A program made the position numbers and the translations under genes. This document shows positions 1-64,000 of a stretch of 64,000 bases of DNA, one piece after another. The notes under the pieces were generated by a model, which was not told where the DNA came from, did not search any database, and saw only the letters and a list, made by a program, of their open reading frames with translations. The stretch lies in the sequence record MK308676.1, one strand, 5' to 3'. How positions within the stretch are numbered: position 1 is the stretch's first letter; each line of letters begins with the position of its first letter.

Positions 1-352
1 CCAGCGTATGGGCACTATTAGGAAGGTTACGAATAATCCACTGCTGTTTAGTCGACTTGGCTAACGTAGGGTTCGGATATAGGCCGAAAGCCGTTAACCA
101 ACCTAAAGTAAAGAAACCTTGCGCTTCTAGAGAAAGCTGACTTTCCCATAGCTCTTTAAAGCCGGGTAAGATTTCTAGATGTTTAAAAGCGCTTGGGTTT
201 TCAGCATAGTAATGCTGCATGATTTCTTGACGCTCTTCAGGAGACTTGTCGTTGAATTCTCGGATGTTCTCGTAGCCGTAACGTTCGCAGACGGGACCTC
301 GCCAGTTACAAGCGAATTCGTCCATGTCATTAAGTAGTAGAATCTTTTTCAT
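1..352 (-). CDS. HAD-family 5'(3')-deoxyribonucleotidase-like protein, truncated by window edge
   Basis: Not in the ORF track. Manual translation from ATG at 352 (overlapping the TAA of the upstream gene) gives MKKILLLNDMDEFACNW...FKHLEILPGFKELW...GWLTA...AKSTKQQWIIRNLP, open to base 1. N-terminal DxD motif, L-x-x-x-PG and TA...K..W pattern fit NT5C-like HADs. Confidence 0.6.
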   Translation of the reverse strand, partial: MKKILLLNDMDEFACNWRGPVCERYGYENIREFNDKSPEERQEIMQHYYAENPSAFKHLEILPGFKELWESQLSLEAQGFFTLGWLTAFGLYPNPTLAKSTKQQWIIRNLPNSAHTL

Positions 353-1035
353 TACATCGTCTCTATTTTGATTTTGTAACCGATGGAGTTCAATAACTTC
401 TGCATGTCGTCAAAAGTAATCTTACCGCCGGTTGCTGCCGTAGACACAGCCGCTGCTGTTAGTCCACTTTTAAAGGATAGGTCTTCTTCAGTTAAGTTCC
501 GTTCATCCATGTAATCTTTTAAATGAATCGAAAGCTCGTCTGACGAAGACTTGTATGTCTTAGGTAGTTGAATATCTAGGTAGTAGCCATAATATGCCAT
601 GTATTGCATTGCAGATACAAAGGCCTTAGTTGGACCATAACCTAGAAGATGATGGAACGTATTCTCAGAGATACCATAAGCAGGGACATCCCGATACGTT
701 AGCTCTGAAGTCTTGGAAAGCTCTCGGATAACAGAAGGCGTTAACCAATCGCAGTTCCAACTAAGTTCCGCACCTAAGTGATTGAGTAGCCCGTCAGGAA
801 TTACCCAACATGTCATCTTAAGTCCTAAGGTACTAAAGAAGCGAAGCATTCGAGGCACTTGCTTATCGAAGCTTTTATTCTTCTCAAACTTATAGACCGC
901 ACCTTCTGTGTGGCCCATAAGTTTACTAAGGCGTGTAGCAGCAATTCCTCGCTCCAACCGCCTTTCCTTTAGACGTTCTGACGTCAGGTAGTTCCAAGGG
1001 ACCTTTTCTTCCAGTAGGACGCCTTGGAGTTTCAT
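352..1035 (-). CDS. Multi-HTH (XRE-like) DNA-binding protein
   Basis: LKERRLERGIAATRLSKLMGHTEGAVYKFEK and LKDYMDERNLTEEDLSFKSGLTAAAVS are XRE-like HTHs; a possible third lies centrally. Start moved to ATG 1035 (GGAG RBS). Confidence 0.65.
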   Translation of the reverse strand: MKLQGVLLEEKVPWNYLTSERLKERRLERGIAATRLSKLMGHTEGAVYKFEKNKSFDKQVPRMLRFFSTLGLKMTCWVIPDGLLNHLGAELSWNCDWLTPSVIRELSKTSELTYRDVPAYGISENTFHHLLGYGPTKAFVSAMQYMAYYGYYLDIQLPKTYKSSSDELSIHLKDYMDERNLTEEDLSFKSGLTAAAVSTAATGGKITFDDMQKLLNSIGYKIKIETM

Positions 1036-1037
1036 AC

Positions 1038-1475
1038 CTATAGCTCCACGTCGCACTCAGGAGCAAGAGAGCGCATGTTAGAGGCGTTCTCTACTAAGTG
1101 TAGTACGTTCTCCTCAGTAACAGCGAACTTAAGGTTCACGTCCTTTTGGAGAGGCTTATAGAAGCAAGGAACGACTACGTTCACGATGCCGCCATACGGT
1201 ACAGTGATTTCGTCGGTGCCGAGCTCACTATAAATCTGCGTACGCAGTAACGTCTCGCCAAACAACTGGTCAGACGCAATAATGTCCGAGTTAGGCAAGT
1301 AGATAACTAACGGCCAAAACAGGTAGTTTTTATCTTGCGAGTCTAACCAAGCTGCCATAGGCTGATTGCTTTCACTCTTATACTCAACGGTCTCCGTCAG
1401 TACTTTCATGAAGGCATTCATTTTGTGGGACTTAACGTGCACCACTAACGTTTCAAACGGATTAGATAAAGCCAC
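1038..1475 (-). CDS. Hypothetical protein
   Basis: ORF; GTG at 1475 follows a GGAGG RBS just after the upstream stop. Confidence 0.7.
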   Translation of the reverse strand: MALSNPFETLVVHVKSHKMNAFMKVLTETVEYKSESNQPMAAWLDSQDKNYLFWPLVIYLPNSDIIASDQLFGETLLRTQIYSELGTDEITVPYGGIVNVVVPCFYKPLQKDVNLKFAVTEENVLHLVENASNMRSLAPECDVEL

Positions 1476-1485
1476 AGAGGCCTCC

Positions 1486-2976
1486 TTATTTCTTCTTGCG
1501 GTTTGCTTTACGTCCTTGCTTGCTTTTAGCGCGGGACTTCTTAATTGCTGCACGAGAGCGCTTATGTGGGTTTACTTCCAAACCCATTGCGTCGTTCTGT
1601 GCTTTCTTCTCATCTTCCCATGGTTTAGGGGCAACATGTGAATAGGTCCACTGAGGACGACTAAAGAGAGGGTCACGGAAGAAGTTCTCGTCTCCCGTAG
1701 GGCAGATAGCCCATGGGCCAACATCTACGTCTGGTAGTAAATCGTCAACCATGGATTTGCAGCCAGGAGTCAGCGCCACGGTCGGATTAGCCATCATAGA
1801 AGCAGTAGCCAAAGCCATCGCCGTCTTCATGCTCATTCCGCCAGAGTTAACGCGTCCTCCGCGAGGAATGAAACCTACCGCGGTTGAACCGATTTCTCCT
1901 ACTAGGGCTTGGGCTACTTCTGGAAGAATGCCTTTCTCCGTAAGAACGCCAACTCGACTACTAAACTCAGCAGCTTTCATTTCACTTACGGTTCTTGCTG
2001 CCTCGTCGATTAACTCAAAGACTTTGTCCGCCGGCGTATCTTCCTCGATGGTGCAAGTAACGTCAGAAGAGACTTGAGCTAAAAGCATGCTCTTGATATC
2101 GCCGTCTTGAAGCCCGTCTTCTTCGATAACGCCTGCTGCCTTTAACTTCTTACGGCGAGTAAGCTGCTCGTCGATTAATTTAGCAATCGGGGTAGCGGGT
2201 ACTGCGGAGTCTCTTACTTGGTAGCTTGATAGCGAATCGATAACGATAGGACGATTGCGTTCGTTCTCTACCACAGACAGTTCAGGAGCTGGAGTTCTAG
2301 CAATGTCAGCAGTGTTCCATTTCACATCAACTGGGAAAGGAACATAGTGTTTAGTCAGTTGCTCCTTCATTTCTTTTATGGCATTGCGGACCATGAAGTA
2401 AGCGTCATTGGAAATTACAATGTCGCCTGCGGTACGGTGAGTGCGCACGGCATTATTGGCATTGTCTTGACCTTCAGGGCGATATAGGTCTTCGTCGCCG
2501 ACGGCTTCGCTGGATAGCCAGTCCAAGTCCCACTTGCCCTTATCAAAAGTGGCACCGTTCAGCTCAAAGGAAAGTTCCGTGCCTTTGCGGTAAGCCATAT
2601 GAAAGCGCCCGTCGTCAAACATCGCTCCGTCTTCAATAAAGAAGACAACGAAGTCTGACGCAATCTCATCTAAGAAAAGCACTAAATGAGAAACTTCCAT
2701 GAACCTTCCGCTATACGTACTGTAGAGAACAGTGTCGACCATGCTAGGCGTCACGGTTCCCAGGAACTTCCCTAAATGTGTACACGCCATCATGCCTTGG
2801 CTAAGCTCGTCAAAGCAAGCCCAATCTAAGTCGCCCAAGTACTTAGCTTTATGCTCTAGCCACTCATTAGCATCTAGAATTTCTTTCGTAGTCCAGCCCG
2901 CTACCAACGCTTGAACAATCTGCAAATATTCCGGTTTGATTTGTGCCTTTACAACAGCACCGTTTCTTGTACCCAT
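1486..2976 (-). CDS. Hypothetical protein with highly basic C-terminal tail
   Basis: 496-aa ORF with RBS; ends KRSRAAIKKSRAKSKQGRKANRKKK. Confidence 0.8.
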   Translation of the reverse strand: MGTRNGAVVKAQIKPEYLQIVQALVAGWTTKEILDANEWLEHKAKYLGDLDWACFDELSQGMMACTHLGKFLGTVTPSMVDTVLYSTYSGRFMEVSHLVLFLDEIASDFVVFFIEDGAMFDDGRFHMAYRKGTELSFELNGATFDKGKWDLDWLSSEAVGDEDLYRPEGQDNANNAVRTHRTAGDIVISNDAYFMVRNAIKEMKEQLTKHYVPFPVDVKWNTADIARTPAPELSVVENERNRPIVIDSLSSYQVRDSAVPATPIAKLIDEQLTRRKKLKAAGVIEEDGLQDGDIKSMLLAQVSSDVTCTIEEDTPADKVFELIDEAARTVSEMKAAEFSSRVGVLTEKGILPEVAQALVGEIGSTAVGFIPRGGRVNSGGMSMKTAMALATASMMANPTVALTPGCKSMVDDLLPDVDVGPWAICPTGDENFFRDPLFSRPQWTYSHVAPKPWEDEKKAQNDAMGLEVNPHKRSRAAIKKSRAKSKQGRKANRKKK

Positions 2977-3008
2977 AACGGTATCCTCTTTAAACAGTAA
3001 TAAGAAAA

Positions 3009-3034
3009 CTCTCTCCTACCTAAGTAGGAGAGAG
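3009..3034. terminator. Intrinsic terminator hairpin
   Basis: CTCTCTCCTAC-CTAA-GTAGGAGAGAG, perfect 11-bp stem; gives a U-tract on the minus strand. Confidence 0.75.
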
Positions 3035-3049
3035 CATTAGTTTGAACAA

Positions 3050-3562
3050 TTATATTTGCACTCGGTCTTCGATGTTGTACCAACGGTACATCTCTTTCGT
3101 CGTTAACTGAATGCGGGTGAGCTTACGTAGTTCCTTTTCCACTGCTTCTTCCCAGTTGTCTCCGTTACAAGTAAGGAATAGACGTTTAGGGTCTAGGTTA
3201 CGTTTAAGACCACGAACTTCAATGTAAGTGACCGTTTCCCATGGAAGGACAACTGTGTATGGCGGAATGCGTCGGTCTTCGGATTCGTAGTACTCGATGG
3301 TTACGTGTACGCCGTCATCTTTGATTTCAGATTCCGTAATAAGGAAAAGGTGGTCCACGCGGTTGGCCTTATAAGGGAACGCGTAGAAGTTTTGTCCGTC
3401 TTCTGTCGAAAAGAAGCTACGTCTTACGTGCTCTTCCCATTCGGTTGACATAAGACCACAAACCCAGCGAGCTTCTAGATTGTACTTGTCAATCATAGCG
3501 GCTACTTTCTGAGCAACTTCTTTATGTTGAATGCCGTGAGGCAGGTATTCGGTATCAGACAT
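3050..3562 (-). CDS. Hypothetical protein
   Basis: 170-aa ORF in an overlapping minus-strand operon. Confidence 0.75.
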   Translation of the reverse strand: MSDTEYLPHGIQHKEVAQKVAAMIDKYNLEARWVCGLMSTEWEEHVRRSFFSTEDGQNFYAFPYKANRVDHLFLITESEIKDDGVHVTIEYYESEDRRIPPYTVVLPWETVTYIEVRGLKRNLDPKRLFLTCNGDNWEEAVEKELRKLTRIQLTTKEMYRWYNIEDRVQI

Positions 3563-4430
3563 TATCGCGCTTCTTATTGTAAACGTGGATGGAATCGAAG
3601 CGACTAGCTTCGCCGTGTAGGTCGACTAGTAGATTTAGCTGACCTGTTAGGAACGCAATTTCGAAGAGGTTAGTTTCTTCACGGTTGACTGCGTCGTTAA
3701 GCTTCTTAGCCATCACGCCACAATCGAATGTATCGTTGCTACCAACTGTCTCTTCTTTAAGTTCCCAGCCTAGAGTGCCGGTGACGAACTCAACAAGCTC
3801 TGTCGCGGTCTGCATAGAGCAGATGCCAATAGAAGCTAAAGTTTCCAGGGCCGAATTAGAAACCACTTTAGCTGGCTCATCATCGTTACCTTTCATCTTT
3901 TCACGTTCGGCCTGTTCCCATGCTTCTTTACGCTCATGGAAAGCTTTCTCGTCGACTTGGTCATAGCCACCACGGTCGTTCTTAACGTAGTACTGAGGCC
4001 CTACAGGAGATTCCTGAACAACGAAATGACCAGGCGGTTCAACTGGTTTGTACTCAGCAATTGCTTCTTCAAGACCAGGAATCTCGATGTCTGGTTTCTT
4101 TGACTCTTCCTTTTCTACGGCCGGTTCAGCAGGAATAGCTGCTTGAAGCGGTGGAGCATTACGGATATAGTCCCGCTCAATCTCGAGCAGTACATCTTTA
4201 ATGTTCTTAGCTACACGGTCGCGGATGTTGTGAATGGTATCCGGCTCGATAGTAGCTTTGTAGTTACCATAGTCACGCTCGATGCGCGCCTGACCGCTTG
4301 GCACTTCTTTGTCACGGTCGTCAAAGGTAACCTTAACAGAGAAGCCGTCATAACGACTAAAGACAGCCTTAAGGGCCGGAACATGTTTCGACTCAGTATA
4401 GACGGTCAACGGAATTAAATCATTAGTCAC
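3555..4430 (-). CDS. Hypothetical protein
   Basis: 291-aa ORF with acidic/Pro-rich linker. Confidence 0.75.
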   Translation of the reverse strand: MTNDLIPLTVYTESKHVPALKAVFSRYDGFSVKVTFDDRDKEVPSGQARIERDYGNYKATIEPDTIHNIRDRVAKNIKDVLLEIERDYIRNAPPLQAAIPAEPAVEKEESKKPDIEIPGLEEAIAEYKPVEPPGHFVVQESPVGPQYYVKNDRGGYDQVDEKAFHERKEAWEQAEREKMKGNDDEPAKVVSNSALETLASIGICSMQTATELVEFVTGTLGWELKEETVGSNDTFDCGVMAKKLNDAVNREETNLFEIAFLTGQLNLLVDLHGEASRFDSIHVYNKKRDNV

Positions 4431-4432
4431 GA

Positions 4433-4900
4433 TTAGTCTCCTTTTATCTGGATATTTTGGTCAACGTCAACTAACACTAACGTTTCCCGGAAAGTTTTCT
4501 TATTAATACGGATATCCTTCTTCTCTGATTTCATAGAGAAATAGAAATGAAGGCTCTCGTCACATAATGCGATAGCTTCGTCAATATTAACTAGCTTCAC
4601 GTAGACGCCCATAATGCCTAGACCTTCGTCCTTAGCGCGAAGATACAGATGGCGAGTGATGCGGTATTGGTCTTCGTATTCCAGAGGACGTACTTCCGCT
4701 TTAATGTTCTGTACCAGATTGTGGTCAGAGCTAAAGTGTCCGTCTTCAAAACTATTAAAGAGTTTATAGGTCGGACTTTCATTTACGCTGTCAGTAACAA
4801 AGACGCCCTCTTCTAGAAGAATCCACGAAGCACCTGTGCGCTTAGCTTCTTCTAGTTTAAAGCGTGTTACTGAATATACTACTTCTTTCGTCTCTTGCAT
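4433..4900 (-). CDS. Hypothetical protein
   Basis: 155-aa ORF coupled to its neighbours. Confidence 0.7.
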   Translation of the reverse strand: MQETKEVVYSVTRFKLEEAKRTGASWILLEEGVFVTDSVNESPTYKLFNSFEDGHFSSDHNLVQNIKAEVRPLEYEDQYRITRHLYLRAKDEGLGIMGVYVKLVNIDEAIALCDESLHFYFSMKSEKKDIRINKKTFRETLVLVDVDQNIQIKGD

Positions 4901-5166
4901 TTCTTATGTACCAAATTATCGTCCCCGAAGAACTTACCGAACGGATGCCATGCCACTGGCTTAGTGAGTTCGTTTGTATCGATGCGCGGGATAGCATGTG
5001 CTCTTAAGCACTCAGCGGTGAAATTACCTATGCTAGGTGCTGCTCCCAAAACAACGACACGTTTCTTTGTTTCTTCAGGTAGGGTTTCTATTAGTTCTCT
5101 GGCACGCTCTTGAATCTCTTCATCCTCGAGGTGCAGAAGTATATCTTCTACTTTAGTCTCAATCAT
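4879..5166 (-). CDS. Hypothetical protein
   Basis: 95-aa ORF with RBS (GGGAG). Confidence 0.65.
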   Translation of the reverse strand: MIETKVEDILLHLEDEEIQERARELIETLPEETKKRVVVLGAAPSIGNFTAECLRAHAIPRIDTNELTKPVAWHPFGKFFGDDNLVHKKCKRRKK

Positions 5167-5227
5167 TGGGAACTCCCAAAAACTAATTAAAAATAGTAGA
5201 GATAGCCGTAGCCATCTCTAAGTAAGT

Positions 5228-5692
5228 TTATTCTGTGCCGTCGTCCGGATAACCCAAAATAGCTATCGACTGGATATCAGCATTCGCATAGTCATAGTCG
5301 ATGCCTATACATATGTCGCCGTCCGTTCTAACAGTACGGTCAACTTCCATCTCGATTTCAATGACCATGCCTAATCCTTCATGAGCGAACTGCGGGTAAC
5401 CTTCCACATGTAACTTAAAAACATGAGTAGTGTGTCGCGTCACAATGCGGTCGATGAGACTCGAAGCCCATGGGAACTTCTCGACCTTAACGTCAAGAAG
5501 CTTAATGTCTGTTTCATCCTGTTGTAGTTCCAGTAATTCCTCTTTCGGAAGTGCCTGTAAGCGTTCTAGAATCGCACGGTGTGTTTCATCTAGAGACGGC
5601 TCGGCGATAATAGGAGCCATGCGCTGAGCGTGGAGCCATAGGGTTTGTCCTCCGATTTTGCAAGAGTGACGGATTTTAATTTTTTCGTTCAT
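5228..5692 (-). CDS. Hypothetical protein
   Basis: 154-aa ORF, GAGGA RBS. Confidence 0.7.
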   Translation of the reverse strand: MNEKIKIRHSCKIGGQTLWLHAQRMAPIIAEPSLDETHRAILERLQALPKEELLELQQDETDIKLLDVKVEKFPWASSLIDRIVTRHTTHVFKLHVEGYPQFAHEGLGMVIEIEMEVDRTVRTDGDICIGIDYDYANADIQSIAILGYPDDGTE

Positions 5693-5763
5693 TTTAGTTT
5701 CCTCGCTTTGAAAGGTTATAAAGATATAGTCTTAGGTTTTACCCTAAGACTATATAGGTTTAA

Positions 5764-6162
5764 TTATTTCTTAGTAGAGATGGTAACAGATGAAGGCTCA
5801 TTCCGCTTAGGCTGAGGAAGGTAGGTAATTTCACCGGTTTCCGATATAGTACCGCATAGGAAGCAAGAGACATTCTCGAATGTAAATTCTACATCCCAGT
5901 CTCCGTCCCATTCGGTATGGCGATAAGTGATTTTGGCTTTAGCCGACAGATGATACACGTGGTTGGTTAATAAAACTTTTTCCGCCAACGCCTCCAAGAT
6001 AACACGGTCGATTAAGTCACCTAGGACGTCTTCAGTGGCGTCCTTTTCTGTCAGATTTCCCACGATGGGAACCATAGATAAATCGACATGGCGCGCCACC
6101 AGGGGAGCTTCTTCATCTGTGCGTTCGGTATAGAACGTGGTCGCGAAATAAACTTCGGTCAT
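5764..6162 (-). CDS. Hypothetical protein
   Basis: Start moved to ATG 6162 (ATGA overlap with the upstream stop). Confidence 0.7.
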   Translation of the reverse strand: MTEVYFATTFYTERTDEEAPLVARHVDLSMVPIVGNLTEKDATEDVLGDLIDRVILEALAEKVLLTNHVYHLSAKAKITYRHTEWDGDWDVEFTFENVSCFLCGTISETGEITYLPQPKRNEPSSVTISTKK

Positions 6163-6470
6163 TGTTTTGTCCATCCTAAAGAACGAGCCAAAGCTAAGCA
6201 CTGGTATTTATCGTCGTGCACTGCGCAAAGCGTGAAGTGGGTGATAAGTTGAACTTTGCCTTGGATGTCGCGAAATGCTCCATGGCCATGCCAGTGGTTG
6301 TCTCGCTCAACCATACCGCCCGAATAGAAAAGACCACGGCCCTTTATATAAACCCAGAAACGAGTATAATGACGGCGAGTACGTGCATTAAACCATTCGG
6401 CTCCTTCTCCGAATACGTTGAAGAAGGTATTGACATTATGCTGAATCGGCGATTGTCGTTCGATACACAT
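6159..6470 (-). CDS. Hypothetical protein
   Basis: ATG 6470 after GGAG RBS. Confidence 0.6.
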   Translation of the reverse strand: MCIERQSPIQHNVNTFFNVFGEGAEWFNARTRRHYTRFWVYIKGRGLFYSGGMVERDNHWHGHGAFRDIQGKVQLITHFTLCAVHDDKYQCLALARSLGWTKQ

Positions 6471-6726
6471 CGGTGTTCTCCAGTTTTTCAAAAACATCAG
6501 ACTTAACTAAAAGCTTGCTAGGGCGAGAGAATAGAAAGTCAATGGAAGGTGTACGGACAGTAAACTTACCATCGGCGCGCTTAGACGCCGACGTAATGGT
6601 TTCCTCTGTAAAGACCGTGTCATACTTCGCTTCGAAGATAGTGGTCCCGATAGGCAACTTAAGTAAACTGTCTTCGTCAAGGGGGCGGAACGTATCCCAT
6701 TCCCCTTCTTCTAGTTTACGATACAT
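6436..6726 (-). CDS. Hypothetical protein
   Basis: 96-aa ORF directly after the upstream stop, GGAG RBS. Confidence 0.65.
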   Translation of the reverse strand: MYRKLEEGEWDTFRPLDEDSLLKLPIGTTIFEAKYDTVFTEETITSASKRADGKFTVRTPSIDFLFSRPSKLLVKSDVFEKLENTDVYRTTIADSA

Positions 6727-7380
6727 TTAAACTCCTGCTTTACTGTATAGTAGGTCGGTGAAGTTGTTTGGCTCAGGGCGCAGTACGTGAGGTTTAAGCT
6801 CAATACTAATCGGTTGAGTAATGATGATAACGCGCTTGTCGTCTTCAAACGCTTCCAGGGCTTGGCGAGGTTTGCTTTTCTCATGGCAGTAGTTTGCTAA
6901 CTCACTAAGCATGAAAGACTCTAGCGGAACGAACGGAGTATCACCTAGTTTGTAAAGGATACCCGCTGACAAGGTAGTGTCGCCCACAACCCATAGTGTC
7001 TTACCATCAGGCAGAACGATAGTGATGAATAGGTCAGCTGCGTACAAGCAGAACCAACTCTCGTAATCGCCAGGGTGGTCTTTAAGTAACTCTACTGTTG
7101 TAGACTGAACTGCAAAGTGATGTGCAGCAGCTTCTACCGCAGTGCCTTTCATGTAGGGTGCAAACGATACGGTTTCTTGGCAGTCTGACTCCAGAAGTAA
7201 ATCTAGGTCAAGTGTTACTTTCTCAGACGGGGCAAACTTAAAGCAGAAATCGGTAACTGCGCAGATAATAGTTTTAACAGAAGCCAGCACGTTAGAATTG
7301 GTTTGGTAACCTACTTCGTCATTTGCTGTAAATGGGACTGCGCCTTTGATTACTACTTCGTGTTTAGTTTTGTAAGACAT
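6727..7380 (-). CDS. Hypothetical protein
   Basis: 217-aa ORF, GGGAGAG RBS. Confidence 0.75.
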   Translation of the reverse strand: MSYKTKHEVVIKGAVPFTANDEVGYQTNSNVLASVKTIICAVTDFCFKFAPSEKVTLDLDLLLESDCQETVSFAPYMKGTAVEAAAHHFAVQSTTVELLKDHPGDYESWFCLYAADLFITIVLPDGKTLWVVGDTTLSAGILYKLGDTPFVPLESFMLSELANYCHEKSKPRQALEAFEDDKRVIIITQPISIELKPHVLRPEPNNFTDLLYSKAGV

Positions 7381-7391
7381 GATGTCTCTCC

Positions 7392-7946
7392 TTATAAATT
7401 GATGAATTTAAGAACACGTACTCGGTCGGATACATTTGTTAAACCGAGTACGTTAGGGTTTTTGCGAGAGCGACATTCGAAGGAACCAAGTCCTGCCAAA
7501 CGATAGCCCTCGCCCGTAATTAAAACCATTAGAAGAACATTTGCGAATGCCTCGCAGACCTTCTCTAGTTGACCGTATCGGATTGTCTCTGCAAAGACAG
7601 CCTTAGTCTTAGTGGAGACCATTTGAACGCGTATGCGGGCGCCTGAGTCTTTTGCGGCTTTAAACTTGTTAGTGACTTTAAACGCGACGGTAAAGGCTTC
7701 ACTGCTGGCCTCCTTGTCTTTTAAGTTTTGAGTGTTAAAAGTAGAGCGTCTAATTCGGAAAGAGCCCAGGTTAGGGAACTTGAGCTCGACGGCTTCTTTA
7801 GAAAGCTTCCAGTGTTTAAGTCTGTCAGTAAGAACCTTCAAAAAGTTCTTTGCTAACTTTTCAGCTACTAGCGGGTCTAAGTTGTGATTGATGACCATGT
7901 CTTTAGCCATCTTCGCAGCTAGAACGTCTTCACGGAATAATGTCAT
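7392..7946 (-). CDS. Tandem two-domain HU/IHF-like DNA-binding protein
   Basis: Two copies of the helix-helix plus LGSF beta-arm motif: ELKFPNLGSFRIRR...VAFKVTNKFK and EGYRLAGLGSFECRSRKNP...RVLKF. Confidence 0.6.
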   Translation of the reverse strand: MTLFREDVLAAKMAKDMVINHNLDPLVAEKLAKNFLKVLTDRLKHWKLSKEAVELKFPNLGSFRIRRSTFNTQNLKDKEASSEAFTVAFKVTNKFKAAKDSGARIRVQMVSTKTKAVFAETIRYGQLEKVCEAFANVLLMVLITGEGYRLAGLGSFECRSRKNPNVLGLTNVSDRVRVLKFINL

Positions 7947-8349
7947 TAATTTTCTCTACGTGGATTTTAAGTTCAGGCAAAGCCTGGATGGTGCCGTCTT
8001 TAGTGGCCAGTTCTGCTTGGACTTCAATGTTGGTAAGCTTAGAGCGGTCTAAACCGTAGGGTAAAGACGCCCACACGAATACCGTTCGTTGATTGCCTTC
8101 TTCTAAGCAAGCCAAGCCAGTCCCAGTAGATACCAAGACTCCTTGGTCAGTTACCCACTGTAACATAATGGACGAGCGGGAACAGTACATGTCCAGCCAT
8201 TCCTTTTGTTGCTCATAAGCAGATAATTGAGGCGTTGCGTATTTATCTTCCGCGGGAACACTAAATAAAGGAAGCCCATAAGTGGTCTCGATGGGATTAC
8301 GCATTACTCGGTTAAACGGCTGTCTACGCAGCAACTTTACAGTTTGCAT
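7930..8349 (-). CDS. Hypothetical protein
   Basis: 139-aa ORF in operon. Confidence 0.65.
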   Translation of the reverse strand: MQTVKLLRRQPFNRVMRNPIETTYGLPLFSVPAEDKYATPQLSAYEQQKEWLDMYCSRSSIMLQWVTDQGVLVSTGTGLACLEEGNQRTVFVWASLPYGLDRSKLTNIEVQAELATKDGTIQALPELKIHVEKINDIIP

Positions 8350-8584
8350 TTTGATTCTCCACTCGACTTAAGTCGATAATAGCTACGCTTTCGATTTGCT
8401 CAATGTAGTATGGCATTACGGAAGCAGAAAAGCCCATAGTGGTCGTAGCAGTCCAATTGCTAGGAACCACAACGCGACGACCGTTACGGTCTTGGGTGAT
8501 GACGGCAGGACTAGGGTTAATCCCGCCAATCCAGTTAATAAGACAAAGACCAACTGGTAGTTTTTCGAAGGTCTCGATGTTCAT
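8324..8584 (-). CDS. Hypothetical protein
   Basis: 86-aa ORF, TAATG coupling. Confidence 0.65.
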   Translation of the reverse strand: MNIETFEKLPVGLCLINWIGGINPSPAVITQDRNGRRVVVPSNWTATTTMGFSASVMPYYIEQIESVAIIDLSRVENQNANCKVAA

Positions 8585-8919
8585 TAGTCGATTACCTCTA
8601 GCTGAGATATCATGTATGGAAAGTTCATGCCTTTAGCACAGTGTTTAATGCGGTCGTCCTTAATGATAAGGATGTTCGCGGGGTAGCGGCAACCTGGCTC
8701 GAAACCACGGTCGCTCTCATTAAGGCTTTCAACACGACCAATCATGTCAGTGCCACGAATCTGTACGCGCTTATCTAAGTTAGTAGCGACCCAGCGTCTT
8801 GCGGCATCGGTAGGTCCACCTTCAACAGCACTGAAAAGCTTGTAAAGGTCAGCCGTAGCTTCAGGGTCTTTCTTGGCAGCGTCCAATAGTAGACCTGCTG
8901 TATTTTTATCCATTGACAT
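8584..8919 (-). CDS. Hypothetical protein
   Basis: 111-aa ORF, GGAG RBS. Confidence 0.65.
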   Translation of the reverse strand: MSMDKNTAGLLLDAAKKDPEATADLYKLFSAVEGGPTDAARRWVATNLDKRVQIRGTDMIGRVESLNESDRGFEPGCRYPANILIIKDDRIKHCAKGMNFPYMISQLEVID

Positions 8920-8982
8920 TTTTCTTCTCCGATTTTTAATAAAGGATAAGATGGATATCCGCAGATACCCATCTTGTTAGTT

Positions 8983-9705
8983 TTATTTTTCGCTTAAGCA
9001 AGCGGTTGTGTAGCGAGGCTCTTGCCAGACGTGCGACTTAAGCCATTTGCGGTTAGGCCAGAACTTATTGTTGGCGAACTGGTCGCCATCAACTACGTTC
9101 ACCCAGTAGTCTACGTCTTCGTGTACCACTTGGCGAATCTTAGTCATTACGCCTAGCTCGTCATACTTAGACTGCGTAAGTAGGCCGTCCATTTCAGTAG
9201 TATCGAACTTGGTTGCGTTAGCAGTATGTACGACTTCGATAGCTTTCTGGATGTGGATGCCCATTCCGCGAGCAAACTTGATGGAATGTAGCAGTAGGTC
9301 GTGAATGCGAACAATGGCTTCACTGTAACGATGTAACGTAAACAGCGTTTCAATGTCGCGAGCAATTTGGTACGAAACATGTGCTTCGTGCATGATTGCC
9401 TCTTCACCTTCTTCCAGCAAAGACTTCCATTCTGTACCTACGGCTTCTTTAGGTTTAACGATTGAAAAATCCGCTAGATAAAGAAGACCATAACAAACGA
9501 ACGCGGTATCTGGAATAGCATCCATTAGACCATGTTCCCCGTGGTAGTCCTTGTTCTTCACGGCTACAATTTGTTCATGTGCTTCTTCTACTAAACACGC
9601 AGCGTTCATTAAGACCGAATGGTGGTCCTGCCGTACGCCAGCAATTTTATTAATATCCGAAACCTTTTTGTAGTTCGCTTGATGCATTAGATAATAAGAC
9701 ATCAT
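8983..9705 (-). CDS. MazG-like / PRA-PH-like all-alpha NTP pyrophosphohydrolase
   Basis: LVEEAHEQ...LMDAIPDTAFVCYG...GI...EVVHTANATK matches the EExxE...D..D..Y/G...VH..N..K pattern of dimeric dUTPase/MazG-like enzymes. Confidence 0.65.
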   Translation of the reverse strand: MMSYYLMHQANYKKVSDINKIAGVRQDHHSVLMNAACLVEEAHEQIVAVKNKDYHGEHGLMDAIPDTAFVCYGLLYLADFSIVKPKEAVGTEWKSLLEEGEEAIMHEAHVSYQIARDIETLFTLHRYSEAIVRIHDLLLHSIKFARGMGIHIQKAIEVVHTANATKFDTTEMDGLLTQSKYDELGVMTKIRQVVHEDVDYWVNVVDGDQFANNKFWPNRKWLKSHVWQEPRYTTACLSEK

Positions 9706-10043
9706 TTCTTCCTTAGAAAAATTCCATTGTTAAGAGGGATTGAGTTTAAGGCTTTTACAGATGCTTGCATTGGGTCTTTACCAAAAGCTTGGCCCTTGAA
9801 AGCTTTGCTATCTTTACGGCGAATGTCGTAGACAATAGCGCTGTAGCCATCGCGTCCACCTTCGGCACGGAACTCGATTGAGATTTTACCGACCTTAGGT
9901 AGTTCCTGAAGAGCTTTAAAGAAATCGTACTTGATATCTTCTACTGACGCGTCTAAGCCGAGCTTGCTTAGTCGTTCACGGAAGCAGATAACTTCAAGGT
10001 CTGCGATTTCAGATTCATGCGTTAGTATAGTAGTAGAATGCAT
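9702..10043 (-). CDS. Hypothetical protein
   Basis: 113-aa ORF, AAGGAA RBS. Confidence 0.65.
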   Translation of the reverse strand: MHSTTILTHESEIADLEVICFRERLSKLGLDASVEDIKYDFFKALQELPKVGKISIEFRAEGGRDGYSAIVYDIRRKDSKAFKGQAFGKDPMQASVKALNSIPLNNGIFLRKK

Positions 10044-10113
10044 GATTATTTCCTTTTTAGCTGTACTAGAAAATTGAGGCCTAGTGTTTATTTTACAACT
10101 AGGCCATATAGGT

Positions 10114-10452
10114 TTAAAGAGCCGTTGGGAAACTTAGCTTCTGTAGGTTCATGTAAACGTCTACCACGGAACCTGACAGTGGAGCGTCTCTATCTACAAG
10201 GCTTACTTTAAACTCATGCAGTGCTTGGAACTGACTGCCCACTTCATGGAAGTCGGCCATGTCGATATCAAATACGATGCAGCGCTTATCTTCGTGATTG
10301 CAGTAGATAGGGTTAGTCATGTATGTCAGGAGCTTGCTCACATCCGTATTAAGGTGTTCGCGTGAGATTAACCACGACATAAACGGAGCACCGTCTTCAC
10401 TCGGCACTTCTTCACGGTAAAGTTTGAATAGGTCTTTAAGTAGTTGTTTCAT
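10114..10452 (-). CDS. Hypothetical protein
   Basis: 112-aa ORF, AAGGA RBS. Confidence 0.65.
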   Translation of the reverse strand: MKQLLKDLFKLYREEVPSEDGAPFMSWLISREHLNTDVSKLLTYMTNPIYCNHEDKRCIVFDIDMADFHEVGSQFQALHEFKVSLVDRDAPLSGSVVDVYMNLQKLSFPTAL

Positions 10453-10509
10453 TGGAATATCCTTCTGTTATTTAAAACGTCGCTCGCTATCATATAGGAG
10501 GACTTATCG

Positions 10510-10836
10510 ATGAGTCTTGAATTAGTTAGGAAGAAAACCATAATGGCCTTCCATGCACGAGTAAGGTGCCCTAGGCGCATTGCCGTAAGACAGCTAGTTG
10601 AAATTAAACGAAAACTTTTAAGGACAAGATATGGCAAGTATCAATCCCGCGTTCGTCAAAGAGAACTTGGCAACGCTAGAGAAGATGGCTCAGTCTCATT
10701 TGAGAACGGGAGCGGCAACAATCTCGCCAGGCGGCAAAGTAAAACTGGAAGTAAAGAAAGTAACCAAGCTTCCAGCAAAAGAAGCCGGAACTCAGTGGTT
10801 AGTAGAATCAAGAACAGACAAAGGCCATCTACGTGA
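10510..10836 (+). CDS. Possible basic R/K/S-rich protein overlapping the next gene
   Basis: Strong AGGAGG RBS before ATG 10510; overlaps 10631..10954 by 206 nt in another frame. Confidence 0.3.
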   Translation: MSLELVRKKTIMAFHARVRCPRRIAVRQLVEIKRKLLRTRYGKYQSRVRQRELGNAREDGSVSFENGSGNNLARRQSKTGSKESNQASSKRSRNSVVSRIKNRQRPST

Positions 10837-10954
10837 ATGGGTAATCGATGCCCACAACGCAGCGGACTTCGTTCTCCAGTTCAATGTAGAAATGACTTAC
10901 AAGCAAAGTACTCGTAACCCAGATACCTTTGCTGTTCATGCTTGGGTTGGTTAA
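10631..10954 (+). CDS. Hypothetical protein
   Basis: 107-aa ORF with AAGGA RBS, followed by a hairpin at 10963-10988. Confidence 0.7.
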   Translation: MASINPAFVKENLATLEKMAQSHLRTGAATISPGGKVKLEVKKVTKLPAKEAGTQWLVESRTDKGHLREWVIDAHNAADFVLQFNVEMTYKQSTRNPDTFAVHAWVG

Positions 10955-10978
10955 AATGACTATCTCTCCTAAGGAAAC

Positions 10979-11365
10979 TTAGGAGAGTATGTCTTCTAAC
11001 ATTTTTGTTGGGTCTGTAGCGTTAAAGACCTTAGGTACGAAGCCGACTTCTCTAAGCGCATATTGTTCTAAGCGAACAAAGTAGCGGAAGAACTCTTCTT
11101 CTTCACCTTCACTGTAAGCTAACAGAACCGTGGTAGCGAACATCTTATCGTAGCTCTCTTGCCACTCCCTAAAGGTATAAGCCATTAGGTTAGTGAGCTG
11201 TTGCAGCGATAAGTCTTTAGGGTCTTTAGCAGAGTTAGTCTCAACCTCTGCTTTGACGCGTATCCAATCGCGACCAATGCGGCGGGCATCATTGCGGTGT
11301 TTGCGCAATTCTTTAGCCGCTTTAACCCTTCTCGCTTGTAGCCACCATCGACAAAGATTTAACAT
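10979..11365 (-). CDS. Hypothetical protein
   Basis: 128-aa ORF. Confidence 0.65.
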   Translation of the reverse strand: MLNLCRWWLQARRVKAAKELRKHRNDARRIGRDWIRVKAEVETNSAKDPKDLSLQQLTNLMAYTFREWQESYDKMFATTVLLAYSEGEEEEFFRYFVRLEQYALREVGFVPKVFNATDPTKMLEDILS

Positions 11366-11368
11366 GTC

Positions 11369-12889
11369 TTATTCCCCTTTCTTACGATAGGCGTTAGCGT
11401 TCTCGATACCGCCGCTCCATAAAGAACATAGACCCAGTAGTTCGAGGAAGCTTTCTTTCGAATCGATGCTGCGCACGGGAGAGAAGGTAAAGTCTTCACG
11501 ACAATAGTCCTTATCCGCAACAAACTTCATCCACTCGACTTGGTTAGGTAAGTCGTGCGTATGACGTAAGCTACCTAAGGACTGGTTGTATGAAGCCATC
11601 GCCCATAACGCGTAGGTGTGTTCTCCATCACTCTCTACAATATGCTCCCACGTGACATCGCCGTATCCCGGCAAACATGCAACTGGAACAGGCGCATCTT
11701 GAACCTTAGAGAACCGACAAGCTGCCCCGAAGTTTAGCATCTCCGCGGTTAGCTCTTGACAACCTCGAGGTACAAAGAACGCCCCGATGATGCCACTAGG
11801 GCCAGTCTTGTTGCGGCCGACTTCTACTTCCACATAGTGACCATTATGGAGCTCAACAGCACGCGAGATACGAAGGCTGTACGTAGACATGAACTTCAGA
11901 GTCTCAGGCACGCCGCAGAAGTTACCTCCCTTTTTCTCGGTCACTCCTCGAATTATAGGTACCGTACCATTACTACCTAACTGTAACATGGTCTGCTTAC
12001 TTACAGCTAAGACCTCCATTGCCATATGTGCCAACGCCAGCGTTTTCTTATTACCGGTCTCTGACATGTTAGGCATGTACAGTGTAGTGTCGGCCACGGC
12101 GAAGTCACCAGACATAGGTACGATTCCGGCCGAAGCTGCCATGCGTAAGCTGGCCTTATAGCTAGAAAGATTATTAGGTAGAGAAACGCAGTTTTCTAGC
12201 AAATATTCCGAGCGGGCTTGATGTGGGCAATCCATGTAGACGTGAATGGTCATAGGCGATGCAGTTTCCATTATCTGCTTATGCAGCCAATCGGTCAGCA
12301 AACGACGGAACACGATATATTCTTCAGATGAAGATACCAAGATATGACCATTGGGCATACCTACGTATTCTTCGCCAGAAGCGTGTACCTTTCTCATGCC
12401 GAGAAGAACATCCATCCATGTCTTAGTTTGAATCGGCATAGGTAAACGCGGGAACGTAGGGAATACCTGCCCAGCTAACCCTAGAGGCTTTACCTGTCCG
12501 GTATAGAAGTAACCGTTCCATTTAGGGTCTGCGACTATATCCTCAATATCGTCGTAGCGCTCGATATAACGGCAAAGGACACCGACCACGTGATTTAGAA
12601 GATGACTGATTTCAGAGATATTGACCTTATCGTTCATGTAATCGTCCATAGTCACATTGACTTGGTCGTCCCACTTAACGAAAACTTCACACAGGTGGTT
12701 ATTAGCGTTCACGTCATTTACCATAATGACGTCGGCCTTCACGAAATGTTCATCACGTTCGGTGATGATAACGTCTACCGACTTCGTTCCGTAGATGCCG
12801 TAAAAGTTCTCTTTTACAGGAACCAGTTCGGTTTTAAGTGAGCCTTGGTCGTTCTTATGGATAAAGAAAGATACTGGAATCTTTTTCAT
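11369..12889 (-). CDS. UvsX/RecA-fold protein with apparently degenerate P-loop
   Basis: RLPMPIQTKTWMDVLLG...GEEYVGMPNGHILV resembles the RecA/UvsX pre-Walker-A segment; GVPETLKFMSTYSLRI and VEVGRNKTGPSG resemble RecA-family C-terminal strands. No GxxxxGK[ST] found. Confidence 0.45.
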   Translation of the reverse strand: MKKIPVSFFIHKNDQGSLKTELVPVKENFYGIYGTKSVDVIITERDEHFVKADVIMVNDVNANNHLCEVFVKWDDQVNVTMDDYMNDKVNISEISHLLNHVVGVLCRYIERYDDIEDIVADPKWNGYFYTGQVKPLGLAGQVFPTFPRLPMPIQTKTWMDVLLGMRKVHASGEEYVGMPNGHILVSSSEEYIVFRRLLTDWLHKQIMETASPMTIHVYMDCPHQARSEYLLENCVSLPNNLSSYKASLRMAASAGIVPMSGDFAVADTTLYMPNMSETGNKKTLALAHMAMEVLAVSKQTMLQLGSNGTVPIIRGVTEKKGGNFCGVPETLKFMSTYSLRISRAVELHNGHYVEVEVGRNKTGPSGIIGAFFVPRGCQELTAEMLNFGAACRFSKVQDAPVPVACLPGYGDVTWEHIVESDGEHTYALWAMASYNQSLGSLRHTHDLPNQVEWMKFVADKDYCREDFTFSPVRSIDSKESFLELLGLCSLWSGGIENANAYRKKGE

Positions 12890-12894
12890 GTTAG

Positions 12895-13338
12895 TTACTC
12901 CATTCCGTCTAGGATAAGAGGGATGCTCACTTCTAGGTCAACGTCACCGTCTTCAAGATGGTATTTGAAACGTGCCTTACCTAGTTCAGCATCTAGAGGT
13001 GCGTCGTCGTTTAGACAACAGAACCAAGTCGCTCTTAGCTTGCCAGGTTCGTTAAAGTCGCTAAGTTGCAGCGGCGGAAGGTTCGCCCACGTACCGTCAT
13101 TCTCGTCCATGTCTTCCCATTCTTTGTTAAAGATGAAGTGTAGTGTATTTTCAAACATGTTGTTGATGACAGACGTAGTGGTAGTATATGCGTCCAGTTT
13201 AGACGCACGGCCATCGATGTGACAAACGGCTAGGTAGCCAGTATCAACCATCTCTACTGCACCCTTTGCGTGCTCATTTAGAAGTCCTGTCTCAGAAACG
13301 ACTTTAACAGAAACTGGATTTACTTTTAGGCCTTTCAT
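12895..13338 (-). CDS. Hypothetical protein
   Basis: 147-aa ORF, GAGG RBS. Confidence 0.7.
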   Translation of the reverse strand: MKGLKVNPVSVKVVSETGLLNEHAKGAVEMVDTGYLAVCHIDGRASKLDAYTTTTSVINNMFENTLHFIFNKEWEDMDENDGTWANLPPLQLSDFNEPGKLRATWFCCLNDDAPLDAELGKARFKYHLEDGDVDLEVSIPLILDGME

Positions 13339-13408
13339 GTTGTTATCCTCTAATTTTATGTGTCATACTCGACACGTTTTATTCACTACTATAAGGAATA
13401 GTAATTTG

Positions 13409-13960
13409 ATGCAAATGTTCTTAACCGTACTTCGCTTCTTTGTTCTTCTACCTTTCCACTGGCTTGTGACGTTGCTTTGCTACATCCTAGCTCCAGTGTT
13501 ACCTTTAACCGCTATTGGTAAAGAGACGTTACCTAAATGGCTTTCGTGGTTCCAAACGCCTGACGCTCCACTCGATGGAGATTTAGGTTTCCGTTTAGAA
13601 CATGAAGCCAAAGGAACACATCCTTATCTACAGCGCGTCTATTGGTTATGGAGAAATCCAGCATATGGTTTCTCTTGGGGACTCTTAGCTTATCAATCTA
13701 TCAAAGGAATGAAGATTCATACCTTGGGCGATATTAAAGCGAAAGATGACCCTTATAAGGCAGGTTGGTCCATTAGCTGGACTGAGGACAAGAAGGCGTT
13801 TCAAGTACGGGCGTTTGTTCCAACCATCCCTGGTAAGTGTTTAAAGTTTAGGTTCGGTTGGAAACTGCGTTGGTTAGTCAACGACTGTAACGGAATTGCG
13901 AATGGCTCCAAACGTAAGTTCGTCTTCACTTGCAACCCGTTCAAATCTCGCCGTCCTTAA
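13409..13960 (+). CDS. Trp-rich phage membrane-associated protein
   Basis: Hydrophobic N-terminus, WLSWFQTPDAPLDGD and YWLWRNPAYGF motifs. Start moved to 13409 (AAGGAA RBS). Confidence 0.7.
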   Translation: MQMFLTVLRFFVLLPFHWLVTLLCYILAPVLPLTAIGKETLPKWLSWFQTPDAPLDGDLGFRLEHEAKGTHPYLQRVYWLWRNPAYGFSWGLLAYQSIKGMKIHTLGDIKAKDDPYKAGWSISWTEDKKAFQVRAFVPTIPGKCLKFRFGWKLRWLVNDCNGIANGSKRKFVFTCNPFKSRRP

Positions 13961-13974
13961 TTAAGTTAGCCATT

Positions 13975-13998
13975 GGTCTCTTACTTCGGTAAGAGACC
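13975..13998 (+). terminator. Intrinsic terminator
   Basis: GGTCTCTTAC-TTCG-GTAAGAGACC followed by TTTTTT. Confidence 0.85.
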
Positions 13999-14053
13999 TT
14001 TTTTCTTTTTACCCAAAAGAAAAGGCCCTATTCAAAGGGCCCCGTAGGTAGTG

Positions 14054-14878
14054 TTAGTTTTCTAGTGCTTTAACTAGAGTTTTAGCTTCCGGTAGGGTCA
14101 GCTTAGATTCCAATAGGAATTTATCCAGAGCGTCACATACAGGAATCGTAGTGATGACGGTATTGTCCATCGTGATAGGCTGAGTCTTATCACGGACCCA
14201 AAGAATCTTCTTCTGACCATTGCGGAACTCGCGCCCAGTAAGCCCACACTTCTTAGAGCCCATGCGAGCCTTGAAGTTAGAGAACGATAGTGCATATGTG
14301 CCGCCATGGTTCTCTACAAAGACACCGAACTCCATGTATGCGCGTGCTAAGAACAGTTCATTGTTCTCACTGCGCATCTCTTCGCTAAAGACGAAGAACG
14401 GAAGACCTTCTTGATTGAAAGACTTATGTTCCGGGACAATAGCGGCCTTTTCACCAGCGGCTAAAATGGTGGCACCGCAGTAACGTTCGCGAATTCCGCG
14501 TAAAGCTTCAGGGTTGAAGAGTGTTGCACAAAGCTTGTTACGAACTTCCATGAGGTGCTTACGTTGCGGCGTACTCGTATCATGGGACTCGAACAAGCGA
14601 GCTTTCTCTTCATTAGCGTCGTGGCGAACCAGACACACGTTACCTTTCTGATAAGGTAAGGCATTGTCGATACGCTCAATAGTAACACTATCCTCTTTAC
14701 GTTCATCGTTCGAGAGAACCATGGGTAGGCCAGTATAATCACAGACACCGCCGTTGCGACGGAATAATTCACGCCAGTCATCGAGCGACAAGCGGAAACC
14801 AATATCACGAGAGCGCTTGCTTTGTGCTTTCGTTTCGTATTTGCGGTCCACTAATTGCTCATCGTACCATACAGACAT
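14054..14878 (-). CDS. HNH-like (beta-beta-alpha) domain protein with duplicated module, possibly T4 Srd-like
   Basis: RDIGFRLSLDDWRELF...CDYTG...VTIERIDNALPYQKGNVCLV...N; a degenerate second copy follows (YALSFSNFKARMGSKKCGLTG). Confidence 0.5.
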   Translation of the reverse strand: MSVWYDEQLVDRKYETKAQSKRSRDIGFRLSLDDWRELFRRNGGVCDYTGLPMVLSNDERKEDSVTIERIDNALPYQKGNVCLVRHDANEEKARLFESHDTSTPQRKHLMEVRNKLCATLFNPEALRGIRERYCGATILAAGEKAAIVPEHKSFNQEGLPFFVFSEEMRSENNELFLARAYMEFGVFVENHGGTYALSFSNFKARMGSKKCGLTGREFRNGQKKILWVRDKTQPITMDNTVITTIPVCDALDKFLLESKLTLPEAKTLVKALEN

Positions 14879-14962
14879 AATGTCTCCTTTGTTGGTCGTT
14901 GTAAAAAGATTAAGGTAAGAATAAGAAACCCTCATCTCCCGAAAGAGATGAGGGGGATGTTA

Positions 14963-15904
14963 TTAAGGTTGTTTAACAGAGCACTTGAATTGACGCTGGC
15001 CAAAACGAGTCATGCGGTAAGCTGCTAAGAACTCACCGACCAGTTCATATTCGAAGTCAGTATGGCCGTCACCACTGGCAGCAGTTCGAACTAACTTCAT
15101 GTCCCAACGTTTTTCGTATGCGGTCGCTCCGACGGATTCGTCCGAGATTCGAAGAATACGGTCACCGTCAGCATCATAGACGATGACGTCACCGTTCACT
15201 TCAACTGACTTACGGAGTACGTCGTTTTTATCGTACATCAATGTCATGTGCTGTTCGTAATTATCGCCGATTGAAACGAACGAGTAGAAGTCCGCGCCTT
15301 GCGCCGTATGCGTATGCCATTGTCGTGCAGACGAAATGATGTCACCGCTAACGTAGTTTACAAGCGCACTGCTGAACTCATGTCCTTTACCGCGCTTAGC
15401 AGTGAAGGTTGTCTTCGGTCCCTTGGTAGGCGTTGAAATGCAATGTGTTTCAAACCCGTCTTCCGTCATAGTAATGAGATAGTTGAACTTCTCTCTATTT
15501 TCCGTCAGGAAACATTCGTCGGCGGGTTTAGGATTAAGGCTCTTCATTGGCTCCGGATAAGAACCGAAACGACATGGCGCCTCAGGATTCTTAGGGAAAC
15601 GGAACACTTCCTTACCGTTTAGACAATGTAGTGCCAAGTCGAAGTAAACGAAACTTTCGGTCTCGACAAGAGTTCGGCAGAACTTACTGAGAGCAGAGCC
15701 AGTCAGGTGCTCCGCACCAGTTAATTGAGAGAAGTCACATTGGAACAGTTCCCATGCGTTTAGTTTAAGTACGCCCATGCGAAGGATGAAATCCATGTCC
15801 ATCTCAGAGACGTCGCTTAGAATCGCGCGCAGGATAGCTTTAGTTACAGGGACTTTAGTAAGGGCAGACTTAGCTTTAGTTAGGTCAACGGTTTTAATTT
15901 TCAT
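14963..15904 (-). CDS. Hypothetical protein, member of dispersed beta-hairpin-rich paralogue family
   Basis: Helical N-terminus followed by YD/RHS-like hairpins (LMYDKNDVLRK, VYDADGDRIL). Confidence 0.75.
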   Translation of the reverse strand: MKIKTVDLTKAKSALTKVPVTKAILRAILSDVSEMDMDFILRMGVLKLNAWELFQCDFSQLTGAEHLTGSALSKFCRTLVETESFVYFDLALHCLNGKEVFRFPKNPEAPCRFGSYPEPMKSLNPKPADECFLTENREKFNYLITMTEDGFETHCISTPTKGPKTTFTAKRGKGHEFSSALVNYVSGDIISSARQWHTHTAQGADFYSFVSIGDNYEQHMTLMYDKNDVLRKSVEVNGDVIVYDADGDRILRISDESVGATAYEKRWDMKLVRTAASGDGHTDFEYELVGEFLAAYRMTRFGQRQFKCSVKQP

Positions 15905-16009
15905 AATGATATTTCCTTTCAATATCGTTTCTTATTTTAAGAAACATTTAAGTAAAGCTGCTACGTTTTCACAGCCGAGGTACGTCCTCTTTAGGACGCA
16001 TGCATAAAG

Positions 16010-16020
16010 GTAATATAGGT
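16010..16020 (-). promoter_or_regulatory. Putative phage early promoter ACCTATATTAC
   Basis: Exact 11-mer also at 31806 and 45461, each upstream of a minus-strand block; contains TATATTAC, the phiKZ early-promoter consensus as I recall it. Confidence 0.6.
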
Positions 16021-16049
16021 GACAGTTTTTATTGAGTGACAAGCCTTTT

Positions 16050-16058
16050 AATCTTATG
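16050..16058 (+). promoter_or_regulatory. Putative late promoter AATCTTATG
   Basis: Exact 9-mer also at 45486 and 53561, each 30-60 nt upstream of a plus-strand gene; contains TATG, the phiKZ late consensus as I recall it. Confidence 0.45.
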
Positions 16059-16110
16059 GTGCACCAACGCGCTCTATCCCGACTTTGGTCGGCCTAAGAG
16101 GGAATATAAA

Positions 16111-16842
16111 ATGATTACTAATCAAAGCTTCATTACGCAGCTTTATACTTTTAGTAGCGGTACCCTGACGCCTCTCCCTTACTTCATCATAGAGGAACAG
16201 GACTACGACTACTTAAAGGAAACCGCCGATGTTGCAAGCGGACTTTATCCAATTGTAGATGAAGACATCAGTGATGGGATACGTGCCGACACAATCGGCA
16301 TACGCGACGATAAGGTCATGTTCGTACAAGGGAACGGACAAGAGATTGAACTCAAAGTTAATCGCGGCTATGTACCTAAACATAGTGCCATTCGTAACTA
16401 TAGTAAGGAAGACTTCGTTGAAGTTTCTGACGAACTATACGTAAGAAAAGAAGCAGGACGTTCCGCATGGGGTGTTGACGAATGGGTCAAGTTAAAGTCA
16501 GGACACAAGGTCTCTGAGATTTTCTACTACGATGCTCGCACTCAAAGCACGGTAGGTAAACAAGCTACAGGTATCGTGGTAATCGCAGAAGATACTCGAT
16601 TCTTTAACCGAGTCATTGTGCCGGGCGATAGCATCCTAATCGACTTCGCACATGAACTACAAAACTTTTCCTTGCAAGTAGCAGCCAATGGTTCTGTTGA
16701 GTTCACCATTGCTGACAGCATCGATATAGAAGCCATGGAAATTAATGAAGACGGTGAGTTGGTTTTTGAACATGCACTCGCTAGTTCAGACACGGCTAAC
16801 GTCTACGTCGATGACGACGGCTACCTAATCGTAGAAGAATAA
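16111..16842 (+). CDS. Putative virion/tail-associated protein
   Basis: Acidic, beta-rich; first gene of the tailspike island. ATG 16111 after GAGGG RBS. Confidence 0.7.
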   Translation: MITNQSFITQLYTFSSGTLTPLPYFIIEEQDYDYLKETADVASGLYPIVDEDISDGIRADTIGIRDDKVMFVQGNGQEIELKVNRGYVPKHSAIRNYSKEDFVEVSDELYVRKEAGRSAWGVDEWVKLKSGHKVSEIFYYDARTQSTVGKQATGIVVIAEDTRFFNRVIVPGDSILIDFAHELQNFSLQVAANGSVEFTIADSIDIEAMEINEDGELVFEHALASSDTANVYVDDDGYLIVEE

Positions 16843-16855
16843 AGAGGTAAAGGAA

Positions 16856-17410
16856 ATGGTTAAAACAGTAGTAGGTCGCATCCGTGGCGATAAGTACAAC
16901 GGCCATGATGTCAGCCAGGCCTATAAGAAACTAGACGAAGTCTACGATGATGGTAAAGCGTATGTCTGTAAACAGGACGTAGCTGAAAACTCCAACACTC
17001 CTTTATCCGATGAAACTAAATGGCAGCTCTTTGCCACCTTTACTACTTACGGTACCTACTTCACGCATGACTCCAACCGAGCTTATGTCGACGGTGACCA
17101 AGTGTGGATTGATAACAAGGTCTACGTAGCAATCGATGACATTCCAGCAGATAGTGACATCCCGTTAACGGACGATACTAAGTGGGAAGTCCGCCTTACC
17201 GGCGGAGCGGAAAGTTTGCCAGTCGAGTTAAGACATGCGATTGATTTCAGAACCGTAGATGAAGATTTGCGACAACTATCTGAAAACCTTCTTATGGCAG
17301 CTCCTACTAAACCTCCAAGATTGCCCGGACTTATAAAGGTTTGCCCTTCTTTGAGTAAGCGTTATATTTCCGTAGGCACAACAGCGGCTTCTGATTGGGA
17401 GGAATTCTAA
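16856..17410 (+). CDS. Tail-associated protein with two CBM5/12-like repeats
   Basis: Two Y..GD.V....K.Y.....I.....PL.D.TKW repeats; N-terminus paralogous to 18690. Confidence 0.65.
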   Translation: MVKTVVGRIRGDKYNGHDVSQAYKKLDEVYDDGKAYVCKQDVAENSNTPLSDETKWQLFATFTTYGTYFTHDSNRAYVDGDQVWIDNKVYVAIDDIPADSDIPLTDDTKWEVRLTGGAESLPVELRHAIDFRTVDEDLRQLSENLLMAAPTKPPRLPGLIKVCPSLSKRYISVGTTAASDWEEF

Positions 17411-18675
17411 TGACTGATATCTATCTAAAGAAAGTAGCGACCGGTTCTGGTAACGGTTCGGGCTGGGACAATGCTAAAGCGTTTACGGACTCCACGGCTT
17501 TAAGAGTGGACCTAGAGACCTTACGCGCAGGCGATACTCTCTATATCGGTAACGACTTCGGTAAACGTGACTGGCTAGAAACAGACATCCTGATGATAGT
17601 CAACGCTGTGAACGGTACAGAAGATGACCCTATCACTTTCTGTGGCTCTGCCGTAACAGACACTACGGAACTACATGCGGCAGCAAAAGGTAAGGGCCCT
17701 ATCTTCCATGGCGGGGCAGAGGCGCCGATGCGCCTAGGTGACTCAAAAGGAGTAGACTTCCTCAGAGTTGAAAGAGACCACTATAAATTCTTGGGATTAA
17801 ACCTGGTCAACGCAGGTTACTTCCTGACAATACGCAATCGTCCAGTCACTGGGATAACGGTGGCAGACTGTCAGACCTACGGAACGGAATTAGTTTTCTC
17901 TTGCGGCGCAGGAGACTCGGACGTTACTGGCTTGGATGTCTCCAACTTCATAGCTGGTAATGTCTCTGGTGGTTTTGGTCTCTTTAGAAACGGTAAGAAA
18001 TTAAGTTTCAGCGACGTGCATGTCTCCCATAGTGAGGAGACGACTGACGTCTTCGGACTAAAGTTCGGTGCAGCCGGAGATGCGAGCAGCGTAGTCGAAG
18101 AGATACTCGTCCGCGATTCTTCTTTTACAGGCGGCTATAACTTTAACGGCTCGCCTTCTTACGTTCAGGGCGACGGCATTATTGCCGAGATTGGCACTTC
18201 TGAAATAGACATCGACAACGTGCGCATTAGTCTATACGGCGATGCCGCAATTGACCTGAAGTCCACCAATGCCAGAATCAAACGTGCGGACATCCAGAGA
18301 TGTAAGTACGGCATCAAGCTGTGGGGCCTTGGCGAGAACTTAATCGAAAACTCCATCGTGAGTAACTGTTCCTTAGGTGCCATTCAGTGCATCGCTGACA
18401 TCGTGGCTAAGAACAGTACCTTTAAGGGCACGGCCGACAGTAAATGCTTATTGAACCTAACGAAGAATAACCTCGACGGGGATAAGCTGGGCGAACTAAC
18501 CCTGGAAGATTGCGTCCTGGAATATCCAGACCCAAGCCGTCTTATCTACGGCTATGCCGGTAACAAAGTACACATGAAGAACTGCATGGTGAACGGAGTG
18601 CTCATTAAAGAGACTAAGTTCCTTCTACCGGCGCAGGGCTCATTCGGCATTGTAGATGACCTAACTGACTTTTAA
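17410..18675 (+). CDS. Right-handed parallel beta-helix (pectin lyase-like) protein, putative tailspike/depolymerase
   Basis: GNGSGWDNA start; QGDGIIAE...IDNVRISLYGDAAIDLKS...CKYGIKLWG...IENSIVSNC PbH1-like repeats. TAATG coupling with GGAGG RBS. Confidence 0.7.
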   Translation: MTDIYLKKVATGSGNGSGWDNAKAFTDSTALRVDLETLRAGDTLYIGNDFGKRDWLETDILMIVNAVNGTEDDPITFCGSAVTDTTELHAAAKGKGPIFHGGAEAPMRLGDSKGVDFLRVERDHYKFLGLNLVNAGYFLTIRNRPVTGITVADCQTYGTELVFSCGAGDSDVTGLDVSNFIAGNVSGGFGLFRNGKKLSFSDVHVSHSEETTDVFGLKFGAAGDASSVVEEILVRDSSFTGGYNFNGSPSYVQGDGIIAEIGTSEIDIDNVRISLYGDAAIDLKSTNARIKRADIQRCKYGIKLWGLGENLIENSIVSNCSLGAIQCIADIVAKNSTFKGTADSKCLLNLTKNNLDGDKLGELTLEDCVLEYPDPSRLIYGYAGNKVHMKNCMVNGVLIKETKFLLPAQGSFGIVDDLTDF

Positions 18676-18689
18676 GGAAGGAGACTAAC

Positions 18690-19169
18690 ATGTCTAAAAC
18701 TGTTGTGGGTCGAATTCGTGGCGATAAATATAAAGGCCACAATCCGAACCAAATTTACAAGAAGTTGGACGAAGTCTACATTTCAGGTATGGCATTCCTT
18801 TGTCTCGAGGATATAGAGATTAACTCTAATATCCCTTTGACGGATGTTACGAAGTGGCAAGAGTTCGCTTCGCTTGAAACTCTACGTATCCACTACGCAC
18901 ATGACGTGAATGCTGAGTACTTTAAAGACGAGCAGATGTGGGTAGGCGGTAAAGTGTATGTTGCTTTAGCAGATATCCCTGAAAACTCTAATGTAGATTT
19001 AACCGACGACACTAAGTGGGAAGAACTTCTTGCTAGTGAAGCTCTTGCTCCTACGGCTAACGACAAGATTACCATCACAGGCTTTACTGACCTGGGCGAT
19101 GGTAATTGGCAAGTGACGCCCCCCTGCGGGTTACGTACATTACGTACATATTGCTGGCGCCTCGCCTAA
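18690..19169 (+). CDS. CBM-like N-terminal module of second tailspike (5' part of frameshifted gene)
   Basis: Paralogous to 16856 (KTVVGRIRGDKY.GH...YKKLDEVY); sequence becomes unnatural after the C6 run at 19119-19124. Confidence 0.65.
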   Translation: MSKTVVGRIRGDKYKGHNPNQIYKKLDEVYISGMAFLCLEDIEINSNIPLTDVTKWQEFASLETLRIHYAHDVNAEYFKDEQMWVGGKVYVALADIPENSNVDLTDDTKWEELLASEALAPTANDKITITGFTDLGDGNWQVTPPCGLRTLRTYCWRLA

Positions 19170-20649
19170 CTACTTCGCTGAAGTTTCTACTATTGTAGAA
19201 CTTTCTAAGATTGGTGACTGGACGCGTGAAGGCGGACAGCTAACTATCCGTTGGCCTTCTAACCTAAACGACCTGGACGTGTTCCTCACTATGGGTTCTA
19301 GCTCCTCTGTGGCATACTACGGCATGGAAGTAGACGAGCCTGGGGAAATCCATAACCAAAACACTTACGGTGGTTTGCGTGGCTTTACAGTTACGGCTCT
19401 GGCACATCTGTTCCATTGTAAAGCAGAGAATGCTAACTTCCACGGTTTCGATATGCAGTTCCCTGGAGCTACACTGAGTCATTGTGAGAGCCATCACAAC
19501 GGTCAGTGGGACAAAGGCGAGACAGGTAACAATGTCGGTCACGGTGTTCTTATGCGTCGTGGCGGTACAGTGCGCCACCATAAGTCATATTGTCAAGCTG
19601 AAGATGGTTACCAAATTGGTACAGCCGTTCAAGGCAATGTTGCAGAGAACGATGAGTTTACTCTGGAACACTGTGAAGCGTACTACTGTTCTGAGGACAT
19701 GTTCGATATTAAAGAGACAGGTAAGAAATTAACCATTCGTCACTTTAGAGGACATGGCGCACTCGACTCAGCAATCAACTACCACCCGAATGTAGGCTCG
19801 GGTTTAGTAGAGATTACAGATGGGCGCTTCTCAGGCACCGTACAGATGCTTCGCGTCGCTCAGGTTGAATCTAGCATCCCTGCTAAGTTCAACACTGCCC
19901 GTAATGTCTTCGATGCTTCTAACCGTGGCTGGTCAGATAGTTCTGCTCCATGTTTCGATTGGAAGGCCAGTATCGATAATGCAGATGCTTACTTTGTCTC
20001 TATGGCGGACGTTTTCATCGGCGGCGGTACTCGCGGTATCTCTGACAAGCACGTAGTCAACATCAAGGGCGCTGGTAAGGTTAAACTGTTTAACCCGACC
20101 ATTCACGTGCCTTCTACTCCGAACGCAGGAGACGTTTCTGCAATCGGTATGTATGGTACGGCCGCTGTTGAGATTTACAACGCGTGCCTAACTAACTATG
20201 GCGGTGGTACCCGCGGCATCCTTGAAGTTGACGATAACACTCGCAGTATTAAGATTGCAGATTCTGTAATGTATGTCAAAGACGGGGACGACAATACGGT
20301 CTATGTGACTGTTGGTTCGACTACCTATACTAAGGCAGACATTGAAGGTGCAAACTTCGGCGGGGAAGGCAACATCGTAGACGGTAGCGTGGAGCTAACT
20401 AATCTATACATCAAATCGCCTAACTACATGGACGAAGCTAATAACCTACTAGCTCCTCTTTACATTACGCCACATATGGCAAACCACGGTCTAGCTGTGA
20501 ATGCGCCAATGAAAGACGTAATGGGTCTACCATTCAACCACTGGAGTTGGATGGGCGGTTCTGAGAACGTTAGTATGGGCGTTGGCGCTTACCATGCCTA
20601 CAGCGGACGAATGCTCCGTGCTAAGAATTCACATACTCTAGCGAAATAA
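19117..20649 (+). CDS. Beta-helix tailspike/depolymerase (3' part of frameshifted gene)
   Basis: Frame open from 19117, not only from the called GTG at 19279. PbH1-like repeats (HGVLMRRG, EDGYQIG, EDMFDIK, DSAINYH). Confidence 0.65.
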   Translation, partial: RPPAGYVHYVHIAGASPNYFAEVSTIVELSKIGDWTREGGQLTIRWPSNLNDLDVFLTMGSSSSVAYYGMEVDEPGEIHNQNTYGGLRGFTVTALAHLFHCKAENANFHGFDMQFPGATLSHCESHHNGQWDKGETGNNVGHGVLMRRGGTVRHHKSYCQAEDGYQIGTAVQGNVAENDEFTLEHCEAYYCSEDMFDIKETGKKLTIRHFRGHGALDSAINYHPNVGSGLVEITDGRFSGTVQMLRVAQVESSIPAKFNTARNVFDASNRGWSDSSAPCFDWKASIDNADAYFVSMADVFIGGGTRGISDKHVVNIKGAGKVKLFNPTIHVPSTPNAGDVSAIGMYGTAAVEIYNACLTNYGGGTRGILEVDDNTRSIKIADSVMYVKDGDDNTVYVTVGSTTYTKADIEGANFGGEGNIVDGSVELTNLYIKSPNYMDEANNLLAPLYITPHMANHGLAVNAPMKDVMGLPFNHWSWMGGSENVSMGVGAYHAYSGRMLRAKNSHTLAK

Positions 20650-20664
20650 AAAAAAAATAAGAGT

Positions 20665-20688
20665 CCCTACTGGCCGAAGCCAGTAGGG
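20665..20688. terminator. Bidirectional intrinsic terminator
   Basis: CCCTACTGGC-CGAA-GCCAGTAGGG between convergent genes, A-tract before and T-tract after. Confidence 0.85.
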
Positions 20689-20694
20689 GTCTTT

Positions 20695-21006
20695 TTATTC
20701 GTCTTCAGACGGGAACGTCTCGTCGATTACGAGGCCTTGTTTCTTAAGAGACTTCGCTCGAGCCACAGCGACGTCGATGTGACAAACCATGTGACAAAGA
20801 AACTTAGAAGCATCGCGTTTGCCTACCTGGTGAGATTCATACCACCACTTAAAACCGTCTAGGTAAATACATGCGTTCTTATCGCCGTCTTCAGTTACTT
20901 TAAGTAACATTGACTGCGGGATAAAGAAGTCGATGTAAATATGCTCAAGACCTTGCTTCTTGGCTTTCTTGATTTGCTTTTTAACGCGCTTTTTATTACC
21001 TGCCAT
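20695..21006 (-). CDS. Hypothetical protein, basic N-terminus
   Basis: Start moved to MAGNKK at 21006 (GAGG RBS). Confidence 0.65.
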   Translation of the reverse strand: MAGNKKRVKKQIKKAKKQGLEHIYIDFFIPQSMLLKVTEDGDKNACIYLDGFKWWYESHQVGKRDASKFLCHMVCHIDVAVARAKSLKKQGLVIDETFPSEDE

Positions 21007-21043
21007 AATAGGTGCCTCTTTTATCTTAAGTTCGAAATGTTTT

Positions 21044-21334
21044 TTATTTTTGGTCGTGGTCAACCGATATGGTACAAAGGCTTAAACTAAAGTAGACCGT
21101 CTTATGGTCGACGACGCCTTTGTAGACGCGATTGATGCCGTTCTCTGTAAAGTCTTTAACGTCCGTTTTCTTTACCCAAAGATAGTGACTACCGTGTCGT
21201 CCGCAGTCGACGTACATGTGTTGTACCACGCCGCCTAAATCACGGACTGCGTCGCTAACCTCATAAGGCTTCGGGAAAGCGTCCACGTTGAAAGAAGATA
21301 GGCACAGAAGTAGTAAAGCGAATAATTTTTCCAT
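21044..21334 (-). CDS. Small secreted/periplasmic protein
   Basis: Signal-peptide-like MEKLFALLLLCLSSFNVDA; two Cys in the mature part. Confidence 0.65.
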   Translation of the reverse strand: MEKLFALLLLCLSSFNVDAFPKPYEVSDAVRDLGGVVQHMYVDCGRHGSHYLWVKKTDVKDFTENGINRVYKGVVDHKTVYFSLSLCTISVDHDQK

Positions 21335-21398
21335 GGTGTTCTCTCTTTAAGATAGAAATGATTAAGCTCCCTCTCCCGAAGGAGAAGGAGTACTTAGT

Positions 21399-23231
21399 TT
21401 ATACGGTGAACTTGCTTAGAGCAACACCTTGCTCTTCACATAGTTCCATTACTTCACCCAGTTCGTCTTTAGACTTAGCAGAGCCGTCAGAGATTTCCTG
21501 AGATAGGTCTTTCACTCGAGTAGCGTTGAGGTTAATCTCATTGCTTACAAGCGATTGCTGTTCTGATGCTGTAGCGGTCTGAATAGACATGCTGGTAATC
21601 TCAGAGACAGCTTTAGAGATGTCGTTAAGGTTAGAAGCGGCAACAGCTGCTTTATCAATTGCCCCATCCGTAGAAGCCTTACCGTCCTCAATGGTCTCAA
21701 AGACTTCTTGAGCGTGGTTAGTAATCTCTTCTAGAATGGTATTGATTTGAACTGTGCTTTCTTGCGTATCCTTGGCTAGCTTACGAACTTCGTCTGCTAC
21801 CACTGCAAAACCTCGACCTGCATCGCCTGCACGTGCTGCTTCAATTGCTGCGTTAAGTGCAAGTAAGTTGGTTTGGTCTGCCACGCCAGAAATAACTTCC
21901 AGTACTTCGGTGATACTTGCCGTAGAACCGATTAGGTTAGTAGTAGTGTTTACAGCGCTCTCCATTACTTCACCTACGTGAGTAATAGCCGCTGATGTAG
22001 CTTCTACAGAATCCAGACCAGAACGTACAGAGGTTTCTGCCTCTTCTGTACTAGCCGCGGTAGATTGAGCATTAGATGCAATCTCTACGCTAGATGCTGC
22101 CATCTCTTCCATAGCTGAAGCTAGTGACTCTAGCTCTGCCATTTGTTCAGTTACATTGCTTACGTTCTGAGTAGACACTGCTCCCACAGAGATGACTGCA
22201 TTACTAATGCCGCCAGATATCTCTTTAAGGCGCTGTACGTCTTTCTGAAGGTTCGCAGCAAACGTATTGACAGATTGTGCCATGGCAGCAAACTCTTCGT
22301 CAGAGTCTTCGCTAATGCGTTTAGTGAGGTCTGCTTCACCAGAAGCTAAATCCTGTAAAGCATTGCGTAGTTCTTGAAGAGGACGCATTAGGTACATCGC
22401 TGTTACAATAGCTAGACCAGATACTACAGCAGTGGTAATACCGGCAATGATAAGTAGTAGTACAAGTAAGTCTTTGACTGGCTGCTCAATAACAGAAGTC
22501 GGTTTCTTAACGTCTACTACCCAACCCGCAGAAGGAATAGTAACTAACACAGTAGTCATTTCTTCTTTAGGTGCTTTCTGCTGACGGATGTTCTTGCCGA
22601 TTAAGTACTCGTCTTTATGTGCAATGATGTTACTCGTTGCTTTACTGTAAAGGACAAGTTCCGTACCGTTAACATGAGCAATGCGGTTTAACTCATCGCC
22701 TAGTTCGCCTAGGTTAGTATCAAAGAACACAGCACCGTCATTCTTACCGTTCTTGTAAACAGGAATGGCAATTGACGTTACGAGTTCTTGAGTGGCTAAG
22801 TCTACGTACGGTTCAGTTTGGATAGGTTTACCCGCAGCTATTGAGTCCTTGTACCAGTCGCGTGTACGGCCGTCGTAGTTCGCGGGCATACGGCTTTCCG
22901 GTACAGACGTAGTAAACTCACCTTCGCGGTTTACATAACCCACCATGTCGAAAGCATTCAGTAGAGTAGCTCCCTTTAATAGGTGGGCTGCTTCTTCCAT
23001 ACTTTCGGTTTTGGATAGACCATCTGCGATAGCTTTAGCTAAAGTCATGTTGCCGTCTAACTGTCCCGTAATACGAGAAGCCATGTTGTCGGCAGTGAGT
23101 GAAAGAGAATCTTTAGCATTCTCTAGAATCTGTTCTTTCTCGACTTGGTAAGTAACGCCGGTCAGAACACCGCCCATAATCAATGGGATAATAATAAATG
23201 ATGCGAATAACTTAGTCTTAAAATTAAACAT
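21399..23231 (-). CDS. mcp: Methyl-accepting chemotaxis protein (TM1-dCache_1-TM2-HAMP-signalling domain)
   Basis: Signalling tip [37 protein letters not shown]-type (here VADQTNLL...); [28 protein letters not shown]; methylation EE/EQ pairs; dCache YDGRTRDWY...EPYVD...FFD. Start moved to 23231 (GGAG RBS). Confidence 0.95.
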
Positions 23232-23266
23232 GATAGTTCTCCGAAATACAAAAAGGAAAAGAAGCA

Positions 23267-23296
23267 ACAGTAGCCAACCGCATGGTTGGCTACTGT
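23267..23296 (-). terminator. Hairpin/terminator between YadA-like gene and MCP
   Basis: ACAGTAGCCAAC-CGCATG-GTTGGCTACTGT; T-rich run follows on the minus strand. Confidence 0.65.
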
Positions 23297-23331
23297 ATAT
23301 GCTTACAGGTAGCTCTCTTGAGAGCTTGTCA

Positions 23332-23772
23332 TTAGTAGCTGTATGCTACGCCAGCACCTGCTGCTACATCTTCAAAGTCGCCGCTCACGATTGTAGCTGC
23401 AACGTGAACTTTACCAGTCCAGTTTTCGTTGATGCGGTATGCGCCACCGATTGCTAGAGCTTGTGCGTCACCTGCTGTACCAACACCGAAACCAAACTTA
23501 CCAGTTTCAGCGTCAATAGTGGTGTGTGCTTTAGCGCCGTTACCTAGGTCAGTCTCAGTACGGATTACTGAGTCGTTACTTTCCACAGGCATGTTAGCTA
23601 GACGTGCAGCTTCTAGGCGAGCGCCGCGTTCTAGTTCTAGGTTGGCGTAGAAGTCGTCAGAGACTTCAGTCATTACAGTTGCGTCAACAACGTTAGAGTT
23701 GCAGATACAGTTGTCGTTTGCGATAGCAGTAAAAGAAGTAGATAGTAGTAGGGCGATTAGTAGGTTTTTCAT
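23332..23772 (-). CDS. Minimal YadA-like trimeric autotransporter (signal peptide, short stalk, 4-strand anchor)
   Basis: [18 protein letters not shown] signal; A..AA.LA.MP linker helix; FGFGVG...[14 protein letters not shown]...AGAGVAYSY anchor ending in an aromatic residue. Confidence 0.8.
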
Positions 23773-23897
23773 AATAAATTCTCCGATATGAAAAAGTACC
23801 CTAACTGCATCAACGCAGTTAGGGCATATGGCAAAGATTAAAGGGACTTAATTGTCCAAGCTCACTATGATAATATGGGTTTTAGATTTCCTTGAAA

Positions 23898-24839
23898 TCA
23901 AATCTCCACGTCATCGTCAGGCTTCCACCCGAAGATAAGTTCTTTTCTAGCGTTCTCTAGCGCATTGAAATCAGGCAAGCCGTTAATAGGGAAACGCATG
24001 CTGGTACTGTAAGAAGCATCGCCTTCATAGATGCGGTCTACAACCATACAAGAGCCATTAAGGCAGTAATAGCCCACGCGGCGGCCCTTATCATCACGCA
24101 AGGTAATCTCTTTGAGGTCACCCGCCAGAGAAGTAAAGATAGAACCATCGCCTACGGAAAGGAATGACTTCGGAAACTCTCCGTCTTCACGTACCTGATG
24201 GCGGTATCTTAAATCGCCCGCATGGAAGCGGTCACGGATAAAGATAGTCGGTAACGCATCTTTATGACTAATCTCTAACTTCTCAGTGCGGCCCGCCTTA
24301 CTTAGCACTTTAACGCATTCTTCAGGTGCTACTGGCGGCTCATGTACTGCTTCCGCTAACTCTCCATTATCGTCCCAAGTTTGACGAACCGTTGTTTTAA
24401 GTTCGCCATCGCAATACCATTCTCTTAGCACAAGACGTTTACCGCCACAGGAGAAAAGTTTCACACAGAGAACCTCACGGTCTTCGTGTGTGTATTTGGT
24501 CTCCACGCGATAGATGCCCGCACCTTCATGAGTAATAGTACGTACTGCTTCCGTTACTTCAGGGCGGTCGTTAAAGACTAGCGTTGCCTGGGCGTCCGGT
24601 AAGCAGAAATGGAAAGCTTTAACGTGCTGACCGGTTTCATCCCACGTACACCATGCACCCTTCTCTAATACTTCGGCTACTTGGTCTACCCAAGAACCTT
24701 CAGCTAGAGCCGGCATATGGCGAAACTGAATTAGTGCGTGTTCGCCCATATGGTTTCGCATGACCTCCCCTGTTTGCGGAAGGTCTAGCAACTCTAAGAT
24801 TACTGGCGGGATTGAATATAACATATCGTTATCCGACAT
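23898..24839 (-). CDS. Hypothetical protein, dispersed paralogue family
   Basis: 313 aa; hairpin repeats (TWDDNGELAE, LRDDKGRRVG). Confidence 0.75.
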   Translation of the reverse strand: MSDNDMLYSIPPVILELLDLPQTGEVMRNHMGEHALIQFRHMPALAEGSWVDQVAEVLEKGAWCTWDETGQHVKAFHFCLPDAQATLVFNDRPEVTEAVRTITHEGAGIYRVETKYTHEDREVLCVKLFSCGGKRLVLREWYCDGELKTTVRQTWDDNGELAEAVHEPPVAPEECVKVLSKAGRTEKLEISHKDALPTIFIRDRFHAGDLRYRHQVREDGEFPKSFLSVGDGSIFTSLAGDLKEITLRDDKGRRVGYYCLNGSCMVVDRIYEGDASYSTSMRFPINGLPDFNALENARKELIFGWKPDDDVEI

Positions 24840-25725
24840 TTTCTACCTCTTTTCTATATGTGTTGTAGTCTCCGATAACTGCTATTTCTATGCCATTATG
24901 TTGACTGATTTGAAAACCTACGAAATCACGAAAGATGGGATTACCTTCAGCGTCACCTGTAGTAATGTTCATGTCTAAGAAGTCTATTGCTTTCTTCTCT
25001 TCTTGAAACATACCTGTTTGAGATAGGCCGCCTAAGATAGCTTTCTTTGCGTTCTCTGTGAAAGGCTGTTTACCTTTCGTTAAAAGTTTATTGAAGAGAC
25101 TAACGAAGAACTTTCGGTTTCCTTGTAATCCTTCCGTACTATCTACGAAAGCACACATCTCTACCTTATCGCCTTTACGGTAAACGAGCCGATAGACAAA
25201 CGCTTTAGCGTGTGTTGTCCATAGTTCTTCTCGTATCTTCTCTAATCCTTCCAATACCCATTGATGTGACCCAGGCCTAGCGATTGCCTTCTCTCCTTCA
25301 CCGAAAACATAATAGTGAACGAGCGGCAAACTAGTTTCTGAGAACAGTTGTGCAGTACGACTATTGGACTGTAACTTCAGTCGGTTACAGAAATGGATTT
25401 CATCTCGGAACTCCTCTTCGGGAAAACCGACCCATTCCTCTTCCTTTACTGTAGCTAGAATCTCTTTACCTAACTTCTTCGCTTCATAGCCCCGGGCAGA
25501 CTTTAGTTTGTCTATCTTGGCTTTAACATCGGCAGGCCAAGCTTTATCCAGCATGGTGGTGCGTATGAAGTACCACGCACCTTCCACTGTCTTGAAATAA
25601 CCGAAGTCCGGATGCGAAAAAGAAAGGTCAGCAAAGTGAGTAAGAGCCCGACCTATTTCGGTCTGGCCCTTACTGTACACATTGATGTGGTCGTATCCGT
25701 CTCTATTTGGATTGACCTCCGACAT
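24829..25725 (-). CDS. NADAR-like N-terminal domain protein
   Basis: DGYDHINVYSKGQTEIGRALTHF...FKTVEGAWYF...A..LG...RLK..LVHYY resembles phage NADAR/YbiA-like ADP-ribose-processing proteins; extra C-terminal domain. Confidence 0.5.
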   Translation of the reverse strand: MSEVNPNRDGYDHINVYSKGQTEIGRALTHFADLSFSHPDFGYFKTVEGAWYFIRTTMLDKAWPADVKAKIDKLKSARGYEAKKLGKEILATVKEEEWVGFPEEEFRDEIHFCNRLKLQSNSRTAQLFSETSLPLVHYYVFGEGEKAIARPGSHQWVLEGLEKIREELWTTHAKAFVYRLVYRKGDKVEMCAFVDSTEGLQGNRKFFVSLFNKLLTKGKQPFTENAKKAILGGLSQTGMFQEEKKAIDFLDMNITTGDAEGNPIFRDFVGFQISQHNGIEIAVIGDYNTYRKEVENVG

Positions 25726-26788
25726 AAACCAATAGTTCCTCTTGACTAGTTGGAATGCGAGTTTCGAAATGAACACTATAACGGTCACAGACTAGGTGTA
25801 CTGTCTTACCGGTAGCTGGGTCCAAGCGACGGTCATAATCCGCAAAGTGGCCACCGCCATAAGCGATGCGCTCAATGCGCTTATTAGCGTCCCATTGGTA
25901 GTAGCTACATTTAGGGATGTGTTCGTCACGCACTGTCTTAATCTCGCCATCAATCTCTTTGTGAGGAGTGATGAAGCGATGTGACAGTTTTTGGTAGAGC
26001 ATGTTGTCACGGAAAGTATAAGTATACATAACGTGACCAAAGCGCTCCTGTTCTTGGAACATAGCGCGGTGGTGCGTTACTGTAAACTCGCCCTTGCCTA
26101 GACCCTGGGACATACGCAGAGCCTCACGGTTCTTGTAGTCATCCCAACGGAACTTCTCTTCCACTTCTTCAGGCATGATGTCGTTACGCTCACACATAAC
26201 GCCAAACACAGCTTCCCAACGCTCTTTAAAGATACGCTGTTCACAGAACACGCCAGGGGTTTTAGCACGACGATGATGGTATGCCACATAGCTATTGCTT
26301 TCATTGAATGAAACAAAGCCCATGTAGTGACCGCGCTGAGAATACTGATACACGCGAGTAGTGATGCGCTGGTTTGCTTCAGACGTACATACGGAACGCA
26401 GTAGCTTACCCTCAGTAGAGAAGTAGTATTCGAACCATTGTAGTCCGCTATCTACTGTTGTCTTGATATAGTCATCTTCAAAGATAACTTCGAAATGCAC
26501 TGGAACACGACGAGAGATTTCTTTGTTGTACCCGCGAGACATCATCATGTCAAACGGATGTTCACAAGTAAAACGGAAATCGTCCGAAAGGTCATCCAAG
26601 AATTCTGCATTGTTTAATACTTCTAGTAAAGGCGCCACCAACGAACCACGGTACTGATTAAGTTCTTCTAGAGAACAAGGCACGATACCTTCAGCTTTAA
26701 GGTCATTGGTTAAATCCATTCCTAGGATAGGGATAAGGATTACGTCATTAACTAGTGTTTCCATCGACAGCATATCTGCGTTTTTCAT
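25703..26788 (-). CDS. Hypothetical protein, dispersed paralogue family
   Basis: 361 aa; YYFSTEGKLLR, YQYSQRGHY, YQWDANKRIER hairpins. Confidence 0.75.
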   Translation of the reverse strand: MKNADMLSMETLVNDVILIPILGMDLTNDLKAEGIVPCSLEELNQYRGSLVAPLLEVLNNAEFLDDLSDDFRFTCEHPFDMMMSRGYNKEISRRVPVHFEVIFEDDYIKTTVDSGLQWFEYYFSTEGKLLRSVCTSEANQRITTRVYQYSQRGHYMGFVSFNESNSYVAYHHRRAKTPGVFCEQRIFKERWEAVFGVMCERNDIMPEEVEEKFRWDDYKNREALRMSQGLGKGEFTVTHHRAMFQEQERFGHVMYTYTFRDNMLYQKLSHRFITPHKEIDGEIKTVRDEHIPKCSYYQWDANKRIERIAYGGGHFADYDRRLDPATGKTVHLVCDRYSVHFETRIPTSQEELLVYVGGQSK

Positions 26789-26865
26789 TTTGTGTTCCTC
26801 TGTTTAAATTAGTCATTTTCAATCTCCTGGTACATTGAATTTTGACCGAATGTTATTTATGATAA

Positions 26866-27513
26866 TTAGTGAAGCTCGATGCTTTCGCAATGAACTTTAG
26901 GCTGGTCTTTAGTGAAACCGATAACGGTAACCGAAGAAGGACATACGGCAGACCATAGCCATTCGCCCTCGACTGCTTTAAAGCGGTCTATTCCATTTCC
27001 ACGACAGTAGTAAACCTCTTTTAAGATACCGTCGTTGGCGTGGCCGTGGTAAGTAATCTCGAAGTCTTCAGCGAGATTAGATTGCTGCATTAAGCGTCCT
27101 TTCTCATCAAAACAGCTTACTACGTTTACCTTGCCGTTTGCGGTTTTAAGCGTAGTGCGGTGACCGCCCGTGGCTCGCTCTTCTCGAGTTACCGTGAAGA
27201 TATCGTCATTGGAATCACGGATGTGAAGGAGATGGCCTTCGTCGTTAAAGTAGTAACGCACCGAATGGCGAGTGTAAACATAGCAGTTGCTACTCTCCAT
27301 GAAGTGATAGGCACGTTCTCGGAACCACAGCTCTTTCCCTGCTTTATTAAAGAAGAGGAACGGAGCTTCTGCCTGACCTAGAATGGGGCCAAGGAAAACA
27401 TTCGCCAAATCGATGTTTTTATCAGTTACCGGAATGAGCCCCTTAGACTGCATGATGGCCAACGTTCTGAAGTCTAAAGCGACCTCCAGCATGTCATACG
27501 TAAACTTATCCAT
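26866..27513 (-). CDS. Hypothetical protein, dispersed paralogue family
   Basis: 215 aa; YYFNDEGHLLH, CFDEKGRLMQ hairpins. Confidence 0.75.
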   Translation of the reverse strand: MDKFTYDMLEVALDFRTLAIMQSKGLIPVTDKNIDLANVFLGPILGQAEAPFLFFNKAGKELWFRERAYHFMESSNCYVYTRHSVRYYFNDEGHLLHIRDSNDDIFTVTREERATGGHRTTLKTANGKVNVVSCFDEKGRLMQQSNLAEDFEITYHGHANDGILKEVYYCRGNGIDRFKAVEGEWLWSAVCPSSVTVIGFTKDQPKVHCESIELH

Positions 27514-27751
27514 TAGCTAGTTCTCCTATGGCTTTAGATTGTAGAGGTATCAGGTCATCTTCGCTTTGAGTCCAGACGTCTTCATCGTGAAGGATTACCT
27601 TCTTAATGTCGTAACGGATTTCCATCGGCTTATCTTTACGGAAGATAGGACGGATAGCGATTACTTCACCCTCCAATACTGTGCCCATTGCATTGAACTT
27701 AATGTCCTGGCTCATAGTGAACGCTGGCGTGATTGTGATTTTATTTCCCAT
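27506..27751 (-). CDS. Hypothetical protein
   Basis: 81-aa ORF, coupled. Confidence 0.6.
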   Translation of the reverse strand: MGNKITITPAFTMSQDIKFNAMGTVLEGEVIAIRPIFRKDKPMEIRYDIKKVILHDEDVWTQSEDDLIPLQSKAIGELANG

Positions 27752-28428
27752 TACATCATCTCCCTAAGTTCTGCTAGTGAAATGCCTAGCTCTTTAGCTA
27801 AGGCCATGGCTTCTTTTAAATCCGATACCTGATGTTGCGCTTCCATGCGGCGCTTTATTGCCCCACGGTTAACCTGCGCTTTAGGAGCGATATCTTCCAA
27901 TGAAGAAAGACTCTCGTCCATGTAGTAGTCTTCACCGCCATCGTCTAAGCTAAGGTCTTCTTGAGGACGGTCAGCTTTCTTAAGTTTAGCTTTACGTTCC
28001 TCTTCCAACTTACGCTTACGCTCTTCGCGTTCCTTCTGACGTTTCTTGGAGGCTTCAGCTTCACGGCGACGTTTCTCAGTAGCGTCTTTAGCACGCTTAT
28101 GTTCACGCTCTTCCATTTCAGCTTTACGCTTGGCGTCACGCTCAGCGCGTTCTGCCTTCTTCTTAGCACGCTCTTCAGCAATGATGCGCTCACACTCGAC
28201 ACACTTACCTGTCTCAACGTTACGAACCGAACCATTCCAGCTGCGGACGTTACCTTCCCACAAATAGAAAAGAGTTTCGTGTTTCTCAGCACAGGCACGC
28301 CCAGCATATTGACTATGTCCTTCTGCTAGTGCTGCCTTTTTAGTGGTCACCATGTCGACCCGACGGAAGGGCAATTCTGCACCTTCGTCATTAGGATATA
28401 CTAACGTAATCATTTTAATCATCTCCAA
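27751..28428 (-). CDS. Zinc-ribbon plus charged coiled-coil protein
   Basis: GRAC..KH...GKCVEC zinc motif, then a K/E/R-rich helix and an acidic patch. Confidence 0.7.
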   Translation of the reverse strand: MEMIKMITLVYPNDEGAELPFRRVDMVTTKKAALAEGHSQYAGRACAEKHETLFYLWEGNVRSWNGSVRNVETGKCVECERIIAEERAKKKAERAERDAKRKAEMEEREHKRAKDATEKRRREAEASKKRQKEREERKRKLEEERKAKLKKADRPQEDLSLDDGGEDYYMDESLSSLEDIAPKAQVNRGAIKRRMEAQHQVSDLKEAMALAKELGISLAELREMM

Positions 28429-28471
28429 AGATTATAAGGGAAAGGGCACCCTTTCGAATGCCCTGCTTTTA

Positions 28472-29374
28472 CTACGCGTTCACAAAGTCTTTACGGAAGT
28501 TACCTTCGATGCGACCTTCGATGCCTGTGATGTAGCGGCGACCAGCCATAAACATACAGGTACCTTCAGGCGTAACGCAACTGTCTCGGACCATCACCTC
28601 TTCCCAGCTAGAGTAGCCGCTGAAGTTGTAGGTGGTCTCTTTTAAGACTGCCTCAACTTCGTGGACGAACCAAACGTCCGATTTAGAAACAAGTACTTCA
28701 TCGATGCGTGTTACGTGAACATCGTATCCTTCGCTGGTGTAGATGTCGACTAAGGCCTGAGTACAGTCCATCGAACGCTGGCGAATCTTAATCGCCTCCT
28801 CCGGTGTACTACCTGGGTATGCTAAGTTAGCAAGTAACTTGCAGATGCCCTGACCAAGATACATTTCGTCTTCGAAGTCCAGAGTACCTTTACCTTCCTG
28901 ACGCTTCGCAAGCCATTGTTTCTTGAACTCTTTACGTAGAATAAGAGCAGCAGCAGTTACTTCAGAAACGGTAGCCGTCAAGTCAGGACCGACTTTGACT
29001 TCGCTTTTAAGGAGACCCTCTTTAGCAATGATGTTCGGGAAAGAAGCCCCTAGACCTACAGAGAACACGCGAGGTTTTATTCCGCGCGAATACTGCATGC
29101 CTTCAGGTAACGTAATCTGACGGAAGTCTTCAGCCTTAAAAACTTTACGAGGTGACTTCTCGTAATGGTCGCCTTCAATAAGTAGCGCCATGCGAATGGC
29201 TTTACGTCCATTCACTTGCCATTCCTTAGGGGCGTCGACTGAAGTAAAGCCTTCGTAGTTAATTGGTAGCCCATTGATGTCTTTGAAGATAGTTTCAGTA
29301 CGTTGTTTAAAATCGCCAGCTGTAAGAACTTTTTCCAGGTGCTTAACGATTGCTAGTACATTTGCATTTACCAT
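28472..29374 (-). CDS. Hypothetical protein
   Basis: 300-aa ORF, GAGAGAG RBS. Confidence 0.75.
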   Translation of the reverse strand: MVNANVLAIVKHLEKVLTAGDFKQRTETIFKDINGLPINYEGFTSVDAPKEWQVNGRKAIRMALLIEGDHYEKSPRKVFKAEDFRQITLPEGMQYSRGIKPRVFSVGLGASFPNIIAKEGLLKSEVKVGPDLTATVSEVTAAALILRKEFKKQWLAKRQEGKGTLDFEDEMYLGQGICKLLANLAYPGSTPEEAIKIRQRSMDCTQALVDIYTSEGYDVHVTRIDEVLVSKSDVWFVHEVEAVLKETTYNFSGYSSWEEVMVRDSCVTPEGTCMFMAGRRYITGIEGRIEGNFRKDFVNA

Positions 29375-29409
29375 TGTATATCTCTCTCTTTTTAAATAAG
29401 TGGTGAGTC

Positions 29410-30480
29410 TTAAAACTCAGTTGATTGGGCGATGCGATTAAAATACTCTCGCCAGAAAGCCTTCGCTCCACTTCTTTCTTTGAAATAGGTAGAAGGATGG
29501 TTTGAGTTAATCATTGCGTCTATCATGTCCTTCTCACAAAAGTAATCTTCACAGACATCTTTGTGATAGTTCATGGCACTATCGTAAGGGTCCGGATAGT
29601 ATCCGACCTTACAAATAACGTCTCTTACAGAGTACTGACGGAACTCGGCCCCTTTACTTGCCAAGTTCTCCAGAAACTCTTTAGAAGGCATTGCGCCTGC
29701 ACGCAGACAGCCAGGGTAAGTACCGGCAGAAGAGTAATAAGACCCGCCTTCTGCCTCTGACGGGAAGAAGGTGTAACCGCTTGCCTTGACAATGCCTCGC
29801 TTATTATGGATAAGGTCGATTGCTTCTTCTAAAGTAATCTCCTTACCTAGGGGCACGTGTTCGCGTACGCGGAAGTGGTCACCCAATGAAGCTGGCGCCA
29901 GTGGGGCGAGGTTAGCCATTGGCGAAGGTGGAACCGGTTGTTGCTTAGGGATGTAGTGACAACCGTACATATCTTCACGAGACCATGGTGTAATTCTCAA
30001 AGGGCTCTTCACTCCGAATAGGTACACGTTCTTCTCTAGCCACTCTAAGGTCTTAGGATGTTCTAGGTCTAAGATTGGCGCAGATTTACCACCATCTACT
30101 TCTTTAAGGAAAAGCGGAATGCTTCTCCAGCTAGTGCGGCACTGTAGGGAACTATGCATGCCGTATGGCATAAACCATAGTTTCTTAATAGTGGCACGCA
30201 TAACGTTGCCGTCGAATTTCTCATCCCAGCGCGGCCACTCTAGACAGTAGTCCGGTAGCGTCTTGCTGATGGCTTCGCGGACATACATAGGAGGAAGCAC
30301 CGAATGGCGATGTGTCGAGTAGTAAGCAACGTAGAGCTCTAACAGAACCTGGACGCGCTCATAGTTGCCTTCTGCTTCGTGCAGTGTGGTGCGGTAAGAG
30401 TCCATCTGTTTGAACCACGTTTTACCTGGCCCACGACGAACGCTAGTCATTGGTCTTTTATAAGGTTTTAATTCTTCCAT
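29410..30480 (-). CDS. Hypothetical protein
   Basis: 356-aa ORF. Confidence 0.75.
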   Translation of the reverse strand: MEELKPYKRPMTSVRRGPGKTWFKQMDSYRTTLHEAEGNYERVQVLLELYVAYYSTHRHSVLPPMYVREAISKTLPDYCLEWPRWDEKFDGNVMRATIKKLWFMPYGMHSSLQCRTSWRSIPLFLKEVDGGKSAPILDLEHPKTLEWLEKNVYLFGVKSPLRITPWSREDMYGCHYIPKQQPVPPSPMANLAPLAPASLGDHFRVREHVPLGKEITLEEAIDLIHNKRGIVKASGYTFFPSEAEGGSYYSSAGTYPGCLRAGAMPSKEFLENLASKGAEFRQYSVRDVICKVGYYPDPYDSAMNYHKDVCEDYFCEKDMIDAMINSNHPSTYFKERSGAKAFWREYFNRIAQSTEF

Positions 30481-30483
30481 TAG

Positions 30484-31767
30484 TTAGTCCTCGGATAAAA
30501 TAAAGTCTGTTAAGTTGTAGTTCTTGACCTTAGGCTGTTCAGGCATTTGGTCTTCGATGTAAGCGGCTAGTTGCTCCGCAGTTGCTGTTTTAGAAAAATA
30601 TGCTTGTTTAAAGAAAGCAATGTCGCAGCCACGCCAATCCATGGTTATGTTCAGGTCTTGAACGTCCTCGCCGAAAACCCGAACTAGGTCGTCCTTAACA
30701 AGTTCTCTAGGGATGCGGGCTAACTCATGAACTGCTGTAACGCGGCTATTTCTAAAGATGGCCGGATGCAGTAGCTCTAGGTCGTTCGATGTTAAAACGA
30801 TAACGAGGTTCTTGGCTCTTACTGGACCCTGCATCGTACCGAGCAATGTCTGTAAACTGACGTTCTCGCGAACGAGTTCTCCGCGATGTTCGTCACGGAA
30901 GAGGTTAGGGTTTGAATGTAGGTCCTCAATAAGAATCACGTTCTTTTTCTTACCTATCTCACCTAATGGCGAATATGGGTCTTTTGCTAAAGTACGATAA
31001 GACTCATTGTCTTGCCCTACCATGCACAGGTCTCGGTCTAACATGGAAGCTAATACCTTGGCCATGGTGCTTTTCCCTGTACCTGGTTCGCCTGGCAGAA
31101 CAATAACCATTTTGTGGTCTAGGTTGTGTTCTTTAGCAAACTCGGCGCTTTCCTGAAATGTCGCTACTTGCTTCTCCAGGAACTCACGGTCTTCCTTACG
31201 AATGACGATATCGTCAAAACCGATTTTACGGTCTGTTGACTTATTGCCCCATTCATCCCGTACGCCCATAATGGTGTCGTCTAGAGGTTGCTCGATGGAT
31301 TGAAGGAATTCCAACAGGTAGCGATTACTTAGAGCGTAAGTCCATACCGTGATTCGGTACTTATTCTGCTCTGTGCCTTCTGAAGGCATGTCCTTCTTAT
31401 TGTACCAGAAAAAGCGTCCCTTATAGCGACAGATGGAGGTACCTAGACCGTTTCGAATTATGGGCTTATTTCTGCGGATAAGCAAGCCGGTAATCTGGAA
31501 GAAGCGGTCACTGAACGGAAGTTTGTATTGCTGAACTAGATGGTCGATTTCCCCTACCAGTTTTTTGGAAGAGGACCCTGCACCAGTACTCCCCGAGGAG
31601 TCTACCGTTGCAACATAGCGCAGTCGATAACGAATGGAACTATAGACGCGCATCGGTACCTTACGACATGCAATGGCTGCGCCTGAGATAATCGCAGTAG
31701 TTAGGAACTGGTTGTTCCCGGTAATAGAGTTAACGAACTCTACACCCTGTGCTAAAAAGTCTTGCAT
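30484..31767 (-). CDS. BCS1-like AAA+ ATPase
   Basis: Walker A GEPGTGKS, Walker B ILIED, sensor-1 LTSN, FRNSRV; N-terminal hydrophobic segment and BCS1_N-like region. Confidence 0.75.
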   Translation of the reverse strand: MQDFLAQGVEFVNSITGNNQFLTTAIISGAAIACRKVPMRVYSSIRYRLRYVATVDSSGSTGAGSSSKKLVGEIDHLVQQYKLPFSDRFFQITGLLIRRNKPIIRNGLGTSICRYKGRFFWYNKKDMPSEGTEQNKYRITVWTYALSNRYLLEFLQSIEQPLDDTIMGVRDEWGNKSTDRKIGFDDIVIRKEDREFLEKQVATFQESAEFAKEHNLDHKMVIVLPGEPGTGKSTMAKVLASMLDRDLCMVGQDNESYRTLAKDPYSPLGEIGKKKNVILIEDLHSNPNLFRDEHRGELVRENVSLQTLLGTMQGPVRAKNLVIVLTSNDLELLHPAIFRNSRVTAVHELARIPRELVKDDLVRVFGEDVQDLNITMDWRGCDIAFFKQAYFSKTATAEQLAAYIEDQMPEQPKVKNYNLTDFILSED

Positions 31768-31805
31768 TGTTTTTTTCCTATTTTTTAATATGGATGTTCA
31801 CCTAG

Positions 31806-31816
31806 GTAATATAGGT
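31806..31816 (-). promoter_or_regulatory. Putative phage early promoter ACCTATATTAC
   Basis: Exact repeat, about 40 nt upstream of the AAA gene start. Confidence 0.6.
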
Positions 31817-31872
31817 TTTAAAAACAGCAGAGATAAGGTAGGAGAAGCCGAAGCCTCTCCTACCTAAAGTAA

Positions 31873-32232
31873 TTATGCGTAAACCATCATTTGCTGTGCG
31901 CGTAGCGCAGGGTTAGTGCTAGGGTTAACACTTTCGTTGAAATGGTTCATACTAAATAGACTCGGCGTACCGTCTTTACGGATAACGGCCAAATCTAAAT
32001 CGTTAACGATTTCGCGGAAGCCGTCGATATCCGACATACCAGCCGCAGCTAGCTCTAAAAAGTCGCCTAGAGGCGTCTGGAGAAAAGCTATCGCCGAAGG
32101 AGTGATGTTCAGTAATGCATCGTAAAAGAACTGAGCGTTAGCTGCTGTCATGTCTTGCGCCAGTTCCCATTCTCTCTCGGACATTGGACCGACCACGATA
32201 GTGTTGTTGGCGGTGTTAAGTACTGCTTTCAT
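31873..32232 (-). CDS. Hypothetical protein
   Basis: 119-aa ORF, AAGGAA RBS. Confidence 0.7.
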   Translation of the reverse strand: MKAVLNTANNTIVVGPMSEREWELAQDMTAANAQFFYDALLNITPSAIAFLQTPLGDFLELAAAGMSDIDGFREIVNDLDLAVIRKDGTPSLFSMNHFNESVNPSTNPALRAQQMMVYA

Positions 32233-32436
32233 TTTGTTTTCCTTAAAGAAGTTAAGCTTAAGCTATAAGATTTGTAATCATTATCAACCCTATAGACGGC
32301 CAAAAGTCTAGCCTGGGTCCTGGGCAGTTATTTTCACTATCCTAATAACTCCAGCGTATTTATTTTGACCCTAAGGGAAAAATGTACGCGGAGTAGTATC
32401 GTATGAAGAATAACTTTCAACTAAGGAAACATTAGC

Positions 32437-33807
32437 ATGCAACATGACCTCATTAGTCGAAAGGACATTCACCTTTACCTCTCCAACATTCCTAAGCTAG
32501 ACTGGAACGCATTTAAGAATGGTTTCCGAGCAGCAGGTCGTTGGATTTGTAAGAACTGGCCACTGGTTATCGGTGCCCTTACGTTTGGTTTCAATCCAAC
32601 CGCTAAAGGCTTCGCTCTATTCTTGGCTGGCTTTATCCTATCTGAAGTGACTTCGGGTGAGATTGCAGTGTCTTACATCAAAGGTTGGTTGACCAGTCCT
32701 TCCGAATTTATTCGCAATAGCATCAGTTACTTAGCCGAAGCTATCCTAGGTCCTCTAGAAGAAGAGCGCATTATCTCGGACGCCTTTAAGATTAACAACC
32801 TCGTTACTGCGGTTGCTGAAGAAGGTAAGATTCTTCATTCCGATACGACTAAGGTTTGGAATAACCACAATCGTGGCCGCGTCGAGTCTATGGGCCCTGG
32901 CCGAGTTAAGTTCGAATTAGGCGGACGCATCTTCCATGGTGTAATCATGACTGAGCGCATGGAGTCCTCTTCTGTTCGTCACTGGGAGATGAAGGTTTGG
33001 ACATGTAAAGATGAACCAAAACCGTTTGAAGAACTCCAACGCGCCGCTGACGATATTGAGCCGGATGATAAAGACTTCGTGCCAATGGGTTCTTACGGTA
33101 ATGAAGAGATTGCTTTCGGAGCTTCTCAGAAGGTACCTAATCTGGATGACCTCATCCTGTCGGACGAAACTCGTGAAACTATCGTTGGTACTCTAAAGTC
33201 TTTCGAAGCCCGAGCTGAGTTCTGTGACAAGAATAAGCTAGCACACAAACTAGTTATTCTGGCACACGGCGAACCTGGCAACGGTAAGTCCGCTTTAGCA
33301 GCAGCCATCGCCGCTCAAACAGGACGAGCACTTGTTACAATCGACCCATCGAAGTTGACTAACAAGACCAAGTTCGACCTGCTTTATGAGAGTGCACCAG
33401 ATAATGTCTACCTAATCGAAGACATTCATCGAAGCGAGACCTTCTCCGATAAAGAAGCGGTCCAAGGCAAATTAAGCCTTTCTACTATCTTGAATGTCTT
33501 TAATGGTGCGGTGCCTCTACATGACGCCATCATCGTTATGACCACTAACGAGAAAGATAAGCTAGGTAAGGACTTAGTCCGCACAGGCCGCATTGACTTC
33601 GACCTCGAGTTACCTCGTTTAGAGCCAGAGCTCATTAACGAGAACATCGAGAAAGTCACTGGTTTCAAAGCTAATCTCGACCGCCCTATTCGTGGTGCTG
33701 ACTACTACGCTATCCTTTCGGAAGGCTGCATTAGTCAAGAGCGCATGGACATGGTAGTGGAACGCGTTATCAAAGAACTGCCAGACCTGAAAGACGCTAA
33801 GCTATAA
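32437..33807 (+). CDS. BCS1-like AAA+ ATPase with N-terminal membrane segments
   Basis: HGEPGNGKS, YLIEDIH, SLSTILNVFNG, MTTN, RTGRID; hydrophobic WPLVIGALTFG...FALFLAGFIL. Confidence 0.8.
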   Translation: MQHDLISRKDIHLYLSNIPKLDWNAFKNGFRAAGRWICKNWPLVIGALTFGFNPTAKGFALFLAGFILSEVTSGEIAVSYIKGWLTSPSEFIRNSISYLAEAILGPLEEERIISDAFKINNLVTAVAEEGKILHSDTTKVWNNHNRGRVESMGPGRVKFELGGRIFHGVIMTERMESSSVRHWEMKVWTCKDEPKPFEELQRAADDIEPDDKDFVPMGSYGNEEIAFGASQKVPNLDDLILSDETRETIVGTLKSFEARAEFCDKNKLAHKLVILAHGEPGNGKSALAAAIAAQTGRALVTIDPSKLTNKTKFDLLYESAPDNVYLIEDIHRSETFSDKEAVQGKLSLSTILNVFNGAVPLHDAIIVMTTNEKDKLGKDLVRTGRIDFDLELPRLEPELINENIEKVTGFKANLDRPIRGADYYAILSEGCISQERMDMVVERVIKELPDLKDAKL

Positions 33808-33813
33808 TAAGTC

Positions 33814-33837
33814 GCTCTCTATCTTCGGATAGAGAGC
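33814..33837 (+). terminator. Intrinsic terminator
   Basis: GCTCTCTATC-TTCG-GATAGAGAGC plus T-tract. Confidence 0.85.
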
Positions 33838-33886
33838 TTTGTCTTTTTTAACCTATCTGGAACATCTCATAGTTAAGGAGGCTTCT

Positions 33887-34099
33887 ATGGAAGTTAATTT
33901 ATTTAAAGGCCAAGGTACCGCTACCGAGATAGAAGTGCCCGTTTACGATGTGACTAAGTGCTATATGCACGGAAGCGTTATTTCATTCGGTACAGGGCTC
34001 TTCCGTCGCCATGACCCATTGAACCAACATATTTACAGACCCGATGGGGCTTTCAATGAAGCACGTTGGATTAAGATAGGAGAGAAAAGAAATGCCTGA
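33887..34099 (+). CDS. Hypothetical protein
   Basis: ATG 33887 after AAGGAGG RBS. Confidence 0.65.
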   Translation: MEVNLFKGQGTATEIEVPVYDVTKCYMHGSVISFGTGLFRRHDPLNQHIYRPDGAFNEARWIKIGEKRNA

Positions 34100-34721
34100 T
34101 GGAATCCCGGCAGATAGTTTCATTGTTACTCGTGCAATGCAGGAATACGTAACTGCCCTTGCAGCGATGCAAAGAACAGTAAACTTAGTAGTGCCTTCAG
34201 CAAACAATGCGAGTATTACTGTCGCAGCACATAAGCTTCTAGCTGAACCTGGCTTAGACGGTTTCAGTATTGCCGTTAAAGACATGCAGGATATGATTGT
34301 CGGCCCTGACATGTTCTATCGCGCAATCCCAATAAAGGACCGTATGGCTTTTCCTAACAGCATCTTGGAGTTCAAAGACCGAGACGCTGAGAACGTACGC
34401 CAGATTTTCCGTAATGTCTTTACTGGTTACATCCGTTATGCTATCGAGACAACGGAGCTTTGTAATCACTTCGACATGAACTGTTATACCAAGGAGATTA
34501 CTCCTCATCGTGACTACGAAATCGAAGTACTGGTTAGCGGTAGCACGTATGGCGTTCGTCTTCTTGACGATAAGTTCCTGGCTTTGGAAATCCCTTCTGG
34601 GCTATCAGCCTCTGTTGTAAACGCTTTAGTTTGCGGCGTAGAGTCCTCGATTGATATAAACCTGGCGAACATTCAAGGTGCTCCTCTCGAGTGGGAATTC
34701 TTGAAAGAGTCAAAAGAGTAA
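34092..34721 (+). CDS. Hypothetical protein
   Basis: 209-aa ORF, AGGAG RBS. Confidence 0.75.
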   Translation: MPDGIPADSFIVTRAMQEYVTALAAMQRTVNLVVPSANNASITVAAHKLLAEPGLDGFSIAVKDMQDMIVGPDMFYRAIPIKDRMAFPNSILEFKDRDAENVRQIFRNVFTGYIRYAIETTELCNHFDMNCYTKEITPHRDYEIEVLVSGSTYGVRLLDDKFLALEIPSGLSASVVNALVCGVESSIDINLANIQGAPLEWEFLKESKE

Positions 34722-34733
34722 AGGTAACGTCCC

Positions 34734-35198
34734 ATGAACTACATGCAATATCATCCGATAGACGTGGTGAACGGTGACGGTACTCGCTGTACTCTCTTTG
34801 TAAGTGGCTGCGCACATATGTGCAAGGGCTGCTACAATGAAGGTACTTGGAAGACTAATGCCGGTCATCCTTTCACTCAGGAACTAGAAGACCAAATCAT
34901 TAAAGACCTTAATGACGAGCGTATCAAGCGCAGAGGCTTATCTCTAAGCGGCGGTGACCCACTGCACCCTAAGAACGTTTCGACCGTTCTGAAGCTAGTA
35001 CAGCGCGTTAGAGCAGAGTGTCCTGGTAAAGACATTTGGGCTTGGACGGGTTATACGCTAGGTGAACTTTCCGAAGAACAGAAAGAAGTAGTAGACTTAT
35101 TGGATGTCCTCATCGATGGGAAGTTTGAAGAAGATAAGAAAGACCTCATGTTGAAGTGGCGAGGTTCTTCTAACCAAATCATTCACGTCTTTAAATAA
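34734..35198 (+). CDS. nrdG: Anaerobic ribonucleotide reductase activating protein (radical SAM)
   Basis: DVVNGDGTRCTLFVSGCAHMCKGCYN (CxxxCxxC), GLSLSGGDPL, WTGY, DVLIDGKF, RGSSNQ. Confidence 0.95.
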   Translation: MNYMQYHPIDVVNGDGTRCTLFVSGCAHMCKGCYNEGTWKTNAGHPFTQELEDQIIKDLNDERIKRRGLSLSGGDPLHPKNVSTVLKLVQRVRAECPGKDIWAWTGYTLGELSEEQKEVVDLLDVLIDGKFEEDKKDLMLKWRGSSNQIIHVFK

Positions 35199-35216
35199 AT
35201 AGACGGAGTTAATACC

Positions 35217-35465
35217 ATGAAGACGAAAATCGTCCAGGCTGACAGCACAGGGCCCATGGAAGAAGTCTTCCAGCCAACCGCAGCTTATGGTCCAGGTGAC
35301 CTTGTCTATAAAGACGGCCAGTATTACCGCGTTGTAGAACCTTACCTGAAAAAGATTGCAGGTGAACGTAAGCGAGACCGACTTACTAAACCTAAAAGAC
35401 GAGTAGCCAAGATAAAAGCTTCTCGCAAAGCTAAGCGTCAATCCCGACGCAACAACAGACGTTGA
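35217..35465 (+). CDS. Small basic protein
   Basis: Ends KPKRRVAKIKASRKAKRQSRRNNRR; GGAG RBS. Confidence 0.65.
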   Translation: MKTKIVQADSTGPMEEVFQPTAAYGPGDLVYKDGQYYRVVEPYLKKIAGERKRDRLTKPKRRVAKIKASRKAKRQSRRNNRR

Positions 35466-35540
35466 ACGTAGTCAGTGATTACGGCGTCTACTTAAACTAG
35501 TGGGCTCACGAAGGGCCCAACATTTACCGGAGTAAATAAA

Positions 35541-36353
35541 ATGAAACTACATGAACTATTACCGAACGCTATTGAACTTCGCCCTACATGGTGGACGTTT
35601 GAAACTTTACGCAGCTTACCTCAAGAAGGCTACGAAGTCTTTGTTGTTGTTCCTGACTTGGAAGAACCTGAGAATGCCTTGGCGTTAAAGTTCTCGTCTG
35701 ACGGAATAGGCGCTGACTTCCATTTCGGTACCATGTCGTCAGACACTCGCATGTCCATTTATCTCAATGACGAACAGAGAGAACAAATGGCGACTTATGA
35801 TACTAACCCTAACTTGCTCATTGCAGGTAACACGTTAGTCATCTCTAAGTACCAAATTTACATTAGCTTCCGTGGCCTCACCGGCGAGATGCTCAAAGAG
35901 AAGTTCCTTAAATCTGCCGACCATGCCTTGCGTTGGCGCCTAGCTCACGTATCGGACCTCAACCTGAAACCAAACGTTATCACGGATAAAGCAAAGCTTA
36001 TCACGGAGATGATTCTTGCTTGTGACAACATAAAGGTTGAAGGCGGCGTCAGCAAGGTTATGGACAATATCTACCCGCAAGTCAATAGCGCGTGGTGGGA
36101 AGAGTTCCGTGGAATTAAGCTTAAGTGGGCGGTTGACTCAAACAGCCAGGTGATGTTGGCCTACGAGAAACACGGCGAACTATTCTACGTGGCGGATTCC
36201 GGCGCAGTAGGCAAGTTCCATGGTAATAACCCTACTACTCGTGAACTCTCTTATAGAACGCTAATGGGTAGCCCTGAGTTTAGTGTTAAGACGGTAATTG
36301 CTAGCACTTTAGAAACTCCGGCGTTTACAGTAGACGTAATCGAAATCGACTAA
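35541..36353 (+). CDS. Hypothetical protein
   Basis: 270-aa ORF, GGAG RBS. Confidence 0.75.
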   Translation: MKLHELLPNAIELRPTWWTFETLRSLPQEGYEVFVVVPDLEEPENALALKFSSDGIGADFHFGTMSSDTRMSIYLNDEQREQMATYDTNPNLLIAGNTLVISKYQIYISFRGLTGEMLKEKFLKSADHALRWRLAHVSDLNLKPNVITDKAKLITEMILACDNIKVEGGVSKVMDNIYPQVNSAWWEEFRGIKLKWAVDSNSQVMLAYEKHGELFYVADSGAVGKFHGNNPTTRELSYRTLMGSPEFSVKTVIASTLETPAFTVDVIEID

Positions 36354-36366
36354 AAAAATAAGATAG

Positions 36367-36392
36367 CTCCTCCTAGCCTAAGCTAGGAGGAG
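36367..36392. terminator. Bidirectional terminator hairpin
   Basis: CTCCTCCTAGC-CTAA-GCTAGGAGGAG between convergent genes. Confidence 0.8.
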
Positions 36393-36401
36393 TATTATCT
36401 A

Positions 36402-37226
36402 TTAGTTATTTCTCTTTAGCCAGTTACCATATGCGGTACCAGCTCCCTGAACTTCAGAACGATTATAGAAGAATAGATTATCGTAAGTAGGCTCCCAGCA
36501 AACCGGAGACGTGCCGTGTTCTGCACAGTACGCGGGTAGTTTATCAAGATAGCCGGCTAGCTTTTTAGCTTTCTCCTGACTAGATGCTTGACGCTGAGCA
36601 GCTTGATGTATCGCGTTGTCTCTTTCAAGTTTAGCAAAGCGACAATCTTCTTCAAAGGCACTGCTCCCGCCTAGGTCGACGCAGTACTTCTGAACTTTCT
36701 TTTCAAACCACGGAGCGATTTCATTCGAGCTCGCTTCTTTTTGCTCATACCTTAAATCCATTCCTAAGAAATGGAAAGGATTAATACTGAAAGACTCACG
36801 CTCGTACTGAGCAATGCCGTAGTAGTCATGCGCTTCCATGTAGTTAGAGTAACACTGTTCTAGCTCGTAGCGAAGTCTAGAGCGGTCTCTAAGCAGCTGG
36901 TTCGAGATAGGTAGAAGTTCAGCCCTTGCTTGTTTGTGCGATGCTTGAATGTCGAGCTTTGTAGCATCCGGATGCTCGCTCAACATGGCCGAATATAAAG
37001 CATTAGTGTAGTACTTGTATTCTTTCAAACCGATAAACGAGATGCCTTGAACCAGTGTGCTACATTTATTAACATAGACCAGTTCTTCAATTGGGTCGCC
37101 TACAACAACGTCTCTGTAGCTGCCGTCGGTGTAGGTGATACGCTCAACGTGTTCGGCTTGAACCGCACTAGCGAAGTTAAGAGATACTAAGGCCGCTGCC
37201 ATTACTAGGGTCTTATTGTTTAACAT
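36402..37226 (-). CDS. Secreted/periplasmic Cys-containing protein
   Basis: Signal peptide MLNNKTLVMAAALVSLNFASAVQA; six Cys in the mature region. Confidence 0.7.
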   Translation of the reverse strand: MLNNKTLVMAAALVSLNFASAVQAEHVERITYTDGSYRDVVVGDPIEELVYVNKCSTLVQGISFIGLKEYKYYTNALYSAMLSEHPDATKLDIQASHKQARAELLPISNQLLRDRSRLRYELEQCYSNYMEAHDYYGIAQYERESFSINPFHFLGMDLRYEQKEASSNEIAPWFEKKVQKYCVDLGGSSAFEEDCRFAKLERDNAIHQAAQRQASSQEKAKKLAGYLDKLPAYCAEHGTSPVCWEPTYDNLFFYNRSEVQGAGTAYGNWLKRNN

Positions 37227-37303
37227 GATAATGTCCTTTTTATTTTGGAATGTAAAGTAATAAGAGATAACTCTCTCCCGAAAGAACAGGAGAGAGCGGG
37301 AGT

Positions 37304-37666
37304 TTAGTTAATAGAGATGCCTAACAGTGCCTCTAGTTGACGGCGTATAATCAGGCGGGTTGAACTTACTTCGATGCTATAGCCTAAGTAGTCACCTAAG
37401 ATATTCCAGCCTGTTTCATCATGGAAAAGGGTATAGGCCGGAATGTCAGTAGTGCGATTAGGGAGCATCCCTGCGTTTTCTACGAAGACACAAATTTTGG
37501 TTTCTGTTTCTGCCGCTAAATATAACCGCTTGCTTAGCTTCTGGCTTGTAGCATAGACGTTGTAAACTTTTACTTCTTCTATTAGCCATTCCCATTGCTC
37601 GACCATGCGAGGAGTAGGAGTGGCGTAATCTTTAGCTTGTTCAATGGTTTTAATTAAGTACGGCAT
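37304..37666 (-). CDS. Hypothetical protein
   Basis: 120-aa ORF, GGAGG RBS. Confidence 0.7.
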   Translation of the reverse strand: MPYLIKTIEQAKDYATPTPRMVEQWEWLIEEVKVYNVYATSQKLSKRLYLAAETETKICVFVENAGMLPNRTTDIPAYTLFHDETGWNILGDYLGYSIEVSSTRLIIRRQLEALLGISIN

Positions 37667-37675
37667 AACAGCCTC

Positions 37676-38758
37676 CTATTTGTTTATGTCAAATAAATCA
37701 TTAGATTCCTTGTCAGACATGATGTAGAAAACGTCCAGGACTTTACCGCAGTCCGTGAAGACTTGTTTAATGAAGCCGTCGCAACTAGTACGAACGGAGT
37801 TAAGTGGGTAGCCGACGCCGTCCTTATCGAAGACGATTAACTTCTTGACATTGGCAGCTGAGAAGTAGTTCTTCTTGTTTAACTCACGGAACTGAGACTC
37901 CAAAGATTCGAACTTCTCTCTTTCCTCATCCAGATAAGCATTTAGGTGCTTCTCGTTCAGTGGACGGAAATGGTACGGAATCCCAGGGCGAGAACAAACC
38001 GTGTGCCATTTTCTATCGTCTGCTTCCCAGTCGAAATTGTCAACGGTGCGGTATTTTCCGTCTTCGATTACTTTGAGGACACGATTGAGTTTAACCCAAC
38101 TCGGGTCTTTACTGCCATAGGTCATGTAGCCTTCTAGCTGTGTCTCTCCATCCAGACGAATTACAGTCTTAGGGTCTTCACAGACCTTCGCTACTGTATC
38201 GCCCGGTTTCCAGTCATGGAGTCGCATGAGGGTCTCTCGTTTACTCCAGTCTATCACGAAAGCCTTAACGAGAGAAGGAGCTAGCTCGCGAATTTCATCT
38301 TCGGAGATAGATAGCCAGTCCTTACCGATATGCGGACAAGATGTAGGTAGAACCGTCTTGCTCCAGATGTTACGAGGAATTCCATTGTCGGGAGACAAGT
38401 CAGGTATCCACGATTCAGGTAACCAGAACGGAGAGCCTGAATGAGAGTAAACCGCAGACAAACCATGTTTGCCATGTATGACAATCGGGATGCCCCGGTC
38501 GCCATGACAAAGGATTTCGCGATGCAGTACCATAGCTAAGAAAGCGCCAGTCTTGGTATAGCGCTCTACGAGATAGTCACTACTTAGAGAAACTAAAGTT
38601 GCTTCGTAAAGGTCTTCTTCATCGAAGTGCTTTGTGAGCGCCTTAACTTCTTCTGGGCGAATCTTCGAACGCGCTTCTATCTCGTTCTCCGCTTTCTTAA
38701 GGCGACGGGACATTCTCCATGCGTGGAACATACCTAGTAGGGATTCATCTTTAAACAT
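37676..38758 (-). CDS. Hypothetical protein
   Basis: 360-aa ORF. Confidence 0.75.
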   Translation of the reverse strand: MFKDESLLGMFHAWRMSRRLKKAENEIEARSKIRPEEVKALTKHFDEEDLYEATLVSLSSDYLVERYTKTGAFLAMVLHREILCHGDRGIPIVIHGKHGLSAVYSHSGSPFWLPESWIPDLSPDNGIPRNIWSKTVLPTSCPHIGKDWLSISEDEIRELAPSLVKAFVIDWSKRETLMRLHDWKPGDTVAKVCEDPKTVIRLDGETQLEGYMTYGSKDPSWVKLNRVLKVIEDGKYRTVDNFDWEADDRKWHTVCSRPGIPYHFRPLNEKHLNAYLDEEREKFESLESQFRELNKKNYFSAANVKKLIVFDKDGVGYPLNSVRTSCDGFIKQVFTDCGKVLDVFYIMSDKESNDLFDINK

Positions 38759-38765
38759 TTTCTAC

Positions 38766-39128
38766 TCACTTAGTTAGGGATTCTAAACTGCTAAAGTCAC
38801 GATTGCGTTCTCTAACGCCACCAATGCCTTTACCGTGTTTCTGAAGGATACGTGCGAAGTTTCGAGCGGCATGTGTCTCAGCTTGCTCCTCTTGGCATTT
38901 CTGGCAAGGGTAACTACTCTTCTGAACAAAGGCTCTAGCTGTCGCTGTGAATTCACCATGATGCATACAGACCGCTTTAACCATAGCGTTCGCATTTACC
39001 TTTTGGTCGGCCGGAATGAAGTAACGTTTAAGGTGTTCCTTCTCCGTTCTCATCCGTAGGGTTTTTAAGTCCCAAGGATAAACCTTGGGACGACCTTTCT
39101 TTCTCTTAGACAGAGATTCTAGGTTCAT
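38766..39128 (-). CDS. Zinc-ribbon protein (DUF723/CapR-like module found in homing endonucleases)
   Basis: VKAVCMHHGEF...YPCQKC pattern; no nuclease domain attached. Confidence 0.55.
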   Translation of the reverse strand: MNLESLSKRKKGRPKVYPWDLKTLRMRTEKEHLKRYFIPADQKVNANAMVKAVCMHHGEFTATARAFVQKSSYPCQKCQEEQAETHAARNFARILQKHGKGIGGVRERNRDFSSLESLTK

Positions 39129-39131
39129 GTG

Positions 39132-40082
39132 TTACTCCTTGATTAGAGAAAGACCTTCCATGAAATCTACGACTTTGTATGCATGAATGTGGCTGCGGAA
39201 CTTTTCATTCCAGTTGCTAAAGTCAGCCTCTACGCAAGAACGCTTACGGGAGCTAATGCTAAAGCCTTGTTCGCCATTACCCGAAACGAATGGCGCATAG
39301 TGGAACTCCGTTACAGTAGGTCCGTTACATTGGTTTACTCCACCGGAGAGTACCCATGCTACCTCGCCACCGCCAAAGTAAGTAGTTTCCGCGTACCAGT
39401 TCTTTCCGAACTTCTTACGCGCGTTACCCGGAACATTAACGTAATGACGTACAACTACGGCATCGTCCAGCAACATGTTGGTCTGTACCACTTCTAAGTC
39501 CCAGCCAGGTGTCCCATCTAGAACTTTGACGTAGTCTTCTTTCCATGTCCCTTGTTTAAAGACGTGCTCTGTTACAGCAACTTTAATGCTGGCAGAATCC
39601 AACACAGAAGTACGCTCTACGTCAATGTCGCGGTAGGTAAGCAGAATGTCATCGAAGAACAGAGGAGAACGTTCCAGTATCTCCTGTTGTTCGTTATCCA
39701 TGAAAACCTGACAACGGTACTGACCATCTTCATGGAAATCGAAATGTTCCTGAAGTCCATCTTTATCCCAGCTGTTGCGTATAGAGCTTCTATTCTCTAC
39801 GTTAATGGTAAAGGCATGGCCGGTAAAAGTCTGGCAAGTCAGGATAGGGTAGTTCATCGAGATGAGCCAGTTCTTGTCCGACAGAGCAAAGGTAGGCACT
39901 ACACTGCCGCCTAGGTTAACTACCGACGTCAGTAGTTCCAATAGAGGGCGACCAACTAAGGCACGGCTGTAGAAATCGTACGTGTTAACAGAAACATTAC
40001 CAAAGATAGTGACTAACCACAGTTGGTCAATCTTAGTTTCTTTAACATAGTCTAGAGCTTCTTGAGTGAAATGAATAGTCAT
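39132..40082 (-). CDS. Hypothetical protein, dispersed paralogue family
   Basis: 316 aa; SWDKDGLQE, FHEDGQYR hairpins; N-terminal L.G.PLLELL similar to 25703. Confidence 0.75.
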   Translation of the reverse strand: MTIHFTQEALDYVKETKIDQLWLVTIFGNVSVNTYDFYSRALVGRPLLELLTSVVNLGGSVVPTFALSDKNWLISMNYPILTCQTFTGHAFTINVENRSSIRNSWDKDGLQEHFDFHEDGQYRCQVFMDNEQQEILERSPLFFDDILLTYRDIDVERTSVLDSASIKVAVTEHVFKQGTWKEDYVKVLDGTPGWDLEVVQTNMLLDDAVVVRHYVNVPGNARKKFGKNWYAETTYFGGGEVAWVLSGGVNQCNGPTVTEFHYAPFVSGNGEQGFSISSRKRSCVEADFSNWNEKFRSHIHAYKVVDFMEGLSLIKE

Positions 40083-40800
40083 AAGGGGTTTCCTTCTTAA
40101 ACGAATAAACTAAAGGGGTTTCCTTTAGATAGGGAGTGAGCGCATTAATGCGGCTCGGTTAGCTTCTTTGGCTTCGGACTTAGCATGTGCTGAGCGATTG
40201 TCCTTACCGATGTGAGAACCGGTCTTATTGTAGCTGGACTGATAGCGGTGGTTCTTGATGGTGAAACGACGACTCTTAAAAACATCAAAGACGGCCTTAT
40301 TCTTCTCAAGTAAAGAGTAACGTTCAGTCCAGACGACATGGTGTTTTTGAACTTTGCCCATGAGACTAATAAGGCGATTGAGGTCAACCCATGGAGACCA
40401 ACGCGCTCGGAGCTGATGCATGCATGGAGGCTTAGTGCCATATGTAAAAGTTTCATCCCAATTAATAACCGGGCCGTCTTTCTCTATGTCGTCGAATGTA
40501 CCGCAAACCACGCCGCTATTGTCGACATGTTCGCGGTTTTCAATCCATCGAAACATCCATTTACCTTCTCGAAACTCACACTGCATATTGTGGTATATGT
40601 CCCATACCTGCACGACTGTGCAGTCTTTCAAGAAACGTTCCATCCGAGGATATTGTTGAGCGTTTGTCGCAGCCTTCTTAGCCTCCGCTTTATGGACGTC
40701 GCGTGAGGTAATCGTCTTCCCTGCACACTTATCTTTACTGCGGATAGTTCGTATACGCATAAGGGTTTTCCTTAAAAGAAAAGACCAGAGGGGTTTCCTC
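40083..40800. repeat. Four near-identical 13-bp direct repeats AAGGGGTTTCCTT flanking gene 40125..40760
   Basis: Copies at 40083, 40113, 40761 (1 mismatch) and 40788 (2 mismatches). Confidence 0.7.
40125..40760 (-). CDS. Hypothetical protein
   Basis: 211-aa ORF, AAGGAA RBS. Confidence 0.7.
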   Translation of the reverse strand: MRIRTIRSKDKCAGKTITSRDVHKAEAKKAATNAQQYPRMERFLKDCTVVQVWDIYHNMQCEFREGKWMFRWIENREHVDNSGVVCGTFDDIEKDGPVINWDETFTYGTKPPCMHQLRARWSPWVDLNRLISLMGKVQKHHVVWTERYSLLEKNKAVFDVFKSRRFTIKNHRYQSSYNKTGSHIGKDNRSAHAKSEAKEANRAALMRSLPI

Positions 40801-40814
40801 CGGCCTGTTTGGGT

Positions 40815-41417
40815 CTATAGTACGTAAAGGTTAGATAGGTCGGAGTTCGCACGTAGGCAAATGTGCTCTTTCCCGTCTTCTTTTACGTAGACTACGATAT
40901 TGCAGAGTTGCTCTTCGGTTACGTTCAGTGCCAAAGATGTTTCAGTACTGTCGTATAGAATAACTCCATGTTTGGTAGGTACCAAATTGTCATAGGGCGT
41001 CTCAATAAAAGGAGTATCCCATAGCTTAGAGAAAGCCATTATGAGCTCATCCTGAAGAGACGCTACGACGTGGCCAAAACCACGGTCGTGAATGTTGTGC
41101 GACATGTAAAGGACAGACTTCCCTTCCTTTACGTGAGCGCGGAACTTAAACTTAAGCGGCCATAGGTTCTTGTTCTGCAAGAGGTTCTGCATAGCAATTT
41201 CCAGATGAGTAGCCACATAAGGCAAGCTCAGTACTTTACGGTCTATTTCAAAAAGGACCGTTGAAGACTCACTGACCTTATCCTTAGCCGCATGAATGAT
41301 TTGCTTCGCCGTTACGTCATGCCTTAAGATGTTACGGGTTGCTTCATCGACGTATGTGAGCTTATCGCTAAGGTTCACAGTGGACGTCTGACAGTAAGGT
41401 TGCTTTTTACTTAGCAT
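40815..41417 (-). CDS. Hypothetical protein
   Basis: About 200-aa ORF; start moved to 41417 on RBS spacing. Confidence 0.7.
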   Translation of the reverse strand: MLSKKQPYCQTSTVNLSDKLTYVDEATRNILRHDVTAKQIIHAAKDKVSESSTVLFEIDRKVLSLPYVATHLEIAMQNLLQNKNLWPLKFKFRAHVKEGKSVLYMSHNIHDRGFGHVVASLQDELIMAFSKLWDTPFIETPYDNLVPTKHGVILYDSTETSLALNVTEEQLCNIVVYVKEDGKEHICLRANSDLSNLYVL

Positions 41418-41616
41418 TATCTTCATTCTCCATTACGTTAGAGATGCGCGTGAAGCTATCTGCGGTTAGACCTGCCTGTATCACTACAGAGTAAAGAGAA
41501 GGGCGCGGCGACATAACAGGCATGTTGCCTGAGTTCGCCATGTTTTCCCATGTTGCTAGTTCGCCCTTGTAGAAGTTAAGGGCGGACTGTTCTTTAGTCG
41601 TTAATGTTTGTTGCAT
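41407..41616 (-). CDS. Hypothetical protein
   Basis: 69-aa ORF bridging its neighbours. Confidence 0.55.
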   Translation of the reverse strand: MQQTLTTKEQSALNFYKGELATWENMANSGNMPVMSPRPSLYSVVIQAGLTADSFTRISNVMENEDNAK

Positions 41617-41914
41617 CTTCCAAGCTCTTCCTTAGATATTGTCCCACCAGGGAATCATTGTCTTTGCGGATTCTGGCACGTCTTTCCTCTTCCTCTTTTA
41701 TTTCAGCTTGAGGAAGTTTTACTTTAATGTGCCAGTAATAAACCGGCCACACCAGGAAGGCATCGATAAAACCGATTACCCAAAAGATGCCGCCGCCTGT
41801 TACATGCGTTAGGCCTGAGAATAAACAGATAAGGCCTAACACAGTATAGATGAAGAGGAAGACCAGCATGTACTGGTCTAACAACTCTATCTCTTTTTCT
41901 ATTCTCTTGGGCAT
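41594..41914 (-). CDS. Two-TM membrane protein
   Basis: Two hydrophobic segments followed by a charged tail. Confidence 0.65.
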   Translation of the reverse strand: MPKRIEKEIELLDQYMLVFLFIYTVLGLICLFSGLTHVTGGGIFWVIGFIDAFLVWPVYYWHIKVKLPQAEIKEEEERRARIRKDNDSLVGQYLRKSLEDATNIND

Positions 41915-42219
41915 AAACCGATTAGCTCCAAACCGAGTTGCTTACAGATGAAAGCACCGCGTTCCCTAATCTGCACACAGGCGTAGGAACACTGCATTCT
42001 GGCTTCTTCCGGCGTATCCGCTATCTCTTCTAAAGCTAGCTTATGGACATAACTCTCGTACCACACCTTACCACGCAAAGCAGCAGTAGTCGTATCGCGT
42101 CGGTCAACTTCTTCTTCCCAGAACACGTACGGTACCGCTACTTGCAAATAAGTAAGCACTAGAGAGACCAGAATAATTATCCAACCGAGGTCAGGATTAT
42201 TTAGAAAAGAATCTATCAT
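41899..42219 (-). CDS. Single-TM membrane protein
   Basis: Start moved to MIDSF at 42219; LGWIIILVSLVLTYL. Confidence 0.6.
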   Translation of the reverse strand: MIDSFLNNPDLGWIIILVSLVLTYLQVAVPYVFWEEEVDRRDTTTAALRGKVWYESYVHKLALEEIADTPEEARMQCSYACVQIRERGAFICKQLGLELIGLCPRE

Positions 42220-43009
42220 ACTCTTTGTCCTCTTTCTGCTTGTGTGCCAAGTTATCGAGCCAGAATAGCTCATGTTGAAGTTCACGGGTACCGCGTAGCC
42301 AGTGAATGCGCTCTAGGCCGTCATTGAACATTAGTCGGTCGACATCGATAAAGTAAGTAGTGCGGTCAGCATCTAAGACTTCATCGCCTACAGGCTCACG
42401 TGTCTCTTCCGTTACCACACAGTTACCAAAGACATCGCGCAACATAATTGCCACACTGCCTTGCAGGATATGAGCAGACTTAATGTTGTTCTGCTCATCG
42501 CGCTGTACGTGGAAACCACGGTGGTCATTCACGCGTACTTTACCGCGAGGTTTCAGAGGACCACGTTCCAACGGGTTCGTGTAGTCTAAGAAAGGCGGAG
42601 TATCTTTACCTTTCTCGATAGTCCCTTTAACTTCAGCTAAGAAGTCTTCGTAGTCGGCCATGAAGTTAGCACCGCTTTCTTCCATCATGGATAGGATGAA
42701 GCGAGCGTCAACAACTATATTTACGTGGGCGCCGTCGCAGTTACAATCCTTAGCTTCCAGAGCAGAGTTAGTAATAGCCACGTTACGACTACGCAGAATA
42801 TTGCGACCTGATGCCTTGACGTGGTTGTCGATTTCCGCCTTAGCTTCCTCTAGCTCTTCCAGGAGCTGACATAAGCCTCCCCATTCACGCTCGGCTGCTA
42901 GTTCTTCAGCTCGGGAGTCTAGTTGACCGCTCAACCAAACATTGCTTTTACCGTTTAGATGACGGATACGGTCTTTTGTTTTAGCGATAAGTGCATTTAA
43001 CTTTTCCAT
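42197..43009 (-). CDS. Hypothetical protein
   Basis: 270-aa ORF, GAGG RBS. Confidence 0.75.
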   Translation of the reverse strand: MEKLNALIAKTKDRIRHLNGKSNVWLSGQLDSRAEELAAEREWGGLCQLLEELEEAKAEIDNHVKASGRNILRSRNVAITNSALEAKDCNCDGAHVNIVVDARFILSMMEESGANFMADYEDFLAEVKGTIEKGKDTPPFLDYTNPLERGPLKPRGKVRVNDHRGFHVQRDEQNNIKSAHILQGSVAIMLRDVFGNCVVTEETREPVGDEVLDADRTTYFIDVDRLMFNDGLERIHWLRGTRELQHELFWLDNLAHKQKEDKEYDRFFSK

Positions 43010-43021
43010 GATGTACCTCTC

Positions 43022-44068
43022 TTACTTAGCTACTTTAAAGTTACCACGACGAACTTCCATGTACTTGCGTTGTTCGTCATTAGGTTCACAGAACCCAGTT
43101 AAAGGATAGTCGGCCTCATAGCGAGTAGATGAGTGGCCGCCATGTAAACGTTCAAAGCCCATACATTCCAAATGGTCCGAAATGAGCGTTTGGAAACCAT
43201 GCCAATACACAAGCTTATTCTTATAAGTGTGTAAGGCACCGTTCTCTACAGCTTCAACGAAATCGCGGCGTAGTTTAACACGTGAACGCCAACGACTGTA
43301 GAAGTCTAATTCCAGACGACGTTTATCCGTTGGGCTCATGGTAGCTTCTTTTAGTAAGTCTGAGAAGCGACGCTCCAAACGGATGTACGTATCTAAGTCA
43401 GGATTCTCGAAGTGTTCAGTGGAGTGAGAGTGCACTGCAAGACCTAAAGGAATTGTAAGTGGTCGTCCCCAACCGCGACAAATCTCTACTGGTTTTGCAG
43501 TAGCTACATATTCGCGTAAGCGCTCAACGATAGCACGCTTAGCCAGTTTGTAGTCGTGGCGAGCGATAGGAATTGAAATGCGTTCCCATTCGCCGTTCTC
43601 TAGAACAACCATACCTGCCCCTGTTTCTTTCTGGAAGATGGAAACAGTATGGTTTTCTTCGTAACAGCCTTCGCCGTCATAGAACGTGTTGTCATGAATG
43701 GCAAAAGCTAGGTCATGGCCTTTCAAGTAGTCGTCTAATCCGACAGCAGTTCGTGCAATTGGCGTGAACTCTTTCCCGGCTTGGAAGTCTAGCCATTGTT
43801 TCTCAGCTACACCTTCAAACTTAAAGTAGTACATTCCCAAAGGACGAATATGGCCAGGATTAACTTTAATGGTGCGACCGCCGTGTAGCTCCATACGTAG
43901 AAGAGTACGGTTCTCTAGGTTAGCGCTCCATTCACCGAACACTAACAGACTATCGATTTTAAACGTGCCTTCCTGCCAAATCTGAAGGTAGACGGTAACA
44001 TTGGTTTGAGAAAGGAAGCGCAGGACTTCCGGTACGCTTTGCTCATCGAGCATAATAGAAGTTGACAT
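43022..44068 (-). CDS. Hypothetical protein
   Basis: 348-aa ORF, GAGG RBS. Confidence 0.75.
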   Translation of the reverse strand: MSTSIMLDEQSVPEVLRFLSQTNVTVYLQIWQEGTFKIDSLLVFGEWSANLENRTLLRMELHGGRTIKVNPGHIRPLGMYYFKFEGVAEKQWLDFQAGKEFTPIARTAVGLDDYLKGHDLAFAIHDNTFYDGEGCYEENHTVSIFQKETGAGMVVLENGEWERISIPIARHDYKLAKRAIVERLREYVATAKPVEICRGWGRPLTIPLGLAVHSHSTEHFENPDLDTYIRLERRFSDLLKEATMSPTDKRRLELDFYSRWRSRVKLRRDFVEAVENGALHTYKNKLVYWHGFQTLISDHLECMGFERLHGGHSSTRYEADYPLTGFCEPNDEQRKYMEVRRGNFKVAK

Positions 44069-44079
44069 AGTGACCTCTT

Positions 44080-44550
44080 TTATTTAAGGAATGTTTGAAG
44101 CGACTTGGCGATGATGTTGATTTCGTCCATGTCTAAAGGTACCTTCCAAGACTCACAGATAGGCTCAAGGTTATTGTAGATGATTGCGGCTTCACCCTCA
44201 AGGTCTTGGTAGACAAAGTCATGAGCGTGGCCGTACTTATCGTCTTCATCCCAACGCTTTTCCCACGATGCTCCGTCTTCATCTAGGCCGTAGATATCGA
44301 AACGGTTATTATCCAGATAGACAACCACATGAGAAAGAACCTTCTCGAAAAGTTCTCCGTCTTCGTCTTTCTCTTCACGGTAGATGATGGAAATGGATGC
44401 ATCGTGTCGCTCGTTTAGAGCACAAAGTCTAACCAGTGCCATTGCAAACTCGGCACAGTGACCTGAAGAGAAATGTTCTTCTAGGTCCGAATCTTCACCT
44501 GCTTTATAGTCGCAGATACAAGCATTTAGACGTTCACTGAAAGTAGCCAT
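44080..44550 (-). CDS. Putative papain/transglutaminase-fold protein
   Basis: GHCAEFAMAL...HVVV...FDIYG gives a Cys-His-Asp arrangement. Confidence 0.45.
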   Translation of the reverse strand: MATFSERLNACICDYKAGEDSDLEEHFSSGHCAEFAMALVRLCALNERHDASISIIYREEKDEDGELFEKVLSHVVVYLDNNRFDIYGLDEDGASWEKRWDEDDKYGHAHDFVYQDLEGEAAIIYNNLEPICESWKVPLDMDEINIIAKSLQTFLK

Positions 44551-44551
44551 A

Positions 44552-45001
44552 TTAACCTCGGTCTTCCACTTCTAGACTACGATAAAGAATTTCACGACCA
44601 CAGCCTTCATTGTCAGAGTTCTCTCCGGATAGCAGAAAGCCCGATTCATTGAAGACTTTAATCTCCTGATGCCAGTCTGGTTTTGTATCCTTTACAAGAA
44701 TTGACTTGGTGATATTCTCTTTGGCGTCGATGAGGAGTTCTCGGTACATGTCGCCATCGCTCGCTAATGCGAAAGTGATGCGAGTTTCCTCGGTAGACGT
44801 TTCCCAGTTAATCTGGATTACTTTAGACATTAGTGTCTGGTTCTTAAGGCGACCTACGTTGTAAGTGGCGCCTAAGAATTCTTCCATCGTTGCTGAACCC
44901 AGGACACTCTCGACCAACAGTAGGTCGTATTGGTCAAACCCAATGAGGTTAGCGAAAGCGTAGATTGCAGATGATGGTACTTTTGAAGTTGGAGTTAACA
45001 T
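44552..45001 (-). CDS. Hypothetical protein, short member of dispersed paralogue family
   Basis: LIGFDQYDLLL...LG....EFL N-terminus and VFNESGFLL hairpin. Confidence 0.65.
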   Translation of the reverse strand: MLTPTSKVPSSAIYAFANLIGFDQYDLLLVESVLGSATMEEFLGATYNVGRLKNQTLMSKVIQINWETSTEETRITFALASDGDMYRELLIDAKENITKSILVKDTKPDWHQEIKVFNESGFLLSGENSDNEGCGREILYRSLEVEDRG

Positions 45002-45163
45002 CGGTTATTTCCTTTTAAGTTAAAATGGTTAAGCATCGGCTTAACAGAGAAAAGGGAGGTACTAGCGATATGCGTTCCCTCCCGATTTTATTTAAATGGC
45101 TCTTACTAATACTATGCTAGGAACTAGTGGCCTAACCGTGTTTACGGCAGACCACTAACTTCT

Positions 45164-45370
45164 TTATAGTCTGTTTAACCAGTACCACAATAGGAGATAA
45201 CCTACTGTGGGCAGGATAACGCCAGAACTAATGGCAGCTACGCCGACCGACTTTGCAAAGAAGCCGGAAAGCTGGATAATCTCGAAGCCGTGGATGACCT
45301 GAGTTAATCCTTTATATAGCCACCAAAAGAACTGGACAAACAGAGTTAAAGATTTACCGAGCATACGCAT
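45164..45370 (-). CDS. Small membrane protein
   Basis: Hydrophobic 68 aa; GAGGAG RBS before ATG 45370. Confidence 0.55.
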   Translation of the reverse strand: MRMLGKSLTLFVQFFWWLYKGLTQVIHGFEIIQLSGFFAKSVGVAAISSGVILPTVGYLLLWYWLNRL

Positions 45371-45460
45371 CAGAAATCTCCTCATCAGGAGTAAGCCCTC
45401 GCCCTAAGGACGCTCGAACGTCCTTAGGGCATTCTGCTTTTTATCTAAAGCATCGGTATG

Positions 45461-45471
45461 GTAATATAGGT
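45461..45471 (-). promoter_or_regulatory. Putative phage early promoter ACCTATATTAC
   Basis: Exact repeat at the head of the long minus-strand block. Confidence 0.6.
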
Positions 45472-45485
45472 TTTATTTTTAACTG

Positions 45486-45494
45486 AATCTTATG
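45486..45494 (+). promoter_or_regulatory. Putative late promoter AATCTTATG
   Basis: Exact repeat, 30 nt before ATG 45524, back-to-back with the early motif. Confidence 0.45.
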
Positions 45495-45523
45495 ACTTGT
45501 TAACCATTACAGGAAATATAACA

Positions 45524-46252
45524 ATGCAAAACGGTTTCAAACATCGCTCAATGGCGTACTGGCGTCAGGTGAGTAAGGGATTAAGTGCAGGCGCTCTAGT
45601 TGGTGCCGATGCTAATGACCTGCCAGGTGGCGCAGTGCATCCAATCGATGAATTAATGCGACCGCTTACAGGTAACGTGGAAATTGCAGGTTGGAAGATG
45701 GAAGGCACCGAGCCTCAAGAGAATACGCTATCGTACTCTCTGGCTACAGCTAACACCATCGAAGATTCGCTAGCAAACATCGACATCGAGTTCGACCCAG
45801 CTGAATTCGTACCAGGTCAGTTACTACGCTGGCGCATGGGTTTCTCCATCGAACCGGACGACCTTAAGCGCGTTACGACATCGCATCTAGTGTGGGGACT
45901 AGGGCAGACCAACAGTAAGGCCGATGGTGGCTGGACTATCGTATGTGAAAACGAGGTCTTAGACTGTGTAGTGGATGTCATCTTTGAGATGCGCACCGAC
46001 GGCGCGGATAACTACAGTTTCCGTGTCTTCGACTACAGCATCCAGGCAGGTGCCTTCAACGGTAAGCTACCTGAAATTGAATTCAACGTTCGCGGCGGTG
46101 GTCTGCGCGACCTTGACTCTAAGGCAAACCTTACTATGGGCCTTAATGTCGAAGCCCCGGAGACTGGCGCCCTAAACGTTAAGTTTACCCAACACTTCAT
46201 CGAACTGGATACAGTCGAGAAGATGCAAGAAGCAGCACTAGCTCTTCTTTAA
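45524..46252 (+). CDS. Putative virion structural protein
   Basis: Acidic beta-rich singleton gene with late-like promoter and its own terminator (46257-46284). Confidence 0.65.
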   Translation: MQNGFKHRSMAYWRQVSKGLSAGALVGADANDLPGGAVHPIDELMRPLTGNVEIAGWKMEGTEPQENTLSYSLATANTIEDSLANIDIEFDPAEFVPGQLLRWRMGFSIEPDDLKRVTTSHLVWGLGQTNSKADGGWTIVCENEVLDCVVDVIFEMRTDGADNYSFRVFDYSIQAGAFNGKLPEIEFNVRGGGLRDLDSKANLTMGLNVEAPETGALNVKFTQHFIELDTVEKMQEAALALL

Positions 46253-46334
46253 AAGACTCCCTCTCTATCTTCGGATAGGGAGGGGTCCTTTTTAACCGCC
46301 TATTGAAATCTCATAGCTAAATAGGAGAACCATT

Positions 46335-46817
46335 GTGGATTTAAAAAACTTAAAAGACCTCAAGAACATTCAGGAGGTCCCCTGGAAAGGAGACGGGCGT
46401 TCCCGCTTCTTCCGCAAGATACCATGTGTGATGTTGAATCGCCATTCGTGGGTTTTTGATACCAAGAAGCTAGACTCCAACCAGAAAGCCTTTACGTACA
46501 CTTACTGTCAGCACTGCGGCATTCCGCATATCGTCTTTTCTAAGAAGTTGCAGAACGTTGCACTGCCTGCGACACAATGTCACATTACAGCCATCGAACC
46601 CAAGACAGGTTATGCTTTTAATCTTAAAGTGCTAGATGTAAACTATGATACTGGAGTAGGTTTGGTTAAGGTGTGGCGCGGTAACGCTTATTCTAAAGAG
46701 CGCTTTATCCAGCTCTACAATCTAAGAGACTGGAGCTACGTACACGACGATTTCCTAAACTTGCGTAATTGGGAAATCGAAAGAGAAATCGAACTACTGA
46801 GGGAACGCAACGCATGA
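46335..46817 (+). CDS. Hypothetical protein
   Basis: GTG after AGGAG; C..H...CxxC motif. Confidence 0.7.
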   Translation: MDLKNLKDLKNIQEVPWKGDGRSRFFRKIPCVMLNRHSWVFDTKKLDSNQKAFTYTYCQHCGIPHIVFSKKLQNVALPATQCHITAIEPKTGYAFNLKVLDVNYDTGVGLVKVWRGNAYSKERFIQLYNLRDWSYVHDDFLNLRNWEIEREIELLRERNA

Positions 46818-47488
46818 TTCAAGTAGACTTCTGTAAACTGCTAGACTCACGAGAGCTAGGTCGCTTCACGGACGCCGAAGGTCTTTTCGACCATTTTAAC
46901 AAGGCCTCCGACGAACGTAAAAAGATTCTGACTTTCCTTAAAAGCATTGAGACGGCCGAACGATACTCGCTGGAGAAGGTTCACTTTAACGATGCCTTGT
47001 TGTTCCTTGGTTCTGTTGAGGAGACGGAAAAGGTGGACCTGGCTTGGCTTAAGGTACATCGCCCGATTCTTGAAACGGGTAGTAACTTTAAGGTACTCAT
47101 CGTGCGCGTTAAAGGTGAGACAGTATGGTCCGTGTACGGACTCGACGTACCTACTTTTGACGGGTACCTTAGAAAAAGCCGCACGGGGCTAGACGCGGAT
47201 AAGTTTATGTCTGCGGTAGACCTATTAAGAATAGCCGATGAAGACCGAGCATGTCTAGAACTTCGCGACTATTACGAAAACACTTCCAGTAAAGACATCG
47301 GTGACGATATCGTCTTTACTACGGAAAGAGACATCGTAAAAACTCTAAAAATCTGGTATCGCTCAGATGCCATTCTCACGGTAAGCCCTGCCACGCTTAA
47401 ATGGATTACGGACGCTATTGACTTTATGCTCAAGGTTCCGCAACGCCAGCCTATTGGCGATGATAACTTAATGGAGCGTCTAAAATGA
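46814..47488 (+). CDS. Hypothetical protein
   Basis: ATGA coupling at 46814. Confidence 0.7.
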   Translation: MIQVDFCKLLDSRELGRFTDAEGLFDHFNKASDERKKILTFLKSIETAERYSLEKVHFNDALLFLGSVEETEKVDLAWLKVHRPILETGSNFKVLIVRVKGETVWSVYGLDVPTFDGYLRKSRTGLDADKFMSAVDLLRIADEDRACLELRDYYENTSSKDIGDDIVFTTERDIVKTLKIWYRSDAILTVSPATLKWITDAIDFMLKVPQRQPIGDDNLMERLK

Positions 47489-48015
47489 AAATAGTTAAAG
47501 CAGGACAGTATGTTCTTTCGGACGGTAAGACCGTAAAAGACGAGGTTTACATTCGCTTCGAAACCGGCGAAGGCGAACAGGTGGAGTTTACGCCAAGGGC
47601 AATGGCCCCAATCTTAGCTGCCGCTATTGGCCAGGGCATCGCTGCCGACGTCAAGTTCTTCAAGCCCTATCTGAAACGCCTAATAAAGAACATTCGAGCG
47701 AACATGACTGAGCCAGACAGAATGTTCTCCGAATGCGAATATACGGACCTAGTAGGCATTCCGGACTTCAAATGTGAAGTAAAGGCAGTCATGGTTCAAG
47801 ACAAGCTGAACATAAAGCTAGAGACTCTTACAGGTTGGGAGTCAGAGCAGACGGCACCGAATGTGGTTAATCTATACAACGATGATTTACTCTTCGACCC
47901 TGAGAACTTCGGCAACAAGAACAGCATTGTTGTGGGCGGCGACATCTTAGGTAGCGTGACTTACATCCTACATACTAAAAGGGAACAAGTATGCGACATC
48001 CAACCTCAAAAATAG
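47485..48015 (+). CDS. Hypothetical protein
   Basis: 176-aa ORF, coupled. Confidence 0.7.
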   Translation: MKIVKAGQYVLSDGKTVKDEVYIRFETGEGEQVEFTPRAMAPILAAAIGQGIAADVKFFKPYLKRLIKNIRANMTEPDRMFSECEYTDLVGIPDFKCEVKAVMVQDKLNIKLETLTGWESEQTAPNVVNLYNDDLLFDPENFGNKNSIVVGGDILGSVTYILHTKREQVCDIQPQK

Positions 48016-48773
48016 AAACCATAGACGAGCTAGTACAGGCTATCTATACTGCTACTCATGTTTTCTACGCGCCGTCGCTACCTGACGTCTATCGCGTCTC
48101 CAGTACGTATTCAGTAAACGGCGATACTATTACGATGACTGGCTACCATTCCAATACTGGAGAGGCACACCAGTTAGTGTTTGAGTTAGGCCATCTGAAA
48201 GATTGGGAGTTCTTCGACGTGAAGGATTCTAAGATTTCTAACGGGATGTCCTGTGCTGACTCTAAGGCTCTTTTCCAACCTCTGAATACCGCCGACAGAA
48301 AAGAAGGACATTGGCCATGTCGCGTATTCGCAATTACGTTATATCAGTTACTCAAACAAGGCTTTGACTTAGAAGGACACTTTGCTTTCCATCCGGTGCA
48401 ACGCCGTATGTATGAGTTCCGATGTAAGGAGGAAGAATACTTCTTCTACAATAAGGACTGCGTTCGCTGTAAGTCAGAGAAGAAGATTTGGCAGATGCGT
48501 CTAGCAGGAGCGTCCACAGAGTGGGCTACAATCGACCCATTGCTAAACTTCGATACATTTGTCATGGTAGACCGAGATGCCTTTAAGGAGGGCGCTGAGG
48601 TCGTTCTAGGGACATCGGTAGAATTCATGTCTCAGTTCCAACCGTGCCTGTCGGAAGGTAAAGGGCACATTGGCAACATGGGCATGGTAGATTTCTATGT
48701 AGCAACTGACTTGTTTGATGTTTTCAAAGTAGGTGAGGTTATACATGTCGACTCTGAAGGATTTATTTCTTAA
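47991..48773 (+). CDS. Hypothetical protein
   Basis: 260-aa ORF. Confidence 0.7.
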   Translation: MRHPTSKIETIDELVQAIYTATHVFYAPSLPDVYRVSSTYSVNGDTITMTGYHSNTGEAHQLVFELGHLKDWEFFDVKDSKISNGMSCADSKALFQPLNTADRKEGHWPCRVFAITLYQLLKQGFDLEGHFAFHPVQRRMYEFRCKEEEYFFYNKDCVRCKSEKKIWQMRLAGASTEWATIDPLLNFDTFVMVDRDAFKEGAEVVLGTSVEFMSQFQPCLSEGKGHIGNMGMVDFYVATDLFDVFKVGEVIHVDSEGFIS

Positions 48774-49408
48774 GTGGGCTGGCATTGGTAGTAGGGAAAC
48801 TCCTGAGTGGGTCTTCCCTCTTTTCATTGCCATTGGCTGGCATATGGCTAGCCTGAAATGTAAACTCTTTAGTGGAGGCGCTCCGGGGCCAGACACTGAG
48901 TTCGAACGTGGAACGATTCGTTTCATGCGCGATAATAATGTTCGTAATCTTATGGAGATTTGGTTACCATGGCGTACCTTCGGGAAGCGTAAGGGAATCG
49001 ACGGAAATCACTACAAGGTTCTAGATAAGCCCGACTATGATTTCGCTCGGCATATTCTGAATGATTCCGGTGTTTGTGTAAACCCATGGTTCGTTAAGAT
49101 GGGCCAAGCAATACAAAAGCTTTTTGCCAGGAATGTATACCAAATCCTTACAGGAGACTGGTCTAAAGTGGACCTGGTCATTTACTATGCCAAAGAGAAC
49201 AGAGAGAAGGGAACCGTTGGTGGCGAGAACTCGTATCGCAGTTTACCTAGCGCGCCATTTAGACATCCCGACTTATAACCTGGCTATCCGAGAAGACAGG
49301 GATAAGCTCTTTGACCTCATTGGGTTTAGGAGGGCAGATTATGCCGAAGCCAATGAAGTTATCACTCAACTTGACAATGGCAGGGAGCCGTTTGCTGACG
49401 CAGCATGA
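48745..49408 (+). pseudogene. SLOG-superfamily (DprA/Smf-like) protein split by a +1 frameshift at about 49226
   Basis: AGIGSRETP, FSGGAPGPDTEFERG, IWLPW and LFARNVYQIL lie in frame 1; the expected C-terminal GGT..A..LA...IP.YNL lies in frame 2. Confidence 0.65.
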
Positions 49409-49670
49409 CGGCATTGTCGTTGGGGCCCAGCATTTGGGCCAAGTTAAAGTAGTGCCGAAAGTCGTAGAAGTAAAGGTGAGTCCTGTTCAGGATTTTAGTT
49501 ACACATTTTGGAAGAACGTCTTCTCTCGTAGAAGAAAGCAGCTAAGATGTTTACGACGTTTGGAAGTAAAAGGTTTAAATGACGGTGGTGCGAAAGCATT
49601 GGCCTGCGCTCTTAGAGATTTACATATCCAGCCGGAGACAATAGTCTTTGACGGTGTGCTCGTGAACTAA
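49341..49670 (+). CDS. Hypothetical protein
   Basis: ATG 49341 after GGAGG RBS. Confidence 0.6.
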   Translation: MPKPMKLSLNLTMAGSRLLTQHDGIVVGAQHLGQVKVVPKVVEVKVSPVQDFSYTFWKNVFSRRRKQLRCLRRLEVKGLNDGGAKALACALRDLHIQPETIVFDGVLVN

Positions 49671-49719
49671 TCTATCATAACTTACTCTCTCAGCGAATAT
49701 GCTGAGAGAGGAGTTATTT

Positions 49720-50208
49720 ATGTTAGCTGAAATTGAAAAACATGTTGTTTATCTCAGTCCGACCGGCATTCGCTTTGTCGTAACTGACTTTGCATGGCAT
49801 GCTCAGGACTGCAGTATCCGAATGGTTAACTATACCAATATCGAGCCGACTCACGATAAACCTGCCTTTACTAAGTGGGTAATTGAAGAGTCATTATTCC
49901 TAAAGCAGTTCAGTGAGCCAGAAGGACCGACCCAAATCTATCCTTGGTGCAAATCGCCTCGTCTTAGCGAAAGAGACGAGCAAATCCGCGAGAGCTTAAT
50001 CTTCGGGGACTGGCATGTGTCGCCTGCCCGAACGGTCTTTGACCCTAAAACAATGAGAGAGGGGCCTGACGATGTTCACCCTAAAGAGTTATCTCGACGC
50101 CTTGGGCAAGCACAGGAAGTATCGTCCGTTGCCAAAGAGCCTAAAAGGCAGACATTACGCCGTGTACGCACGGGCTTTAAACTCGTTCCCTCAGCGAGAA
50201 AGTTTTAA
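49720..50208 (+). CDS. DUF1653-like SH3-type domain protein
   Basis: Y.SP.G..F.V...A.HAQD....V.Y....PT....W....LF...F pattern; GAGGAG RBS. Confidence 0.55.
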   Translation: MLAEIEKHVVYLSPTGIRFVVTDFAWHAQDCSIRMVNYTNIEPTHDKPAFTKWVIEESLFLKQFSEPEGPTQIYPWCKSPRLSERDEQIRESLIFGDWHVSPARTVFDPKTMREGPDDVHPKELSRRLGQAQEVSSVAKEPKRQTLRRVRTGFKLVPSARKF

Positions 50209-50497
50209 AGTAAATGGGGTTTCTATCTGCACTAAGATAGAAAGAGTAGTCATTGGGGACTATGGCGCTTATGTGGAAATAGCACCCGATAACTTCATGG
50301 GCCCAATGGATGTCGCTAAAGGACAAGAGTGGCGTTTAGATAAGGACTACATCGAGCGAGCCGGACTGAGCATTAAGTACTTGTGGTATGAGTGTTTAGG
50401 TAAGAAGCTTTACTTCCAACTGGATACCGTGAAGTATGCCGATTATAAGCCTGGCTTTTATTACATTTCCGTACTAGATTTTGATAAGGTGAAATAA
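50072..50497 (+). CDS. Hypothetical phage protein
   Basis: RVVIGDYGAYVEI...KYLWY...LYFQ..TVKYADYKPG.YYIS; GAGGGG RBS. Confidence 0.7.
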   Translation: MFTLKSYLDALGKHRKYRPLPKSLKGRHYAVYARALNSFPQRESFKVNGVSICTKIERVVIGDYGAYVEIAPDNFMGPMDVAKGQEWRLDKDYIERAGLSIKYLWYECLGKKLYFQLDTVKYADYKPGFYYISVLDFDKVK

Positions 50498-51258
50498 TGG
50501 AACTTGTTGCACTAGAGCATATAGATAAAGAAACTTGGAACGCTATGCGCTTGCGCTTAATCGACGCTGTGGATGAGGCACCTAAGGGATGGAAGAAAGA
50601 CGGCTTCCGAAATTCCCTTGCTTGTCTGACAACGGCATTTGAGAATAGAGATTACCTGGAAGTGCGGCCAATTCATACTCGAGACAGTCTCTTTCGAACG
50701 TCCGGAGATACCGTGGACGGCGGTTACTTAACTTGGTATGTTGAAGATGACCTTTTAGGACTACTTGTCGCAACCGAAGCAACGCAGAGTTCGCTTTACG
50801 CACATCACGGCATTAACCTAGAATACCCCTTCGTCAGTGCTGATGCGGTCACGCATCTGATAGCATCTTCGGAAGAGGACTACATAGAGTTCTTGTCTGG
50901 TGGCACAGACTATATTCGAATAGCGACCGACTTCCTCCATGTTCCAACGAAGTCACACGTAATGACCTTTACGACGTCTAACTGGGACATTCGAGAAGCT
51001 GACATTGGATTAACAACACCGCCTTATAGTAAAGTGCCTCATTTCGAAAAGCTTCGCATGTTGGAACAGGACCGCAAGAAATCGGTTGCCGTTTTACATC
51101 GCTGTATTGAAGAAAACGTACGTCTTGTCAAGCACATGGGCCACCCTGCCGTCATTGAGTCGATTAATCTCATTGGCCTTACTAAAGACGATATGAGCTT
51201 TAAAGTTCGTTCTTGTGATGAAGTTTTCTCATGTAGTTTCCTAGAGTGGCTGGATTAG
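50497..51258 (+). CDS. Hypothetical protein
   Basis: 253-aa ORF, TAATG coupling. Confidence 0.7.
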   Translation: MELVALEHIDKETWNAMRLRLIDAVDEAPKGWKKDGFRNSLACLTTAFENRDYLEVRPIHTRDSLFRTSGDTVDGGYLTWYVEDDLLGLLVATEATQSSLYAHHGINLEYPFVSADAVTHLIASSEEDYIEFLSGGTDYIRIATDFLHVPTKSHVMTFTTSNWDIREADIGLTTPPYSKVPHFEKLRMLEQDRKKSVAVLHRCIEENVRLVKHMGHPAVIESINLIGLTKDDMSFKVRSCDEVFSCSFLEWLD

Positions 51259-51311
51259 CGTCAAATCTAATAGACCTATAAACACCAACCTAAGAACTAA
51301 GAGGCTCCGCC

Positions 51312-53528
51312 ATGTCGTTAATACAAAGCGATGCCCCTTTCTTTATAGATACGCACGCAGACATAGACCCACATAAGTTTCTAAGTACTACGTGTGGCTA
51401 TGAAGCATGGGAAATCGAATATGCTTGTGAAGCGATTGACTTTATTCTAAACGCACTACCCATGGTGCGCTGTGAAGAACACAACAACGTTGTCCGCGTC
51501 GGTGGATTCTGGGCAAGAGACTTGAACAATGACGTGCGTAAAGAATGGGGTTCTCAAAGAATCAACAACTCTATCTTTATAGATTTAAGTGCACGTCAGT
51601 TAGTCTTCCATAGTTTCTTCGCAGTAGAAGTTCTTTACATCTTAGAAGTCTTAAAGAAAAGACAAACTAAGACGTCCAACTCGGCCATCGAAGAGATGTC
51701 CCGAGCCATCTACGAAAACACGTGGATAAAGAAAGCTCAAGAGCGTTCGCCGTTATCTATTAACTGGTCGGCCATCTCTCGAGACATGAACGTTACTCTG
51801 TTGGAATCTCAGCGTAACTTCATTGTTAACTATTCCCGTTACGTTCCTAAGATGAACCTAAACGGGATGATGTTAGCAGCTCCTCCTGGTACAGGTAAGA
51901 CAATTGCCGGATTCAGTTTCTCGCTAGCAATGAGTGCTGACATCACCATCTTTGCTGTTCCTAAGAACTCACTTACTGAGGTTTGGGAAGAGACAATCAA
52001 AACGCGCTTTAAAAAGAAGCAGAAGTATTGGATAAGTACGCGGGGCGATAACCCTACAGGTAAAGAGAAGTATATTATCTGTCACTACGAATCCCTACAG
52101 AAGCTTGTAGATATTGCTCCGCGTTTAGCAAGTAAGAATGTCGTTATTTGGCTCGATGAGTCCCATAATTTTAATGAGGAGTCATCTACCCGTACCAATC
52201 GCTTTGTTAGTCTTTGTAAACAATCTAGAGCCGAGCATGTAGTCTGGGCATCTGGCACACCTCTAAAAGCTATCGGTAAGGAAGCAGTACCTTTCCTTAC
52301 AACAACTGACCCTCTCTTTACAGAAGCCGTTAGAAAGCCTTTCATAGGTATCTTCGGGTCGACTAAAGCTCGTGCACTCGACATACTACATAACCGTCTA
52401 ACTAAGGTTACGTTTAAAGTTGAGAAAGCAACAGTCGTTAATAATGAGAAAGAAGAATACGTCACTCACATTAAGACGAAAGATTCACACCTTTATACAC
52501 TAATGCAGGTCCGTCAAGACGTTAAAGCTTTTGTCCAGGAGCGTAACGTCCACTACCAAGCAGAGATGCCTGAGATTGTAAGACGAACACAAGAACTGCT
52601 TAGTAACTTCGAGACTACCCGTAAGACCCAAGAAGAGAAAGTTGCTTACCGCAATTATCGCTTTATGGTCGAAGAAGTACGTAAGGGTCTCAACATGGAA
52701 CTACATAAAGACTGGCTCCCGTTGATGAAGCGCTATGAAAAAGAAGAGATAGAACCTACGATGGATATGGCTACGAAGAAAGAATTTCGTAAGCTTATCT
52801 CTCGCTACAAGTATATCGTTCTTGTTATTCGCGGAGAAGCACTAGGACTAGTAGTTACACGCAAACGAATCGATGCAATTAAGTCTTTAGTGGCTGAGTC
52901 TCCTTTTGGTAGCATTATTAACCAATCTGAGAAAAAGACGCTTATCTTTACGTCTTATGTGGATGTAGCAAACGCAGTAAAAGATAAAGTAAAAGGTCAG
53001 GGCTTTGAGCCACTGATGGTCTATGGCAGTACTAACTTGCAGCTAACAGACATAATGACTAAGCTTAAAGAAGACCCTAAAGCCAACCCGCTTATTGCAA
53101 CCTACGCTTCTCTTTCTACAGCGGTTCCCGTCATCGAGTGCAACACGGTAGTCCTCTGCGATGAGGCATTCCGCGTACACATTCGCAAACAGGCCATTTC
53201 GCGTGTCGACCGTTTAGGTCAAGATGCCAAAGTTCACGTAGTCTCGCTTCTTTTAGATACGAGACCGGACGATAACATCACTACTCGCTCTTTAGACATC
53301 ATGAAGTGGTCTAAGGAAATGGTAGACCAAATGTTAGGTGTCGATAGTGAAGACGAAGTAGAAATTGCTATGGAAAGTTGCTACGACCTCTTAGAACAGA
53401 CCGAAGAATGGGAAGAAGTTCCTAGCATTGAAGGCTACCGTGTAGAAGCGGAACCTATTCCTGAGAAAGTAGTTAACTACTCTTGCATATTTGATATTCC
53501 TCGTCGTTACTTCCAAGAAGCAGCATAA
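51312..53528 (+). CDS. Superfamily 2 (DExH) helicase of the phiKZ-like jumbo-phage type
   Basis: Motif I AAPPGTGKT, motif II LDESH, motif III ASGTP, TLIFTSY, LSTAVP, motif VI QAISRVDRLGQ. Confidence 0.85.
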   Translation: MSLIQSDAPFFIDTHADIDPHKFLSTTCGYEAWEIEYACEAIDFILNALPMVRCEEHNNVVRVGGFWARDLNNDVRKEWGSQRINNSIFIDLSARQLVFHSFFAVEVLYILEVLKKRQTKTSNSAIEEMSRAIYENTWIKKAQERSPLSINWSAISRDMNVTLLESQRNFIVNYSRYVPKMNLNGMMLAAPPGTGKTIAGFSFSLAMSADITIFAVPKNSLTEVWEETIKTRFKKKQKYWISTRGDNPTGKEKYIICHYESLQKLVDIAPRLASKNVVIWLDESHNFNEESSTRTNRFVSLCKQSRAEHVVWASGTPLKAIGKEAVPFLTTTDPLFTEAVRKPFIGIFGSTKARALDILHNRLTKVTFKVEKATVVNNEKEEYVTHIKTKDSHLYTLMQVRQDVKAFVQERNVHYQAEMPEIVRRTQELLSNFETTRKTQEEKVAYRNYRFMVEEVRKGLNMELHKDWLPLMKRYEKEEIEPTMDMATKKEFRKLISRYKYIVLVIRGEALGLVVTRKRIDAIKSLVAESPFGSIINQSEKKTLIFTSYVDVANAVKDKVKGQGFEPLMVYGSTNLQLTDIMTKLKEDPKANPLIATYASLSTAVPVIECNTVVLCDEAFRVHIRKQAISRVDRLGQDAKVHVVSLLLDTRPDDNITTRSLDIMKWSKEMVDQMLGVDSEDEVEIAMESCYDLLEQTEEWEEVPSIEGYRVEAEPIPEKVVNYSCIFDIPRRYFQEAA

Positions 53529-53534
53529 AGATAA

Positions 53535-53560
53535 CCTCTTCTATCGAAAGATAGAAGAGG
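53535..53560 (+). terminator. Stem-loop after helicase
   Basis: CCTCTTCTATC-GAAA-GATAGAAGAGG; immediately followed by AATCTTATG. Confidence 0.65.
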
Positions 53561-53592
53561 AATCTTATGAACCACACTTTAAGGAACTAACA

Positions 53593-54294
53593 ATGGCTAA
53601 GAAACTATGGCCTATTGAGTTCGGACCTTTCTATACACCAGAGCAATTAGCTTCCATGGGCACCTTCGAAGGCAGGTACTGGGAATCGGTTGCTAAGTCA
53701 GGTAAGAAACCAATAGGTAACATGAAAAGTTGGAAGTCTTTTGAGAACGTCGTATCTTTTTCAAAGGAAGAAAGAGACCCTAAAAAGTTTAATAAGTTCG
53801 GTGTTAAGTCTCGTTCTGATTTAAGCGATTGGCGCTCTAAAGGCTGGCTGACTAAAAACTCTCCTTTTGGTCACTACCAATGGTACATTCACTTCTTCTT
53901 TGGTCGTCGAGAAATCGAACACAAAGGTAAATCGGAAGACGAATGGCAGATTGGAAGATGGCGCTCTTATATTGCGCGACATATGGGCGGTATAAAGGCA
54001 AGAGGTGGAGCTACCGACAAACAGAAGCAAGGCATGTTGCAGTGGTACTGGAACTATGAACATTCCTTTAACGAGAAGAGAATCGAAACCAACGCTAAGA
54101 AGATGGCTCGGGCCACCAAGTCAGAAATCTGCACGATGGACGAGTTCTTAATTGAATATGGCTTTAAGAAACCGCCTAAAGAGAAAGAAGAAGTTTCTCA
54201 GGAGTCCCTAATCGTTACGACTAATCCTTGGGAAGAGTCTCGAGAAGAAGTTAAGATTATTACACCTGAAACTCACCCTAGTTTCTTTTACTAA
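53593..54294 (+). CDS. Conserved hypothetical protein of large DNA viruses
   Basis: F.P..TP..L...G.F.G.Y...N.FGVK...L..W..KGW.....P.G..QWY..F..GRR...D..QI.RW pattern; ATG 53593 after AAGGAA. Confidence 0.7.
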   Translation: MAKKLWPIEFGPFYTPEQLASMGTFEGRYWESVAKSGKKPIGNMKSWKSFENVVSFSKEERDPKKFNKFGVKSRSDLSDWRSKGWLTKNSPFGHYQWYIHFFFGRREIEHKGKSEDEWQIGRWRSYIARHMGGIKARGGATDKQKQGMLQWYWNYEHSFNEKRIETNAKKMARATKSEICTMDEFLIEYGFKKPPKEKEEVSQESLIVTTNPWEESREEVKIITPETHPSFFY

Positions 54295-54303
54295 AGATAT
54301 GAT

Positions 54304-54335
54304 GTCCTCTCTGTCTCCTAGGAGACAGAGAGGAC
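54304..54335. terminator. Perfect 32-bp palindrome, bidirectional terminator
   Basis: GTCCTCTCTGTCTC-CTAG-GAGACAGAGAGGAC between convergent genes. Confidence 0.8.
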
Positions 54336-54339
54336 TTTA

Positions 54340-54846
54340 TTAGTCCAGTTTAGGTAAATTGTAGATAGCCGAGAATCGATTAGTTGTAGCGTATTTGTAT
54401 ACTTCTGAAATGGGCTTACCTGAAGGCTTATCGTCGTCGGTGTAAAGTAAATCCATGATAACTATGGTCTTAGCGTAGGATTTACGTAGCTCTTCAATTT
54501 GACGAACATATTCCAATTCAACGGTTTTCTCATACGAATCTTTAGAATGTACTAACTGTTCTACATCGGTCATGTCGCCTTCTTTACCTTTAGCAAAGAC
54601 TTTAAATGGAGACTTGTCGTATGACGTAGCAATTAAGATACGTTTGTCCTTTTCGTAAAGTCCTAGAGCAGTGGCGATAAAGGTATAGATTTCATCCGCT
54701 ACAGCTTTATTCCAAGTACCGACGCCAATGACAATAACTTCTCGCTTTTCGAAGGTTTCTTGTGCGCCCGCCAATGTTTCGCGGATTTTATTCATGGCCG
54801 TAACTTCTTTTAAAGAGGCATCCATGATTGGATTGGTTCTTAACAT
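54340..54846 (-). CDS. Hypothetical protein
   Basis: Start moved to 54846 (AGGAG RBS). Confidence 0.7.
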   Translation of the reverse strand: MLRTNPIMDASLKEVTAMNKIRETLAGAQETFEKREVIVIGVGTWNKAVADEIYTFIATALGLYEKDKRILIATSYDKSPFKVFAKGKEGDMTDVEQLVHSKDSYEKTVELEYVRQIEELRKSYAKTIVIMDLLYTDDDKPSGKPISEVYKYATTNRFSAIYNLPKLD

Positions 54847-54928
54847 TACTATTCTCCTGTTTGTTCTACATGATTTCACAGTGAAGTTATAAGGAATCTG
54901 TCTCTCCTTAAAAAGGAGAGACAGGATA

Positions 54929-56338
54929 TTAAGCTACACCATACTTACGCAAGAATAAGCCAAGCTCATTATTTAAACGAATGACGTATTTCTCATTGGT
55001 ATCTTCATGAACTACAACTGGGAGACCAATATGGATTTTCCAAGTAGCCCCAGTGTTACCGACTGCCCAAGTAGTATTAGCGGCAATTGCACCGTTCGCT
55101 TCAAAGACTTGTCCTTGGTAAACAACTAGGTCGCCAGCAGCATAGGCTTCAGACGCAACATAATCCGGAACTGGTTTACCCCACGTCGCATTGCCACGCA
55201 GAACCTTACCTCGGTCGCTAGAAGTAGGTGCAGGTACGCTGCCTGAAGAACCACCATGGGAAGCTGTTGCTCCTTTCATAATGTTTCGTGCAGCAATAAG
55301 CGTAGAACCAATTAGCTTAATAGGTCCTACGTACCAGTTAGAGGTGTTCGAGGTTGTTGCTGTTTGGAAAGGCGTTGAAGTATTAGCTGCGTGTGAACCT
55401 ATGCAGACTGCGAAGTACTCGGCATCGTCACTAATTACAACATCGTTAGCATTGTAAGCAATGCTATCACGCCACAGGCCTCTAAATCCAGTTACGTCTT
55501 CGCCACTGACGATTGGTTTCCAGGTGTCGCCTGTCGTTCCTGGCATAAACGTGGACCGCGATGTCGCGCCATTAGCTTTCCATTGAATTCCTTTATGGAA
55601 TGTCAGTGCGTCAGCAGGGTAAGCTTTACTGCCCGTCCAGCCTTCAATGACTGCTCCCCATTCGCCGTCAGACTTTAGAGCTAAGTTAGGGTCAGCCGGT
55701 AACTTAGGTACAAGCCCTGGCTTAATAACGGTTGCTTTAGAGCCATTAGGGTCGAATTGTTGGTCAGGCCATGCTTGGAAGTATGCGCGCCATTTATCCG
55801 TGTCTGTCGCACCTGGGTTATAAACAGCATCGTTAAAGTTTGTTGCTGAGGATGACGTATGGTCCGTCGTACAGATTAGGAAAAGGCCATTGCCTGCGTA
55901 AATGTAATCGCCTAACTTATAGTTAAAAGACGATTGCCAGCTACCTTTAAAGTTTTCTTCATCCGATGCGTCTAGTGCAAAGCGAATAGGTGTCCAGCGT
56001 GAAGTCTCGGTACCAATTAACGGATTAGGTAAAGGCCCATTTGCTCCGTTAGCTTTTAGATAGATGTTGCCAAAGCGAATTAAATCGCCTTTAGCGTAAA
56101 CGCGAGTGCTGTCGTGCGGCGCGATGTTCAAGTCGCCTAATTCTGGTGAAATCCAGTATTGGTCAGTGTATCCCGTAATAGGAATGCGGTAAGTTGTCTC
56201 TGGTAAACTATCAGCCAAAGTAGCGGCTTTGTACATCAATCCCGTTTCATGACAAAAAACGATGCCTGGAGTTGGATGATGCGCCTTCATTTGCGCGATA
56301 GTATCTTTCATTAGACCGTTTATGGTAGAAACGTTCAT
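54929..56338 (-). CDS. Virion/tail fibre-like protein with about five CBM5/12-like (chitin-binding-type) repeats
   Basis: Repeats W/Y....Y..GD.V.Y.G..F.A.......W; fibre motif GAT....G.VPAP...D.GKVLRG.ATW. Confidence 0.7.
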   Translation of the reverse strand: MNVSTINGLMKDTIAQMKAHHPTPGIVFCHETGLMYKAATLADSLPETTYRIPITGYTDQYWISPELGDLNIAPHDSTRVYAKGDLIRFGNIYLKANGANGPLPNPLIGTETSRWTPIRFALDASDEENFKGSWQSSFNYKLGDYIYAGNGLFLICTTDHTSSSATNFNDAVYNPGATDTDKWRAYFQAWPDQQFDPNGSKATVIKPGLVPKLPADPNLALKSDGEWGAVIEGWTGSKAYPADALTFHKGIQWKANGATSRSTFMPGTTGDTWKPIVSGEDVTGFRGLWRDSIAYNANDVVISDDAEYFAVCIGSHAANTSTPFQTATTSNTSNWYVGPIKLIGSTLIAARNIMKGATASHGGSSGSVPAPTSSDRGKVLRGNATWGKPVPDYVASEAYAAGDLVVYQGQVFEANGAIAANTTWAVGNTGATWKIHIGLPVVVHEDTNEKYVIRLNNELGLFLRKYGVA

Positions 56339-56499
56339 AGTTAAAAAATCCTTATAAGTGCACTATAGGGGTCATTAAATTAGTCCGCTCTAAATAAACT
56401 CGTTTATTTAATGGCGACAAATCTTCTAGAGTATGACCAACATTTATATAACAAAAAACATACCTTTTCACCACACCTTTCCTGTAAGGGGAATAAAAG

Positions 56500-57546
56500 A
56501 TGACAAGTAAAAAAGTAAGAAGCATGGCTTGGTTCCGTGATTACTTTTCAGATGCTAATTCTGGAGTAGAGAATGGGATACCTGACGGTTTCGAAATCAC
56601 AAGTGAAAACGGTGCATTTACCATCGTTAAAATTGTAGGCGAGGACAGACACGTTCTTGGCTCCATGGGTATGGAAGAAAGCTTCTTCCGAGACTCCATA
56701 CGTACGGGTTCTTCTTCCGTACAAGTAGGTGGTCGACACTCCATGGGGTCGGCAGGTGAAAATGCCGGCTTCATTAATCTACATACAAACATTTTTTACC
56801 ATCCGGGATTATGGCACGGAATAGGCATCGATGGAGAAGACGACTATTTAGAAACCACTCGACATCTAGAAAAACTAGAAGAAGTGCAAACGGACGCGGG
56901 CGGCTACGGTAGTCTCTTTATCGATTACAACTTTTTAGCTAATCCGTTCTCTTTTAATTTCTGTCTTCATCGCGTCAAGTTTTGGCCTGAGGCGTACCGC
57001 GGTCGCATTGTTTGGGAAACCATAATGGATGGCGGTGAGGTATCGAAGGCTTATGCAGACATTGATACTGATGGAAACACAGAATATGTCTTGCAGTTAC
57101 CGTATCCGATTTTTGTCCCCAAAGGTAAAGCGGTTATTTATCGTGTAACAAAAGAAAACGGCGCATATCTAAGAATAAAGAACGGGGATACTGACCCAGC
57201 CGTAGGTATGCGTACTGGCTATCTAAGACGATACGATGACTACCAGGCGATTAATGGCTATTGTTTTATAACTGCTTCTGGAGATTATCTCCATAATGCA
57301 CATCACTTGGTAGATGCTTCGGGCGGTGCCATTGTTGTCGACGTTGAAGACAATAAACATTTAGCGGCGTTCTCAATTAGGGACGCTAACGGCACCATAG
57401 GCGGTGCCAACACTTTAGAAATACAGTTCGGCGGACAAGGTTCTGTTAACATTGTTAACCCTAATCACTATTATACTTTTGTTAAGGATAAAGCAGGCGA
57501 GTGGTGGGCACTCAATGAAATTACCGGAGTCAACCGAAAAGTTTAA
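56500..57546 (+). CDS. Putative tail/baseplate-associated protein
   Basis: First gene of the plus-strand fibre island; beta-rich C-terminus (VDASGGAIVVD..FSIRDA.GT.G). Confidence 0.65.
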   Translation: MTSKKVRSMAWFRDYFSDANSGVENGIPDGFEITSENGAFTIVKIVGEDRHVLGSMGMEESFFRDSIRTGSSSVQVGGRHSMGSAGENAGFINLHTNIFYHPGLWHGIGIDGEDDYLETTRHLEKLEEVQTDAGGYGSLFIDYNFLANPFSFNFCLHRVKFWPEAYRGRIVWETIMDGGEVSKAYADIDTDGNTEYVLQLPYPIFVPKGKAVIYRVTKENGAYLRIKNGDTDPAVGMRTGYLRRYDDYQAINGYCFITASGDYLHNAHHLVDASGGAIVVDVEDNKHLAAFSIRDANGTIGGANTLEIQFGGQGSVNIVNPNHYYTFVKDKAGEWWALNEITGVNRKV

Positions 57547-57569
57547 CCCTGTAAAAACGGAGTCGGTCC

Positions 57570-58493
57570 ATGACAGACACTATTATTATTACCTTAGGGG
57601 CTGATGTAAAAGCAGCCCAAGATACTGTAGGCGATGCGGACAGTGGACTGGTAAAGCAAGTTAATGACCTTTCCGGTCAATCCACTTCTTTTCTCGTTGA
57701 CCGAAGTGACAGCAGTCAAAATTTGGACACTTACCTTTCCCCAGGACGGTTTTATTTAAGTGCCGTCGATGACGCCCCATCCGCACTAGACGGTATATCG
57801 GAGTTTATTCTTAGCGTTAAGTCTGGACCTGTCGATGAAGACCATTATGTCGTTCAAGAAATTTCAGGTCTTAACAATTCGGACAATGCGCCAAAGCTCA
57901 CCAGAACTATTTTTGTAAATGCCGATGGCAGTTTAGGCCTAATCGGCTCATGGCGAGGCGTAGGCACAACCGTCGACATGGAAACTGCCATTGCTAGCCT
58001 AGATATTAAAACGCGTTATCCCGAAGTTACTGTCGGCAAACAATGGTCTTCTACTGAAACAGACGACTATGCAGATATTTTAGTGGGCCAAGAACTTTCC
58101 CCTAATTATACCGGCATTACTTTTGATTTGGAACTACGTACTCGTTTAAACGGCGGAGATTATCAGTGGGCTCTTTATGCTACTCCGTCGGGTGGGTCGG
58201 TTAACACAACATGTTGGTTTGCGAGAACCAGTGACCTGGGCACAGGTGGCGGTACACAGCGCGAAGCTATGACTAGCTATGTTAAGTTCAACCGTAACCA
58301 AAACTCGCGAGTGGCTGTAACGGGCTGGCAAGATATCGACAACCCTACAATCTTTACCTTAGTAGTTTCTCGCCACGGTAGTACCGACCCTGACGCTACG
58401 ATTATTAAGGGTGAGTACATGTTTAACGATTCGGACTACGGAATACTTAACTTCCGTGTTGTGGGCGTTAATGAAAACAACATAACGATATAA
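57570..58493 (+). CDS. Tail fibre/receptor-binding paralogue 1 (knob-like domain)
   Basis: N-terminal VGDADSGLVKQVNDL; NLD.Y..PG.FY...P knob-like motif. Confidence 0.65.
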   Translation: MTDTIIITLGADVKAAQDTVGDADSGLVKQVNDLSGQSTSFLVDRSDSSQNLDTYLSPGRFYLSAVDDAPSALDGISEFILSVKSGPVDEDHYVVQEISGLNNSDNAPKLTRTIFVNADGSLGLIGSWRGVGTTVDMETAIASLDIKTRYPEVTVGKQWSSTETDDYADILVGQELSPNYTGITFDLELRTRLNGGDYQWALYATPSGGSVNTTCWFARTSDLGTGGGTQREAMTSYVKFNRNQNSRVAVTGWQDIDNPTIFTLVVSRHGSTDPDATIIKGEYMFNDSDYGILNFRVVGVNENNITI

Positions 58494-58502
58494 GGAAGCA
58501 TC

Positions 58503-59432
58503 ATGAGTGATACAATCGTCCTAGGACTACAGGCTGACGTAGATGCCCTTAAAACTACCGTAGGTAACAATAGTTCAGGCTTAGTGCAAGCCGTCAACCA
58601 GTTAGAGTCCGAAGGCGGAAGCGAAATTACAGACCGCACTGGCGAAGTAGTAAACTTGAATAACGAGTTAAATCCTCAAGTGGCTTGGTTGTCTGAGGTT
58701 ACTAATCTCCCATCGGATGCCCCTACTACGGGAGCGCTCTATCTCTTGACAATAGAGGGCGTTCGAGACCAAGCCGAACAAACCGTGAAACAAACGGTTT
58801 CGCTCTTCATGCCAGGCAATGATTTCCCAGAAGGTCAATGGTCACGTCATGTCTACTTTAGTGGAAATGCCGTGAGTGGACGTTCTGATTGGCGAACGGA
58901 CCTTTTCACTGGCCCTCAATTGGACCGGTTCAGTATTTACCATGAAGAGATAGCACGATATTCCGGTAGACTTGTTGCAGCCGGTACTTCATCTGAAAAC
59001 TTTAATTCTCAGTTTATGGTTCCAGATACTAAAATTGGAAATGACAGTTCGGAGTTTAACATTCGTATTGACTCTTTCCTTTCAGGAACAACTCCCGGTA
59101 TTCGTATCTCGGCCGATAGTGCTAATACATGCAACTATTTCATGGGCTATATGCTGTCTAACGACTACGGTGCTAATGACACAGTAGAAGAGCAAGCCTC
59201 TGAACATTACGGTTCCATGACGCGAAGTCGCGATACGCGAGAATATAAACTAGGCCCACACGCCTCACGTCGTAGCGTTTACTTTAGAATCGTAATAGGT
59301 CGCGGTGGCGGTAACAATAAAGAAAACATGGTTGTCGAAGGCAACGTTACAAGAGGCGAAACAGACAACGAAGTTGTCTGGGCTTGTCGTGTGGTTTCCA
59401 ATAGCAAAAATAACGAGGTAGTCGATGTCTAG
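58503..59432 (+). CDS. Tail fibre/receptor-binding paralogue 2
   Basis: VGNNSSGLVQAVNQL; NLNN.L.P...NLP knob-like motif. Confidence 0.65.
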   Translation: MSDTIVLGLQADVDALKTTVGNNSSGLVQAVNQLESEGGSEITDRTGEVVNLNNELNPQVAWLSEVTNLPSDAPTTGALYLLTIEGVRDQAEQTVKQTVSLFMPGNDFPEGQWSRHVYFSGNAVSGRSDWRTDLFTGPQLDRFSIYHEEIARYSGRLVAAGTSSENFNSQFMVPDTKIGNDSSEFNIRIDSFLSGTTPGIRISADSANTCNYFMGYMLSNDYGANDTVEEQASEHYGSMTRSRDTREYKLGPHASRRSVYFRIVIGRGGGNNKENMVVEGNVTRGETDNEVVWACRVVSNSKNNEVVDV

Positions 59433-60375
59433 TCCAGATACAATCGTCATAAGTACCAAGTCTGACTTTGATGAGGTAAATACCGACATAGGTGATGCGG
59501 CAGCCGGATTAGTTAAAAGAGTCAACGACTTAGAGCTTTCTGGTGGCAATAAGCCTTATGAGAAACTTACATCGAGTTTAGATTTAAACTCGCTACAGGA
59601 AGACGGCGGATATTTTGCTACGGCCGTGACGAACGGTCCTCCGATGACAGCATTTGAAAACACGCACTATCCAAACTTTATGATTGAAGTGTCGTCTACC
59701 GCATCAAGCGGTGCGCGCATCATGAAAAAGAAACTCTATTGGATATCTGTTAACGGTTTTCAGGTTATATGGCAAAGAACTTATTCAGTGGCAGCAGATG
59801 ACACCGTTACGGCGGACGATGACTGGGAAGAAATAATACAGTCTCAATATTCTGGTTTACCGCGCGGAAAAGAATATGAGCTCGATAAGATGGAAAGTGG
59901 TGGCATCATAACTTTCACTACCAGCGATAACTTAGAAAGAACCGGATGGCTCTTAAGGAACTTTAGTTCAGCCATTACCGCTAACAGCGTACCTGCCTTA
60001 AGTATCCGAGTTAGATATCGTTATAACTCCGATAACCAGAGACAATATAAACTGGAACTGGTTACAGTGGCCGATTGGCTGGTTGCCTCAGCGTCTCTTT
60101 CTATAGGAGAAGCTACATCAACGGGTTCCGGCTCACATACCGAATTCTGCGATGAGTCATCTAGCATTGTACGTAACAACAATGAAATGGTTCTTTTCGA
60201 CTGGATGGATTCACGTCGTGCAGTACACGGGACCATTATGGTTGTTAACAACATCATTTCTGTTCCTACATCTGTGACGTTAGAACTCACTACATACATT
60301 ATCGACACCAACCGGGTGGCGTTACATGTTCGTGAAGTTTCAGCAGACCAAGCCGAACTAAGTTACCTACCATAA
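59425..60375 (+). CDS. Tail fibre/receptor-binding paralogue 3
   Basis: IGDAAAGLVKRVNDL; DLNSLQEDGGYFA...NGP knob-like motif. Confidence 0.65.
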   Translation: MSSPDTIVISTKSDFDEVNTDIGDAAAGLVKRVNDLELSGGNKPYEKLTSSLDLNSLQEDGGYFATAVTNGPPMTAFENTHYPNFMIEVSSTASSGARIMKKKLYWISVNGFQVIWQRTYSVAADDTVTADDDWEEIIQSQYSGLPRGKEYELDKMESGGIITFTTSDNLERTGWLLRNFSSAITANSVPALSIRVRYRYNSDNQRQYKLELVTVADWLVASASLSIGEATSTGSGSHTEFCDESSSIVRNNNEMVLFDWMDSRRAVHGTIMVVNNIISVPTSVTLELTTYIIDTNRVALHVREVSADQAELSYLP

Positions 60376-60382
60376 ATAAAAA

Positions 60383-60414
60383 TAGTATCTCTCTGTTTCG
60401 GTAGAGAGATACTA
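60383..60414 (+). terminator. Intrinsic terminator
   Basis: TAGTATCTCTCT...AGAGAGATACTA plus T-tract. Confidence 0.8.
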
Positions 60415-60519
60415 ATCTTTTTTAACAGGTGCCTTTAATAAGAGACAAATCTTTTAGAGAGAACTCTCTCCAACAAACCACCACACACGTCTTTAAGACA
60501 ATATAAGGGAAGCTTAATT

Positions 60520-61041
60520 ATGGGTTTCACAACAGTTTCTAATACTGCCTTTTTCGGAGGAGGCGGTGGTCCTGGCGGCGATGATGCGGGCTATTCGCGT
60601 GTTTCATATTCGGCCGATGCGCGAGATATTAGCGCAGATACTTGGACCGGTCTTTTTCCCGGAGGCACGGTGCTCTCCAATGAAAGAGGCATGCCGGCAG
60701 GCGTCTCCGGTATAATCAACCCTAGCGGCATCAATCCGGGAACATTATCCGTAGATGACGTAATGGATTTTGAAGTTAACTTCTCTGTTACGCCAGAAAT
60801 AAATAACTGCGATGTAAAAGTCCGCCTCACTTTCACCCGAGGTGGCGAAACCATAACCTTCGAAGAAGACTTAGAAAAACTAAGCAAAGGTGCTGGTGAA
60901 GAATATTCATTAAAAGCCGGATGGACGCTTCCGTTTGAAGACAGCGACATGATAGGCAATCCAGTTAGTGTTGAAGTTTTAACTTCGGCGCCATGCGCAT
61001 TAAAAACAAAAACTTGCGTGGCGTACCTAACAAGAACATAA
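60520..61041 (+). CDS. Putative virion structural protein
   Basis: 173 aa, GGGGG linker, acidic beta-sandwich-like. Confidence 0.7.
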   Translation: MGFTTVSNTAFFGGGGGPGGDDAGYSRVSYSADARDISADTWTGLFPGGTVLSNERGMPAGVSGIINPSGINPGTLSVDDVMDFEVNFSVTPEINNCDVKVRLTFTRGGETITFEEDLEKLSKGAGEEYSLKAGWTLPFEDSDMIGNPVSVEVLTSAPCALKTKTCVAYLTRT

Positions 61042-61251
61042 CCACAAAACATTTAAAAACATCTCCTGGGATTTCTTTTTTCATTCCTTTTAGGTTACGA
61101 CTTTCTAGTAACCAACAATTCTTTTATACTATAACCCTTTTCCTTTTTTCCTGTGAGAAGTGCTATACGTTTTTCCCTAACTATACCACTATTGCGCTCT
61201 TATTGATAAATGATAAGATTCTTCAAACCTTTCTCTGTCGAGGGGCAAAGA

Positions 61252-62427
61252 ATGAATATTAAAGTTGAAGTAGGTACCCTAGTTACACATCTAACGATTG
61301 GGTCAATTGTACTTAACGTCACGGGCTCTACGCATGAACTCGTTGACTTAAGCGGGGATAATTCTGGCGACCCCGTGACGATACGTCGCAAAGACAACCA
61401 GCAAAAAGAAATTAAATCGGCAGCTTTGTCCGACTTTAAACAAAGCGATGGCTCCACTGCCCTCTTAACAGAAACAGGCATTAATGGCTTTAATGAACTA
61501 AAAGGCATCTTGTTTGACGACAATGCTTTGGACGCCAGCGACATTGAAGACTTTACGTCCGCTGTTCAAGCTGTAGCGGGTTCAGGCGGAGGAACGTTCC
61601 CTTCTAGTGGCGATGCAGGTACCCCGGCGGATTCTACAGTCAGTCCTATTACCGGTAAGACCTTTGGTGACATCCAAGGTAAAGGCGTTGCGGAAGCAAT
61701 CATGGAAGCATGGTTCCCTTCTGTTGTTCCCAACCAAGTAGCGCCTATTTTAGGTTTCACGTCTGGCTTAACAACAGCCGTTCTGGCCGGCAGCGATGTT
61801 TCTATGAATCTAGAATGGGCCTTTACGGCCAATGATTCTCAGGGTAAAACACCAGACCCTTATGTTTTAACTGCTGCACCTGGCGTGGGAGCACCGACGG
61901 TTCTTAACCCGGCGGATACGGATACGATTGCCACTTTAAACTTAACCGACGTAACTTCTAACTACGTTATAAGCTTGGAAGGCGACTATTTAGAAGGTGT
62001 CGTGCCTCAGGATAATTACGGAAACGACCAACCGGGGTCGCGTTTACCTGCCGGTACAGCTCAGACTAGCTTTACGCTTATTCCTTTCTGGAAAACTCAC
62101 CACGGCCTAGTAGCGACAAATACAGTTTTAGAAACGGACTCGGCGCTTCTACGTACCCAGCTGAATAACCTATCTGGGGAACAACAAGGAGCTATGACGT
62201 CTTTCTCTAATTTGACTATCGGCGCAGGGCAAGATTATCTAATTTGTATCCCTGGCACATACACTTCTGTAAATGCCGTCCGTGCCGGTTTCCCGGTTAA
62301 CATCGCGTCAGTTGAAGGTCAAATCACGCCAGATAACTACGCTGGGAGCGGGACCAATACATACACCGTTATACGCATCGAAGGACGGGCCGCTGACTCT
62401 GTTATCGATACATTGACTATATCTTAA
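61252..62427 (+). CDS. Putative virion fibre/decoration protein
   Basis: T/G/S/D-rich, Ig-like; start moved to 61252 (GAGGGG RBS). Confidence 0.7.
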   Translation: MNIKVEVGTLVTHLTIGSIVLNVTGSTHELVDLSGDNSGDPVTIRRKDNQQKEIKSAALSDFKQSDGSTALLTETGINGFNELKGILFDDNALDASDIEDFTSAVQAVAGSGGGTFPSSGDAGTPADSTVSPITGKTFGDIQGKGVAEAIMEAWFPSVVPNQVAPILGFTSGLTTAVLAGSDVSMNLEWAFTANDSQGKTPDPYVLTAAPGVGAPTVLNPADTDTIATLNLTDVTSNYVISLEGDYLEGVVPQDNYGNDQPGSRLPAGTAQTSFTLIPFWKTHHGLVATNTVLETDSALLRTQLNNLSGEQQGAMTSFSNLTIGAGQDYLICIPGTYTSVNAVRAGFPVNIASVEGQITPDNYAGSGTNTYTVIRIEGRAADSVIDTLTIS

Positions 62428-62437
62428 GGAGCTAGAC

Positions 62438-63241
62438 ATGTATATTGAAAAGTTTCCAGCTGCCTTTGAACCTTCCGTAAATGTACCCTTAGACAAAAGA
62501 ACTAAGATAGCTGACATTACTTCGGCAGATGCCGTTTTCTTGGCAACAGCCTATGTGGGCCTTGTTGTTTATGATGAGGCTACAAGTACTCTTTTTAAAA
62601 TCACTTCGACGGACGGCACACAAGACAACTTGACTTATGAAGAGTTAGGTGGCGGCTGAGTACCTACGTATTTTGCCGGACTTAGAACCACTGCTGACGA
62701 AGTCACTATGTCTGCTTCTGGGTTTGAGGCACTCGCCCACGGCGGGGCTAAGCAAAACCAGGTCTTTTTCGATAGCGGGGAGGATGACCTAGGTGACCTC
62801 ATTACTGCTCAGCCTATGTTGGCAACTATTCCTGCCGGGAGTTATAAGGTCGGAGACCAAATCCGTATAAAACGCGTGATGACCATTACGCCTCAAGTTA
62901 ACGGTACTCGCGGCACTAAGAACGCATACCCTACGGGGGCAAGTGACCAATACGCCTTTGTTGTAGAAAATCCGCCTAGTTCTGCGTTCGAGTTAGGTTC
63001 TGGAATTGGCGGCGATACCCATCTATACCCTCGTATCTTTAAAGAAGGCGCCGGGTATTGGGTAAGTAACCTAGGACATTCGCATGTAGTTGAAATTAAC
63101 CACGGCCATGAGGCTAGTTTCTCAGGCTATCAAACCACCATCAACGACTTAACTATTTCTTACAAGAAAGGGATGAGTCAGGCGGAAATTGATTTAAGGC
63201 AACCTACGTACTACTGTAATACCTTTATGGTTATTTACTAA
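62438..63241 (+). pseudogene. Virion protein interrupted by an in-frame TGA at 62657-62659
   Basis: ORFs 62438..62659 and 62708..63241 share a frame; the 16 codons between them are open; no RBS before 62708. Confidence 0.6.
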
Positions 63242-63256
63242 AGAAAATAAGAAACT

Positions 63257-63280
63257 CCCTCTAGTCCTAGGACTAGAGGG
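63257..63280. terminator. Perfect 24-bp palindrome, bidirectional terminator
   Basis: CCCTCTAGTC-CTAG-GACTAGAGGG between convergent genes. Confidence 0.8.
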
Positions 63281-63287
63281 ATTATTT

Positions 63288-64000
63288 CTATTTGTCTTCT
63301 TTTAGGCAGATGGTTTGGTCTGCGCGGCGGACATCTAACTTATCGATTTCGTCACGGTAACCATGTAGTTTAAAGCCAAGGTTAAGCGTTTCCATTTTGT
63401 TGAGCATGTCTTGAGCAATGCGTCGCACCGTCGGATGGACAGTAGGCCCGGACCTAAGCTCGGCCGTATAAACAGCATTGTCGATTGGGTAAGACGTTTC
63501 CGTTGCAACGCGGTAACCCATCGGTATGATGTATTCCCAGTCCCAATGTTCGTTGTCGCCCCAGCCATGTACCGTTAAGTCCATGTAGGTCTTGTGGATT
63601 TTATCCAGTAAAGCTTCTACGATAGAACGAGCTTCTTCAGGCATTTGCTCTAGGTACCACGGTTCGAAACCAATCTGTGTGCCTAGCGGACTACGAGAAG
63701 TATTGCCTTTACGATGGCGGTTTAGGTCACGGTAACCGCCGAAGTCAACATTGTAGTTGAACTTAAGACGTCCGAAGTTACCTAGGTAGTCGGCCAGAGG
63801 AGCATACTTAGGGCGCTCTGCTAGATGACGTGCCCATTGTTGGATGCCTACAGAGTCCAGTAGACGAGAGTCCATATGAACCTGTCCGATGGCATCACGA
63901 TGTGTTGGTGGGACAGCTGCGCTCGGCATCATCTGATGGTTAGCGCGGTGCTGCATAGACGCCCACATAGCGATGTCGTCCGTTAGCGAAGTAAACGACT
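63288..64000 (-). CDS. thyX: Flavin-dependent thymidylate synthase-like (ThyX/Thy1) protein, 5' end outside window
   Basis: VDFGGYRDLNRHR (RHR motif), GF..WY, YIIPMGY, ELRSG..VHPTVRRIA; frame open to the window edge. Confidence 0.7.
   Translation of the reverse strand, partial: SFTSLTDDIAMWASMQHRANHQMMPSAAVPPTHRDAIGQVHMDSRLLDSVGIQQWARHLAERPKYAPLADYLGNFGRLKFNYNVDFGGYRDLNRHRKGNTSRSPLGTQIGFEPWYLEQMPEEARSIVEALLDKIHKTYMDLTVHGWGDNEHWDWEYIIPMGYRVATETSYPIDNAVYTAELRSGPTVHPTVRRIAQDMLNKMETLNLGFKLHGYRDEIDKLDVRRADQTICLKEDK

Follow-up and report, generated by a model that had tools for sequence, protein, structure and literature searches.

Organization of the locus

The region analysed here is a 64,000-nt window of the genome of Vibrio phage vB_VmeM-Yong MS31 (MK308676.1), a jumbo phage of 290,537 bp with Vibrio mediterranei as its host. 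Positions are given in window coordinates (record position minus 186,000), and the features of the split gene and of the gene pair next to it lie on the plus strand. In an earlier report (PMC7765460), the Yong phages appear as comparators.

The 5′ fragment of the split gene (18690–19169) encodes a protein of 159 aa (GenBank QAX96833) that terminates in ...NWQVTPPCGLRTLRTYCWRLA*. Residues 1–145 of QAX96833 are genuine, and the final 14 (CGLRTLRTYCWRLA) are translated out of frame. The fragment contains two N-terminal repeats of ~55 aa each (18711–19043), which resemble CBM5/12 modules at a sub-threshold level. The frame is lost at a run of six cytosines (C6, 19119–19124), flanked by ACG and TGC and read as ACG CCC CCC TGC. 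Such runs are rare, with three in the whole 290-kb genome; the other two, at MS31 record positions 98215–98243, are separated by 17 nt and lie in a stretch rich in G+C (...GGGAGGATGA-C6-TCCTGCTCC...), which possibly belongs to a structured RNA or hairpin.

The +1 frame opens at 19117, right after the TGA at 19114–19116, and continues for 510 codons to the stop at 20649, encompassing a conserved linker and a beta-helix-like body. The GenBank call for this 3′ half (QAX96834) starts only at the ATG at 19291. When the first CCCC is read as one proline, the two frames join into a protein of 652 aa, and the predicted junction peptide of such read-through in MS31 is ...NWQVTPPAGYVH.... The first candidate restarts in the +1 frame, GTG 19279 and ATG 19291 (19279–19293), are not preceded by a Shine–Dalgarno sequence, in contrast to the four neighbouring starts at 16111, 16856, 17410 and 18690, and initiation at either would forfeit at least 54 conserved residues together with the entire N-module. 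The run is followed by a 9-nt tandem duplication (two copies of TTACGTACA, 19131–19148), which is in frame and encodes YVH-YVH in the +1 frame. The initial annotation, made from the nucleotide sequence, had described this layout accurately, from the C6 run that closes ORF 18690 at 19169 and the open +1 frame yielding a product of about 650 aa upon skipping of one C, to the downstream start devoid of a good ribosome-binding site and the 9-nt duplication. A recent insertion of the duplication can be dismissed: it is identical in all isolates that carry the gene, entails no length change relative to the homologues, and YVH-YVH aligns without gaps to WVH-SLH of the relatives.

Immediately upstream lies a pair of genes (16856–18675) in which the same architecture is genuinely divided between two genes. 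The first gene (16856–17410) encodes a stand-alone N-module protein of 184 aa, which shares 56% identity with the corresponding module of the split gene, and the second (17410–18675) encodes a beta-helix protein of 421 aa (Pfam Beta_helix, E 1.3e-6); the two overlap as TAATG, and the second is equipped with its own GGGAGGA Shine–Dalgarno sequence. The beta-helix bodies encoded from 17410 and 19117 were considered as paralogues and rejected as such, because no similarity between them is detectable, the N-modules alone being held in common. As the sequences of the two bodies are unrelated, the N-module common to both loci resembles an exchangeable adaptor in its behaviour; it could be a common virion-anchor module as readily as a carbohydrate-binding one.

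Comparison of near-identical isolates

A blastn search of the phage collection with the segment 15900–20700 retrieved MS31 itself (100%) and the sister isolates XC31 (MK308674) and XC32 (MK308675), both at 99.9%. Where MS31 has QAX96833 and QAX96834, each of the sisters carries C5 and a single annotated CDS of 652 aa (QAX96198 and QAX96516, respectively), and their alignment with MS31 shows exactly one base fewer, inside the C run. MS31 and its sister isolates are 99.997% identical. Over 290 kb, MS31 and XC31 are separated by seven difference events, namely, four SNPs and three homopolymer indels (A10/A9, A12/A10 and C6/C5), and three of the seven fall within 53 bp, at the split gene. Apart from the extra C, these are the SNPs at 19067 (G/C, Lys/Asn) and 19070 (T/C, synonymous), located 49–52 nt upstream of it; there are no other differences from XC31 and XC32 in 50 kb of the window. 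The two A runs, at MS31 record positions 79648 and 276763, measure A10 and A12 in both MS31 and MS32, A9 and A10 in XC31, and A9 and A11 in XC32.

Among public sequencing runs, none derives from the MS31 isolate, and one partial source was found, a 2024 seawater metagenome with 11% of the words. A contig of 154 nt from this metagenome, covering 19055–19209 at a depth of ~3, has no mismatches to MS31 and leaves out one base at 19119, that is, it combines the MS31-type SNPs with C5. Accordingly, the haplotype with the MS31 SNPs and C5 occurs in nature, because the contig carries both. The SNPs at 19067 and 19070 are thus likely to be real polymorphisms, for which the contig, at its depth of ~3, is supporting evidence rather than proof. 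In exact scans with a junction pattern allowing C5 to C7, no matches were obtained among IMG/VR viral contigs or JGI metagenome contigs. Judging from the copies compared, the MS31 record alone has C6.

The sibling isolate MS32 (MK308677, 278,116 bp) belongs to the MS31 lineage, from which it differs by one SNP elsewhere in the genome, with the same A10 and A12 run lengths. It is missing a 12.4-kb stretch (~11604–24000) that includes the whole split gene. The deletion takes both beta-helix genes, a DUF7338 gene and a chemoreceptor cassette, and its junction is formed by imperfect repeats of ~21 bp at 11583–11603 and 24001–24021 (record 197583–210021). The DUF7338 gene, at 13337–13960, encodes a protein of 207 aa (E 1.2e-51). 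The deletion joins two unrelated minus-strand genes; recombination between paralogous flanking genes was considered as its cause and discarded, as the flanking proteins are unrelated and the junction is merely the imperfect ~21-bp repeat. Because MS32 lacks the split gene entirely and was nevertheless deposited as a complete phage genome, the gene is dispensable.

Distant homologues read through the shift site

Beyond the Yong phages, a tblastn search yielded a sole further phage homologue, BONAISHI ORF192c, a single CDS of 701 aa, the N-terminus of which holds three copies of the ~55-aa repeat, compared with two in the N-module of MS31. BONAISHI ORF190 and ORF191 were examined as orthologues of the neighbouring pair and display no similarity to it. 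A word search added two proteins, P0003 (643 aa, JGI metagenome) and P0004 (613 aa, a prophage of Alishewanella sp. d11), each with 43% identity to the +1-frame translation across 99% of its length. All three homologues are single ORFs, and their alignment is gap-free across the shift site (...SEFVWEHDRPTGWVHSLHLAG... in P0003 versus ...GDGNWQVTPPAGYVHYVHIAG... in XC31). At the equivalent codons, the three relatives have AGG CCT ACT, CGA CCT AGT or ATC GAA GTT, with no homopolymer or slippery run.

Since gap-free homology to three independent single-ORF relatives spans the shift site, the join in MS31 is not a chance open frame. The uninterrupted homology further implies that the conserved C-terminal unit begins ~15 residues before the C run; hence, the frameshift lies inside a conserved segment and not at a domain boundary. 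The comparison with orthologues that the initial annotation had proposed as a check therefore finds the gene whole in XC31, XC32, BONAISHI, P0003 and P0004, and bears out one protein of ~650 aa as the intended product. On this comparative evidence, the gene at 18690–20649 is normally one ORF of 652 codons.

Predicted nature of the full-length product

The 652-aa product is best explained as an accessory tail-spike-like protein, in which two ~55-aa repeats precede a conserved linker that leads into a body resembling a right-handed beta-helix. The Pfam Beta_helix profile matches the +1-frame part below the cut-off (E 0.022), and the feature neighbours in the ESM Atlas are all Beta_helix-type families (scores 0.90–0.94). 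For structure prediction, we used the read-through protein in which one CCCC is taken as a single proline (P0005), a sequence employed solely for folding; it corresponds to the natural full-length form and differs from the XC31 protein in one residue. The AlphaFold2 model, built from an alignment of three sequences, is poor overall (mean pLDDT 47.9), with a core (residues 240–575) consisting of a stack of short strands or beta rungs at pLDDT ~50–85. Its top Foldseek matches, all of them beta-helix proteins at E 2e-3 or weaker, include phi29 gp12, Klebsiella phage depolymerases, CBA120 TSP3, AlgE4 and polysaccharide lyases. In BFVD, an entry of 652 aa with 93% identity, presumably the XC-type protein itself, is followed by phage pectate-lyase and tail-spike entries. 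Neither half of the gene has a family in PHROGs.

A location within a tail or baseplate module is evident in the relatives and not in MS31 itself. The gene for P0003 comes after a Sheath_initiator gene, and the P0003 N-terminus bears a TELDNNF motif, which we take to be a tail-fibre-type N-terminal motif. P0004 closes the tail module of a siphovirus-type prophage, downstream of the genes for the tube, chaperones, tape measure, DUF1833 and a hub-sized protein of 913 aa. It is the last large gene of that module, which is inserted next to thrS-infC-rpmI-rplT (CP186547.1; L067 10001–11842). P0004, the closest cellular homologue (43% identity), has a coiled-coil-like N-terminus in place of the repeats.

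The N-module is less readily assigned. CBM_5_12 matches the paralogous N-module with E 0.0029 and 18.1 bits, versus a cut-off of 26.2 bits; three of the seven N-module repeats match CBM5/12, all with E of at least 0.005; and a search of the PDB with the repeat profile pointed to the chitin-binding domain of chitinase A1 (1ED7) at E 0.45. These values indicate a resemblance to CBM5/12 rather than membership. Thus, of the two labels given to the halves in the initial annotation, the beta-helix tailspike is moderately supported, whereas the carbohydrate-binding module is reduced to sub-threshold matches; ‘beta-helix tail spike or fibre’ is a reasonable, albeit unproven, name for the protein.

Origin of the split reading frame

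The ancestral state of the gene is a single ORF, and the initial annotation had offered three explanations for its interruption: programmed frameshifting, phase variation through homopolymer slippage, or a sequencing error. Under the first of these, +1 frameshifting at CCC-CCC-U would yield the 159-aa N-module protein and the 652-aa fusion in a set ratio. Slippage of proline tRNA on CCC-N is established, and CCC-C permits tRNA-Pro to re-pair in the +1 frame, from CCC to CCC or CCT, by a shift of one base; moreover, MS31 does employ a stand-alone N-module protein in the neighbouring pair (16856/17410), and the structural genes of Listeria phage PSA provide a precedent for +1 frameshifting. As far as is known, phage structural-gene cases of this kind, PSA among them, are conserved and use a stop as the hungry codon. 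At the MS31 site, by contrast, the re-pairing P-site codon has no such company: the A-site codon is an ordinary UGC (Cys), neither a stop nor a slow or hungry codon, no Shine–Dalgarno-like stimulator is visible just before the run, and the RNA fold of the 126 nt from the run onward is not significant (z = −1.0; 32 of 200 shuffled sequences fold as well). Furthermore, the two-frame layout is confined to MS31, with the near-identical sisters in frame and every distant homologue a single ORF without a slippery run, and the 0-frame product finishes with 14 junk residues within a conserved segment. The comparison effectively refutes programmed frameshifting at C6, which we regard as extremely improbable.

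Beyond programmed frameshifting, a base-calling or assembly error and a real one-base slippage insertion in this isolate both survive as explanations; true phase variation with a tract of 5–6 bases is unlikely. If C5/C6 were a contingency locus, it would turn an accessory receptor-binding protein off and on in phage populations. The tract does vary in length between near-identical isolates inside a putative receptor-binding gene, C6 runs are scarce in the genome, and the independent loss of the same gene in MS32 suggests fluctuating selection. Known contingency tracts, however, comprise ~8 or more bases, and the run of 5–6 bases, C6 in MS31 versus C5 in XC31, XC32 and the metagenome contig (all consensus sequences rather than reads), is well below hypermutation lengths. 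The tract amounts simply to two proline codons, the relatives lack any run at the site, and one off-variant alone has been seen, so we consider phase-variation-like switching very unlikely. We consider equally unlikely a specific form of it, in which the C5/C6 tract would really switch an accessory depolymerase-type spike, reversibly and at low frequency, with MS31 as the ‘off’ state, leaky via spontaneous +1 slippage of tRNA-Pro on CCC-CCC. Were such a switch to exist, selection on some Vibrio mediterranei hosts would favour losing the spike, through the frameshift of MS31 or the deletion of MS32, and selection on others would oppose it.

A sequencing or assembly error would mean that MS31 truly has C5 and an intact 652-aa gene, the extra C being a homopolymer miscall in the consensus. 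C6 is present in one record and all other copies have C5, including the seawater contig with the MS31-type SNPs; every indel between the isolates falls in a homopolymer, a signature that sequencing errors share; and the difference between XC31 (A10) and XC32 (A11) at record position 276763 perhaps reflects calling noise. Nevertheless, most platforms have little trouble with a run of 6 bases at consensus depth, and homopolymer calling appears reliable, given that the much harder A10 and A12 runs are identical in MS31 and MS32, two genomes that were deposited separately, although their assembly may not have been independent. A random miscall is further disfavoured because the extra C clusters with two SNPs confirmed by the seawater contig; we estimate the chance of such an error within 53 bp of two of the four SNPs of the genome at ~1 in 1000. 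Repeated mutations in a gene of the receptor-binding type are, for their part, common in phage evolution, and loss of this gene is demonstrably tolerated, as the MS32 deletion attests. An error in the record, therefore, is possible, yet rather unlikely.

The explanation that we favour, with moderate confidence, is that C6 is a real, recent loss-of-function insertion in MS31, present in the phage DNA and not just in the record. The addition of one C to the C5 run, probably by replication slippage, would have converted CCC-CCT into CCC-CCC-T. The ribosome would then read 14 wrong residues in MS31 and stop at 19169, leaving the remaining 1.5 kb without a usable start. The predicted product is a 159-aa N-terminal stub containing both repeats and the 14 wrong residues, with the full-length protein made in trace amounts at most. 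Any such trace would arise where tRNA-Pro slips spontaneously into the +1 frame on CCC-C, an event that in bacteria occurs at a rate on the order of a percent or less. MS31 would tolerate the loss since it does not need the gene on its propagation host.

These results remove a false candidate for programmed frameshifting, and the locus carries little weight as a case of recoding. For annotation, QAX96833 and QAX96834 should be considered as the halves of a gene that is whole in QAX96198 and QAX96516. In addition, the four near-identical jumbo phages constitute a natural allelic series, with an intact gene in XC31 and XC32, a frameshifted one in MS31 and a deletion in MS32, which could be used to study the role of the accessory beta-helix protein in adsorption and host range on Vibrio mediterranei.

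Relation to known systems

The MS31 site shares a re-pairing P-site codon, be it proline or another, and a longer +1 product with E. coli prfB and with the structural genes of Listeria phage PSA, for which +1 frameshifting is documented (Zimmer et al., 2003, PMID 14507382, as cited in PMC4598591). Unlike those systems, it has no A-site stop or rare codon, no stimulator and no conservation, and its orthologues are in frame. A different parallel is offered by the Fletchervirus phages of Campylobacter, where polyG tracts located in receptor-binding genes are reported to be hypermutable (Sorensen et al., 2021, Cell Rep 35:109214, as cited in PMC10877375). In both cases, a homopolymer resides in a putative receptor-binding gene and synthesis of the full protein depends on the length of the tract, but the MS31 tract is 5–6 bases long, is not conserved in relatives and is known here from consensus sequences.

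With respect to the protein, right-handed beta-helix tailspikes and depolymerases, such as phi29 gp12, CBA120 TSP3 and the Klebsiella phage capsule depolymerases, are what the model core matches best in fold, albeit weakly, and homologues of the split gene occupy the tail-fibre position of prophage and baseplate modules. The split gene differs from these tailspikes in that its Pfam Beta_helix match is below the cut-off (E 0.022), its model reaches a mean pLDDT of 48, and its product is known here from sequence and a model. With respect to the mutation, the closest likeness is to the frameshift-inactivated alleles of accessory tail fibres or tailspikes in laboratory or natural phage isolates. 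There, too, a gene of the receptor-binding type, intact in close relatives and dispensable on the propagation host, is cut short by the gain or loss of one base in a short homopolymer. Nothing essential sets MS31 apart from this class of pseudogenised alleles, the local addition being the 12.4-kb loss of the same gene in MS32. Taken together, the comparisons identify the split gene as either a frameshift allele of an ordinary kind or an error in base calling.

Follow-up and report, generated by a model that had tools for sequence, protein, structure and literature searches.

What does a lytic jumbo phage gain from three consecutive genes whose products are directed to the envelope of its host? 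The genes, which we call g1, MCP and g3, lie on the minus strand of a 64,000-nucleotide stretch of sequence record MK308676.1 (hereafter the window). The source of the window is the Vibrio mediterranei jumbo phage vB_VmeM-Yong, and its best match is the isolate MS31. Relatives of this phage have two multisubunit RNA polymerases (PMC7765460). Nearly all of the 318 genes in the Yong phage genome are labelled 'hypothetical'.

An initial annotation had suggested that the three genes form a module that changes host behaviour. Our best explanation, which we hold with moderate confidence, is that the block is a dispensable early accessory unit, that its core is a phage-adapted amino-acid chemoreceptor joining the host array, and that the neighbouring genes are probably independent of it.

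A predicted early transcription unit

The three genes, g1 (23332-23772), MCP (21399-23231) and g3 (21044-21334), are consecutive and co-oriented, as initially annotated. All three encode exported proteins, and stable hairpins lie in between. A fourth gene in the same orientation, g4 (20695-21006, minus strand), follows g3 with no intervening hairpin. It encodes a 103-aa lysine-rich protein with no signal and no hydrophobic segment, and a sequence search of the PDB with it gave nothing significant. The upstream ORFs of 313 and 298 aa also have no hydrophobic segment, in agreement with the earlier view that the neighbouring genes are cytoplasmic. About 20 of 315 ORFs have N-termini of the exported or membrane type, and other clusters of membrane proteins are present; the run of three is not strongly beyond chance.

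In the direction of transcription, the elements are a promoter-like site, a leader hairpin, g1, a hairpin, MCP, a hairpin, g3, g4 and a strong terminator, and we predict that they make up one transcription unit. The only strong T-run terminator is the one downstream of g4, a bidirectional terminator-like hairpin with a long T run (20665-20688; −22.3 kcal/mol, z −5.5) that ends the unit.

The promoter-like site (23862-23899, minus strand), which shares bases with the stop codon of the 313-aa ORF upstream, consists of a TTCAA box, 8 nt, AAAACCCATATTATC and, after 6 nt, a G at 23863, where transcription is predicted to start. The variant early-promoter motif ACCCATATTAT, previously noted at 23870-23880, is not above chance by itself when two mismatches are allowed. 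Scored together with its context (38 nt) by a matrix derived from 10 sites in the genome, it reaches 30.8 bits, ranks 11th of about 24 sites genome-wide and exceeds the maximum of all 20 window shuffles. Together with its complete conservation in a metagenomic relative (L003), where the surrounding intergenic region is identical at 121 of 125 positions, this establishes the motif as real. Of the approximately 24 genome-wide sites, 23 are on the minus strand, and many are co-oriented intergenic copies. The window contains three exact copies of a 15-mer from which the site departs at 2 positions, and the same variant core also occurs at 124139 in the XC31 record. A scan for sigma-70 promoters yielded counts that were not above those in shuffles.

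The site agrees with predicted promoters of phiKZ-like phages (PMC7058600, Table 2) and with the mapped early-promoter consensus of AR9, in which 6 nt separate the core from a G (PMC5312081). Like the early promoters of the phiKZ/AR9 type, which are those of the virion RNA polymerase, it has an A/T-rich core (TATATTAC or ATATTAT type), 6 nt and a G. Unlike them, the Yong sites add the upstream TTCAA box and an AACC run, and some, including this one, have a terminator-like hairpin ahead of the gene. By analogy, we predict that the site is an early promoter of this type.

The hairpin ahead of g1 (23797-23826, minus strand; −20.4 kcal/mol, z −6.2) carries a T tract, and its stem is identical in the relative. 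The initial annotation had correctly raised this hairpin as a caveat. The layout of promoter, hairpin and T tract recurs at 6-7 of 23 sites, among them all three with an ATTAT core. A hairpin after the promoter is a recurrent architecture in this genome and is no argument against a promoter.

Two further minus-strand hairpins separate the genes. A perfect 13-bp hairpin with a T-rich tail lies between g1 and MCP (23267-23296; −27.4 kcal/mol, z −7.3), and a 10-bp hairpin with a weak tail lies between MCP and g3 (21367-21390; −19 kcal/mol, z −4.1). When folding energies are compared with those of shuffled sequence, all of the hairpins are far more stable than the shuffles (z −4.1 to −7.3 for those previously noted). 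The internal hairpins would probably grade expression along the unit. Because one strong T-tract hairpin precedes g1 and another precedes MCP, transcription of MCP may be low or may need an unrecognised promoter. An Rfam scan found nothing above gathering scores, and a tRNA search found none near the block.

The chemoreceptor

The central gene encodes a methyl-accepting chemotaxis protein (MCP), a 610-aa transmembrane chemoreceptor with a first TM segment, a periplasmic dCache_1 sensor, a second TM segment, a HAMP domain and a signalling domain. The most likely start is the ATG at 23231, as in GenBank, rather than a TTG at 23267, which sits within the hairpin upstream. Pfam matches are dCache_1 (1e-20, residues 46-230), HAMP (4e-10, residues 289-341) and the signalling domain MCPsignal, PF00015 (1e-39; 136 bits, cut-off 34.6). 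Hydrophobic segments at approximately residues 5-30 and 251-282 flank the sensor, with HAMP following, which is the classical two-TM topology (class I).

The domain order is that of PctA, PctB and PctC of Pseudomonas aeruginosa and of Mlp24 and Mlp37 of Vibrio cholerae. The sensor matches the solved sensor domains of PctA (1e-22) and of PctB, PctC, Mlp24 and Mlp37 (7e-16 to 2e-14). In PctA numbering, the AA_motif of dCache_1AA domains comprises Y121, R126, W128, Y144 and D173, and 13-17 residues separate the two halves of the motif (PMC8915833). All five residues are present in the phage protein (Y119, R124, W126, Y142 and D171), with 15 residues from W126 to Y142. The signalling tip (residues 453-483) shows almost no variation between the phage protein and six cellular MCPs. 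Alignment with PctA has no indels after residue 285, from HAMP through the C-terminus, so that the signalling domains are equal in length, whereas alignment with E. coli Tsr has gaps on both arms. A pattern for the methylation sites of CheR/CheB adaptation matched twice in the phage protein and not at all in PctA, and is therefore unsuitable.

Unlike the PctA and Mlp receptors, this one comes from a lytic jumbo phage, and its membrane-proximal sensor module lacks about 15 residues relative to homologues. Its closest cellular homologues are PctA-type receptors of Vibrio, Photobacterium and Pseudomonas, which are only 31-39% identical. We rejected recent capture from a host, given that no cellular MCP is more than 39% identical and that codon usage is phage-like. 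Comparison with the relative gave a dN/dS of 0.04 (dS 0.47), calculated over the 376 C-terminal codons only. The gene is intact and appears to be under strong purifying selection, and it looks functional. From these features, we classify it as a phage-adapted amino-acid chemoreceptor of the PctA/Mlp type, in which the ligand class is predicted.

MCP genes on viral genomes are not new. The HAMP and signalling part of the protein matches the PHROG family phrog_8572 (5e-74), and such genes are described as auxiliary genes in viruses of sulfate reducers (PMC9448743) and in Nitrosospira phages (bioRxiv 10.64898/2026.05.02.722434). Those examples are database families or metagenomic or listed annotations, with no function demonstrated. 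By contrast, the gene described here belongs to a cultured lytic jumbo phage, lies behind an early-type promoter, shows evidence of purifying selection and is naturally deleted in a sibling isolate. A tblastn search with the protein found any match in only 5 of 50,697 phage records.

We propose that the receptor would be made and inserted in the inner membrane soon after infection. Its canonical signalling tip could then link it to the polar CheA/CheW array of the host, as the conservation of the tip and the PctA-length signalling domain suggest, and swimming of the infected cell would follow amino acids as dictated by the phage receptor. The receptor gene is intact and purifying selection on it is strong, so that an effect on the behaviour of the infected cell may reasonably be supposed.

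The receptor might instead act blindly. If it entered the array early and in abundance, it could lock the kinase output and fix or stop swimming whatever the ligand. The intact signalling tip and HAMP domain, the shortened membrane-proximal module and the position in a unit of the early-promoter type would all suit such a role. However, the full amino-acid-binding motif would be needless in a ligand-blind protein, although selection was measured on the C-terminal 376 residues only, and the two terminator-like hairpins upstream argue against very high expression. We therefore consider this role quite unlikely.

The flanking orphan genes g1 and g3

The 146-aa product of g1 resembles a miniature trimeric autotransporter. 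Its residues 91-145 match the Pfam family YadA_anchor (PF03895; 3e-10), scoring 40.4 bits where the cut-off is 22.7 and spanning positions 9-59 of the 60-position model, and its C-terminal residue is aromatic. In the YadA family, such an anchor supplies four beta-strands. A PDB search matched the YadA membrane-anchor structure 2LME (E 0.007), and in PHROG the C-terminus matches 'adhesin' and 'tail' families at their own C-termini. The N-terminus reads as a signal peptide, with a basic residue, a hydrophobic core and then A-I-A, but this core is weaker than that of g3 (Kyte-Doolittle 2.09 versus 2.59). The passenger is only about 70 residues and has no recognisable head, stalk or neck, and searches of Pfam and NCBIfam found no passenger domain. 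A single-sequence AlphaFold2 monomer has one helix of about 20 residues some 30 residues ahead of the anchor. With a pLDDT of 39, this model is too poor to serve as structural evidence. We therefore file the product as a YadA-anchor protein rather than an adhesin, since the passenger modules are missing; it would be a very small protein with a predicted location in the outer membrane.

Eib proteins, like the g1 product, are encoded by phage DNA, in their case prophages. They are trimeric autotransporters of E. coli (PMC13534694) and share the YadA-type anchor at the C-terminus. By contrast, they have several hundred residues with head and stalk, bind immunoglobulin and are expressed in lysogens, whereas g1 has 146 residues and belongs to a lytic phage. 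The initial annotation had suggested that the block may act on adhesion and possibly on superinfection. These roles are pure conjecture.

The third gene, g3, encodes a 96-aa orphan whose N-terminal hydrophobic core, followed by V-D-A, reads as a signal peptide. The mature protein would have about 77 residues with two conserved cysteines, and is presumably a small, disulfide-bonded periplasmic protein. Pfam, PHROG and NCBIfam contain no matching family, and a PDB sequence search found nothing significant. A single-sequence AlphaFold2 model (pLDDT 54) is too poor for use, and Foldseek with this model found nothing in the PDB at E <= 0.001.

Both genes are restricted to these phages. A search of 5.8 billion proteins found a single relative of g1, and a search with the anchor alone found none. 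Among 1.84 billion representatives, g3 has a single homologue (P0123, 52% identity); we rejected a second match, P0124, which is a repetitive protein with only about 30 residues aligned. Neither gene has a cellular homologue, and so no cellular MCP locus carries a homologue of either. Scans of IMG/VR with the three proteins found no relatives, and a scan of JGI metagenomes found one distant bacterial MCP. The gene set has no homologues in the 50,697 phage records, IMG/VR or the JGI metagenomes.

One could imagine that g1, g3 or both protect the phage by masking receptors, by excluding superinfecting phages or by keeping progeny off debris, with MCP as an unrelated passenger. T5 Llp and T4 Imm and Sp are small early outer-membrane or periplasmic phage proteins that act in this manner. 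The two genes are phage-specific orphans, and the rapid evolution of g3 would fit an arms race. Against this idea, neither protein shows homology to known exclusion proteins or defence-related families in PHROG or PADLOC, the g1 homologue of the relative has no membrane anchor, and both genes are missing in a sibling isolate. We regard self-protection as unlikely.

The synteny and selection results rest on the only relative that we found, which is represented by two short contigs from one sample (run SRR31214396). One contig has the 313-aa gene, then the g1 homologue, which has no YadA_anchor domain, and then the start of a further secreted-protein gene. The other has MCP, a hairpin and the g3 homologue in the same order as in Yong, and g4 is absent. 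This hairpin differs in sequence but is in the same place (−20.6 kcal/mol, z −4.0). A synteny check thus has a mixed outcome. The MCP-g3 pair and the N-terminal part of g1 keep their order, but the anchor is missing, another secreted-protein gene starts after g1 and g4 is not there.

These observations bear on whether the three genes are one integrated system acting on adhesion, on motility and on superinfection. In such a system, g3 might modulate the dCache domain or act as its co-sensor in the periplasm, for instance, and g1 might contribute at the cell surface. All three products are predicted to be envelope-directed, the genes are on one strand behind one promoter-like site, Yong and the relative alike have a hairpin and then g3 directly after MCP, and the relative keeps g1 after the 313-aa gene. 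However, each gene has its own hairpin, the unit includes the cytoplasmic g4, and only position links the genes. Their divergence from the relative is also uneven, with amino-acid identities of 96.5% for MCP, 89% for the N-terminal part of g1 and 52% for g3. In addition, the structure of the relative's g1 region and the lack of cellular MCP loci with g1 or g3 homologues do not favour integration. An integrated system is therefore improbable in our view. What stands of the host-behaviour module is its envelope-directed products, its place behind a motif of the early-promoter type and an intact receptor. In the accessory-unit reading that we prefer, g1 and g3 would most simply be independent accessory genes within one unit.

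Natural loss of the block and its possible meaning

The block belongs to an accessory segment that is lineage-specific and can be lost from the phage. In the sibling isolate MS32, a 12.4-kb segment is deleted that contains the entire cassette and its promoter-like site. The outer bounds of the segment are two ORFs (11369-24839 in the window) that become fused, and MS32 is annotated with a single in-frame 349-aa fusion CDS across the deletion. The flanks are 99.98% identical. We rejected deletion between long direct repeats or paralogous genes, as the junction has a very short imperfect similarity and the fused ORFs are not paralogues. The lack of the block in MS32 means that it is not required under the conditions of isolation. 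For the 313-aa ORF and the ORF at 14963-15904, we found no homologues outside Yong phages, and this precludes a synteny comparison with BONAISHI or pir03.

The survival of MS32 as an isolate, and the absence of the block from all other cultured phages, could mean that the block plays no part in infection and is decaying cargo. This is highly improbable, as the reading frames are all intact, the dN/dS of MCP is low and codon usage is fully phage-adapted (MCP is at the 85th percentile of the phage genome and g1 at the 99th). Moreover, the promoter-leader region is nearly identical in the relative despite saturated synonymous sites in the flanking coding DNA.

Beyond the block itself, our analysis documents a genome-wide family of promoter-like motifs in the Yong phage, and it shows that a terminator-like hairpin repeatedly comes after the promoter. 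Earlier reports mention phage MCPs without characterising them, and manipulation of infected-cell behaviour by lytic phages, beyond metabolism, is a largely untested field. Few reported viral MCP genes combine a cultured phage, every sequence hallmark of function, a predictable ligand class, selection within a phage lineage, an early-type promoter and a near-identical sibling without the gene. A speculative and rather doubtful extension is that a lytic phage steers its host. An early MCP would redirect swimming to sources of amino acids, such as lysing or dense hosts, while g3 would tune the sensor and g1 would alter the surface. If steering were true, the near-identical isolates MS31, which has the block, and MS32, which does not, would provide a ready-made natural comparison.

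Genes of the cassette

The initial annotation described three consecutive, co-oriented genes, and minus-strand ORFs do lie at the places given for them. The first, g1 (23332-23772), encodes 146 aa with a YadA_anchor domain above the Pfam cut-off and aligns to the solved structure of the YadA membrane anchor. The second encodes a chemoreceptor (MCP) that most likely starts with the ATG at 23231, which gives the 610 aa annotated in GenBank; its domains are dCache_1, HAMP and MCPsignal, and two hydrophobic segments flank its sensor. The third, g3 (21044-21334), encodes 96 aa; its N-terminus resembles a signal peptide, its mature part contains two cysteines, and family searches with it matched no family. 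It is unlikely that g1 and g3 are self-protection proteins. A fourth minus-strand gene, g4 (20695-21006), is lysine-rich, lacks a hydrophobic segment and is separated from g3 by no hairpin; it is followed by the sole terminator to carry a long T run.

The neighbours had been called cytoplasmic, and the upstream ORFs indeed contain no hydrophobic segment. Since comparable N-termini occur in about 20 of 315 ORFs genome-wide and further membrane-protein clusters are present, the run of three exported genes is real, but not statistically striking. In the GenBank annotation of the Yong phages, nearly every gene is hypothetical. Elsewhere, an adjacent, spanin-like ORF pair occurs on the minus strand at 159279-160095 of the XC31 record (L009 9279-10095), one ORF having a lipoprotein-type N-terminus (cysteine after L-L-S-G) and the other an N-terminal membrane segment.

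The cassette matches the genome in GC content, and in codon usage g1 and MCP are closer to the phage as a whole than most of its genes are. Recent acquisition from the host is ruled out.

A chemoreceptor resembling PctA

The closest cellular homologues of MCP, at only 31-39% identity, are PctA-type receptors of Vibrio, Photobacterium, Marinobacter and Pseudomonas, and its sensor matches the solved sensor domains of PctA, PctB, PctC, Mlp24 and Mlp37. The amino-acid-binding motif defined on PctA (PMC8915833) is complete, each of its five residues being there at the right spacing. Compared with the homologues, the phage protein has a membrane-proximal sensor module shorter by about 15 residues. 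From HAMP through the C-terminus, MCP aligns with PctA without an indel, whereas its alignment with E. coli Tsr is gapped on both arms. We take this to be what a member of the longer receptor class, used in Vibrio and Pseudomonas chemotaxis arrays, should show. The signalling tip is invariant relative to the homologues. That MCP is a jammer of the host array seems rather unlikely.

A tblastn search with MCP gave any match in only 5 of 50,697 phage records. Outside the Yong phages, the signalling domain is matched only in OQ572414.1 (Pseudomonas phage Y13) and MH445380.1, a 126-kb record named Escherichia phage P1 with an annotated aerotaxis receptor, which we take to be far longer than P1 itself.

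Promoter-like site and hairpins

The proposed variant early-promoter motif is present upstream of g1, at 23870-23880 within the minus-strand promoter-like site 23862-23899. The exact 15-mer AAAACCTATATTACC has three copies in the window, all on the minus strand, and the g1 site differs from it at two positions. A matrix of ten sites, used to scan the XC31 genome in separate, unjoined pieces, recovered about 24 sites, of which 23 are on the minus strand. At 30.8 bits, the g1 site ranked 11th, above one of the matrix-building sites and the maximum of all 20 shuffles. Its variant core has a second copy at 124139 of the XC31 record. The g1 site also has the upstream TTCAA box, spaced as in the canonical sites.

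The Yong phages have been grouped with BONAISHI and pir03, jumbo phages with multisubunit RNA polymerases (PMC7765460). The cores of the Yong sites are the same as those of published predicted promoters in phiKZ-like phages (PMC7058600, Table 2). In AR9, whose early promoters have been mapped by experiment and are served by the injected virion polymerase, a core is followed by six bases and a G (PMC5312081). This order also holds for the Yong sites, and the g1 site thus has a predicted transcript start at 23863. By this analogy, we infer early timing for the g1 unit.

Folding energies of the four hairpins range from -19 to -27 kcal/mol (z-scores -4.1 to -7.3). The caveat that a terminator-like hairpin lies between the motif and g1 was correct. 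Such a hairpin lies between promoter-like site and gene in 6-7 of 23 cases, including all three with an ATTAT core, and this arrangement is a recurrent design of this genome. The ATTAT-core sites (window 23862-23899; XC31 record ~124040-124165, in L008, and 286200-286330, in L010) share a layout of core, ~20 nt, short conserved box, GC-rich hairpin and T tract. The two XC31-record sites beyond the window clearly repeat one another. These layouts are possibly attenuating leaders or RNAs of ~70 nt. A short stem-loop at 15980-16000, just after a canonical promoter-like site (16003-16017), differs in sequence from its counterpart in a metagenomic relative (L004 1525-1550), so the changes are compensatory.

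Loss, conservation and proposed role

Over the cassette, the window is 100% identical to the Vibrio mediterranei jumbo phages vB_VmeM-Yong XC31, XC32 and MS31 (each ~290.5 kb), and 12000-21000 matches MS31 exactly. Among the 50,697 phage records, g1, MCP, g3 and their neighbours have no homologue outside these three isolates. In MS32 (278 kb), both flanks are 99.98% identical and one 12.4-kb segment is missing, from inside a 506-aa ORF (11369-12889) to inside a 313-aa ORF (23898-24839), and the junction is annotated as a single in-frame fusion CDS. Along with the entire cassette, MS32 lacks two promoter-like sites, two beta-helix genes and an HNH-like gene. The ORF at 14054-14935 (minus strand), inside this segment, matches the PHROG HNH endonuclease family (1e-43), and its N-terminal part matches families named sigma-70 decoy and Srd anti-sigma factor.

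The relative is known from two contigs of one sequencing run (976 and 1802 nt), which hold the one other match to g1 among 5.8 billion proteins and the one real match to g3 among 1.84 billion representatives. On the first contig, the end of the 313-aa gene is followed by the intergenic region, identical to the window at 121 of 125 bases with motif and hairpin stem unchanged, and then by the g1 homologue. This protein is 89% identical over the first 95 residues, totals 101 aa and lacks the anchor domain. Downstream of it begins a further gene, with an evident signal peptide (L003 836-976), before the contig ends; this gene resembles nothing in the window, and may carry the anchor domain in the relative. 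On the second contig, the last 376 codons of MCP are 96.5% identical (dS 0.47, dN 0.019, ratio 0.04), and MCP is under strong purifying selection in phages. That the block is junk with no role in infection is most improbable.

The MCP-g3 hairpin has the same place and a different sequence in the relative, and the g3 homologue that follows has 52% identity with both cysteines conserved. Synonymous sites are saturated in the flanks, g3 and the 313-aa gene, which makes the region a mosaic. It is quite improbable that g1, MCP and g3 constitute an integrated three-part system. A canonical promoter-like site and a homologue of the gene at 14963-15904 directly follow the g3 homologue; the relative therefore lacks g4, the bidirectional terminator and the plus-strand block 16036-20690. 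As this block is also inside the MS32 deletion, the region is a hot spot of gain and loss.

The block consists of two adaptor and beta-helix gene pairs. One beta-helix ORF (17395-18675) follows the gene at 16856-17410. The other beta-helix gene, tailspike-like (18690-20649, plus strand), is split by one frameshift into ORFs of 159 and 456 aa, in agreement with MS31, and is annotated in XC31 as a single intact 652-aa CDS. Over its first 118 residues, it shares 56% identity with the beginning of the upstream gene at 16856-17410.

MCP matches a PHROG family of viral MCPs, and MCP genes of viruses were already on record (PMC9448743; bioRxiv 10.64898/2026.05.02.722434, a 2026 preprint). It is thus not the first viral MCP, and joins these genes as an unusually well-equipped member. 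The reading we favour, at even odds, is an early accessory unit built around a working amino-acid chemoreceptor, with g1 and g3 as independent envelope orphans. Expression of this predicted unit would yield the phage receptor as its core product, the receptor would enter the host array, and the swimming of the infected cell would be retuned.

Follow-up and report, generated by a model that had tools for sequence, protein, structure and literature searches.

The receptor gene and its domain organisation

The window, that is, the whole stretch of 64,000 bases that was analysed, comes from sequence record MK308676.1, and its coordinates equal those of the record minus 186,000. Its minus strand carries an open reading frame of 610 codons, with an ATG at 23231 and a stop codon at 21399–21401, the product of which is an intact methyl-accepting chemotaxis protein (MCP) comprising a transmembrane helix (TM1), a dCache_1 sensor, a second helix (TM2), a HAMP domain and a 40-heptad signalling domain. 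The gene, its signals and its domains are arranged as follows, with the basis of each assignment in brackets:

21399..23231, minus strand: chemoreceptor (MCP) coding sequence, 610 aa plus stop (ORF call, Pfam; annotated as 'hypothetical protein', QAX96837.1, in MK308676.1)
23239..23242, minus strand: ribosome-binding site GGAG, 7 nt 5' of the ATG (read in the sequence)
23267..23296, minus strand: 13-bp hairpin followed by a T-rich tract, terminator-like, between the upstream gene and the receptor gene (hairpin scan)
21367..21390, minus strand: 10-bp hairpin with a TTCG loop, directly after the stop codon (read directly)
23145..23207, minus strand: transmembrane helix 1, about residues 9–29 (hydropathy windows, helix in the AlphaFold2 model)
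22467..23144, minus strand: periplasmic dCache_1 ligand-binding domain, about residues 30–255 (Pfam, PDB sequence matches, AlphaFold2 model, Foldseek)
22854..22877, minus strand: N-terminal part of the amino-acid motif, Y119, R124 and W126 (alignment to PctA)
22719..22808, minus strand: C-terminal part of the amino-acid motif, Y142 to D171 (alignment to PctA)
22392..22466, minus strand: transmembrane helix 2, about residues 256–280 (hydropathy, AlphaFold2 model)
22242..22391, minus strand: HAMP domain, residues 281–330 (Pfam; 15 of 18 conserved columns kept)
21402..22241, minus strand: cytoplasmic signalling domain of the 40H class, with candidate methylation pairs (Pfam, alignment, residue counts)
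21783..21875, minus strand: hairpin tip, residues 453–483, the CheA/CheW-contacting region (identical to invariant family columns)

All three Pfam families score above their curated cut-offs, namely dCache_1 (PF02743; residues 34–218, 74.4 bits against 45, in a match that spans only profile positions 2–191 of 240), HAMP (residues 277–329, 40.4 bits against 25) and MCPsignal (PF00015; residues 410–576, 136.3 bits against 34.6). With the two hydrophobic segments at about residues 9–29 and 256–280, they bear out the full-length receptor with two transmembrane helices that had been proposed from the letters alone (hereafter the sequence-only reading), and the ribosome-binding site and the hairpins on both sides of the gene were likewise recovered. 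A longer reading frame that starts with TTG and extends to 23267 was rejected, as it overlaps the upstream hairpin and is without a ribosome-binding site. A scan for sigma-70 promoters returned 5 candidates against 6.2 expected from shuffles, and hence did not rise above shuffled sequence, while 7-mer enrichment across 40 upstream regions yielded only words resembling ribosome-binding sites and A/T-rich words, with no recognisable promoter.

The carrier phage, its isolates and the MS32 deletion

Bases 15000–30000 of the window match Vibrio phage vB_VmeM-Yong MS31 (MK308676.1, 290,537 bp) at 100%, and the isolates XC31 and XC32 match them as well as MS31 does. Yong MS31 is a cultured phage of about 290 kb, whose host, Vibrio mediterranei, is a marine bacterium. 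Homologues of a helicase encoded in the window (51312–53528) occur in 205 phage records, for the most part from phiKZ-like jumbo phages that infect Pseudomonas, Erwinia, Vibrio and Aeromonas; those of the closest carriers, BONAISHI, sm033, pir03 and C-ZP2022, are only about 40% identical. A published comparison grouped the Yong phages with these lytic jumbo vibriophages (PMC7765460). The carrier is a phiKZ-like jumbo phage. Synteny with its nearest relatives, BONAISHI and pir03, was uninformative, as the 506-aa gene that flanks the receptor region is unique to the Yong lineage and the core proteins are only about 40% identical. The labels on Yong MS31 in GenBank read 'hypothetical protein' for nearly all genes, the receptor gene included, and in this case the deposited label hides a fully recognisable sensory protein.

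Four Yong genomes have been deposited (MK308674–MK308677). The receptor gene lies inside the complete genomes MK308674–76, amid phage genes, and its copies in the three separate deposits MS31, XC31 and XC32 are identical. The fourth isolate, MS32 (278,116 bp), differs from MS31 by one deletion of 12,421 bp, which is exactly the difference in genome length. The genes around the receptor that bear on this deletion are listed below:

23332..23772, minus strand: gene next upstream, for a secreted protein of 146 aa that has a signal peptide and an outer-membrane anchor of the YadA type (domain searches)
12895..23772 (gene bounds), no strand assigned: 13 whole genes including the receptor gene, present in MS31, XC31 and XC32 and absent from MS32 (genome comparison)
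11369..12889, minus strand: 506-aa ORFan gene, intact in MS31; the MS32 deletion truncates it once and fuses it in frame with the 313-aa gene (genome comparison)
23898..24839, minus strand: 313-aa gene, intact in MS31 and truncated once in MS32 (genome comparison)

The two truncated flanking genes are joined in MS32 as one in-frame open reading frame of 349 codons. Recombination between paralogues was considered as the route to this deletion and rejected, the two flanking proteins being unrelated. Since MS32 lacks the receptor gene, the receptor is dispensable for propagation under the conditions of isolation; this fits accessory cargo and is silent on a role in nature. The gene fits the phage auxiliary (moron) type, in that it is a host-type gene in a phage genome and is missing from MS32. 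The wider neighbourhood consists mostly of ORFans, together with an HNH endonuclease, a DUF7338 protein and a beta-helix protein. The 146-aa neighbour with the YadA-type anchor is a second envelope protein of bacterial type beside the receptor. Domains of CheA, CheW, CheY, CheR or CheB were found in none of the 78 open reading frames of the 64-kb window that were scanned, and therefore any output of the receptor must run through host proteins.

The sensor domain and its predicted ligands

The dCache_1AA motif is defined by residues Y121, R126 and W128 of PctA, followed by Y144 and D173, the first part being separated from the second by 13–17 residues (Gumerov et al. 2022, PMC8915833). Residues Y119, R124, W126, Y142 and D171 of the phage protein supply all five published positions, within the letters YDGRTRDW (Y119, R124, W126), EPYVD (Y142, D144) and FFD (D171), at an allowed spacing of 15 residues and in residue-for-residue alignment with PctA; the earlier claim that the motif is fully present thus stands. 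The position adjoining the motif arginine (P125), a proline in more than 90% of the homologues, is an aspartate in the phage protein. In a sequence search of the PDB, the best solved relative of the periplasmic part was the sensor domain of PctA (5ltx, E 3e-23), followed by PctB, PctC, Mlp37, CtaA and Mlp24. An AlphaFold2 model built from 59 sequences has a mean pLDDT of 78.7 and forms the sensor as two beta-sheet modules with values of 84–94; superposed by Foldseek on the amino-acid-bound structures of Mlp24, PctA, Mlp37, CtaA, PctB and PctC, the modelled sensor gives target-normalised TM scores of 0.72–0.83. The distal module is complete, and the membrane-proximal module, which is 13 residues shorter than in all 58 homologues, is still modelled as a compact four-stranded unit. 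Motif and fold together support the prediction that the receptor is of the amino-acid-sensing dCache_1 type.

Among named receptors, PctA, PctB and PctC of Pseudomonas aeruginosa, which respond to amino acids or GABA, resemble the phage protein in the order TM-dCache_1-TM-HAMP-40H, in the five-residue amino-acid motif and in an identical hairpin tip, and PctA aligns with it over residues 281–610 without a single indel. The phage protein differs from the Pct receptors in its identity of only about 32%, in a proximal module that is 13 residues shorter, in the change of P125 to D and in being encoded by a phage. Mlp24 and Mlp37 of V. cholerae (amino acids and taurine, System II polar array) share the sensor fold (Foldseek TM 0.72–0.82), and Mlp24 is of the 40H class like the phage protein; the host genus Vibrio is common to both, whereas identity in the sensor is 21–25%. 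The nearest full-length cellular relatives belong to another Vibrionaceae group, of 622–624 aa, in V. fluvialis and Photobacterium (33–39% identity).

The signalling domain

From the end of HAMP to the tip, and again from the tip (D470) to the C-terminus, there are 140 residues, which corresponds to 20 + 20 heptads. Residues 281–595 align without any indel to each of the 58 homologues, PctA included, while an alignment to the 36H receptor Tsr needs about 14 extra residues per arm. The signalling domain thus falls in the 40H class, the class of the Vibrio System II and Pseudomonas F6 receptors. PctA itself is listed as 40H (PMC12691637), as are all confirmed receptors of the V. cholerae chemotaxis (System II) polar array (PMC11940527); one 40H receptor of that species belongs to System I, so that heptad class is not fully predictive (PMC11940527). 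The 36H class of System III does not apply to the phage protein, as its length is that of 40H and its C-terminus does not show the pentapeptide pattern that PMC11940527 prints for System III.

The hairpin tip, residues 453–483, is identical to the columns that are invariant from Pseudomonas to Vibrio across the 58 cellular homologues, in agreement with the CheA/CheW-binding tip recognised in the sequence-only reading. Judged by sequence, length and contact surface would fit packing with Vibrio receptors, which shows compatibility rather than incorporation. The consensus pattern of methylation sites is an established feature of the receptor family, and strict matches to it start at residues 371 and 392, giving the predicted pairs E375/E376 and E396/E397; a QQ pair at 558–559 is a further predicted site, and these candidate sites agree with the methylation pairs noted in the sequence-only reading. 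The C-terminus ends in SKFTV, as in the Vibrionaceae homologues.

Origin, divergence and conservation

Among 5.8 billion clustered proteins, the best matches are 31–39% identical and come from V. fluvialis, Photobacterium, Shewanella, Marinobacter and PctA, and the cluster of the phage protein itself holds three phage genomes only. A neighbour-joining tree that includes the Vibrionaceae homologues, a check that the sequence-only reading had proposed, places the phage protein outside the clade of Vibrio, Photobacterium and Shewanella, with a terminal branch 0.74 substitutions per site long, where the median is 0.07. At an overall identity of only about 33%, the protein keeps 105 of the 131 columns (80%) in which conservation among the cellular homologues is at least 90%, most completely in the tip (43/48), the HAMP domain (15/18) and the distal part of the sensor (14/17). 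Losses are concentrated in the C-terminal adaptation helix, where 16 of 26 such columns are kept, and in the proximal module (3 of 6). This pattern of divergence and retention argues for a long residence in the phage under purifying selection; selection within phages concerns a single lineage, in which three identical copies carry the gene. Within a known family of receptors, the phage protein is a new and deeply divergent member. Its gene may have been acquired long ago from a gammaproteobacterial lineage of amino-acid receptors, of the PctA / Vibrionaceae 622–624-aa type. It offers an example, dated by divergence, of how a signalling gene from a host has been kept by a phage.

The composition of the gene is fully adapted to the phage. 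The tetranucleotide GATC is absent from the 64,000 bases of the window, against about 246 expected, as had been noticed from the letters, and it is absent from the receptor gene, against about 7 expected. The GC content of the gene is 44.8%, compared with 46.4 ± 1.7% for phage genes; its GC3 of 0.377 is about two standard deviations below that of phage genes (0.459 ± 0.042), and its RSCU correlation with phage genes is 0.84, where phage genes themselves range from 0.31 to 0.89. These data decide the question of whether the receptor gene could be a stray piece of host DNA or the product of a chimeric assembly, in favour of which nothing was found. The gene is identical in three separate deposits, no bacterial protein is more than 39% identical to its product, it has no GATC site, like the surrounding 64 kb and as opposed to 13 in the homologous gene of V. 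fluvialis, its GC content and codon usage lie inside the phage range, and a single deletion explains the length of the MS32 genome exactly. Because of the low identity, the lack of GATC and the phage-range GC and codon usage, contamination and chimerism are excluded, the chance left to them being negligible, and the objection that the gene might not be a genuine phage gene is answered.

Chemoreceptors in other viruses

A tblastn search of 50,697 phage records found the full-length protein in the three Yong genomes only, and no other verified record of a cultured phage among them has a complete receptor. There were two partial matches besides, neither of which is comparable: that in Pseudomonas phage Y13 lies in an UNVERIFIED, unannotated record, and that in a P1-type record is an aerotaxis receptor carried as cargo by a transposon. 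Beyond the Yong genomes, none of the 205 records with the window helicase has the gene. A fold search of BFVD returned no viral chemoreceptor, the best match being a Mimivirus Cache protein, and a scan of IMG/VR with the single protein returned nothing. When the family alignment was used instead, the IMG/VR scan yielded 177 viral contigs with receptor-like genes at 27–46% identity, none of them orthologous; most of the matches are situated at an end of a prophage predicted in an isolate genome, and are thus probably host flank. One contig, L082 (161,660 bp), carries a complete receptor of the 4HB type 5 kb from a tail-sheath gene, and this receptor is 55–57% identical to Desulfovibrio receptors. 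PHROGs holds a receptor-like family of unknown function (phrog_8572, E 5e-74). Receptor genes have been reported as auxiliary genes in prophages of Desulfovibrio vulgaris (PMC9448743) and are listed as such in Nitrosospira phages (bioRxiv 10.64898/2026.05.02.722434). Full-text searches of the literature retrieved no paper on this gene or on any receptor in a virulent jumbo phage. The sequence-only reading had held that chemoreceptors are not standard cargo of lytic phages; this holds in so far as they are very rare in cultured phages, and has to be qualified by the prophage and metagenomic cases already reported.

These viral cases (the Desulfovibrio prophages, the Nitrosospira phages, phrog_8572 and L082) resemble Yong in comprising a complete chemoreceptor without the rest of the pathway, and the role proposed for them, as for Yong, is a modified host sensing. 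They differ in being prophages or uncultured contigs with other sensors (4HB, sCache or other dCache), as opposed to a cultured jumbo phage with a receptor of the amino-acid type, and divergence from cellular proteins is much deeper in the Yong receptor (at most 39% identity) than in L082. Cargo of this kind is thus known in viruses but barely explored, and what sets the Yong case apart is that the gene resides in a phiKZ-like jumbo phage that has been cultured and of which a natural sibling devoid of the gene exists.

Possible roles during infection

Chemotaxis decides where marine vibrios feed and where they meet hosts such as corals and algae, and a phage that can be cultured might, through this gene, influence where the infected cell swims. 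On the reading that we prefer, the protein would be made during infection, inserted in the inner membrane by its two transmembrane helices and taken into the host's own CheA/CheW array, an uptake that is proposed because the protein shares its 40H length class and its tip with the Vibrio polar-array receptors. There, it would contribute an amino-acid input to the control of swimming in the infected cell, or change the weight of such an input, with the likely gain of more substrate for replication of the 290-kb genome and of progeny released where hosts are dense; the receptor would be accessory cargo, outside the replication core. We give somewhat less than an even chance to a working receptor that becomes part of the host array and supplies the infected cell with an amino-acid input. 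A working receptor is favoured because the pocket, the HAMP domain and the tip are all kept where unselected parts would be unrecognisable. Recurrence also speaks for it, in the form of the unrelated 162-kb viral contig L082, which has a complete receptor with a different sensor near a tail-sheath gene. Against it stand the terminator-like hairpin directly upstream, the want of a recognisable promoter and the propagation of MS32 without the gene. The losses in the adaptation helix, the shortened proximal module, the change of P125 to D and the restriction of the gene to one phage lineage also count against it. The bolder version, in which the array of the infected cell receives an amino-acid receptor from a virulent jumbo phage and the doomed cell is thereby redirected in its swimming, we regard as speculative and on the unlikely side.

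Both steering and jamming of host chemotaxis would be compatible with the 40H class, the invariant tip and the retained ligand motif. If the protein jams, it would enter or titrate the CheA/CheW array of the host via its tip while locked in one signalling state, independently of any ligand, which we hold to be rather improbable; that chemotaxis would thereby be abolished or biased, so that the cell is, for instance, kept in place, saves energy or changes its flagellar rotation, is given a similarly low probability. The perfectly conserved tip suits this explanation, as do the loss of 10 of the 26 conserved positions of the C-terminal adaptation helix, charge changes included, and the 13-residue shortening of the proximal module that transmits the signal; these losses and the shortening could mean that signalling or adaptation is altered or impaired. 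A jamming protein needs no ligand pocket, however, and yet all five motif residues and 14 of the 17 distal positions are kept at a sensor identity of about 27%, the HAMP domain keeps 15 of its 18 conserved positions, and two strict methylation-consensus sites remain. Retention weighs in the same direction when the gene is viewed as passenger cargo in a dispensable, ORFan-rich accessory segment, either unexpressed or without effect on phage fitness. Several observations suit such a passenger, namely that MS32 is without the whole segment, that the 506-aa gene beside it occurs in no other lineage, that a hairpin lies upstream and no promoter can be identified, and that other phages have no orthologue. 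A neutral gene would nevertheless be expected to have decayed, whereas this reading frame is intact at no more than 39% identity to any known protein, its family-critical positions are kept far above background, its GATC sites are all purged and its codon usage is phage-like; we consider a passenger unlikely. Finally, the sensor may have been rewired, so that it perceives amino acids and passes the signal to another Che-like system of the host or to a partner from the phage. Vibrios do have several Che systems, System I of V. cholerae includes one 40H receptor (PMC11940527), and sequence divergence outside the tip is strong; on the other hand, all confirmed System II receptors are 40H (PMC11940527), the C-terminus does not have the System III pentapeptide pattern and no partner gene is visible in the window, which leaves rewiring a very small probability.

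Changes that viruses impose on the behaviour of infected bacteria, beyond metabolism, are a largely open field, and redirected swimming, if true, would be the first instance of bacterial navigation under the direction of a virus. Phage and host can both be cultured, and a natural variant without the gene is at hand; with a cultured host, four genomes, a predictable ligand class and this isolate, virus-steered swimming becomes an answerable question. The vibriophage VP882 has a quorum-sensing receptor of its own, a cytoplasmic transcription factor that controls the phage's lysis decision. The Yong receptor is like it in concept, as a vibriophage-borne sensor for a small molecule in the environment of the host, and unlike it in being a membrane receptor for which the motility pathway of the host is the only output known.

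Deletion in the Sibling Isolate and Neighborhood of the Receptor Gene

When compared with window 11369-24839, MS32 (MK308677.1), the sibling isolate of MS31 which lacks the receptor gene, was found to carry a single 12,421-bp deletion, by which 13 genes are lost and the flanking genes, which are mutually unrelated, are joined in frame. The difference in genome length between the two isolates is exactly this deletion. Among the genes of the segment that MS32 lacks are, besides the receptor gene, the following three, whose products may have surface-directed functions:

14054-14878, (-), HNH endonuclease (phrog_3118, 9e-44)
16856-17410, (+), protein with a weak match to a chitin-binding module
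17410-18675, (+), right-handed beta-helix protein

The gene adjoining the receptor gene on its upstream side is as follows:

23332-23772, (-), YadA-type anchor protein of 146 aa (Pfam, 3.2e-10; weak PDB match to YadA)

Its product combines a signal peptide that looks cleavable with a short passenger and a membrane anchor of the YadA trimeric-autotransporter type, the last residue of which is aromatic. Since the receptor gene follows it immediately downstream, two envelope proteins of bacterial type are encoded in tandem.

Chemoreceptor Genes on Other Phage Records

An uncultured large phage contig of 161,660 bp (L082, IMGVR_UViG_3300016725_000002) carries a chemoreceptor gene:

L082:9089-10834, complete chemoreceptor of 581 aa (4HB_MCP_1 and MCPsignal)

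A 954-aa tail-sheath gene and an HNH endonuclease are found 5 kb from it, and its closest cellular relatives are Desulfovibrio receptors (55–57% identity). It is a second case, independent of the receptor of the Yong phage. The aerotaxis receptor gene of a 126.5-kb P1-type record (L085, MH445380.1) adjoins a beta-lactamase gene and is flanked on both sides by mobile-element genes. It is cargo of a transposon and is not adapted to the phage.

Tetranucleotide Composition and Other Genes of the Window

Over window 1-64000, GATC was observed 0 times, although about 246 occurrences would be expected. CTAG and GTAC occur as expected, and AATT, TATA and ATAT reach approximately half of their expected counts. 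This suggests that a GATC-directed host system is strongly avoided throughout the genome.

Three other genes are of note:

24829-25725, (-), protein akin to the YbiA/DUF1768-type family over its first 170 residues (phrog_652)
34734-35198, (+), anaerobic ribonucleotide reductase activating protein, as named in the MS32 record
352-1056, (-), 234-aa protein with a Cro/C1-type helix-turn-helix domain at its C-terminal end (Pfam, 7e-09)

Relatives of the first occur on 523 phage records from many different hosts. Matches to Fer4_12 (1e-57) and Radical_SAM (1e-6), obtained for 58 window ORFs that were scanned together, the output leaving the matching ORF unspecified, probably belong to the second. 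The third, a Cro/C1-type domain protein, is carried here by a presumed virulent jumbo phage.
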